From Desulfovibrio sp. (lineage in GTDB: Bacteria; Desulfobacterota; Desulfovibrionia; Desulfovibrionales; Desulfovibrionaceae): DNA of 24,000 nt. Under the pieces are notes generated by a model. That model was not told where the DNA came from. It did no database searches and saw only the letters and a program-made list of their open reading frames with translations. Shown piece after piece: positions 1 through 24,000 of the stretch. Both the position numbers and the translations under genes were made by a program. Numbering within the stretch: the stretch's first letter is position 1; every line of letters starts with the position of its first letter. The stretch spans positions 9,897 through 33,896 of the forward strand of contig JAITSV010000051.1 in assembly GCA_031287575.1 (NCBI GenBank), given 5' to 3'.

Positions 1-1
1 G

Positions 2-109
2 GATTCCGGCAACGACGACCTCGGCGACGAGGACGACGATGAAGGCCAGGACGGCGGTGGGGACGGCGGCGGGGACGAACGCCGCAACGGCGGCTACCCG
101 GTACAGTAG
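2..109 (+). CDS. Possible 3-prime end of a gene running in from the left edge; acidic Gly/Asp-rich C-terminal tail (…DDLGDEDDDEGQDGGGDGGGDERRNGGYPVQ*)
   Basis: Frame 2 is open from the window edge to TAG at 107-109. Third-codon positions are mostly G/C, as in the real genes here. It converges on the hairpin at 181-212. No recognisable domain. Confidence 0.3.
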   Translation, partial: DSGNDDLGDEDDDEGQDGGGDGGGDERRNGGYPVQ

Positions 110-180
110 CGCCCAGGCAGGGATGCCGGAAGCGGAAAGGACCTACCGGAAGCGAAAAACTGGCCGGAAACGGACGGCAA

Positions 181-212
181 CGAAAGGGGACGCCACATGG
201 CGTCCCCTTTCG
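181..212. terminator. Bidirectional intrinsic terminator hairpin between convergent genes
   Basis: Near-perfect palindrome CGAAAGGGGACGCCA-ca-TGGCGTCCCCTTTCG with about 14 bp of stem. TTTCG follows the stem on both strands. It lies 39 nt downstream of the minus-strand HD-GYP gene stop at 251. Confidence 0.75.
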
Positions 213-250
213 CGTGCTTCTTCGGCCTCCGCGTTGCGGCAATGCCGCGC

Positions 251-1507
251 TCAGCGCCGGATATGGCGCGTGAACTTGCTGCGCGCCTTGCCCTGCGCCT
301 CGGCCGCGGTGTCGATGATCTCGTCCCGCCGCGACTCCAGCGTGGCCACCACGCCCCTGTCCAGCAGCCCCCGGCGCACCCCGTCGCGCAGCACGTCGAT
401 GATCTCGTCGCGGCGCATGCCCGCGCGGTAGGGCCGGTCCTCGGCCAGGGCGGTGCACATGTCGGCCACGGCCATGATCCGCGAACCGATGCTGAGGCCG
501 CCCGCCCCGATACGGAACGGATAGCCGGAGCCGTCGAGCTTCTCGTGGTGAAACGCCGCCCATTCGGCGATGCCGCCAAGCCCCTTCATGGAGTTGAGCA
601 CCAGATAGGTGTGATAGGTGTGCTGGCGCATGACGGCGAATTCCTCGTCGGTGAGGGGTCCCGCCTTTTCCAGAATGGCGTTGGGCACCACCATCTTGCC
701 GAGGTCGTGCAGGTTGCCCGCGATCTCCATCAGGCGCGCCTCGGGCTCGGGCAGGCCGAAGGCCCGCGCCAATGCCCCGGCGGATGCGGAAACCCCGGCG
801 GAATGGGTGGCGGTGAACGGAGAGCGGAAGTCGATGATCTCGCGCACCAGCAGCGACCACGTGCGCACGCCGTCCAGGTCCAGTTGCAGGCGGCGGCAGG
901 GGTTGCGCTCGCTCAGAAAGGTGAACAGACGCGGCGAGACAAGGTTCAGCCAGAATTCGTCCCGGCCGGAAACCAGCAGAAAGGCCTCCACCACCCGGCG
1001 GTCAATGGCGCAGCCCGACATACGGCGGATTTCCGCGGTGAGGTCGTCGTGCTGGTGCAGCACGTAGATGCGCCGGTCCATGGACCGTTCCAGCGTGTCG
1101 GCCAGCAGGACGATCTGGGCCAGCAGGCCCACGCGCGGATCGGGGCCATGCGTCTCCAGTTCCGGCAGCGTGGCATGGTGCAGGCGCACCACCTCCGCCG
1201 CCTCGGCCAGGCCCGGCCCCTGCGCCAGCAACCCCGCGCCCACGGCGCAATGCTCGTCCATGCTTTCCACGCGCGATGCGCGCACGTCCAGCTTGTCTTC
1301 CGGCGACAGCGCGCCCACGTCGTGCAGCAACGACGCGATGAACAACGTCTCCTTGTCCTTCTGCGGAAGGTCCAGTGCCTCGGCCAGTTCCCACGCCACG
1401 AAGGCGACCCGCAACTGATGCTGCGACAGCGAAGGGCTCGCGAGATCGAGCGCCTCCGAGATGGACAACAGCATGTCCGACAGGTCGACCGAAATCCCCG
1501 AATACAT
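251..1507 (-). CDS. HD-GYP domain c-di-GMP phosphodiesterase with an additional N-terminal HD-type domain (418 aa from ATG 1507)
   Basis: C-terminal HDLGK … HHEKLDGSGYP signature (HHExxDGxGYP). Upstream second HD motif LLHDVGA. The track ORF extends to a GTG at 1579, but the ATG at 1507 (MYSGISVDL…) preceded by a G-run is the more plausible start. Confidence 0.85.
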   Translation of the reverse strand: MYSGISVDLSDMLLSISEALDLASPSLSQHQLRVAFVAWELAEALDLPQKDKETLFIASLLHDVGALSPEDKLDVRASRVESMDEHCAVGAGLLAQGPGLAEAAEVVRLHHATLPELETHGPDPRVGLLAQIVLLADTLERSMDRRIYVLHQHDDLTAEIRRMSGCAIDRRVVEAFLLVSGRDEFWLNLVSPRLFTFLSERNPCRRLQLDLDGVRTWSLLVREIIDFRSPFTATHSAGVSASAGALARAFGLPEPEARLMEIAGNLHDLGKMVVPNAILEKAGPLTDEEFAVMRQHTYHTYLVLNSMKGLGGIAEWAAFHHEKLDGSGYPFRIGAGGLSIGSRIMAVADMCTALAEDRPYRAGMRRDEIIDVLRDGVRRGLLDRGVVATLESRRDEIIDTAAEAQGKARSKFTRHIRR

Positions 1508-1618
1508 GGCCCCCCCGGCACTGTCCCGGCAACGCGGCGCCACTCCGTGCCCGCATTGCGCGTCCGGCCACCGCACCACGTTCCCCGGCGGTGTCCGACA
1601 ACATTGATGGTCCTACAC

Positions 1619-1646
1619 TTTATCGACGAGCAAATGGCGATGTCAA
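1619..1646 (-). promoter_or_regulatory. Candidate sigma-70-type promoter for the HD-GYP gene
   Basis: On the minus strand: TTGACA (1646-1641), 16 nt spacer, GATAAA (1624-1619). It sits in a local AT-rich patch. The -35 is flanked by an 8-nt direct repeat CATTTGCT (plus-strand AGCAAATG at 1629-1636 and 1649-1656). Confidence 0.35.
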
Positions 1647-1819
1647 CAAGCAAATGACGTTTTACCGGATTCCCTGCCTGTCTGGGTGGGGTGCAGCCGT
1701 TGCATGCTCCTTGCGCGAGCGGGGTGGAACAACGCGGGCCGATACCGCCGTAGTGCTTTCCGGCGGACATTCCGCGCACTGGGCACACCGGGGCACGCCC
1801 CGCGCATGCGACAATGCAG

Positions 1820-1848
1820 AGAGGCCGGAAGCACTGCTTCCGGCCTCT
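1820..1848. other. Perfect 13-bp GC-rich hairpin in the gltX / HD-GYP intergenic region
   Basis: AGAGGCCGGAAGC-act-GCTTCCGGCCTCT. No adjacent T-run on either strand. It could be an RNA stability element, a secondary terminator or a protein site. Confidence 0.4.
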
Positions 1849-1962
1849 GATACGGCGTCAGTTCATGTACGGGGGGTGCGGCATCTTCATTGCGTATGCC
1901 ATGCGCGGAAAAACCGGAACATGGCGGGATGCCACGCGACATTGCAGCACGGACACGGCACG

Positions 1963-1987
1963 AAAACGTCACGGCGGCAGTGCCGTG
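1963..1987 (-). terminator. Candidate intrinsic terminator of gltX
   Basis: Minus strand: CACGGC-actgcc-GCCGTG followed by ACGTTTTCG. It starts 11 nt after the gltX stop (1998-2000). The stem is short at 6 bp. Confidence 0.45.
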
Positions 1988-1997
1988 CGTGCGCGGC

Positions 1998-3392
1998 CTA
2001 GCCCAGCGCCGTCGCCCGGTCGAGGCGGGCCAGGGTCTCGGCCCGGCCCAGCACTTCCATGATCTCGGGCAGGCCGGGGCCGCCCAGCGAGCCCGCCAGG
2101 GCCACGCGCAGCGGCGGGCCAACCTGCTTGAACTTCAGGCCGCCCTGCTCCACGTAGTCGTGCACCGCCTTTTCCAGCGTGGCCTTGTCGAAGGGGTCGG
2201 CCTGTTCCAGCAGCCCGCGCAGGGCCGCCACATGGGCCTTGCCCTCGGCGGTCAGGGCCTTGGCCACGGCGGCGGGGTCATGCTCCAGCGCGGCGGCGTC
2301 CACCAGCATGAAGCGCATCACCCTGGCAAGATCGGCCAGGTTCGAGGCACGCTCGCGGAACAGGGGCACCAGCGCGGTCAGCCGTTCGGGGGCCACGTCG
2401 AAGCCTTCCGCCTTCACGAAGGGCGCGGCCAGGCGGGCCAGATCGTCCACCGGGGTTTCGCGCAGGTAGTGGGCGTTCAGCCACTGCAACTTGTCCGGGT
2501 CGAAGGCGGCGGGGGCGCTGTTCAGGTTGTCGGTGGTGAACTTTTCCACCAACTCCTGCAACGCGAATATTTCCTGGTCGCCAAACGACCAGCCAAGGCG
2601 CACCAGATAGTTTACCAGCGCCTGGGGCAGCAGGCCGTCCTGCTCGTATTCGATGACCGCACGGGCGCCGTGACGCTTGGACAGCTTCTTCTTGTCCGGG
2701 CCAAGGATCATGGGCACGTGGCCGAATACGGGCAACGGCAGGCCCAGCGCCTGGTAGATCAGCACCTGCTTGGGCGTGTTGGACACGTGGTCGTCGCCGC
2801 GCAGCACGTGGGTGACCCCCATGGTGGCGTCGTCCACCACCACCGCCAGGTTGTAGGTGGGCGCGCCGTCGGCCCGGCGCAGCACCATGTCGTCCAGTTC
2901 CGCCACGTCGAAGGCCACGGTGCCCTTGACCATGTCCTCGAACACCACGCGGCCGGTCAGCGGGGCCTTCAGGCGCACCACCCGGCCGGGGCCGGGGCCA
3001 AGGCCGCGCTCGCGGCAGCGGCCGTCGTACTTGGGCTTCAGGCCGCGCTCGCGCGCCGTTTCGCGCATCTGCTCCACTTCTTCGGGCGTGCATTCGCACC
3101 AGTAGGCGTGGCCGGTTTCCAGCATGCGGTCGATGTAACCGTTGTAGATGTCGAAACGTCTGCTCTGGTAGATGAGGTCGCCGTCCCAGTCCAGGCCCAG
3201 CCAGCGCATGGAGGCCAGGATGGAGTCGGTGTACTCCTGCAGCGAGCGTTCCTGGTCGGTGTCTTCGATGCGCAGCAGAAAGGTGCCGCCGAAATGGCGG
3301 GCCAGCAGCCAGTTGAAGATGGCGGTGCGCGCGCCGCCGATGTGCAGGTGCCCGGTGGGGCTCGGCGCGAAGCGCGTGACGACCTTGGTCAT
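1998..3392 (-). CDS. gltX: Glutamyl-tRNA synthetase
   Basis: 464 aa. N-terminus MTKVVTRFAPSPTGHLHIGGART carries the class I HIGH motif. KLSKRHG is the KMSKS motif. Length and overall architecture are typical of bacterial GluRS. Confidence 0.97.
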   Translation of the reverse strand: MTKVVTRFAPSPTGHLHIGGARTAIFNWLLARHFGGTFLLRIEDTDQERSLQEYTDSILASMRWLGLDWDGDLIYQSRRFDIYNGYIDRMLETGHAYWCECTPEEVEQMRETARERGLKPKYDGRCRERGLGPGPGRVVRLKAPLTGRVVFEDMVKGTVAFDVAELDDMVLRRADGAPTYNLAVVVDDATMGVTHVLRGDDHVSNTPKQVLIYQALGLPLPVFGHVPMILGPDKKKLSKRHGARAVIEYEQDGLLPQALVNYLVRLGWSFGDQEIFALQELVEKFTTDNLNSAPAAFDPDKLQWLNAHYLRETPVDDLARLAAPFVKAEGFDVAPERLTALVPLFRERASNLADLARVMRFMLVDAAALEHDPAAVAKALTAEGKAHVAALRGLLEQADPFDKATLEKAVHDYVEQGGLKFKQVGPPLRVALAGSLGGPGLPEIMEVLGRAETLARLDRATALG

Positions 3393-3444
3393 GATGTTCT
3401 CCCCGTTCTTCGGGTGTCTGTATGGCGTGGAAAGCGTACCCGCA

Positions 3445-3489
3445 CCGGCCTGATTGGCCTGGCCGGCCTGATCGACCTGACCGGCCCGA
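3445..3489. repeat. Non-coding 9-nt tandem repeat, five degenerate copies
   Basis: CCGGCCTGA TTGGCCTGG CCGGCCTGA TCGACCTGA CCGGCCCGA. It lies 53-97 nt upstream of the gltX start codon. The unit resembles the reverse complement of the coding 9-mers at 11152-11214. Confidence 0.8.
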
Positions 3490-3649
3490 CGCGGCAGGCT
3501 GCCGGATGATGACGGCGTGCCCCGGACGGCGTGCTGCGGACGGTGTGCCGAAAGGAGGCTGCGCGAACCCGGAACGCGGGCGCGCCCAGTGCGGAAAAAA
3601 TACGGAAACGATGCGGAAAAATAGCGGGAAACGGCGCGCGGCGCGAAGG

Positions 3650-3883
3650 CTACACGGCCTCGACGCGCTTCACCTCGGCCACTTCCTTCAGCACCATGCG
3701 CTCCACGCCGCCCTTCAGGGTCTGCTGCGACATGGGGCAGCCCTTGCAGGCCCCGGTCAGGCGCACGCGGACCACGCCGTCGGCGGTGATCTCCACCAGT
3801 TCGACGTCGCCGCCGTCGCCCTGCAGATAGGGACGGACCTTGTCGAGGGCGGCCTGCACCCTTTCATGGATGGCATCGGACAT
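3650..3883 (-). CDS. Nfu / NifU C-terminal-domain Fe-S cluster scaffold or carrier protein (77 aa)
   Basis: MSDAIHERVQAALDKVRPYLQGDGGDVELV…LTGACKGCPMS, the Nfu-type CxxC motif. A strong AGGAGG sits 5 nt upstream of the ATG at 3883. The track ORF start at 3961 is an upstream extension. Confidence 0.88.
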   Translation of the reverse strand: MSDAIHERVQAALDKVRPYLQGDGGDVELVEITADGVVRVRLTGACKGCPMSQQTLKGGVERMVLKEVAEVKRVEAV

Positions 3884-4195
3884 GGAAACCTCCTGAAGTT
3901 CCCCCACCACCAAGAGGGAGAGGGGGACGAATGGCGTGCCGGGCAATGACATGCCTGACAAGGGCGGCGAACGCCGCGCCCTTCTACTGCCTTCGGCGGC
4001 GGGGTGTCAAACGGCGGTCTGGGATGGCGGAACGGAACAAGGATGCTAACCAGAAACATATGGGGGGATCACGTCCCCCCTTCCTGCTGGCTCGAAAAAT
4101 GCCTTTCTTCCCTATACTCCGCGCCGGGCTTCCGGCGCGGATGGCCAGTGCGGGCACGATGCGAGAAATTACGGGTTTTGCCCGCCGGGCAAGGC

Positions 4196-4253
4196 GGCGC
4201 GCGATTTTCGCGCGCAGTGTACTAAGGTACATGAGCACCGAAAATCGCGCGCC
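4196..4253. repeat. Perfect 15-bp inverted repeat with a nested hairpin
   Basis: GGCGCGCGATTTTCG (4196-4210) and CGAAAATCGCGCGCC (4239-4253) are separated by 28 nt. That spacer contains TGTAC-taag-GTACA. It lies in a 507-nt gap between the DUF2156 gene and the Nfu gene. Confidence 0.8.
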
Positions 4254-4390
4254 AACGCCGCCCGGCGGCAAAAGCGGCAGCCGTTATGCGAGCGAAGCGA
4301 ACATTACGGATGGCGACCGCAGAGCGTACGGATTTTGATGGCAGGGTGGCCGCGTTACCGCAGGCGTCTCCGTGCCATTATCTCTTCCCC

Positions 4391-5290
4391 CTACGCCGGG
4401 GCCACGTCCACCGCGAACTTCTTCAAAAAGCCCACGGGATTGTAGCTTTCCTTGGCCTGCCGCAGGCCCAGGTCGTCCAGATCCTGCTCGCGGTTGATGT
4501 ACCTAAAGCTCATGGCGTGCTCGCGCGCGTACAGGTTGTTGATGGCCTGGTACACGCCGCGATACTCCGGCTTGGCCTTCTCGAAGTGCACCACCAGCGT
4601 CTCGTCGTCCAGCCGCTCGCCCACGGTATAGGCAATCATCTTGCCGTCCACGTACAGCGACCCGCCGGAAAGCCCGGGAATCCTGTCCCAATGCTCCAGC
4701 ACCCTGCGCACGGCGGTATTTTCCGCCACCAGCGCTTTGGATTCGTCGCACTCGCGCCACTTGCACCATTCCTCCTGCATGTCCAGCACCGCCTCGATGC
4801 AGTCTGACGTCATGGGATGGTACTCGTGCGGGTAGGCCTTCAGAAAGCCGTTCACGTGGTTCTTCTTCTTGTGGAACCTGTTGCCCTTCAGTTCCGCCAG
4901 GTCCTGCGCGGCGTACAGGTAGTCCCACTGGCCGCGCGCCTCGGTCAGCGTCACCCGGTCGCCCAGGGCCTGGCGCCAGTGCTCGGCCAGCGATTCGGGC
5001 ACGCGGATGAACCGGGCCCCCGCGCCCAGCAGCGCGCACTGGCGCCAGTCGGCATCCAGCCACGGTCCCACGGGCGCCCACCACACCGGCTCGGGCCGGG
5101 TCTGGCGCAGCCAGCACAACCCGTGCGCAAAGGTCCATTCCAGGCCGTAGTATTCGGCCCAGCCCCAGACGTTGGTGAAACTGAAGTCCGACGCATGCTG
5201 CGGCGTGCGTGCGAAAAGGTCGAGGTACTCGGCCATGCGGTCGAGCGAGACGGGCCGGAACTCTCCGGGGGTCAACTCACTGTCGGTCAT
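4391..5290 (-). CDS. DUF2156 family protein (MprF C-terminal, aminoacyl-phosphatidylglycerol-synthase-like GNAT fold), 299 aa
   Basis: Recognised family pattern: SDFSFTNVWGW near the N-terminus and INREQDLDDLGLRQAKESYNP near the C-terminus. AAGGAG lies 8 nt upstream of the ATG at 5290. The start overlaps the upstream MATE gene by 14 nt. Confidence 0.7.
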   Translation of the reverse strand: MTDSELTPGEFRPVSLDRMAEYLDLFARTPQHASDFSFTNVWGWAEYYGLEWTFAHGLCWLRQTRPEPVWWAPVGPWLDADWRQCALLGAGARFIRVPESLAEHWRQALGDRVTLTEARGQWDYLYAAQDLAELKGNRFHKKKNHVNGFLKAYPHEYHPMTSDCIEAVLDMQEEWCKWRECDESKALVAENTAVRRVLEHWDRIPGLSGGSLYVDGKMIAYTVGERLDDETLVVHFEKAKPEYRGVYQAINNLYAREHAMSFRYINREQDLDDLGLRQAKESYNPVGFLKKFAVDVAPA

Positions 5291-6698
5291 GCGAGGCGGC
5301 TCCTTGTGACGCGGCCTGGCGGCCATTGCGCCGGATCATGCTGAACCGGCTCCAGTCATGCGTGTGGAACAGCCACAACATGACCAGAGACTGGAACACC
5401 TGGGAAACGAACATGGCAAGAAATATCCCCGCCGCATCGCGCCACACCACATGGCCCATGGCCCATGCCAGCGGCAGTCGCACGAACCACGTGGCCGAAC
5501 CGTACACCAGAAAGGAGTACAGGGTGGCGCCCGCGCCGGTCATGACCCCGCCAAGGGTCATGCTGGCCACGGTGAAGGGGATGGAAACAAGGTTGTAGCG
5601 CAGATAGCTGACCACCTGCACGGCCACGGCGGGTTCCGGGGCCAGCCAGGCGGCGATGTCGGCCGTCCACGGCCAGAGCAGCACGGCGAACACGCTCATG
5701 GATGCGCAGCCGACGCCCAAGAGGCGCAGGCTGACCCGCACCGCCTCCGGCTTGCGGCCCGCGCCCAGCAGATGGCCCACCAGCACCGAGGCGGTCATGT
5801 TGAAGGCCAGAGCGGGCAGAAAGATGAACGACTCAACGCGCATGCCCGCCGTCATGCCCGCCAGGGCCGCCACGCTGCCCACGGGCAACGACGCGGCGAT
5901 GGAGAACAGCACCAGATAGCCGAGGTTCCACATGATTTGCAGCCCGGCGGCAGGCGCGGCCACGCGGATGAGATACGGCGCCCCGCGCCGCATCCAGCGC
6001 AAGGGGGGGAACGAGGCGCGTTGCAGCAACTCGCGGTCGCGGACCAGCATGGCCATGTTCAGCACCGCACCGATCATGATGGCGACGAAGGTGGCCCAGG
6101 CCACCCCGGCATATCCGTACGCGGGCAGGCCCCACAGCCCGAGGCCGAACCCCAGGGTACCCCCGGCGTTGACGACGCACACCACCACCATGGACAGCAG
6201 CGGCGCGATCATGCGCTTGCGGGCGCGGAACACCGCCCCGGTGATGGTGAACAGGTAGTTGGCGGGCAGGCCCAGCAGATACACCTTCCAGAAGTACGAG
6301 GCCACCGGCATGACGGGTTCCGGCACCTGCAACAGGCGCAGGAAGGGTTCTATGGTGCCCAGGCCCAGCAGCATGATGCCGACGCCCACCGTACAGCCCC
6401 CGGCCAGCACCATGCCCGCGTAGCGCCGGGCACGCGGCAGCAGCCCCGCGCCCAGTGCCTGGCTGATGGCCGCGACCCCGGCGTTGGCCCCGGCCACCGC
6501 CACCACCAGCAGAAAGAACAGGCACTGCGAGACGAGGCCGATGGCGGCCTGCACCTCCGCCTGGATGCGGCCGGCCACCCACACGTCGGTGAACCCGATG
6601 AGGAAGTGGAAAAGCATCATCAGCATCTGGGGCCATGTCAGCCGCCAGATGCCGCTGTAGGAAGCGTCGTCGCCCAGCGGGCGCGCGTGCTGCGACAT
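5277..6698 (-). CDS. MATE family efflux transporter (473 aa from ATG 6698)
   Basis: About 12 predicted hydrophobic helices. The N-terminal IWRLTWPQMLMMLFHFLIGFTDVWVAGRI is typical of NorM/DinF-type MATE proteins. The track start at 6767 is a GTG extension. Confidence 0.85.
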   Translation of the reverse strand: MSQHARPLGDDASYSGIWRLTWPQMLMMLFHFLIGFTDVWVAGRIQAEVQAAIGLVSQCLFFLLVVAVAGANAGVAAISQALGAGLLPRARRYAGMVLAGGCTVGVGIMLLGLGTIEPFLRLLQVPEPVMPVASYFWKVYLLGLPANYLFTITGAVFRARKRMIAPLLSMVVVCVVNAGGTLGFGLGLWGLPAYGYAGVAWATFVAIMIGAVLNMAMLVRDRELLQRASFPPLRWMRRGAPYLIRVAAPAAGLQIMWNLGYLVLFSIAASLPVGSVAALAGMTAGMRVESFIFLPALAFNMTASVLVGHLLGAGRKPEAVRVSLRLLGVGCASMSVFAVLLWPWTADIAAWLAPEPAVAVQVVSYLRYNLVSIPFTVASMTLGGVMTGAGATLYSFLVYGSATWFVRLPLAWAMGHVVWRDAAGIFLAMFVSQVFQSLVMLWLFHTHDWSRFSMIRRNGRQAASQGAASHDRQ

Positions 6699-6854
6699 CT
6701 CGTGCCGTCCGTTCGGTTCGGTGGTGGGCGTCGCACCCGCCCGCAGGCATGATCCGGCGCAGGGCACGGGGCGCCGCCGCCCGCATGTACGGGTGGCCGC
6801 CTCCGTGGCCAGGCGCGCAAAAACCCACGGCCATGCCGGAAAAACCGGCAGGGC

Positions 6855-6878
6855 CGAAGGAAAGGCGCGCCGCGCGCC
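6855..6878 (-). terminator. Candidate terminator downstream of birA
   Basis: Minus strand GGCGCG-cgg-CGCGCC followed by TTTCCTTCGG, about 50 nt after the birA stop at 6929. Confidence 0.4.
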
Positions 6879-6928
6879 CGGTACCGGCGGGTCACACCGG
6901 CAGGGCGCGGCCCCGAAGAGATAGGTGC

Positions 6929-7927
6929 TTACGGCCTGCTGTCAATGACGTCGCCCGCATGCAGGCGATGTTCGTGCCCGGCGGCATCCACCAGGCGCAG
7001 CAGGCCGTCGGGGTCCACGTCGGCCACCAGCCCTTCCACCACGCCGTGCGGCGTGCCCACCCGCAGGGGGGTGCCGACGATGGCGGAAAGTTCCTTCCAG
7101 CGGGCGATGACCGGGCCGGGATCGCCCTCGCGCAGGGCGGCGTACCAGTGCTCGGCCCGTTCCAGAAAGGCGCGCAGCACGTCCACCCGCGATACGGGGC
7201 GGCCCAGCTCCGCCGCCAGCGAGGTGGCCTTGCCGCGCAGGTCTTCGGGCAGATCCTCGACGCGGGTATTCACGTTGATGCCCGCGCCGGTGACCACGTG
7301 GGACACCGTGTCGGCCACCAGCGCCACCTCGGTCAGGTTGCCCGACACCTTGCGGCCATGCAGCAGCACGTCATTGGGCCATTTGGCGCGCGGGGCAAGG
7401 CCGGTGACCTCTGCCACCGCCTCGGCCACGGCCACGGCGGTCATCAGGGTGACCAGCGGCGCGGCCTGCGGGGCAAGGCGGGGCCGCAGCACCAGCGAAA
7501 CGTACACCCCCACCCCGGCGGGCGACGCCCACACGCGACCGGCGCGGCCGCGACCGGCGGTCTGCGCCGAAGCCGCGACCACGGCGCCCTCGTCCGCCCC
7601 GCCCAGGGCCAGCAGCGCGGCCTCGCGGTTGGTGGAGTCGGTGGTTTCGTGCAGGACAAAGCCGCCCCGCCCGAAACAGCACGTGCTCAGCCCCCGGCGG
7701 ACACCATCAACGGTCAGCACGTCGGCCTCGGCCAGCATCCGGTATCCCCGGCGGGTCATGGCCTCGATCTGGTGCCCTTCACCGCGCAACGTCCGCACGT
7801 GCTTGGCCACGGCGGCCCGGCTTACACCAAGCTGCCGCGAAAGTTCCTCTCCCGACCGCCAGTTGCCGCCCGCTTCGCGCAACATGGCGAACACACGCAC
7901 CTTCGTGGTCGTCCTGTCTGTGTCCAC
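6929..7927 (-). CDS. birA: Bifunctional biotin-[acetyl-CoA-carboxylase] ligase / biotin operon repressor (class II BirA with N-terminal HTH)
   Basis: 332 aa. N-terminal winged HTH (GEELSRQLGVSRAAVAKHVRTLRGEG). Biotin-binding loop GRGRAGRVWASPAG (GRGRxGRxW). C-terminal SH3-like tail. Confidence 0.95.
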   Translation of the reverse strand: MDTDRTTTKVRVFAMLREAGGNWRSGEELSRQLGVSRAAVAKHVRTLRGEGHQIEAMTRRGYRMLAEADVLTVDGVRRGLSTCCFGRGGFVLHETTDSTNREAALLALGGADEGAVVAASAQTAGRGRAGRVWASPAGVGVYVSLVLRPRLAPQAAPLVTLMTAVAVAEAVAEVTGLAPRAKWPNDVLLHGRKVSGNLTEVALVADTVSHVVTGAGINVNTRVEDLPEDLRGKATSLAAELGRPVSRVDVLRAFLERAEHWYAALREGDPGPVIARWKELSAIVGTPLRVGTPHGVVEGLVADVDPDGLLRLVDAAGHEHRLHAGDVIDSRP

Positions 7928-7932
7928 GGCGA

Positions 7933-7965
7933 TTGTAAACCATCAGGCAATTGCTTGGTTGACAA
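7933..7965. promoter_or_regulatory. BirA operator (bioO) in the divergent birA / bioB control region
   Basis: TTGTAAACC (7933-7941), 15 nt spacer, GGTTGACAA (7957-7965). The arms match 8 of 9 positions as an inverted repeat and fit the known BirA-box form TTGTAAACC-N14/15-GGTTTACAA. The right arm contains a perfect -35 hexamer TTGACA (7959-7964) facing bioB, but the -10 (TACTCG) is poor. The site starts 6 nt from the birA start codon. Confidence 0.85.
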
Positions 7966-8023
7966 AATGGAACACGCCCGCTACTCGCCCTGAACTGCCA
8001 TTCAACAGGAGCGATACCGGAAC

Positions 8024-9118
8024 ATGAACCCCCTGCTGGAACGTTTGCGCGCGCGCCTTTCGGACACCATTCCCCCCGGAACGGAAGCTCCGTACGCATC
8101 GCCAGGCCACGCCCGCACGGCGGAAGTCCCCCGGCCCGGCATCACCGGAGAAGAGGCGCTCGCCGTGGCGCGGCTGCCCGCGTCCGACATCCTGGACATC
8201 CTGGCCGTGGCGCAGACCGTGCGTTCGGCCCACAAGGGGCCGTCGGCGACCACCTGCGGCATCGTCAACGCAAAGTCGGGCCGGTGCGGCGAGGATTGCG
8301 CCTTCTGCGCCCAGTCGTCGCACCACGACACGGGCGCCCCGGTGCATGCGCTGCTCGGCCCCGACGCGTTGCTGCGCCATGCGGAAGAACTGGCCCGCGC
8401 GGGGGTGCGCCGCTTCGGCATCGTGACCAGCGGCAACGCCCTTTCGGAACGGGAGTTCGACGCGGTCTGCCAGGCGGCGCGCCTGTTGCGCGACCGTGTG
8501 GACATCGGCCTGTGCGCCTCCCTGGGGCAGCTCGTTTCCGGCACCGCCAAGAGCGAAAACCGGGGAGAACGAGCCCGCCGCCTGAAGGACGCAGGCATTT
8601 CCAGCTATCACCACAATCTTGAAACGGCCAGAAGTTTTTTCCCGCAGGTATGTACCACGCACCCCTACGATGACGACATCGCCACCGTGCGCGAAGCCGC
8701 GCGGGCGGGGCTGCGCACCTGTTGCGGCGGCATCCTTGGCCTTGGCGAAACGTGGGAACACCGCGTGGAACTGGCCCTGACCCTGCGTGAACTGGACGTG
8801 GACTCCATCCCGCTGAACTTCCTGCATCCCGTTCCGGGCACACGGCTGGGCCACCGCAGTCCGCTGCCGCCCATGGAGGCCCTGCGGGCCATTGCCGTGT
8901 TCCGGCTGCTGCACCCCGGGCGGGACATCCTGGTGTGCGGCGGGCGCGAGACCACCTTGGGCCAATGGCAAGCGTGGGTGTTCGCCGCCGGGGCCAACGG
9001 GCTGATGGTGGGCAACTACCTGACCACGGCGGGGCGCGCCCTTGCCGACGACATGGACATGCTGGCCACGCTGGGCGTGGGCGGAATTGCCCGCAATGGC
9101 GAGGGGGCACGGGCATGA
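8024..9118 (+). CDS. bioB: Biotin synthase (radical SAM)
   Basis: 364 aa. CGEDCAFCAQS is the CxxxCxxC radical-SAM motif. The rest is colinear with BioB. It has an N-terminal extension of about 35 aa relative to E. coli BioB. AGGAG lies at 8007-8011. Confidence 0.95.
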   Translation: MNPLLERLRARLSDTIPPGTEAPYASPGHARTAEVPRPGITGEEALAVARLPASDILDILAVAQTVRSAHKGPSATTCGIVNAKSGRCGEDCAFCAQSSHHDTGAPVHALLGPDALLRHAEELARAGVRRFGIVTSGNALSEREFDAVCQAARLLRDRVDIGLCASLGQLVSGTAKSENRGERARRLKDAGISSYHHNLETARSFFPQVCTTHPYDDDIATVREAARAGLRTCCGGILGLGETWEHRVELALTLRELDVDSIPLNFLHPVPGTRLGHRSPLPPMEALRAIAVFRLLHPGRDILVCGGRETTLGQWQAWVFAAGANGLMVGNYLTTAGRALADDMDMLATLGVGGIARNGEGARA

Positions 9119-10608
9119 GCGGACGGACGACGGATACCGGCATGCCCGGAGCACCCAGCACTCCCCCCACGGCAACGGACGCCACCCTGCGCCTGCGCGC
9201 GCTGGACAAGGCCCACGTGTGGCACCCCTTCACCCAGATGCGCGACTGGCTGGCGGCGGACCCGCTGGTCATCACCGCCGCCGAGGGCAACCGGCTCATG
9301 GACACCGACGGCGTGTCCTACCTGGACGGGGTGTCCTCGCTGTGGACCAACGTGCACGGGCATCGCCACCCCCGGTTGGACGCGGCCATCCGGGCACAAC
9401 TGGACAAGGTGGCCCATACCACCCTGCTGGGCCTGGGCAGCGAGCCATCCATAGAGCTGGCGGCGCGCCTTGCCGCCATCGCCCCGCAGGGGCTGACGCG
9501 GGTGTTCTATTCCGACAGCGGGTCGACAGCGGTGGAGGTCGCGCTGAAGATCGCCTTCCAGTTCCACCGCCAGGCCCCGGCGCATCTGGCGCATCCGGCG
9601 CATCTGGGCGGCGACGCCCGGCGCACCCGCTTTCTCAGCCTGCGCAACGCCTACCATGGCGACACCGTGGGCGCCGTGGCCCTGGGCGGCATGGCCCTGT
9701 TCCATTCCATCTACGCGCCGCTGCTGTTCGACACGGTAAAGGCGGAAAGCCCGTACTGCTACCGCTGTCCGTTCGGGCGGCAGGCCTGGACGTGCGAACG
9801 GGAATGCATCACCCACATGGAAACGCTGTTCGCCCGGCACGGCCACGAACTGTGCGCCGCCGTGGTGGAGCCGCTGGTGCAGGGCGCGGCGGGCATGCTG
9901 CTGCAGCCGCCCGGCTGGCTGCGCCGGGTGCGCGAACTGTGCGACGAGCACGGTGTGTTCCTGATTGCGGACGAGGTGGCCGTGGGCTTCGGCAAGACCG
10001 GCACCCTGTTCGCCTGCGAACAGGAAGGGGTGACGCCCGACTTCCTGTGCCTGGCCAAGGGCATTTCCGGCGGTTACCTGCCGCTGGCCGCCACCCTGAC
10101 CACCGAGCGGGTGCACGACGGCTTTCTGGCCCGCCACGAGGAATTGCGCACCTTCTTCCACGGCCACACCTACACCGGCAACCCGCTGGCCTGCGCGGCG
10201 GCCATCGCCTCGCTGGACGTGTTCGAGGAAGAACGGGTGATGGAGCGGCTGCAACCCAAGATCACCCGGCTGGCCACGCGGCTGGAAACGCTGCGCGACC
10301 TGCCCCACGTGGGGGACATCCGTCAGCGCGGAGTCATGACCGGCATCGAGATGGTGCGGGACCGCGATACGAAGGAAGGCTACGACCTGGCCCTGCGCAT
10401 GGGCCACCGGGTAACCCTGGAGGCACGGCGGCGCGGGGTGATCATCCGCCCGCTGGGCGACGTGATGGTACTCATGCCGCCCTTGTCCATCACCGACGAC
10501 GAGATCGACCTGCTGGTGGACGCCACGGGCGAAGCCATCCGCGCGGTGACCGAACGCGGGGCGACTGGCGGACTGGAAGCGCTGCCTGCCGTGCCGGGGG
10601 CGGCATGA
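9115..10608 (+). CDS. bioA: Adenosylmethionine-8-amino-7-oxononanoate aminotransferase
   Basis: 497 aa from the ATG at 9115, which forms an ATGA overlap with the bioB stop. Class III aminotransferase pattern: HVWHPFTQM, YHGDT, DEVAVGFGKTG, CLAKGISGGYLP. The track ORF from 8935 is an upstream extension. Confidence 0.93.
   Translation: MSGRTTDTGMPGAPSTPPTATDATLRLRALDKAHVWHPFTQMRDWLAADPLVITAAEGNRLMDTDGVSYLDGVSSLWTNVHGHRHPRLDAAIRAQLDKVAHTTLLGLGSEPSIELAARLAAIAPQGLTRVFYSDSGSTAVEVALKIAFQFHRQAPAHLAHPAHLGGDARRTRFLSLRNAYHGDTVGAVALGGMALFHSIYAPLLFDTVKAESPYCYRCPFGRQAWTCERECITHMETLFARHGHELCAAVVEPLVQGAAGMLLQPPGWLRRVRELCDEHGVFLIADEVAVGFGKTGTLFACEQEGVTPDFLCLAKGISGGYLPLAATLTTERVHDGFLARHEELRTFFHGHTYTGNPLACAAAIASLDVFEEERVMERLQPKITRLATRLETLRDLPHVGDIRQRGVMTGIEMVRDRDTKEGYDLALRMGHRVTLEARRRGVIIRPLGDVMVLMPPLSITDDEIDLLVDATGEAIRAVTERGATGGLEALPAVPGAA
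9581..9607 (+). repeat. In-frame 9-nt tandem repeat x3 inside bioA
   Basis: CGCATCTGG CGCATCCGG CGCATCTGG encodes AHL-AHP-AHL. It lies in an insertion relative to E. coli BioA, just before the conserved FLSLRNAYHGDT. Confidence 0.85.
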
Positions 10609-11279
10609 CCGCCACGGGTGACACGCACGTCACCGTGCGTTGCGGGGTGTTCCGGTTCGACCCGGCCCACCCGCTGTTCGCGGATCATTTCCCCGGCGCC
10701 CCCGTGGTGCCGGGGTCGTGCATCGTGCAGGCCTTTGCGGACGAAGCGTCGCGCTGGGCCCACGAGCACGCTCGGGGGGACGGAGGGACGCCGGAAGTGA
10801 TCGAATCCGGGCGGCAGGCAGGCCTGCGGGAAGCATTGCCCGCAGGGATGTCGGTAACGCCAGGGGCCGGGTCTGCCGGTGTCCCTCCGCATTCCGCCGG
10901 GGACGGGCCGGATGGCCGTCTGCCCGAAGAAGCCCCGCACGCGGCATGCGCGATGCCCGCAATACACTCTGTACGCCCGATACGCCCGATACGCCCGATA
11001 TGTAAGGCACGCGGGTTCCGTTTCCGGCGCTTCGTGTCGCCGGGGGACTATGCCTTCCGCATGGAATGCACGGATGAAGGCCTGCGCTGCTCGCTGCACG
11101 CGCTGCCCCATGGGCACGCCGCAACGGAAGGGCAAACGCCGGGTGCCCCGCATGGACCGGATGGGGCTGATGGACCGGACGGGCCGGATGGACCGCATAG
11201 ACCGGACGGGCCGGACGCGACGACCGCCCCTTCCCCCACTGCCCCCAGTCCCTTGGTCACCGGGGTGCTGGCGTGGTAG
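10605..11279 (+). CDS. FabZ/FabA-like hotdog-fold dehydratase subunit, His-bearing, with a large low-complexity insertion (224 aa)
   Basis: The ATG at 10605 forms an ATGA overlap with the bioA stop. FDPAHPLFADHFPGAPVVPGSCIVQAFAD aligns to FabZ [26 protein letters not shown]: the His is kept, but Gln replaces the dyad Glu at +14. The C-terminal ARGFRFRRFVSPGDYAFRMEC aligns to FabZ [20 protein letters not shown]. The two halves are separated by about 90 aa of Pro/Gly/Ala-rich sequence. Confidence 0.75.
   Translation: MTATGDTHVTVRCGVFRFDPAHPLFADHFPGAPVVPGSCIVQAFADEASRWAHEHARGDGGTPEVIESGRQAGLREALPAGMSVTPGAGSAGVPPHSAGDGPDGRLPEEAPHAACAMPAIHSVRPIRPIRPICKARGFRFRRFVSPGDYAFRMECTDEGLRCSLHALPHGHAATEGQTPGAPHGPDGADGPDGPDGPHRPDGPDATTAPSPTAPSPLVTGVLAW
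10972..10998 (+). repeat. In-frame 9-nt tandem repeat x3 (perfect) in the FabZ-like gene
   Basis: TACGCCCGA x3 encodes (V)RPIRPIRPI. Confidence 0.9.
11152..11214 (+). repeat. In-frame degenerate 9-nt tandem repeat x7 in the FabZ-like gene
   Basis: ATGGACCGG ATGGGGCTG ATGGACCGG ACGGGCCGG ATGGACCGC ATAGACCGG ACGGGCCGG encodes GPDGADGPDGPDGPHRPDGPD. Confidence 0.85.
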
Positions 11280-12121
11280 CCGCCGCCGGACTGTCCTCCC
11301 CCCTGCGCGGCCCCGTGCTCATCGCCGGGGGCTCGTGCGAACTGGGGCTGGCCCTCGGGGCGGCGATGGCCGCCGACGGCATGGCCGTGGCCCTTACCGT
11401 GCGCGATGCAGCGGGCGCGGCGCGCATCCGCGCGGCCCTGCCCCATGTGATGGGTACGCCCGAAGCGGCGGTGCTGCGCCTGCACGCACGCCGCCCGGAA
11501 CGGGGCACCGTCGGACAGGATTTCACCACGCCGCCTGCACTCGACGGTGCGGACGCCGAAGACGACACCCCGGAAACCCTGCCCGAACGCGCCCGTGCGG
11601 CACTGGGGGAAGCCCCCCGATTGTTCGTGGACCTGCTGCACTCGCGCTTCGAATGCCTGCTGGCCGGAGCTGACCCCGCCGACATCGACCTGTGGGCCGC
11701 GCGCGACATCGCCTTTCGCGCCCGGCTGCTGCGGGCCGTCAGCCGGTCCATGCTGGCCGCGCGCGACGGGCGGTGCGTGTTCGTCTCGTCCTCCGCCGCG
11801 GAGCGGGCCGCGCCGGGGCAAGGGTACTACGCCGCCGCCAAGCTGGCCGGGGAGGCCCTGTACCGCGCCGTGGGCGTGGAACTGGCACCGCGTGGGGTCA
11901 CCGCCTGTTCGCTGCGGCTGGGCTGGCTGGAGGCGGGCCGGGGCGCGCCGTTCCTGCAATCCCGTGCCGCGGGCGCTCCCCTGCCGCCCACCGGGCGCAC
12001 CGTGACCCTTGCCGAGGCCGTGCAGACCCTGCGTTTTCTGCTGTCCGCCCCGGCCACGGCCATCAACGCCACCACCCTGACCTGCGACGGCGGCTTCGGC
12101 GCGCTGAAACCGGCCTGCTGA
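11273..12121 (+). CDS. Short-chain dehydrogenase/reductase, FabG-like 3-oxoacyl-ACP reductase candidate (282 aa)
   Basis: The GTG start at 11273 overlaps the preceding stop (GTGGTAG). Variant Rossmann motif VLIAGGSCELG. Catalytic Ser region VFVSSSAA. YYAAAK is the YxxxK motif. C-terminal TLTCDGGF. There is an acidic insertion of about 35 aa after the second strand. Confidence 0.8.
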   Translation: MVAAAGLSSPLRGPVLIAGGSCELGLALGAAMAADGMAVALTVRDAAGAARIRAALPHVMGTPEAAVLRLHARRPERGTVGQDFTTPPALDGADAEDDTPETLPERARAALGEAPRLFVDLLHSRFECLLAGADPADIDLWAARDIAFRARLLRAVSRSMLAARDGRCVFVSSSAAERAAPGQGYYAAAKLAGEALYRAVGVELAPRGVTACSLRLGWLEAGRGAPFLQSRAAGAPLPPTGRTVTLAEAVQTLRFLLSAPATAINATTLTCDGGFGALKPAC

Positions 12122-12201
12122 GCCGCGTTCCGAGCATCCCGCCGGTTCCCGAAGCGGGACCGGCCCACCCTTTCGACCACCATCCACAGCACAACATCAC
12201 C

Positions 12202-12624
12202 ATGCCCGCACAGACCCGACACGAACCGCACGACATCGCGGTGGCCATCGCCGCGCTGGTGGCCCCCATCTTCGACGTGGACCCGGCCACCCTGTCCCCG
12301 AGCACCCGGCTTATGGCCGACCTGCCCTGCGAATCCATCGACCTGCTGGAAATCGGTGCCGGGCTGAACCGCTGCTTCGCCATTCCGGTGCGCGATGCCG
12401 CCGCCTTTCTCACCGACCTGCGCATCCACGTGCTGGAGGCGGAACGCACCGGCGAAGCGCCCGAAGCCCGGCTGGCGCGGGAATACCCACACCTGTCCGC
12501 CACGCGCGTGGCGGAAGTGCTGGCGGCAGTGCGCGTGCCCGGTGCGCCCCCGGTTCTGACCATCGGTGACGTGGTGGCCTACGTGGCATGGAGCCTCGCC
12601 CGGCACGCTGGCCAACCGGCCTGA
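12202..12624 (+). CDS. Acyl carrier protein-like phosphopantetheine-binding protein, atypically long (140 aa)
   Basis: The N-terminal roughly 75 aa have ACP layout, with LMADLPCESIDLLEIGAGL corresponding to the DLGxDSLDxVEL serine-attachment helix. They are followed by a C-terminal extension of about 60 aa with no motif I recognise. It lies in frame with the tail of track ORF 11692-12624. No obvious Shine-Dalgarno sequence. Confidence 0.7.
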   Translation: MPAQTRHEPHDIAVAIAALVAPIFDVDPATLSPSTRLMADLPCESIDLLEIGAGLNRCFAIPVRDAAAFLTDLRIHVLEAERTGEAPEARLAREYPHLSATRVAEVLAAVRVPGAPPVLTIGDVVAYVAWSLARHAGQPA

Positions 12625-12642
12625 TCGACAGGCGCCACGCCC

Positions 12643-13986
12643 ATGCAGCCCCCTTCCTGCCTGCCTCTTTCCCCCCACCGCGTGGTCATCACCGGCGCGG
12701 GCGCGGTGACCCCGCTGGGCCACACCCCGCAGGACGTGGCGCGCGCCATCCGCAAGGGGCACAGCCCGTTCCGCCATGCCCCGGCCCTGCCCGGCGCGGC
12801 CTGCGCCCCGGTGCCGGACTTCGACGCCGCAACGGCCACCGGACGCTGGCGGCACCGCCGCTATCTTTCGCGCGGGGGGCTGCTGGCCCTTGTCGCCGCC
12901 CTGACCGCCACCCGGCAGGCCGGATACGCGTGTGACAGCGAGACGACGCAGGGCAACGACGGCACGCATCCTTTGCCCTGCCTTCCGGACGACACCGCGC
13001 TGGTGGCCGCCAGCGGCCCCAACATGGACGTGACCGCCGATTTTCCGGCGGCCAGCGGGCGAATCCGGCTGCTGCACGACACCCCGCCCGGTCTGGAACA
13101 CCCCGGTCTGGACGCCCTGTGGATGCTGCGCTGGCTGCCCAACACCGCCGCTTCCGCCGTGGCCATGCGCTGTGGTGTCCGGGGTGAGGGGCTGGTGCTG
13201 GGCACGGCCTGCGCCGCCTCGTTGCAGGCCGTGGGCGAAGCCGCCCGGCGGGTGCGCTGGGGCCTTGCCCCGGCGGCTCTGGCCGTGGGCGGCGATTCGC
13301 GCCTGTCCGAGGGGGGATTGCTGGGCTACGCCCGCGCCGGGGCCATCCAGCGCGACCTGGACCCCGCCGACGCCAACGCCCCGCACCACGCCTGCCGCCC
13401 CTTCGACACCTCGCGGCGCGGCTTCGTACCCGGCGAGGGGGGCGCGGCCTTCGTGCTGGAGCCGCTGGACATGGCACTGGCGCGCGGGGCCGCGCCACTG
13501 GCCGAGGTGCTGGGCATGGGGGCCACGCTGGACGGCCACGCCCTGACCGCGCCGGAACCCGACGCCCGCCGGGCCGAGGCCGCCGTGCGCGGCGCGCTGG
13601 CCGAGGCTGGCCTGACGCCCGGCGACGTGCACTGGGTGGCGGCCCACGGCACCGGCACCGCCCTCAACGACGCGGCGGAAATCCGCCTGCTGGAACGGGT
13701 GTTCGCAGACGCTGGGCACGCCCCCGCCGTCACCGCCGTGAAGTCGTGGACCGGGCACTGCGCCTCGGCCTGCGGCGCGGTGGAACTGGCCGTGCTGCTG
13801 GCCTGCGCGGCGGACGGCTTTCTGCCGCCGGTGCGCAACCTGACCACGCCGGAAAGCGCACGGCTGGATTTTGTGCGCCCGGTGCGTCAACCGCGCCCCC
13901 TGCCCGCTTTCGGCAACGGCTCCGTCGGCCTGCTGCTCAATTTCGGCTTCGGCGGGCAGAACGCCGCACTGGTAGTGCGGTTGTGA
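12643..13986 (+). CDS. Beta-ketoacyl-ACP synthase, elongating KAS I/II (FabF/FabB-like) type
   Basis: 447 aa. HRVVITGAGAVTPLG N-terminus. Active-site Cys in GTACAASLQAVGEA. His in AAHGTGTALND. Lys/His in VKSWTGHCASACG. C-terminal NFGFGGQNAALVV. This gives a Cys-His-His triad, not the KAS III Cys-His-Asn triad. Confidence 0.9.
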   Translation: MQPPSCLPLSPHRVVITGAGAVTPLGHTPQDVARAIRKGHSPFRHAPALPGAACAPVPDFDAATATGRWRHRRYLSRGGLLALVAALTATRQAGYACDSETTQGNDGTHPLPCLPDDTALVAASGPNMDVTADFPAASGRIRLLHDTPPGLEHPGLDALWMLRWLPNTAASAVAMRCGVRGEGLVLGTACAASLQAVGEAARRVRWGLAPAALAVGGDSRLSEGGLLGYARAGAIQRDLDPADANAPHHACRPFDTSRRGFVPGEGGAAFVLEPLDMALARGAAPLAEVLGMGATLDGHALTAPEPDARRAEAAVRGALAEAGLTPGDVHWVAAHGTGTALNDAAEIRLLERVFADAGHAPAVTAVKSWTGHCASACGAVELAVLLACAADGFLPPVRNLTTPESARLDFVRPVRQPRPLPAFGNGSVGLLLNFGFGGQNAALVVRL

Positions 13987-14546
13987 CCCCTTTCCACCAC
14001 GCCCTGCCGCAGGAAACCCCCGACCGCTTCCTGCTGCTGGATCGGCTGGATGTCTGTGATCCGACCGGGGCCACGGCCCGCCGCGCCTTCGCCGCCGCGC
14101 CCCCGTGGCAGGGGCTGGAGGCCATGGCCCAACTGGCCGCGCTGCATGCCCGCTGGACAGCCGACTTCACTCTGCACGCCTTTCTGCTGACGGTGGATGA
14201 ATGCACCTGGCCGCCCCACGTACCGGCAGCCGACGTGCACCACGGCATGTCAAACAGCACACCGGGCAGCACACCGGGCAACACACCGGGCAACACACCG
14301 GGCGGCGCACTGCACGGCACCCTGTACATCCGGGCCGATCTGCTGGCCGAAAGCGACCGCGCGGCCACCTATGCGGCCACCATCACGCCCCTGACAGTCT
14401 TCTCCGACGCGGCTTCCGCGCCTGCGCCCCCGTACATGGCCGCCACCCTGACCATAGGCCGCGCGCCCTACGACACCCGCTTCAACGGCGGCACGCTCAC
14501 CGCCCGCTATCACGAGATATTTGCATGGCTGACCAGAATCGCCTGA
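13983..14546 (+). CDS. Second FabZ-like hotdog-fold protein, Glu-bearing and lacking the HFPG histidine segment (187 aa)
   Basis: The GTG at 13983 forms a GTGA overlap with the KAS stop. LPQETPDRFLLLDRLDV aligns to FabZ LPHRFPFLLVDRVLD. PPWQG-LEAMAQ aligns to FabZ PFFQG[[13 protein letters not shown]]LEAMAQ with the bracketed 13 residues absent. This is the only frame with sensible sequence across 13987-14524. Confidence 0.65.
   Translation: MTPFHHALPQETPDRFLLLDRLDVCDPTGATARRAFAAAPPWQGLEAMAQLAALHARWTADFTLHAFLLTVDECTWPPHVPAADVHHGMSNSTPGSTPGNTPGNTPGGALHGTLYIRADLLAESDRAATYAATITPLTVFSDAASAPAPPYMAATLTIGRAPYDTRFNGGTLTARYHEIFAWLTRIA
14256..14303 (+). repeat. In-frame 12-nt tandem repeat x4 in the second hotdog gene
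   Basis: AGCACACCGGGC x2 then AACACACCGGGC x2 encodes STPG STPG NTPG NTPG. Confidence 0.9.
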
Positions 14547-16003
14547 CCGATGCCCGCCTGCCCGGCACTGACTTGTCCGGCTCTGACTTGTCCGGCTCTG
14601 ACTTGTCCGGCACTGACCTGTCTGGCACTGACCTGTCTGGCGCAACGCCCGTCGCCGCCCCGCATCCTGCCTCTCCCGGCCTGCTGGCCGCGCGTCTGGC
14701 CCTGCGGGTGGAGGAACTGCACGCCGCAGGCCTTGGCCGCAACGCGCTGCCGCTGGACGGGCTGCCCACCCCAATGTCCCGCAGTGCCGCCGGGCAGCCT
14801 CCCTCCCCGGCGCTGGTGCACATGGAGGGCCGTCCGCTGCTCCATTTCGCGGGCAACGATTATCTGGGGCTTGCCTCCGATAAGGAATGGCGGGCCACGG
14901 TGGCCGCCTGCTTCGCGCACCACGCGCCCTCGGGCACGGCCTCGCGCCTGGCCGCCGGGCACACCGTCCTGGCGGCGGAAGCCGAGGCCGCCTGGGCCGA
15001 ATACTTCGGCTACGCCGAATGCCTGTTCCTGCCCAGCGGGTATCAGGCCAACCTGGCCCTGCTGTGGGGACTGCTGGGGCACGGCGATGCCGTGTTCCTG
15101 GACCGCCGGGTGCACGCCAGCATGGCCCACGCCCTGCCCCCCACCGGAGCGCGCCTGCATACGCACCGGCATGCGGACATGGACGACCTGTCGCGCCGCC
15201 TGGCCGCGTGGCGTGCCGATGGCAACGACGGTCCGCCCGCCTGCGGGACGGCCTGCGCCCCCCAGCCCGTTGTCCTGGCCGAATCGCTGTACAGCATGGA
15301 CTCCACCCTGCCGGACATGGCCCGCCTGGGCGCGGTGGCCCGTGAACACGGGGCCTTCGTCATCGTGGACGAAGCCCACGCATTCGGCGTGCTGGGCGCG
15401 GGCGGACGCGGGCGGGCGCACGGCGTGGCCGACGTGGCCGTGGGCACGCTGGGCAAGGCGCTGGGGCTGTTCGGAGCGTTCCTGCTGCTGCCGCGCGGCA
15501 CCCGGAACGCGCTGGAAAACCTGGCCTCGCCGCTGATCCACTCCACCGCCCTGCCGGAAGCGCACGCCGCCTGCTGCCTGGCCCTGCTGGACCTGCTGCC
15601 CCGGCTGGACGACCGCCGCCACCATCTTGCCGCGCTGGGCGCGGCCCTGCGCACCGGGCTGCGCGCCGAAGGGGTGCCCGTGCGCGAGGGGGCCCACGTG
15701 GTCTGCGTGGACGTGGGCGACGAGGAGCGCTGCACCCGCCTCGCGGCAAGGCTGCGCACCCCCACGGATGGCGGCCCCGGCGTGCTGGCCCTGGCCGCGC
15801 GCCACCCCACCGTGCCGCGTGGCGCCGCCACCCTGCGCCTGGGCCTTACCGCCCTGCACCGGGTGGACGACGTGGCCCGTTGCGTGGATCTGCTGGCCCG
15901 TGCGTGGAAAGAAGAGGAAGAAAAGCAGAACGCTGCACCGCAGCATGCTTTCCTCGATTCGGGGACGGATACCGCTGACGGCGCACCGGGAGAACAATCA
16001 TGA
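14525..16003 (+). CDS. bioF: 8-amino-7-oxononanoate synthase with an N-terminal repeat-containing extension (492 aa)
   Basis: LLHFAGNDYLGLA, SGYQANLALLWGLL, DEAHAFGVLG and GTLGKALG (PLP lysine) are colinear with BioF. The only ATG upstream of the conserved N-terminal helix is at 14525, and it overlaps the previous gene by 22 nt. The track ORF from 14201 is an Arg-rich artefactual extension. Confidence 0.88.
   Translation: MADQNRLTDARLPGTDLSGSDLSGSDLSGTDLSGTDLSGATPVAAPHPASPGLLAARLALRVEELHAAGLGRNALPLDGLPTPMSRSAAGQPPSPALVHMEGRPLLHFAGNDYLGLASDKEWRATVAACFAHHAPSGTASRLAAGHTVLAAEAEAAWAEYFGYAECLFLPSGYQANLALLWGLLGHGDAVFLDRRVHASMAHALPPTGARLHTHRHADMDDLSRRLAAWRADGNDGPPACGTACAPQPVVLAESLYSMDSTLPDMARLGAVAREHGAFVIVDEAHAFGVLGAGGRGRAHGVADVAVGTLGKALGLFGAFLLLPRGTRNALENLASPLIHSTALPEAHAACCLALLDLLPRLDDRRHHLAALGAALRTGLRAEGVPVREGAHVVCVDVGDEERCTRLAARLRTPTDGGPGVLALAARHPTVPRGAATLRLGLTALHRVDDVARCVDLLARAWKEEEEKQNAAPQHAFLDSGTDTADGAPGEQS
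14567..14641 (+). repeat. In-frame 15-nt tandem repeat x5 at the bioF 5-prime end
   Basis: ACTGACTTGTCCGGC, TCTGACTTGTCCGGC x2, ACTGACCTGTCTGGC x2 encodes TDLSG SDLSG SDLSG TDLSG TDLSG. Confidence 0.92.
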
Positions 16004-16743
16004 ACGCAATGAACCAGCCCCCCTCCCGCGCCCTGTTCGTGGTGGGCACGGACACGGGCGTGGGCAAGACGGTGGTTTCCATGCTGCTGCTGCGCGAGCT
16101 GTTCGCGCGGGGGGAGCGGCCCTTCTACGCCAAGCCCATGCAGACCGGGTGCAAAAACCCGTACGACACGGACAGCGACGCGGCCTTCGTGTACCGGCAC
16201 GTTCCGGAACTGGCCGGGCGCGACCCGGCGGAGGCGGTGGGGTGGTGCTTCGCGGCGCCTAAGGCTCCGCTCCACGCCGCGCGGGACGAAATGCGCGGCG
16301 TGGAGACGGAAGACCTGGTGCGCAGTCTGGCATGTCTGCGCGGTGAACACGCCTCTCTGGTCCTTGAAGGAGCGGGCGGTCTGATGGTGCCGTTCACGTC
16401 AAAGGCCCTGTGCATCGACTGCATCCGGGCCGCCGACGCCCGTCCCGTGCTGGTGGCGCGGGCGGGACTGGGCACCGTGAACCACACGCTCCTCTCGGTG
16501 GAGGCGCTGGTCCGGAGAGGGATGGAACCGGCAGGGATCGTTTTCGTTCACACCAAGGAACGTTCCGCATCCCCGGACCTTGTGCGGGGCAACATGGAGG
16601 CGGTAGCCATGCTGTCCGGTTTTCCGGTGAGCGGCGTGGTGCCGCCCATCGAAAATCTGCTGCATCCGCCCGACGCCGCCTTCGCGCCCTTGCGGCGCAT
16701 GCTCGACGTGCCAGACAGGGCGGACGGGGTGGGAATCAGCTAA
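16000..16743 (+). CDS. bioD: Dethiobiotin synthetase
   Basis: 247 aa. ATGA overlap with the bioF stop. P-loop FVVGTDTGVGKTVVS. KPMQTGC and LEGAGGLMVP match BioD. Confidence 0.92.
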   Translation: MNAMNQPPSRALFVVGTDTGVGKTVVSMLLLRELFARGERPFYAKPMQTGCKNPYDTDSDAAFVYRHVPELAGRDPAEAVGWCFAAPKAPLHAARDEMRGVETEDLVRSLACLRGEHASLVLEGAGGLMVPFTSKALCIDCIRAADARPVLVARAGLGTVNHTLLSVEALVRRGMEPAGIVFVHTKERSASPDLVRGNMEAVAMLSGFPVSGVVPPIENLLHPPDAAFAPLRRMLDVPDRADGVGIS

Positions 16744-16818
16744 CTCCCCTCACCTGCGTTTTCCTCGTACCCCCATATGGGGATGAAAGGCCGGATGAGG
16801 GTTTTCGTTCGTTGGCAA

Positions 16819-16877
16819 GGAAAACGAGCCTGCCATGAGGGAGCATACTCTTCTCGTATTCGACCGATATGGCAGGC
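16819..16877 (-). terminator. Candidate lysA terminator in the convergent bioD / lysA gap
   Basis: Minus strand: 9-bp stem GCCTGCCAT / ATGGCAGGC (16828-16836 and 16869-16877) with a 32-nt loop, followed by TCGTTTTCC. The large loop makes this atypical. Confidence 0.35.
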
Positions 16878-16916
16878 GAAGTTTGACGAAGCCAACGGGT
16901 GAAAAGACCATCCGGC

Positions 16917-18197
16917 TTACGCATCCGGGAACAGCGCCATCAAATCAGCCAACTCCTCCCGGCGGCGAATCAGCCGGGGCTGGCCATCAAGGCCGATGAG
17001 CACCTCGGCGGGGCGCAACCGCTGGTTGTACGTGGAGCTCATGGCGTAGCCATAGGCCCCGGCGTCCAGCACGCCCAGGATGTCGCCCTCCTGGATGGCG
17101 GGCAGCTGCCGTTCCTTGGCCATGATGTCGCCGCTCTCGCAGATGTTGCCCACCACGGTCTGGGGGTGCAGGGCCGCGTCGGGGGTACCGTTCTTGCGGT
17201 ACACCTCGATGTCGTGGTGCGCGTCGTACATCACCGGGCGAGCCAGCACGTTGAAGCCAAGGTCGGTGCCCACGTAGCGGGTGGGGCCGTTGTTCTTGGT
17301 GGCGTGCACGGTGCCCAGCAGCAGGCCGCATTCGGCCACCACGTAGCGGCCCGGCTCGATGTAGAAACGGCCCTTGTAGCCGGTGCGCTCCGACCAGCCG
17401 GAAATGAGCGCGTGCAGGCGTTCCGCCGTGGCGGCCAGGTCCAGCCGGGACTGGTCCTCGTACTTGCGGTAGGGAATGCCGAAGCCGCCGCCGAAGTCGA
17501 TGACCTCCACGGTGTCGAACTTTTCCGCCACGGACAGCAAAAATTCCGCCGCCGCCACGTACCCGTCCGGTTCCAGGAACAGCGAGCCGATGTGCTGGTT
17601 GATGCCCGCCAGGGTCATGTCGTGCCTGGCCAGAATGGCCCGCAACTCGGCCAGCGAGGCGTCGGAGGGGTCCACGCCGAACTTGGTGGCCTTGCCCGCC
17701 GTGACCACCTTCTGGTGGTGCCCCGCGCCGATGCCGGGGTTGAAGCGCACCATCACCTTGCCGCCCCGGTTCACCCTGCCCAGGGTGTCCAGCTGCGACA
17801 GCGAATCCACGCTCACCAGCAGGCCATGCGACACGGCGTTGGCCAGTTCCGCCTCGGACACGTTGTTGCACACGTACAGGATCTGGTCCGGGGTGAACCC
17901 GGCGGCCTCGTTGACGTGGATTTCGCCGGGCGACATGGCGTCCACCACCAGCCCTTCCTCGCGCACGATGCGCAGCAGGGAAAGATTGGTGTTGGCCTTG
18001 GCCGAATAGTTCACGAAAAAGCCGGGGTGCGGCGACAGGGCCTTCATGTCGCCGCAGCGGGCGCGCAGCAGGGCCTCGCTGTAGACGTACAGCGGGCTGC
18101 CGAAGGCGGCCACCAGTTCTTCGGGCGTGGTCCGGCCAAAGAAGCCGACCGCATCGGTGTACGTGGAACGAACGTTGGGCATGAAGGTCTCCGTCAT
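16917..18197 (-). CDS. lysA: Diaminopimelate decarboxylase
   Basis: 426 aa. Fold-type III PLP decarboxylase. YSAKANTNLSLLRIV carries the PLP lysine. GGGFGIPY and VGNICESGD motifs. Length typical of LysA. Confidence 0.9.
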   Translation of the reverse strand: MTETFMPNVRSTYTDAVGFFGRTTPEELVAAFGSPLYVYSEALLRARCGDMKALSPHPGFFVNYSAKANTNLSLLRIVREEGLVVDAMSPGEIHVNEAAGFTPDQILYVCNNVSEAELANAVSHGLLVSVDSLSQLDTLGRVNRGGKVMVRFNPGIGAGHHQKVVTAGKATKFGVDPSDASLAELRAILARHDMTLAGINQHIGSLFLEPDGYVAAAEFLLSVAEKFDTVEVIDFGGGFGIPYRKYEDQSRLDLAATAERLHALISGWSERTGYKGRFYIEPGRYVVAECGLLLGTVHATKNNGPTRYVGTDLGFNVLARPVMYDAHHDIEVYRKNGTPDAALHPQTVVGNICESGDIMAKERQLPAIQEGDILGVLDAGAYGYAMSSTYNQRLRPAEVLIGLDGQPRLIRRREELADLMALFPDA

Positions 18198-18243
18198 GTT
18201 TCCGGTGTGGGCCGCGTCTTGCGCGGCGCCCGTCCGGTGTGCG

Positions 18244-19023
18244 TCAGTTGTCCGAAACGGGGACCGATCCGGCGTCAGGTATTGAGCCTGCCATGGAGCC
18301 CGGCATGGCGGCGCGGATGCGGATCAGCTCCATTTCATGCAGGATGGCCTCGCGCATCAGGTACACCAGGTGCTCGTTGCGCGAATACAGGCAGCGCCCG
18401 CTCACGCCCGGCTCCAGCAGACCCGCGATGACCTCGCTGGTGTCGGCGATGAGCTTCACGTGGCCGGTGCCCGCCTGGTTCTTCAGAAAGGTGGCCCCGG
18501 CAATGCCCGGCTCGGCATTGGACAGCAGCACCACCTTCAGCCCCCGCGCCACGCAATCGTCGAACTCGCGCCGGAACAGCGCCACGTTGTCCGCGTGCAT
18601 GGATGCATACACCCGCAGCCGCGCCAGGTGCAGCATGTTGCGGATCTTGTCCTCGGTGTTGCGCAGGCCCGCCACGGTCAGATAGGGCGTCTCGTCCGGC
18701 TCGGTGTCCGGCAGGTTGGCTTCGAGGAAGGCCAGCGTGCCTTCGGCGTCGCGTCGCAGGTTCAGCAGCAGTTCCTCGCGCGGGACGGCCATGTAGCGGC
18801 TGGTATCGCCGCTGGCCACCACGGCCCCGCCCTTCTCCACCAGGCTCGACAGCGCCGCGTAGGCGTTGGAGCGCGAAATTCCGGCGGCCTTGGCCGCCTC
18901 GTACCCGGTCATGGGACCATGGGGACTCTGGGGATTCTGGCCCGCGTGCCGCAGCAGGGTAAGGTACATCAACGATTCCTGCTGGGTGAAACCGAACTTG
19001 CGCAACGCCTGAATGAGTTCCAT
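18244..19023 (-). CDS. TrmB family transcriptional regulator (259 aa from ATG 19023)
   Basis: N-terminal winged HTH MELIQALRKFGFTQQESLMYLTLL…GYEAAKAAGISRSNAYAALSSLVEKGG, followed by a TrmB-C-like effector domain. GGAAGGAAG lies upstream of the ATG. It ends 46 nt upstream of lysA, so the two are possibly co-transcribed. Confidence 0.8.
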   Translation of the reverse strand: MELIQALRKFGFTQQESLMYLTLLRHAGQNPQSPHGPMTGYEAAKAAGISRSNAYAALSSLVEKGGAVVASGDTSRYMAVPREELLLNLRRDAEGTLAFLEANLPDTEPDETPYLTVAGLRNTEDKIRNMLHLARLRVYASMHADNVALFRREFDDCVARGLKVVLLSNAEPGIAGATFLKNQAGTGHVKLIADTSEVIAGLLEPGVSGRCLYSRNEHLVYLMREAILHEMELIRIRAAMPGSMAGSIPDAGSVPVSDN

Positions 19024-19478
19024 GTGCTTCCTTCCAAAGGCCCGCCGGGATGGCGGGGTACCTGTGCATGAGGGCCGGATGACCGGATGACCGGGCAGCC
19101 AGGCGGCGGACGGGCGTCCGAGCGGCAAGGGCGGGGCTGACGACAACGCCGCCTTGCGCTACACTGGCCACGGTGCCGTCCCGGCATCCGCCGAAGTTTC
19201 TCCGCCCCGCTCCGTGCGCCTGGCCAGTTGCTGGCCACGGCGACACCGGGTCCCATGCGCGGCGGGGAAAACTCATGCGTGGTACTGATTGGTACTACTA
19301 GCGTCGCGTTTGCGGTTTGTCAACGTCCGAAGCACGGAATCCGGCCATCATCCGGCCATCCGGCGCCCCCGCGCACCACCGCCCCTGCGGTCCGATGCCA
19401 CGGCGGCCCGGTAATCCGGCACCTGGCGGCGGCACCGCGCCCGCGCCGCGCCCCCCGTGTCCCCTGTACGCACGGTCG

Positions 19479-19494
19479 TGGCACGTACATCGCC
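19479..19494 (+). promoter_or_regulatory. Candidate sigma-54 (-24/-12) promoter for the M20 amidohydrolase gene
   Basis: TGGCACGTACATCGCC versus the consensus TGGCACG-N4-TTGCW. The -24 element is perfect, GG-N10-GC spacing is correct and the -12 element is TCGC. It lies 43 nt upstream of the ATG at 19537, with AGGAG between them. Confidence 0.4.
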
Positions 19495-19536
19495 GCGCCC
19501 CGCCAGAAACATGCAGGGGCGCGGGCAGGAGAACCC

Positions 19537-20757
19537 ATGGAATCCCTTTCCGACCGCGTCCGCGCGGCCGCACCGCACATCGTCGACCTGCGCCGCCGCC
19601 TGCACCGCATCCCCGAAACCGGCTTCAACGAGGTGCGCACCGCCGCCCTGGTGGCCGAAGAACTGGCCACGCTGGGCCTGTCGACGCGCACCGGCATCGC
19701 GGGCACCGGGGTGACCGCCCTGCTCGATTCCGGGCGGCCCGGCCCCACGGTGATGCTGCGGGCCGACATGGACGCCCTGCCCATCACCGAGGCCACGGGA
19801 CTCCCCTATGCCTCCGAGCACCCCGGCTGCATGCACGCCTGCGGGCACGACATGCACATGGCCATGCTGCTGGGCGCGGCGCGGGTGCTTGCCGCGCTGA
19901 CGGCGGAAAACCCCGGCGCGCTGCGCGGGCGCATCCTGTTCCTGTTCCAGCCCGCGGAGGAAGGCCCCGGCGGCGCGCAGCCCATGATCGAGGCGGGCGT
20001 GCTGGGCGACCCCAGGGTGGACGTGTGCCTCGGCGCCCACGTCTGGCCGGAGATTCCCGCCGGTTTCGTGGGGGTAAGGCCCGGCCCGCTCATGGCCGCC
20101 ATGGACCGCTTCGAGTTGACCGTGCTGGGCAAGGGCGGCCACGCCGCCAACCCGCACCTGTGCGTGGACGCGCTGGAAACCGCCACCCAGGTGGTGGGCG
20201 CCTTGCAACGGGTGGTCAGCCGCATGACCAGCCCGCTGGAGCCGGTCATCCTGACCATCGGCGAACTGCACGCGGGCACGGCGTACAACGTCATACCCGG
20301 CGAGGCCCGCATGGCGGGCACGGTGCGGGCCTTCGCGCCCGAGGTGCGCAATCTGTGGGAGCGGCGCATCAATCAGGTGGCGGGCGGAGTGTGCGCGGCC
20401 ATGGGCGCCACGCATCGACTGGATTTCCAGTGGTGCCACCCGGCGGTAATCAACGACCCGCGCGCGGCGGCCGAGGTGCGCCGGGCCGCGCTGGACGCCG
20501 TGGGCGCGGACAGGGTGATGGAACCGGTGCCCACCATGGGCGGCGAGGACTTTTCCATGTTCCTGCAACGGGTGCCGGGATGCTTCTTTTTCGTAGGCTG
20601 CGGCGGCCCGGGCGTGGCCCCGGTGCACAACCCGGCCTTTGCCCCGGATGAAACGTGCCTGCCCGTGGGCACCGAGGTGCTGTGCCGGGCCGCCGTGCAA
20701 CTGTGCGCGGGGTGGGATGCGCCGCAGGCCGGGGCGCAAGCGGTGACCGGGGCATAA
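19537..20757 (+). CDS. M20D family amidohydrolase (N-acyl-L-amino-acid amidohydrolase / hippurate hydrolase-like), 406 aa
   Basis: LRRRLHRIPETGFNE and MHACGHDMHMAMLLGAA are metal-ligand motifs typical of M20D. AGGAG lies 6 nt upstream of the ATG at 19537. The track ORF from 19228 is an upstream extension. Confidence 0.85.
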   Translation: MESLSDRVRAAAPHIVDLRRRLHRIPETGFNEVRTAALVAEELATLGLSTRTGIAGTGVTALLDSGRPGPTVMLRADMDALPITEATGLPYASEHPGCMHACGHDMHMAMLLGAARVLAALTAENPGALRGRILFLFQPAEEGPGGAQPMIEAGVLGDPRVDVCLGAHVWPEIPAGFVGVRPGPLMAAMDRFELTVLGKGGHAANPHLCVDALETATQVVGALQRVVSRMTSPLEPVILTIGELHAGTAYNVIPGEARMAGTVRAFAPEVRNLWERRINQVAGGVCAAMGATHRLDFQWCHPAVINDPRAAAEVRRAALDAVGADRVMEPVPTMGGEDFSMFLQRVPGCFFFVGCGGPGVAPVHNPAFAPDETCLPVGTEVLCRAAVQLCAGWDAPQAGAQAVTGA

Positions 20758-20991
20758 CCGGCAACAGGATGCTCCGTGCCCCGACAGGCCGCGCGAATCC
20801 CCGGCCAGTCGCCCGGCAATACCGGCTACGCGGCACGCCCCGCGCGGCCCATCCCCGCGCCAGGAATAATCTTTGACATTCCCCACGGGGCGGGCGATGG
20901 TCCACGGGTCTGCCCGGCCGCCGCGGCTGTTGCCGCCCATTCATTCCGGCTGGCGGATACCCACCACAGATTCTCCCCCAAGGAGCCCCAC

Positions 20992-21414
20992 ATGGCACTC
21001 AAGAACGGCGATACCGTCCGCGTTCACTACACCGGCACGCTGGACGACGGCACCGAATTCGATTCCTCGCGCGATCGCGAACCCCTGGAATTCACCCTGG
21101 GTGAAGGCATGCTCATCCCCGGCTTCGAAAAGGCCGTGCTGGGCCTTGGCAAGGGCCAGTCGGTGAAGGTCACCATTCCCGCCGCCGAAGCCTACGGCGA
21201 CCACATTGAAGAAATGATCATCACCGTGCCCCGCGACCAGGTGCCCCCGCATATCGAGCCCGAAGTGGGCCTGATGCTGCAACTCATGACCGACGACGGC
21301 GAACTTGACGTCACCGTCACCGACGTCACCGAAGAGCACGTCACCCTTGACGCCAACCACCCCCTGGCGGGCGAGGACCTGACCTTCGACATCGAACTGG
21401 TCGAAGTCTGCTAG
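20992..21414 (+). CDS. FKBP-type peptidyl-prolyl cis-trans isomerase, SlyD-like with an insert-in-flap domain and no His-rich tail (140 aa)
   Basis: MALKNGDTVRVHYTGTLDDGTEFDSSRDREPLEFTLGEGMLIPGFEKAVLGL … NHPLAGEDLTFDIELVEV. AAGGAG lies 7 nt upstream of the ATG. Confidence 0.9.
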   Translation: MALKNGDTVRVHYTGTLDDGTEFDSSRDREPLEFTLGEGMLIPGFEKAVLGLGKGQSVKVTIPAAEAYGDHIEEMIITVPRDQVPPHIEPEVGLMLQLMTDDGELDVTVTDVTEEHVTLDANHPLAGEDLTFDIELVEVC

Positions 21415-21517
21415 ACGGATTCCAGCCTGTTTCGGCCAACTGCCGACAAAACCGGTGAAACCGGCTCTCCCGCAGTTGTACGGACCCGCGACACCGCAGT
21501 CAGATCATTGATACGCC

Positions 21518-21550
21518 AACGGCGCCTCCCTCACGGGGGGCGCCGTTTTC
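21518..21550 (+). terminator. Intrinsic terminator downstream of the FKBP gene, possibly also serving the convergent GGDEF gene
   Basis: AACGGCGCC-tccctcacgggg-GGCGCCGTT gives a 9-bp stem, extendable by CCC/GGG. It is followed by TTTC on the plus strand. It lies 33 nt beyond the minus-strand gene stop at 21580, but there is no T-run on that strand. Confidence 0.7.
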
Positions 21551-21579
21551 ACGTCCGGAGGCCCGCAGGCCCACCGCCG

Positions 21580-23223
21580 TCAGGAACCGCTCAGCGGCCC
21601 GCGCAACCGGTGTCCTTCGTCGTCAGGCATGCCCCGCTCCTCCACCGCGACGGAGTCGGCGTCATCCCACAACACCACCCGGTTGCGGCCCGCCTGCTTG
21701 GCCCGGTACAGCGCGTGGTCGGCCCTGGCCAGCAGATCCTCCAGCGGTCCGGCACCATAGCGCGGCGTGACGGTCATGCCCGCCACCCCCACGCTGATGG
21801 CCACGGGCACGGCCAGGCCTGCCTGATGCAGATCGATGCGCTCCACGTTGCGGCGCAGACGTTCGGCCAGGGCCATGGCGTGGGGGGCGTCGGTATTGGG
21901 CGCGATGATGGCGAACTCCTCGCCGCCCATGCGCACCGCGAAGTCGGACGAGCGCACCGTGGCCGCGATGGCGGCTGCCAGCTTGCGCAACACCTCGTCC
22001 CCGGTGGCGTGCCCGTGCACGTCGTTGATGTGCTTGAAATGGTCCAGGTCCAGCATCAGGCAGGCGCACGGCTGCCCGGCCCGGCGGCAGATGCTGACGA
22101 TGCGCGTGCCCGCGTCGGCCAGCAGGCGGCGGTTGGCCAGCCCGGTCAGTTCGTCGGTGCCGGACAGGCGCTCCAGTTCGCCCACGTGGGTGCCGATGCG
22201 TTCGGCCATCCGGCAGAAATTGTGGTACAGCCGCGCCAGTTCCGGGGGCATGCCAGATGCGTCGAGGCCGGGGCAGGCACTGCCGTATTCTCCGGCCATG
22301 ATCCGCTCGGACATGGCCGAAATGCGCTCGACGGGCCCGGTGACCCGCCGCGCGAGGCGCAGCAGAAAGGGAGTAAGCGCGGCAATGGTCAGGCCCGACA
22401 CCGCCAGAAGAAGCAGCAACAGCCGGTGCATGTCGCCCAGGATGTCGGCCACGGCGCGCTCCTGCACCAGCAGCCATTCACCGTTCTTGAGCGGCAGCCC
22501 CGCTCCCAGCACCTCGGCACCGTCACGGTTGCGGTAGATGGCCGGGCCGTCGATGGGCGCATCAAGCGAGGGCACCGGGATGGGCTGCGCCCCTTCCGGC
22601 GCCAACAGGGGGACGCCGGTGGCGGCGTCCACCAGAAAGGACGGGTCCACCGGAGTACGCCGCAGGCTGCTGACCATGTCGAGCAGCGCATCAATGCGCA
22701 CCACGCCAAAGACCAGCCCGACGAAGTCGCCCTGCGGATTCAGCACCGGGGACGAAAAGGTCACGATGGCCTTGCCCGAGGTGCGCCCCGTCAGCACGCG
22801 CGAGATGAACGGCTGCCCCTGCCGCGCCCGCAGGAAGTATTCGCGGTCGGAAAGGTCCACGCCGCCTTCGGGCATGTCCAAGTCAAGCACCGTGCGCCCG
22901 GCGGCATCCACGTAGACCAGGGAGCGGAAGTCGCCGTGGGCGTCCAGGAAGGCATGAAAATCCCGTTCCATGGCGGGCAGATCCACGGTGCGCACCGCGT
23001 CGGTGCGCGACACGTGCACCACGTCGGCCAGGCGGTAGCCCAGCCAGCGTTCCACGTCGAAGCGATGGTGGCGCAGTTCCGCCTGCATCTCGCCCTGGGC
23101 CTTGCGCAGGCCTTCCGTACGCAGCACGCCATGGAACGCCGCCAGCGACAGTGCCAGTGGCAGCAGGATGAGCAGCAGTGAATAGAACCGAAGTTGCGCC
23201 TTTATGGTACGGCCAAGCCGCAT
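21580..23223 (-). CDS. Membrane sensor diguanylate cyclase: TM - periplasmic Cache-type domain - TM - HAMP - GGDEF (547 aa from ATG 23223)
   Basis: GGEEF active site (RMGGEEFAII). Intact I-site RSSD five residues upstream. N-terminal TM FYSLLLILLPLALSLAAF and second TM LLLLLLAVSGLTIAALTPFLL flank about 290 aa with a Cache-like pattern (DREYFLRARQG…ISRVLTGRTSGKAIVTFSSPV). The track start at 23457 is an upstream extension. Confidence 0.88.
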   Translation of the reverse strand: MRLGRTIKAQLRFYSLLLILLPLALSLAAFHGVLRTEGLRKAQGEMQAELRHHRFDVERWLGYRLADVVHVSRTDAVRTVDLPAMERDFHAFLDAHGDFRSLVYVDAAGRTVLDLDMPEGGVDLSDREYFLRARQGQPFISRVLTGRTSGKAIVTFSSPVLNPQGDFVGLVFGVVRIDALLDMVSSLRRTPVDPSFLVDAATGVPLLAPEGAQPIPVPSLDAPIDGPAIYRNRDGAEVLGAGLPLKNGEWLLVQERAVADILGDMHRLLLLLLAVSGLTIAALTPFLLRLARRVTGPVERISAMSERIMAGEYGSACPGLDASGMPPELARLYHNFCRMAERIGTHVGELERLSGTDELTGLANRRLLADAGTRIVSICRRAGQPCACLMLDLDHFKHINDVHGHATGDEVLRKLAAAIAATVRSSDFAVRMGGEEFAIIAPNTDAPHAMALAERLRRNVERIDLHQAGLAVPVAISVGVAGMTVTPRYGAGPLEDLLARADHALYRAKQAGRNRVVLWDDADSVAVEERGMPDDEGHRLRGPLSGS

Positions 23224-23480
23224 GGCGTCAGTCCCCCCCCGAATGGCCTTTCGGCCTGTCCCGGTAAAATCGCCCCCGCCCGCCTTCAACGTCCCGCCTT
23301 CCATACCCGTGGCATGAGCGGCATGTGCGCCGTGCCCCCCGGCACGCCGTGCATGGCCTCGACAAGGACCAGTGTAAACGGCACGAAACCCGCGCGCAAG
23401 CGGATGGGTGACGGCAACGAGGCGGGGATCGCGAAGGCATCCCAGGGCGCCGGCCATGCGGGGCGCGCCCGCAAACGCGA

Positions 23481-23506
23481 ACGGGGCGCCCCGAAGGACG
23501 CCCCGT
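23481..23506 (-). terminator. Possible feoB terminator hairpin
   Basis: ACGGGGCG / CGCCCCGT 8-bp stem with a 10-nt loop, about 70 nt downstream of the feoB stop. Only a weak T-content follows on the minus strand (TTCGCGTTTGC). Confidence 0.3.
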
Positions 23507-23517
23507 AGTGGTTGCGG

Positions 23518-23553
23518 ATGTTGCGCTAATGTCGCGCCAATGTTGCGCTGATG
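23518..23553. repeat. 14-nt direct repeat pair between feoB and the GGDEF gene
   Basis: ATGTTGCGCTAATG (23518-23531) and ATGTTGCGCTGATG (23540-23553) have a 22-nt period. A third partial GTTGCGGATG lies at 23511-23520. Confidence 0.7.
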
Positions 23554-23577
23554 ACGCGCGGGCCCTGCCCGGCGGGG

Positions 23578-24000
23578 TTAGCCCCCGCCCAGCATGGCGG
23601 TGCCGATCTGGTACACGGCCACGGCCAGGCCGAAGGCCAGGATGGTGCTGAACACCGTGCTGAAGATGGCCCAGCGCCACGAACCCGATTCCTGCTTGAT
23701 GGCCACCACGGTGACGAAGCAGGGGGCGTACAGCAGCACGAAGACCATCAGCGCGGCGGCCACGGCCGGGGTCCAGTGCGGGTCGGCCTTGATGCGCTCG
23801 GCCAGCGGAGCGGCGTCTTCCGCGTCCACCTCGCCCAGCGAGTAGGCCGTGCCCAGGGTGGAGACGATGACTTCCTTGGCCGCGAAGCCGCCCACCAGGG
23901 CGATGTTGGTGCGCCAGTCGAACCCGGCGGCACCGGTCACCGATTCGAGGGCGATGCCCACGCGGCCCGCGATGGAGTATTCCAGGCCAGCGGCGGCTTC
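23578..24000 (-). CDS. feoB: Ferrous iron transport protein B, C-terminal part (gene continues past the right edge)
   Basis: EYSIAGRVGIALESVTGAAGFDWRTNIALVGGFAAKEVIVSTLGTAY … LMVFVLLYAPCFVTVVAIKQESGSWRWAIFS matches the conserved FeoB C-terminal membrane region. The frame is open to base 24000, and the track M at 23961 is an internal GTG (Val). Confidence 0.88.
   Translation of the reverse strand, partial: EAAAGLEYSIAGRVGIALESVTGAAGFDWRTNIALVGGFAAKEVIVSTLGTAYSLGEVDAEDAAPLAERIKADPHWTPAVAAALMVFVLLYAPCFVTVVAIKQESGSWRWAIFSTVFSTILAFGLAVAVYQIGTAMLGGG

Follow-up and report, generated by a model that had tools for sequence, protein, structure and literature searches.

A Biotin Operon of Nitratidesulfovibrio with a Built-In Fatty-Acid-Synthase-Like Module, the Most Likely Source of Its Pimeloyl-ACP

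Organization of the Biotin Operon

The window, by which we mean the whole 24,000-nucleotide stretch of DNA analysed here, comes from a member of Nitratidesulfovibrio, to which D. vulgaris Hildenborough (DvH) also belongs, and contains a real and well preserved biotin operon. Nine genes lie on the + strand in the order bioB-bioA-(DH1, KR, ACP, KS, DH2)-bioF-bioD, and overlap or follow one another closely, next to a BirA operator and birA:

6929..7927, − strand: birA, bifunctional biotin-protein ligase and repressor, divergent from the operon (Pfam HTH_11, E = 5e-12; BPL_LplA_LipB, E = 5.5e-21)
7933..7965, no strand: BirA operator, TTGTAAACC-N15-GGTTGACAA, read directly from the sequence between birA and bioB
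8024..9118, + strand: bioB, biotin synthase (TIGR00433, 372.6 bits, cut-off 225; Radical_SAM and BATS)
9115..10608, + strand: bioA, KAPA-DAPA aminotransferase (TIGR00508, 548.8 bits, cut-off 405)
10605..11279, + strand: DH1, ApeI-like hot-dog subunit (FabA Pfam match, residues 19-60)
11273..12121, + strand: KR, divergent SDR, candidate 3-oxoacyl-ACP reductase (adh_short_C2 and adh_short, residues 151-275 only)
12202..12624, + strand: dedicated long ACP, 140 aa (Ser in ESID motif; conserved insertion of about 45 aa)
12643..13986, + strand: KS, FabF-derived elongating ketosynthase (ketoacyl-synt N and C domains; Cys190/His335/His372)
13983..14546, + strand: DH2, ApeP-like hot-dog subunit (profile match to FabZ in PDB; predicted hot-dog fold)
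14525..16003, + strand: bioF, 8-amino-7-oxononanoate synthase (TIGR00858, 252 bits, cut-off 426; Aminotran_1_2)
16000..16743, + strand: bioD, dethiobiotin synthase (TIGR00347, 128 bits, cut-off 83)

Consecutive genes meet at an ATGA overlap for bioB/bioA (9115-9118), ATGA for bioA/DH1 (10605-10608), GTGGTAG for DH1/KR (11273-11279), an 80-nt gap for KR/ACP (12122 to 12201), an 18-nt gap for ACP/KS (12625 to 12642), GTGA for KS/DH2 (13983-13986), a 22-nt overlap for DH2/bioF (14525 to 14546) and an ATGA overlap for bioF/bioD (16000-16003). The original prediction had given these nine genes, their coordinates and the eight junctions, and the sequence confirms all of them. The starts of DH1, DH2 and ACP fit both the lengths of homologues and gene calls made independently; that of bioF at 14525 is the least certain, and its overlap with DH2 is nonetheless seen again in related genomes. 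An AGGAG lies 11 nt 5′ of the bioB ATG.

The operator was likewise found where it had been predicted, with one mismatch to the published BirA-site consensus TTGTAAACC-N14/15-GGTTTACAA (PMC545781), and the divergent birA layout agrees with Rodionov 2004 (PMC545781). BioB, BioA and BioD exceed their NCBIfam cut-offs and BioF falls below its own. In-frame low-complexity repeat insertions are present in DH1, DH2 and BioF, the last having an N-terminal SG(T/S)DL repeat tail (15-nt repeat, 5.3 copies, 14562-14641).

Reductase, Carrier Protein and Ketosynthase

Profile HMMs bore out the assignments of the five module proteins in part: both domains were recovered for KS, a partial match for KR, a weak FabA match for DH1 and sub-cut-off scores for ACP, while DH2 matched nothing in Pfam or NCBIfam. 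In KR the SDR models cover the C-terminal half only, and its best NCBIfam match, FabG, reaches 58 bits, far under the 332-bit cut-off. The KR family retains Ser/Tyr/Lys (SS.Aa, GfYAAaK) and has a degenerate Gly-rich motif. For the ACP, PP-binding scores 17.7 bits and the acyl carrier protein model NF002150 25 bits; the ESID motif aligns on AcpP Ser36 and is at least 90% conserved in 57 family members (116-156 aa), with homologues of 138-143 aa within the genus.

KS scores 246 bits against fabF TIGR03150, below the cut-off of 494. It was aligned with 51 orthologues (52 sequences in all), with a FabF reference verified against PDB 6okg. The Cys, both His, the Lys and Phe400 are conserved in 100% of the aligned sequences. 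Relative to FabF, the pocket residues Ala193, Phe202 and Gly310 are replaced by Arg220 (96%), Tyr229 (100%) and Asn342 (100%), and remodelling extends to the pocket hairpin and the N-terminal third. The acyl pocket is thus, as judged from the alignment, a remodelled one.

A Probable Split Dehydratase

DH1 and DH2 had been described as two FabZ-like proteins, a description that is not supported for either, as DH1 keeps only the His and DH2 only the Glu of the catalytic pair. The FabA match of DH1 (24 bits) is confined to the His motif, DHFPGAPVVPG, which contains the catalytic His28. This His is universal in 48-50 loci, and the residue at His+14, which aligns with the catalytic Glu of FabZ, varies widely (H/Q/E/R/K/S/N/A/D/G/L), being Gln42 in the window. 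DH1 therefore lacks a conserved catalytic acid and should be unable to work alone. At 224 aa it is extended by the low-complexity inserts, the family median being about 110 aa. In hhalign comparisons DH1 resembled E. coli ApeI weakly (E = 0.019, probability 2.5%), with no match to ApeP, and its homologues bear a precomputed match to PF22818 (ApeI dehydratase).

DH2 shows the reciprocal loss. Its Glu46 sits in WQGLEAMAQ, and Glu46 and Arg57 are found in 133/133 members of a diverse family, with the His loop lost. The DH2 profile finds FabZ in the PDB at E = 0.007, with a 14-residue deletion where the His loop would be; 10/10 of its PDB sequence-profile matches are FabZ-type dehydratases, with the E-A-x-A-Q helix aligned on the FabZ catalytic Glu. 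By hhalign it weakly matches E. coli ApeP (E = 2.7e-4) and not ApeI. An AF2 model (pLDDT 73) has the hot-dog fold, and in Foldseek 4HBT-type thioesterases rank as high as FabZ and ApeP. In a local Pfam scan no protein of the window was assigned to PF22818 or PF22817.

From the reciprocal loss of catalytic residues, the two proteins appear not to be redundant. Since neither has the full catalytic pair, they are better read, by analogy, as the two halves of one heterodimeric dehydratase of the ApeI/ApeP type, for which a single active site has been described (PMC8041823; PDB 6qsr).

Conservation of the Module and the Enoyl Reductase

About 50 genomes, from Desulfovibrionales, Desulfobacterales, Syntrophales, Syntrophobacterales, Desulfarculales and SAR324, keep the gene order DH1-KR-ACP-(nitroreductase)-KS-DH2-bioF-bioD. 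Recurrence in dozens of genomes puts the arrangement far outside what chance would give. bioF lies directly 3′ of DH2 in 54/58 loci, DH1 adjoining KR is missing in four D. piger-group loci, and the place and orientation of bioB differ from taxon to taxon. The DH2 family is a small, specific one: it has 221 representatives among 1.84 billion proteins. The original prediction had stated that BioC, BioH, BioW, BioI and BioZ are not encoded here; this is true of the window, and none of them is conserved in the 58 related loci. Apart from the module, bio and nitroreductase genes, no other gene is conserved in these loci, methyltransferases and hydrolases included.

An enoyl reductase of a known class occurs in neither the window nor the related clusters. 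In 38 related loci a nitroreductase-family gene is embedded in the module between ACP and KS, which argues against the earlier suggestion that this step is borrowed from housekeeping FAS II; the window itself has no such gene locally. We consider a nitroreductase-like protein the more likely enoyl reductase.

It is possible, although doubtful, that housekeeping FabI/FabK serves this step and that the nitroreductase-like protein acts otherwise, e.g., in supplying electrons for radical-SAM BioB. The lack of a known-class reductase would fit such a division of labour. Trotter 2023 explicitly kept the essential FAS enzyme DVU2064 as an alternative reductase (PMC10102598), and the DvH nitroreductase-like protein DVU1220, with its predicted FMN and [4Fe-4S] cluster cofactors, would suit an electron donor too. 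On the other side, the nitroreductase gene stays between ACP and KS in the 38 loci whereas bioB shifts position and strand, and a dedicated enzyme exists for every other step.

Prior Knowledge

The arrangement is already known, and so is the proposal of its pimeloyl role. Rodionov 2004 predicted, on regulon evidence, that the five-gene module forms a new pathway to the pimeloyl group (PMC545781). RB-TnSeq of DvH in Trotter 2023 showed that all module genes and DVU1220 are needed without biotin and that only the cluster and DVU1220 are biotin-specific; the paper also reports no bioC or bioH in DvH (PMC10102598). These fitness data, from a member of the same genus and covering every module gene, support the original prediction of a dedicated pimeloyl thioester route on its own ACP. 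Its implied novelty is not supported: it mentions earlier comparative genomics but not the 2023 genetics, and Trotter 2023 states the same hypothesis, a specialised ACP with methyl esters not used (PMC10102598). No biochemistry of the module was found in the literature since then. Our additions are the cross-order gene order, the DH1/DH2 reciprocity, the remodelling of the KS pocket and the nitroreductase as the likelier enoyl reductase.

Proposed Pathway and Its Alternatives

The window probably holds the extended, Desulfovibrio-type form of the biotin operon as it occurs in Nitratidesulfovibrio, in which a private FAS-like module gives BioF its pimeloyl-ACP as follows. Under BirA repression the four ring-assembly enzymes would be co-expressed with the elongation module. 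The long ACP would be malonylated, presumably via housekeeping FabD, and KS would take an omega-carboxy acyl group (malonyl, then glutaryl) and condense each with malonyl-ACP. Each 3-oxo product would be reduced by KR and dehydrated by a DH1:DH2 heterodimer, whose composite active site may consist of DH1 His28 and DH2 Glu46, as described for ApeI:ApeP. For the final reduction, the enoyl reductase would come from a gene located elsewhere, and its likeliest identity is the nitroreductase-like flavoprotein whose gene is intra-module in most other taxa. Two rounds would lead to pimeloyl-ACP with a free omega-carboxylate for direct uptake by BioF; the methyl-ester disguise would be unused, and the polar remodelled KS pocket (Arg220, Tyr229) may stand in for it. 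We infer the substrate, primer, chain length and cofactor of the module as well as the physical DH1:DH2 complex.

Several points weigh against this proposal. Decarboxylation of malonyl-ACP is the normal reaction of a Cys-His-His KS, and the proposal does not explain how the carboxylate of the primer would be spared. The idea that an Arg neutralises the carboxylate, analogous to our proposal for Arg220, failed mutagenesis in BioZ (PMC12625853). Moreover, 3-ketopimeloyl-ACP is a workable substrate for the usual FAS II enzymes (PMC12625853), and therefore charge alone does not obviously require a dedicated KR and DH. The resemblance of DH1 to ApeI and of DH2 to ApeP is weak, with neither protein assigned to the Ape families in the local Pfam scan; thioesterases rank level with FabZ and ApeP for the DH2 model, and the four D. 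piger-group loci have no DH1 beside KR.

One-round BioZ-like logic, in which a glutaryl thioester from elsewhere and one C2 unit give 3-oxopimeloyl-ACP and then pimeloyl-ACP with no malonyl start, would avoid the acylation of KS by malonyl without decarboxylation. Glutaryl plus malonyl-ACP is a natural route to pimeloyl-ACP, as BioZ shows (PMC12625853), and the primer is not fixed by any of our data. We nevertheless regard it as unlikely: KS is of the FabF Cys-His-His type and not a KAS III using acyl-CoA primers, no gene for forming glutaryl-CoA or transferring glutaryl is conserved across the 58 loci, and the biotin-specific genes of Trotter 2023 leave only the cluster and DVU1220 (PMC10102598). 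DH2 could alternatively be a hot-dog thioesterase or chain-length gatekeeper on the dedicated ACP, with DH1 alone dehydrating. The top Foldseek matches of its model are 4-hydroxybenzoyl-CoA thioesterases (TM about 0.45-0.58), it lacks a Pfam match, and its invariant Glu with His55, Arg57 and His65 could make a hydrolytic site. This is quite improbable in view of the uniformly FabZ-type PDB profile matches, the hhalign link to ApeP and the missing acid of DH1; free pimelate would also call for a ligase of the BioW type, which is not conserved in the 58 loci.

Finally, a classical methyl-ester disguise could operate through an unrecognised methyltransferase and esterase elsewhere, or a non-biotin lipid module could lie fortuitously in the operon. 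For the source organism, the absence of bioC, bioH, bioW, bioI, bioZ and a DVU1220 homologue is a statement about the window only, which leaves some room for the former. Both are very improbable, as no methyltransferase or hydrolase is conserved across the 58 loci, DvH lacks bioC and bioH and has biotin-specific phenotypes for all module genes (PMC10102598), the linkage to bioF and bioD is kept across orders, and the operon is BirA-controlled. The free-carboxylate synthesis of pimeloyl-ACP by the built-in mini fatty-acid synthase is the most likely reading.

Comparison with Known Systems

The window resembles the extended bio operon of DvH (DVU2558-DVU2565 and DORF42491) in genus, gene content and gene order: bioB, bioA, a FabZ-like gene, KR, ACP, KS, a small FabZ-like gene, bioF and bioD, with divergent birA and its BirA site, and lysA-lysX downstream. 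Lin and Cronan (2011) are reportedly a further source on that operon beside the 2004 and 2023 studies. The two differ in sequence at the species level and in the repeat insertions of DH1, DH2 and BioF, and the likeness rests on gene content and order rather than protein alignment.

As in ApeI:ApeP (PDB 6qsr; PF22818/PF22817), two small hot-dog proteins, one with the His of HxxxxPxxPG and the other with the Glu of ExxAQ and no His loop, would form one active site. The substrates would differ, polyene in Ape and a short dicarboxylate here, and the KS and KR are nearer to FabF and FabG than to ApeO/R/Q of the aryl-polyene clusters. Like the E. coli BioC/BioH hijack of FAS II, the module would run two FAS-type rounds from a malonyl to a pimeloyl thioester with ACP delivery to BioF; unlike it, methyltransferase and esterase are lacking in the window and the 58 loci, and the module has its own ACP, KS, KR and DH instead of the housekeeping ones. 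With BioZ (KAS III-type, alpha-proteobacteria) it would share a dedicated biotin ketosynthase, a free omega-carboxylate and pimeloyl-ACP for BioF, but BioZ, a Cys-His-Asn enzyme of the FabH type, acts on glutaryl-CoA and is followed by housekeeping FAS II, whereas the KS here is FabF-like Cys-His-His with its own ACP, KR and DH. The folds and catalytic residues are those of FabF/FabG/FabZ/AcpP (KS Cys-His-His-Lys-Phe400, KR Ser-Tyr-Lys, ACP Ser, hot-dog His and Glu). Unlike type II FAS, all five proteins fall far under the NCBIfam equivalog cut-offs, the ACP is 40-60 aa longer than AcpP, the KR cofactor motif is degenerate, and the dehydratase catalytic pair is divided between two genes.

Gene Content and Operon Structure

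Between bioA and bioF, five genes resembling those of fatty acid synthase (FAS) lie in one operon with the bio genes. They code for a hot-dog protein (DH1), an SDR reductase (KR), an acyl carrier protein (ACP), a ketosynthase (KS) and a second hot-dog protein (DH2). This module probably supplies the pimeloyl moiety to BioF, and our confidence is lower for each individual step. The nine plus-strand genes of the original prediction (bioB-bioA-DH1-KR-ACP-KS-DH2-bioF-bioD) are real, with translations, starts and stops agreeing exactly, and its eight junctions were all found on the sequence. The window has ~70% G+C, so spurious ORFs are plentiful; the starts of DH1, DH2 and ACP are consistent with gene calls made independently and with the lengths of their homologues.

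Features of the window and junctions of the bio operon
251-1579, minus: HDOD + HD-GYP-type protein, no tie to the bio operon
3650-3961, minus: small NifU-like protein, no tie to the bio operon
6929-7927, minus: birA (HTH_11 + BPL)
7933-7965: BirA operator, TTGTAAACC-N15-GGTTGACAA, between bioB and the divergent birA
bioB/bioA junction: ATGA
bioA/DH1 junction: ATGA
10605-11279, plus: DH1
DH1/KR junction: GTGGTAG
11273-12121, plus: KR
12122-12201: KR-ACP gap, 80 nt
12202-12624, plus: ACP
ACP-KS gap: 18 nt
12643-13986, plus: KS
KS/DH2 junction: GTGA
13983-14546, plus: DH2
DH2/bioF overlap: 22 nt
bioF/bioD junction: ATGA

The KR-ACP gap is the sole sizeable intergenic gap in the operon. Over 7800-17000, promoter- and terminator-like signals did not exceed shuffled expectation, and Rfam had no match in the window, so that the gap is without detectable signal; no obvious Shine-Dalgarno sequence was seen at the ACP start. 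The upstream flank, on the minus strand, reads HD-domain protein, gltX, NifU-like protein, LPG-synthase-C protein and MatE transporter, then birA; downstream follow lysA and a TrmB-like regulator (both minus), an M20 peptidase, an FKBP and a GGDEF protein. The lysA gene (Orn/DAP decarboxylase domains) and the regulator stand directly 3′ of bioD (16917-19146). They fit the lysX-lysA pair for which a LysX regulon was predicted in Desulfovibrio (PMC545781), and the bio-then-lysA/lysX layout agrees with the D. vulgaris numbering of that study (bioB 208055, lysX-lysA 208064).

The profile-HMM search that had been proposed for the five module proteins was carried out with Pfam and NCBIfam on the window proteins. 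It identified KS through both domains, KR and DH1 in part, ACP below threshold and DH2 not at all.

Profile matches of the window proteins
BioB: TIGR00433, 373 bits, above cut-off
BioA: TIGR00508, 549 bits, above cut-off
BioD: TIGR00347, 128 bits, above cut-off
BioF: TIGR00858, 252 bits, below the 426 cut-off
KS: ketoacyl-synt N and C domains
KR: SDR match confined to the C-terminal part
DH1: FabA match, 24 bits, residues 19-60 only
ACP: sub-threshold matches only
DH2: no Pfam or NCBIfam match

Four in-frame tandem repeats (10972-11000, 11148-11215, 14258-14303 and 14562-14641, with periods of 9, 9, 12 and 15 nt) encode RPI and PDG units in DH1, TPGN in DH2 and SG(T/S)DL at the BioF N-terminus, the last giving rise to a spurious Pfam Pentapeptide match. 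The repeats make these proteins longer than their orthologues (DH1, 224 vs ~110 aa; DH2, 187 vs 159 aa), and their copy number differs between close relatives.

Earlier Evidence for the Route

The idea of a dedicated pimeloyl pathway is not new. Rodionov et al. (2004) described a BirA site in the region that separates the operon from the divergent birA, and, as bioC/H/G/W were missing, proposed a novel pimeloyl pathway (PMC545781). Trotter et al. (2023) showed by RB-TnSeq in avidin-depleted medium that DVU2558-2565 of D. vulgaris Hildenborough (DvH) are specifically needed without biotin (PMC10102598). The needed set includes both FabZ-like genes, KR, ACP and KS; DVU1220, a nitroreductase-like gene, was also needed, and the active sites were speculated to be less hydrophobic (PMC10102598). 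This requirement of the module genes has been shown for DvH only (PMC10102598), and our literature search found no biochemistry later than that study. The finding is therefore already known, and the interpretation in the original prediction essentially re-derives published work: its function for the module stands, its source of the enoyl reductase is probably wrong and its pair of FabZ-like enzymes does not hold. Its further statement that no BioC/BioH, BioI, BioW or BioZ is encoded here proved correct for the 24-kb window; bioC, bioH/G/K/J, bioW, bioI and bioZ are absent both from the window and from 58 related loci.

DvH is now placed in the genus Nitratidesulfovibrio. The window proteins have their closest counterparts in Nitratidesulfovibrio liaohensis, oxamicus, termitidis and strain Miyazaki F; one JGI match reaches 99-100%. 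As the ACP search returned no entry named as DvH, orthology to DVU2562 rests on genus and synteny.

Distribution of the Module

The DH2 profile found only 221 family representatives (50% identity clusters) among 1.84 billion proteins. A genome scan with one genome per species gave 80 loci, spread over Desulfovibrionaceae (among them Bilophila), Desulfobacterales, Syntrophales, Syntrophobacterales, Desulfarculales and SAR324. Mapping of the window proteins onto these loci revealed a near-invariant core, DH1-KR-ACP-(gap)-KS-DH2-bioF-bioD, unlike bioB, bioA and birA, whose positions vary. Three Nitratidesulfovibrio loci (L003-L005) have the same gene order at 60-96% identity. In an ORF census, run all-against-all on the 58 loci that span 8 kb or more, no further conserved gene emerged, and in particular no methyltransferase, alpha/beta-hydrolase, FabD or FabI.

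Several departures from the common layout were observed. A second bioA type, 35-38% identical to the window BioA, occurs in many Desulfobacterales-type loci and forms a separate cluster (33 loci) in the census. It lies 3′ of bioD (L012, L030, L032, L035, L039, L043, L044, L071, L079) or beside birA (L047, L062, L072) rather than, like the window bioA, upstream of DH1. In four loci of the D. piger/gut Desulfovibrio group (L026, L063, L069, L075) the cluster is split, with bioF non-adjacent and with KR-ACP-KS-DH2 preceded not by DH1 but by a conserved ~155-aa signal-peptide protein. KR-ACP-KS lies ~8 kb from DH2-bioF in L070 and L080. Desulfovibrionaceae-like module genes were also met in bins labelled Odoribacter splanchnicus (L054, L070) and Bulleidia sp. 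(L056, L065); these Bacteroidota- and Firmicutes-labelled bins carry DH2-bioF, with KR-ACP-KS too in L070, and probably reflect bin contamination rather than true distribution.

A Candidate Split Dehydratase

In FabZ, one subunit contributes the His of HFPGxPxxPG to the active site and the other the Glu of LEAMAQ, which follows 14 residues after the His. Each of the 48-50 DH1 orthologues retains the His motif, and the residue at His+14 varies (H 25, Q 7, E 5, R 3, others); in the window it is Gln42, which aligns with the FabZ Glu in a profile-to-PDB alignment. DH2 shows the complementary pattern: among 133 diverse members Glu46 and Arg57 are invariant (133/133), Ala49 and Gln50 nearly so (132/133) and His55 frequent (126/133), while alignment with FabZ reveals a 14-residue deletion in which the His loop is gone. 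The description of both as FabZ-like was thus mistaken, DH1 being without the conserved acid and DH2 without the His loop. The AF2 model of DH2 has a hot-dog fold (pLDDT 73) with Glu46 opening the central helix; that of DH1 is poor (pLDDT 58) because of disordered inserts.

A comparison is offered by ApeI and ApeP, a dehydratase that has been described as a heterodimer sharing one active site (PMC8041823). As references we used the two proteins encoded in the aryl-polyene cluster of E. coli CFT073, which define the Pfam families PF22818 (ApeI) and PF22817 (ApeP); ApeI bears the His, and ApeP bears ELMAQ and no His. By hhalign, DH2 matched ApeP (E = 2.7e-4, 95 columns) and DH1 matched ApeI weakly, at the His motif (E = 0.019, probability 2.5%, 25 columns); the cross-pairs DH2-ApeI and DH1-ApeP gave no match. 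Precomputed annotations of homologues list PF22818 in 23/23 and PF22817 in 2/27, whereas a local hmmscan of the window proteins and short homologues with both models gave no match even at E ≤ 1, and we treat these annotations as a hint. The ApeI/ApeP structure (PDB 6qsr) is among the Foldseek matches of the DH2 model, and the DH1 and DH2 genes co-occur in 48/52 loci. From the complementary residues and the likeness to ApeI/ApeP we infer that DH1 and DH2 form a heterodimer with one composite site, which would account for each small gene being required in DvH. Two observations call for caution: 4HBT thioesterases rank equally high in Foldseek, and in the four split loci of the D. piger group KR has no DH1 beside it.

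Ketosynthase, Carrier Protein and Ketoreductase

KS was aligned over 52 sequences, 51 orthologues and the window protein, with E. coli FabF (verified identical to PDB 6okg) as reference. Cys163, His303, His340, Lys335 and Phe400 (FabF numbering) are 100% conserved. Other positions are changed: Ala193 of FabF, which presumably lines the acyl pocket, is replaced by Arg220 (96%), Phe202 by Tyr229 (100%), Gly310 by Asn342 (100%) and Phe132/Phe133 by Leu159/Trp160. The N-terminal third is scarcely alignable to any solved KS, and the best matches of the protein are all FabF or FabB. The back gate of the FabF acyl pocket consists of Ile108 and Phe202 (bioRxiv 10.1101/2021.02.13.431092). A polar, charged pocket would be compatible with a free omega-carboxylate, an idea that we take only as a lead since the analogous proposal for Arg147 of BioZ failed on mutagenesis (PMC12625853).

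As a separate observation, Asn342 (13666-13668) is invariant in the KS family at the position of FabF Gly310, which forms the pocket into which Phe400 swings (bioRxiv 10.1101/2021.02.13.431092). Bulky substitutions of Gly310 block this pocket for the open Phe400 gate and lower activity about 50-fold; Asn342 suggests altered gating.

The ACP family (n = 57) is 116-156 aa long, with an ESID motif that shows at least 90% conservation and lines up with AcpP Ser36. The window ACP carries the Ser for phosphopantetheine attachment where helix II begins, as expected of PF00550, and its PF00550 score of 17.7 is below the 20.8 cut-off. In KR, Ser-Tyr-Lys is conserved and the Gly-rich cofactor motif is degenerate (GG.c.l.l vs TGxxxGxG).

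Proposed Mechanism and Alternatives

Two FAS-type rounds on the private ACP would convert malonyl to pimeloyl with the carboxylate free. The dedicated KS, KR and DH1:DH2 would act in elongation, the enoyl reductase would be encoded elsewhere, most likely as a nitroreductase-like flavoprotein, and the pimeloyl product would be taken directly by BioF. KS, as a Cys-His-His enzyme, would have to avoid decarboxylating its malonyl primer, and dedicated KR and DH are not obviously required, given that in the BioZ pathway ordinary FAS II does process 3-ketopimeloyl-ACP (PMC12625853). One round only, primed with a glutaryl thioester, is improbable in our estimate. Still less probable is that DH2 is a thioesterase, a reading favored by the 4HBT thioesterases, which rank equally high in Foldseek with the DH2 model. 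That the module relies on a hidden methyl-ester route, or makes a product unrelated to biotin, is very unlikely; the former would call for genes of the kind that the 58 loci do not conserve, namely a methyltransferase or an alpha/beta-hydrolase.

The reduction step is the most debatable. Trotter et al. noted in-cluster nitroreductase genes in other Desulfobacterota and suggested that the missing enoyl reductase is either the nitroreductase-like protein or an enzyme of housekeeping metabolism (PMC10102598). The original prediction chose the latter, borrowed from housekeeping FAS II, and was probably wrong, as in 38 loci a ~650-nt gap in the core, between ACP and KS, holds a Nitroreductase-family gene (PF00881). 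We consider it rather unlikely that a housekeeping enzyme performs the step and that the nitroreductase-like protein has another role, for example passing electrons to BioB. tblastn with the 38 in-cluster nitroreductases found no such gene in the window; faint matches at 3725-4153 (E ~0.01) are antisense to the NifU-like gene at 3650-3961 (minus) and spurious. By analogy with DvH, the partner of the window operon may be encoded elsewhere in the genome.

Taken jointly, the preferred two-round reading can be extended, tentatively and at somewhat less than even confidence, to a self-contained omega-carboxy mini-FAS. It would comprise an obligate ApeI/ApeP-type DH1:DH2 pair with a single site (DH1 His and DH2 Glu), a KS pocket whose invariant Arg/Tyr hold the free carboxylate (malonyl primer, no methyl ester) and a nitroreductase-fold flavoprotein as enoyl reductase. 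These three features are so far undescribed for the module, and such a reductase, if true, would add a new structural class to the enoyl-ACP reductases.

The part of biotin synthesis that varies among bacteria, and the one understood least, is how the pimeloyl moiety is made. The Desulfovibrio-type route, confined to anaerobes, is the one published candidate that apparently carries out FAS reactions on a free dicarboxylate and dispenses with the methyl ester of BioC/BioH, and it could serve anaerobic production of pimelate or biotin. The window adds one more species and no new principle, and the pathway is no more testable here than in DvH. The value of the window lies in sharper predictions: the split-site DH1:DH2 heterodimer, Arg220/Tyr229 of KS and the nitroreductase-fold enoyl reductase. 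The split-site dehydratase and the KS pocket are modest new leads.

Comparison with Known Systems

The two enzymes of the BioC/BioH pathway, malonyl-ACP O-methyltransferase and pimeloyl-ACP methyl ester esterase, are absent from the window and not conserved in the 58 loci. BioZ, which resembles FabH, has the triad Cys-His-Asn and takes an acyl-CoA primer, whereas KS combines the two ketoacyl-synt domains (N and C) with Cys-His-His. With FabF/KAS II (TIGR03150) KS shares this triad, Lys335 and Phe400, but it scores 246 bits vs the 494 cut-off and does not keep the hydrophobic acyl pocket. Compared with AcpP, the ACP family has a conserved insertion of ~45 residues, and KR reaches 58 bits against FabG models, whose cut-off is 332. 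FabZ (TIGR01750/PF07977) is homodimeric; DH1 scores 25 bits vs the 155 cut-off with Gln at the acid position, DH2 gives no match and has no His loop, and neither carries His and Glu in one chain. Kinship with ApeI/ApeP is tentative: the residue pattern, one His-bearing subunit and one Glu-bearing, His-less subunit in one cluster, agrees, and the local hmmscan gives no match. Derivation of the whole module from an aryl-polyene cluster was rejected, as the KS and KR profiles score higher with FabF/FabG than with ApeO/R/Q; the module is therefore a mosaic and no transplanted aryl-polyene cluster.

Follow-up and report, generated by a model that had tools for sequence, protein, structure and literature searches.

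The biotin locus in the analyzed window, a stretch of 24,000 nucleotides from Desulfovibrio sp., raises the question of how a pathway that requires one dehydratase activity only is served by two hotdog proteins, HD1 and HD2, neither of which carries a full catalytic His/Glu dyad. With a probability of about 75%, we consider the two proteins to be the halves of a single FabZ-type 3-hydroxyacyl-ACP dehydratase for the synthesis of the pimeloyl-ACP of biotin. Each protein has only half of an active site, and the most probable arrangement is therefore an obligate heterodimer of the two, with a single His/Glu site composed of residues from both chains.

The gene order of the window, with birA followed by bioB-bioA-HD1-SDR-ACP-KAS-HD2-bioF-bioD, represents an extended Desulfovibrio-type biotin operon, here of a Nitratidesulfovibrio (Table 1). 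The NCBIfam fabF match of KAS (246 bits) lies below the equivalog cut-off, and the ACP gene is kept at the same place in all loci compared. The start codons of HD1 and HD2 are backed by the N-termini of homologues and by 4-base overlaps with the upstream stops, where the HD1 ATG overlaps the stop of bioA and the HD2 GTG overlaps the stop of KAS. HD2 is translationally coupled to KAS and not to HD1, whose gene lies at a distance of 2.7 kb, an arrangement that counts against a joint enzyme. The start of the SDR gene likewise overlaps the end of HD1. Further along the cluster, the N-terminus of bioF contains DLSGx repeats, with a repeat at 14562-14641.

Table 1 Features of the biotin locus (positions refer to the window).
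Feature	Position	Strand	Basis and remarks
birA, biotin ligase / repressor	6929..7927	-	HTH_11, BPL_LplA_LipB, BPL_C; divergent from the operon
bioB, biotin synthase	8024..9118	+	Radical_SAM and BATS
bioA, aminotransferase class III	9115..10608	+	Aminotran_3, E 7e-103
HD1, truncated FabZ-type hotdog, 224 aa (core ~100 aa)	10605..11279	+	Translation; Pfam; hhalign
HD1 catalytic loop and start of central helix, ADHFPGAPVVPGSCIVQAFAD	10680..10742	+	Profile search of solved structures, hhalign
HD1 low-complexity insertion 1, residues 58-133	10776..11003	+	Homologues (100-160 aa) lack it or have a much shorter one; pLDDT < 50
HD1 low-complexity insertion 2, residues 168-214, PDG repeats	11106..11246	+	Homologue lengths, tandem repeats
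SDR, FabG-like 3-oxoacyl-ACP reductase	11273..12121	+	Pfam adh_short, NCBIfam FabG; all below equivalog cut-offs
Acyl carrier protein (ACP), dedicated	12202..12624	+	Start codon tentative; PP-binding 17.6 bits (below cut-off), NCBIfam ACP matches
KAS, FabF-like beta-ketoacyl-ACP synthase	12643..13986	+	Pfam ketoacyl-synt N and C domains
HD2, hotdog, 187 aa, without His loop; invariant Glu, Gln, Arg	13983..14546	+	Translation; AlphaFold2; Foldseek
HD2 N-terminal FabZ-like motif, LPQETPDRFLLLDR	14004..14045	+	hhalign alignment to FabZ PHRFPFLLVDRV
HD2 central helix and start of next strand, LEAMAQLAALHARWTADFTLH	14115..14177	+	Family conservation
HD2 low-complexity insertion, residues 77-109, TPGN repeats	14211..14309	+	Absent from homologues of 159 aa; pLDDT ~60
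HD2 C-terminal helix, absent from FabZ	14487..14534	+	Helix 169-184 in model
bioF, 8-amino-7-oxononanoate synthase	14525..16003	+	Start tentative; Aminotran_1_2; TIGR00858 bioF 253 bits
bioD, dethiobiotin synthase	16000..16743	+	AAA_26, E 2e-39

The first-pass annotation of this DNA had described HD1 as keeping the histidine motif of FabZ with a Gln at position +14, and the translation, the codons, the alignments and the comparison of 34 loci confirm this. The His of the HFPG motif (His28, codon 10686-10688) is invariant in HD1 from all 34 biotin loci. The residue at His+14, Gln42 (codon 10728-10730), stands opposite the catalytic Glu of FabZ in both the profile search of solved structures and the hhalign alignment; the HD1 segment PGsCivqafa is the stretch aligned to the Glu helix of FabZ, with the Gln/His position corresponding to FabZ Glu68. 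Across the 34 biotin loci, this position was found as H (14), Q (13), G (5), and L, R, N and E (one each), and HD1 as a whole has no invariant acidic position. The HD1 homologue of locus L044 has a Glu at His+14, which counts against a split dyad. At the family level, HD1 matches Pfam FabA (PF07977) with 24.4 bits at a cut-off of 23, over residues 19-60 only, and distant HD1 proteins reach 26-30 bits. The profile of the HD1 family (A5), with the HD1 of the window among its members, aligns to E. coli FabZ with 96% probability (E 2e-9, 91 columns). The monomer model of HD1 is unreliable (pLDDT 52). An RPI tandem repeat at 10972-11000 lies inside the first low-complexity insertion.

HD2 provides the complementary half. 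It had been noted to retain the N-terminal motif of FabZ and an exact LEAMAQ with the Glu, which was verified by translation and coordinates (LEAMAQ at 14115-14132); the FxLLD core of the N-terminal motif is conserved family-wide. The HD2 family comprises 221 representatives. In a set of 135 representatives sharing at most 50% identity, Glu46 (codon 14118-14120) is present in 135/135 and Gln50 in 134/135, together forming an ExxxQ motif. Further conserved are His55 (127/135; codon 14145-14147), Arg57 (135/135; codon 14151-14153) and His65 (121/135; codon 14175-14177). None of the 135 representatives has an H[FWY]P motif upstream of the Glu, no upstream His is conserved, and HFPG is absent from the HD2 of the window. 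In the AlphaFold2 model (pLDDT 84.7), HD2 adopts a hotdog fold with an additional C-terminal helix, and strand 29-39 passes straight into the central helix 41-59 without an intervening loop. In profile alignments, PPWQG of HD2 lies opposite (F)PGVLI of FabZ and LPGWFA of ApeP, and the lost segment is therefore the upstream, His-bearing loop (~NVSVNEPFFQG...). The earlier proposal of a 13-residue deletion directly before LEAMAQ thus holds for the net loss of 13-14 residues but not for its boundaries. The C-terminal part displays the family motif YDxxF...L..(H/R)Y...F.WL with conserved Tyr163 and Tyr176, and a tandem repeat at 14258-14303 is found inside the low-complexity insertion.

PF07977 did not match the HD2 of the window, and HD2 homologues reached 11-12 bits. 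Profile alignment by hhalign gave a probability of 69% to FabZ and 45% to E. coli ApeP (E 2e-4). Foldseek matches of the model comprise FabZ, chain B of the ApeI:P complex (6qsr_B, rank 29) and 4HBT thioesterases, with TM-scores of 0.50-0.53 for FabZ and ApeP versus ~0.45 for the thioesterases.

Both genes travel together. Whether orthologous bio operons carry both was a question raised in the first-pass annotation; of the biotin loci that extend 4.5 kb or more beyond HD1, all 23 contain HD2, in each case between KAS and bioF. These loci include named Desulfobacterales/Desulfobacteraceae and Desulfovibrionaceae assemblies, and the identity between window and homologues falls to ~30%. Against the pairing stands that the 150 best relatives of HD2 include no protein in which HD1 and HD2 are fused. 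In D. vulgaris, RB-TnSeq showed that all nine genes of the cluster, including both FabZ-like ones, are needed in the absence of biotin (PMC10102598). Altogether, a full His/Glu dyad was found on neither chain (34 loci for HD1, with the one exception of L044; 135 representatives for HD2), and the earlier suggestion of an obligate heterodimer with one live and one dead site is well, though indirectly, supported by the reciprocal losses, the 23/23 loci and the RB-TnSeq data.

Based on these results, we propose that HD1 and HD2 pair as a FabZ-like hotdog heterodimer. HD1 would contribute the catalytic His28 and the neighboring HFPGxPVVPG loop, which probably also supplies the oxyanion-hole glycine, while the central helix of HD2 would provide the catalytic Glu46, held by Gln50 of the ExxxQ motif. 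Such a pairing would yield exactly one competent active site; the second, symmetry-related site would be dead, with the His loop deleted in HD2 and HD1 carrying a Gln instead of the Glu (relatives have His, Gln or Gly). The enzyme would act in the Desulfovibrio-type synthesis of pimeloyl-ACP on the dedicated ACP, which runs twice through KAS, SDR, dehydratase and enoyl-reductase chemistry, with 3-hydroxyglutaryl-ACP and then 3-hydroxypimeloyl-ACP as the presumed substrates. HD2 would line the live tunnel, where Arg57 stands in place of a hydrophobic backdoor Phe. In H. pylori FabZ, the backdoor Phe83 (Glu+11) is located on the monomer that carries Glu72 (PMC5143422), and Arg57 of HD2 occupies the same helical position (Glu+11). 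Judged by this helical register, which is the sole basis for the assignment, Arg57 could bind the free omega-carboxylate of the substrate, possibly together with His55 and His65.

It is also conceivable, but in our view unlikely, that HD1 is the sole catalytic subunit, either as a homodimer or with the housekeeping FabZ giving the Glu, and that HD2 is a non-catalytic specificity or scaffold subunit, for which HadA and HadC would be models, or serves KAS or the ACP. A pairing with the housekeeping FabZ can be envisaged because HD1 is nearer to canonical FabZ than to ApeI, as reflected in the 96% hhalign probability, and PDB entry 9a6k (YcsD-FabZ) would, going by its title, be a model of such a FabZ-paralogue:FabZ heterodimer. 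The coupling of HD2 to KAS fits this scenario as well, as does the Asp or Glu that directly precedes the His in 82% of HD1 sequences. However, in several loci this acid is swapped for G, K, H, R or F, and a purely structural role of HD2 leaves unexplained why Glu46 and Gln50, the catalytic ExxxQ of FabZ, are conserved in 135 divergent HD2 proteins. Moreover, strict co-occurrence and reciprocal residue losses speak for a mutual dependence of HD1 and HD2.

The chemistry of HD2 is not fixed by its fold alone, since the top Foldseek matches are 4-hydroxybenzoyl-CoA thioesterases with a helix Glu. HD2 could accordingly be a hotdog thioesterase or acyl-ACP hydrolase of the Arthrobacter 4-hydroxybenzoyl-CoA thioesterase type, which uses Glu46 to release or transfer the C7 product and acts separately from HD1. 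The best E-values (~2e-5) indeed fall on this 4HBT class with its catalytic helix Glu (TM ~0.45, 10-12% identity), Pfam found no dehydratase match for HD2, and a carboxylate product could be bound by the invariant Arg57 with His55 and His65. A Pfam thioesterase (4HBT) match was likewise not found for HD2. We nevertheless regard this possibility as very improbable: FabZ and ApeP give the higher TM-scores, the FxLLD near the N-terminus and LEAMAQ fit both of these proteins, and the pathway would be left without a complete dehydratase. The substrate of BioF is a pimeloyl thioester. As no bioW has been described in the literature (Rodionov 2004), a free acid would presumably be a dead end. Hardly credible, finally, is a complementarity without functional meaning, in which HD1, HD2 or both would be paralogues in decay, with the dehydration left to the housekeeping FabZ. 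The large, variable low-complexity insertions of HD1 and HD2 in this genome and their weak or absent matches to curated families might be read in this way, but both families keep their sequence, position and invariant core residues across distant taxa, and a biotin-specific fitness phenotype is on record for each of the two genes in D. vulgaris (PMC10102598).

The principle of a split dyad with a single active site, as proposed here for HD1 and HD2, is already known from ApeI:ApeP and, in fused form, from the double-hotdog dehydratase domains of polyketide synthases. In the latter and in the dehydratase domain of animal FAS, there is one active site per pseudo-dimer, the N-terminal hotdog giving the His and the C-terminal one, through its helix, the acid (DxxxQ/H). 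The FAS DH domain 2cf2_C was matched by both ApeI and ApeP. Unlike the biotin pair, with its Glu and two genes 2.7 kb apart, these domains form a single fused polypeptide and use an Asp. The homodimeric FabZ of, for example, E. coli, H. pylori and P. aeruginosa shares with the pair the hotdog, the HFPGxPxxPG loop (HD1) and the LEAMAQ helix (HD2), and builds its site from a His and a Glu of different monomers (His58' and Glu72 in H. pylori; PMC5143422). However, each FabZ chain has both residues, giving two sites per dimer, whereas HD1 and HD2 each lack one; in addition, the first ~40 residues of FabZ are missing from HD1, and HD2 has no His loop and an Arg instead of the backdoor Phe.

A likeness to the mycobacterial HadAB and HadBC dehydratases, as suggested in the first-pass annotation, applies to the architecture only: HadAB, HadBC and HadBD are heteromeric hotdog dehydratases with one site per heterodimer and a partner that shapes the substrate pocket. 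The analogy is nonetheless poor because HadB alone holds the whole Asp36/His41 dyad and its partner is non-catalytic (PMC10949391), so that the dyad is not split. Furthermore, the Had proteins belong to the hydratase-2 (MaoC) subfamily, whereas the motifs of HD1 and HD2 are of the FabZ type.

The parallel also drawn with aryl-polyene (APE) clusters proved apt. According to a published description (PMC8041823), ApeI and ApeP form a heterodimeric dehydratase that has one active site, and PDB entry 6QSR represents 'The Dehydratase Heterocomplex ApeI:P' of Xenorhabdus doucetiae. We compared the E. coli proteins from the APE type II PKS cluster of strain CFT073 (ApeI, c1196; ApeP, c1188), where the His is found only on ApeI and ApeP keeps LELMAQ without the His. 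Both systems comprise two separate hotdog proteins in one FAS-like cluster together with KS, KR and ACP, with the His loop on the small subunit and the FabZ-like N-terminal motif and helix Glu on the larger one. The ApeP-type gene adjoins the ketosynthase, apeI and apeP also lie apart, and ApeI-like proteins of APE-type loci vary at His+14 as well (D, Q, G, A, T, H).

Regarding the profiles, HD1 is nearer to FabZ than to E. coli ApeI, for which hhalign gave 59% over 30 columns. The local ApeI-like family PF22818.2 did not match HD1, and homologues reached at most 13.2 bits (cut-off 28.5); precomputed PF22818.3 matches exist for P0028, a protein identical to HD1, as well as for the HD1 genes in loci L028-L034. 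For the ApeP-like family PF22817, the local Pfam search found no match in HD2 or eight homologues, and precomputed PF22817.3 matches occur on only 2/27 close HD2 homologues. APE clusters further contain a CLF, the aryl starter ligase ApeH and MMPL/LolA export functions. BLAST found no homologues of ApeC, ApeH or ApeM in the biotin loci, which are flanked by bioB/bioA and bioF/bioD. The product of the biotin pathway would be a C7 dicarboxylate, saturated by an enoyl-reduction step and destined for a vitamin, whereas the APE system produces a polyene pigment. In ApeP, the pre-helix loop is retained without its His, whereas in HD2 it is wholly deleted, and HD2 has an extra C-terminal helix and the invariant Arg at Glu+11. 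It is this arginine, placed by helical register at the backdoor Phe position of FabZ, that is the feature particular to the biotin pair.

The centre of the 24-kb window is occupied by an extended biotin operon of the Desulfovibrio type, which is set in ordinary chromosomal DNA of a Nitratidesulfovibrio (G+C approximately 70%), with N. liaohensis and N. oxamicus as the closest named sources of homologues. The operon is flanked by unrelated housekeeping genes, namely gltX, lysA and genes for an HD-GYP protein, a MATE pump, a TrmB regulator, an M20 peptidase, an FKBP and a GGDEF protein. The gap that separates birA from the divergently oriented bioB contains an imperfect inverted repeat (TTGTAAACC-N14-GGTTGACAA, 7935-7967) similar to the BirA operator predicted in Desulfovibrio by Rodionov et al. 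(PMC545781).

Genes of the extended biotin operon and the divergent birA gene (positions in the window)
Feature	Position	Strand	Remarks
birA	6929-7927	-	divergent from the operon
bioB	8024-9118	+	
bioA	9115-10608	+	
HD1	10605-11279	+	first hotdog protein, 224 aa
SDR	11273-12121	+	FabG-like 3-oxoacyl-ACP reductase; SDR models match the C-terminal half only
ACP	~12202-12624	+	dedicated acyl carrier protein, ~140 aa, unusually long; its scores fall short of the ACP cut-offs of Pfam and NCBIfam
KAS	12643-13986	+	FabF-like beta-ketoacyl-ACP synthase
HD2	13983-14546	+	second hotdog protein, 187 aa, GTG start
bioF	~14525-16003	+	
bioD	16000-16743	+	

The source of the pimeloyl moiety for biotin in Desulfovibrio and related anaerobes has been an open question since this operon was noticed in 2004, when five FAS-like genes were described within it and the pimeloyl precursor was proposed to arise by a new route (Rodionov et al., PMC545781). 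Using RB-TnSeq, Trotter et al. found in 2023 that growth of D. vulgaris without biotin needs nine genes of the cluster, including DVU2560 and DORF42491, which "have FabZ-like domains"; how these two proteins work is not addressed there (PMC10102598). Our literature search returned no later paper on DVU2560 or this pathway and no characterised enzyme from this module.

Translation of HD1 revealed the motif ADHFPGAPVVPGSCIVQAFAD, in which His28 is followed by Gln42 at His+14. In a comparison of the HD1-homologue profile with solved FabZ structures, the Gln is aligned under the catalytic Glu, and a profile including distant HD1 proteins places the same position under Glu68 of E. coli FabZ (91 columns, hhalign 96%, E 2e-9). 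Across 34 biotin-locus sequences, collected by scanning genomes and metagenomes and from contigs that encode HD2 relatives, the HFPG His is kept throughout (34/34), while the residue at His+14 is His in 14, Gln in 13, Gly in five and Leu, Arg, Asn or Glu in one each. Only one homologue has a Glu here, as FabZ does (DHFPGNPVVPGSLIIEAF, L044:1658-1996), and its contig ends too early to reveal whether HD2 follows. No invariant acidic residue was found at any position of the 34 sequences. The residue preceding the His was rejected as a conserved catalytic acid, being acidic in 82% and otherwise G, K, H, R or F. The monomer model of HD1, built from a shallow alignment with long insertions, reached a pLDDT of 52 and was kept out of the fold search. 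Besides that, Cys162 (11088-11090) in an LRCxL strand is kept in 33 of the 34 biotin loci and has no counterpart in the catalytic description of FabZ.

HD2 shows the opposite pattern, including LPQETPDRFLLLDR and an exact LEAMAQ (Glu46) without an HFPG motif. In profile alignments its PPWQG stands opposite PGVLI of FabZ and PGWFA of the aryl-polyene protein ApeP, so that what HD2 has lost is the His loop upstream of PPWQG. The split of the His and Glu motifs between the two proteins, noticed in the first-pass annotation, is thus borne out by translation and profile alignments; the deletion it described in HD2 is real, but the literal 13-residue segment it named was wrong. As modelled by AlphaFold2 (71-sequence alignment, pLDDT 84.7, pTM 0.78), HD2 has strand 29-39 passing straight into the central helix 41-59, followed by four strands and an extra C-terminal helix (169-184). 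This C-terminal region is conserved (14469-14534, residues 163-184, YDxxF...L..(H/R)Y...F.WL), is not found in FabZ and might provide HD1, KAS or ACP with a place to dock.

An exhaustive profile search recovered 221 HD2-family representatives (50% clustering), and residues were counted in the 135 full-length ones. Glu46 and Arg57 are invariant (135/135 each), Ala49 and Gln50 are each kept in 134/135, His55 in 127/135 and His65 in 121/135. An H[FWY]P motif within 25 residues before the Glu occurs in 0/135, and at no upstream position is a His present in more than 19/135. His55 and His65 were not accepted as a replacement catalytic base, as they lie 9 and 19 residues past the Glu at the far helix end and are replaced in some members. 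The search for a His or Glu elsewhere that would complete the dyad of either protein thus yielded no accepted candidate among the 135 HD2 and 34 HD1 sequences. Against PDB sequences, the HD2 profile gave no matches even at E = 10.

As the residue counts demonstrate, the losses of catalytic residues are reciprocal and extend across both families. The two genes also occur together: as had been suggested for checking, orthologous bio operons carry both, with HD2 present in 23/23 biotin loci that reach at least 4.5 kb beyond HD1, always between KAS and bioF; it follows KAS directly and in most cases overlaps the KAS stop codon. In some of these loci, identity to the window proteins is as low as about 30%, and assemblies named Desulfobacterales or Desulfobacteraceae are among their sources. 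One apparent locus without HD2 (L037) is uninformative, since the cluster breaks after SDR and both ACP and KAS are missing too; here HD1-SDR gives way to a ClC-type channel gene on the opposite strand (L037:6535-9280), reflecting a split cluster or a chimeric contig.

In many distant loci, ACP and KAS are separated by a gene for a nitroreductase-like protein, a candidate enoyl reductase (L027-L034, around 6050-6800). No such gene lies at this place in the window (12624-12643), as in D. vulgaris, which needs the nitroreductase DVU1220 but encodes it at an unlinked site; Trotter et al. also reported the gene in such clusters (PMC10102598). Long HD2-family matches (P0052, P0055, P0059, P0060, P0089 and others), considered as natural HD1-HD2 fusions, turned out to be low-complexity insertions or read-through. 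In the window itself, in-frame tandem repeats with units of 9, 12 or 15 bases (10972-11000, 11148-11215, 14258-14303 and 14562-14641) encode low-complexity insertions, namely RPI and PDG in HD1, TPGN in HD2 and DLSGx at the N-terminus of bioF, and insertion lengths vary widely between close relatives, with HD1 proteins of 130-224 aa and HD2 proteins of 159-187 aa.

The active site of FabZ combines the His of one monomer with the Glu of the other, His58' and Glu72 in H. pylori (PMC5143422). Because the site spans two monomers, pairing HD1 with HD2 in a FabZ-like dimer would complete exactly one site, formed by His28 and the HFPGxPVVPG loop of HD1 together with Glu46 and Gln50 of HD2, and would leave a second site with neither His nor acid. 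If the published pathway proposal holds, one dehydratase activity is all that the pathway needs, for use on both 3-hydroxyglutaryl- and 3-hydroxypimeloyl-ACP. Judging from the sequences, a full dyad is beyond either protein alone, and we consider the heterodimer to be the best explanation, with a probability of roughly 0.75. The obligate heterodimer with one live site proposed in the first-pass annotation thus gains support from comparative evidence and precedent.

HD1 might instead be active alone or with the housekeeping FabZ, leaving HD2 non-catalytic; the absolute conservation of the catalytic ExxxQ motif in HD2 disfavours this, and we regard it as rather unlikely. The top Foldseek matches suggest that HD2 might be a Glu-dependent hotdog thioesterase, but TM-scores, sequence motifs and pathway logic point the other way and make such a role improbable. 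That both proteins are decaying paralogues is hardly credible in view of their conservation and the published fitness phenotypes.

In E. coli, the omega-carboxylate must be masked as a methyl ester (BioC/BioH). The tunnel of the proposed HD1:HD2 heterodimer offers a possible alternative. In H. pylori FabZ, Phe83 is the "backdoor" residue gating the distal tunnel and Gly79 marks the tunnel fork, both on the monomer donating Glu72 (PMC5143422), and they occupy Glu+11 and Glu+7 of the same helix. Glu+11 of HD2 is the invariant Arg57, Glu+7 is small in 135/135 (Ala in 110, the rest Ser, Cys, Gly or Thr), and the near-invariant His55 and His65 are near Arg57 in sequence; the placement of all three follows from sequence register. 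By helical register, we tentatively suggest that the hydrophobic gate of the live tunnel is replaced by the cationic Arg57. Such a gate would suit an omega-carboxylate substrate and fit the suggestion of Trotter et al. that, compared with those of FAS, the enzymes of this pathway may be less hydrophobic (PMC10102598). The earlier idea that the tunnel accommodates an omega-carboxylate thereby gains one concrete candidate residue, and a candidate answer to how the charged group that E. coli masks is handled.

Altogether, a possible though still speculative joint reading is that of an obligate single-site heterodimeric dehydratase of primary (vitamin) metabolism, in which the distal tunnel of HD2 would have lost the character of a hydrophobic channel and become a carboxylate-recognition pocket (Arg57 for the backdoor Phe, with His55 and His65). 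It would allow elongation of free omega-carboxy acyl-ACP without the BioC/BioH methyl-ester disguise, help to fix the chain length at C7 and possibly have arisen from FabZ independently of ApeI:ApeP. If the two FabZ-like genes encode halves of one enzyme, this would explain why both are needed, and reconstitution would require co-expression of HD1 and HD2. As a step in a biotin pathway that is still unsolved, the HD1:HD2 pair is open to direct testing, with HD1 His28 and HD2 Glu46 and Arg57 as the residues singled out.

The closest functional precedent is the aryl-polyene (APE) pair ApeI:ApeP (Lee et al.), described as a heterodimeric dehydratase with a single active site (PMC8041823). In the ape cluster of E. 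coli CFT073, ApeI (GHFAVQPLLPGVAQLD) has the His and an Asp at +14, and ApeP (LPHDAPMLLLEDV...LPGWFALELMAQ) lacks the His and has the Glu; the aryl-polyene comparison made at first pass is an apt one. The two proteins define the Pfam families ApeI-like (PF22818) and ApeP-like (PF22817), and E. coli ApeI and ApeP match the chains of PDB 6QSR, "The Dehydratase Heterocomplex ApeI:P". His+14 is variable as well (D, Q, G, A, T, H) in ApeI-like proteins of the APE-type loci from our scans. Double-hotdog dehydratase domains of PKS and FAS represent a fused version of the split-site design, and both ApeI and ApeP match the FAS DH domain 2cf2_C. With this precedent the split-site principle is already known, and earlier publications cover the operon and the need for its two FabZ-like genes as well as the single-site heterodimer principle.

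The mycobacterial HadAB/HadBC dehydratases, also invoked at first pass, belong to the hydratase-2 type and carry the whole dyad on HadB (PMC10949391), and the analogy to HD1:HD2 is limited to the heteromer. PDB 9a6k, by its title an "integrative model of YcsD-FabZ", is among the Foldseek matches of the HD2 model and suggests FabZ-paralogue heterodimers beyond the Ape system. Precomputed annotations assign ApeI-like to HD1 homologues and ApeP-like to two HD2 homologues; in our local Pfam search, HD1 passed the FabA model only and HD2 passed none. By hhalign, the match of HD1 to FabZ (96%) is much closer than its match to E. coli ApeI (59% over 30 columns), and HD2 is weakly aligned to both FabZ (69%) and ApeP (45%). 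The biotin pair thus appears to work like ApeI:ApeP, yet to form a separate or at least very divergent lineage; if the pairing is true, the split-site heterodimer design of aryl-polyene pigment synthesis is also used in core vitamin metabolism.
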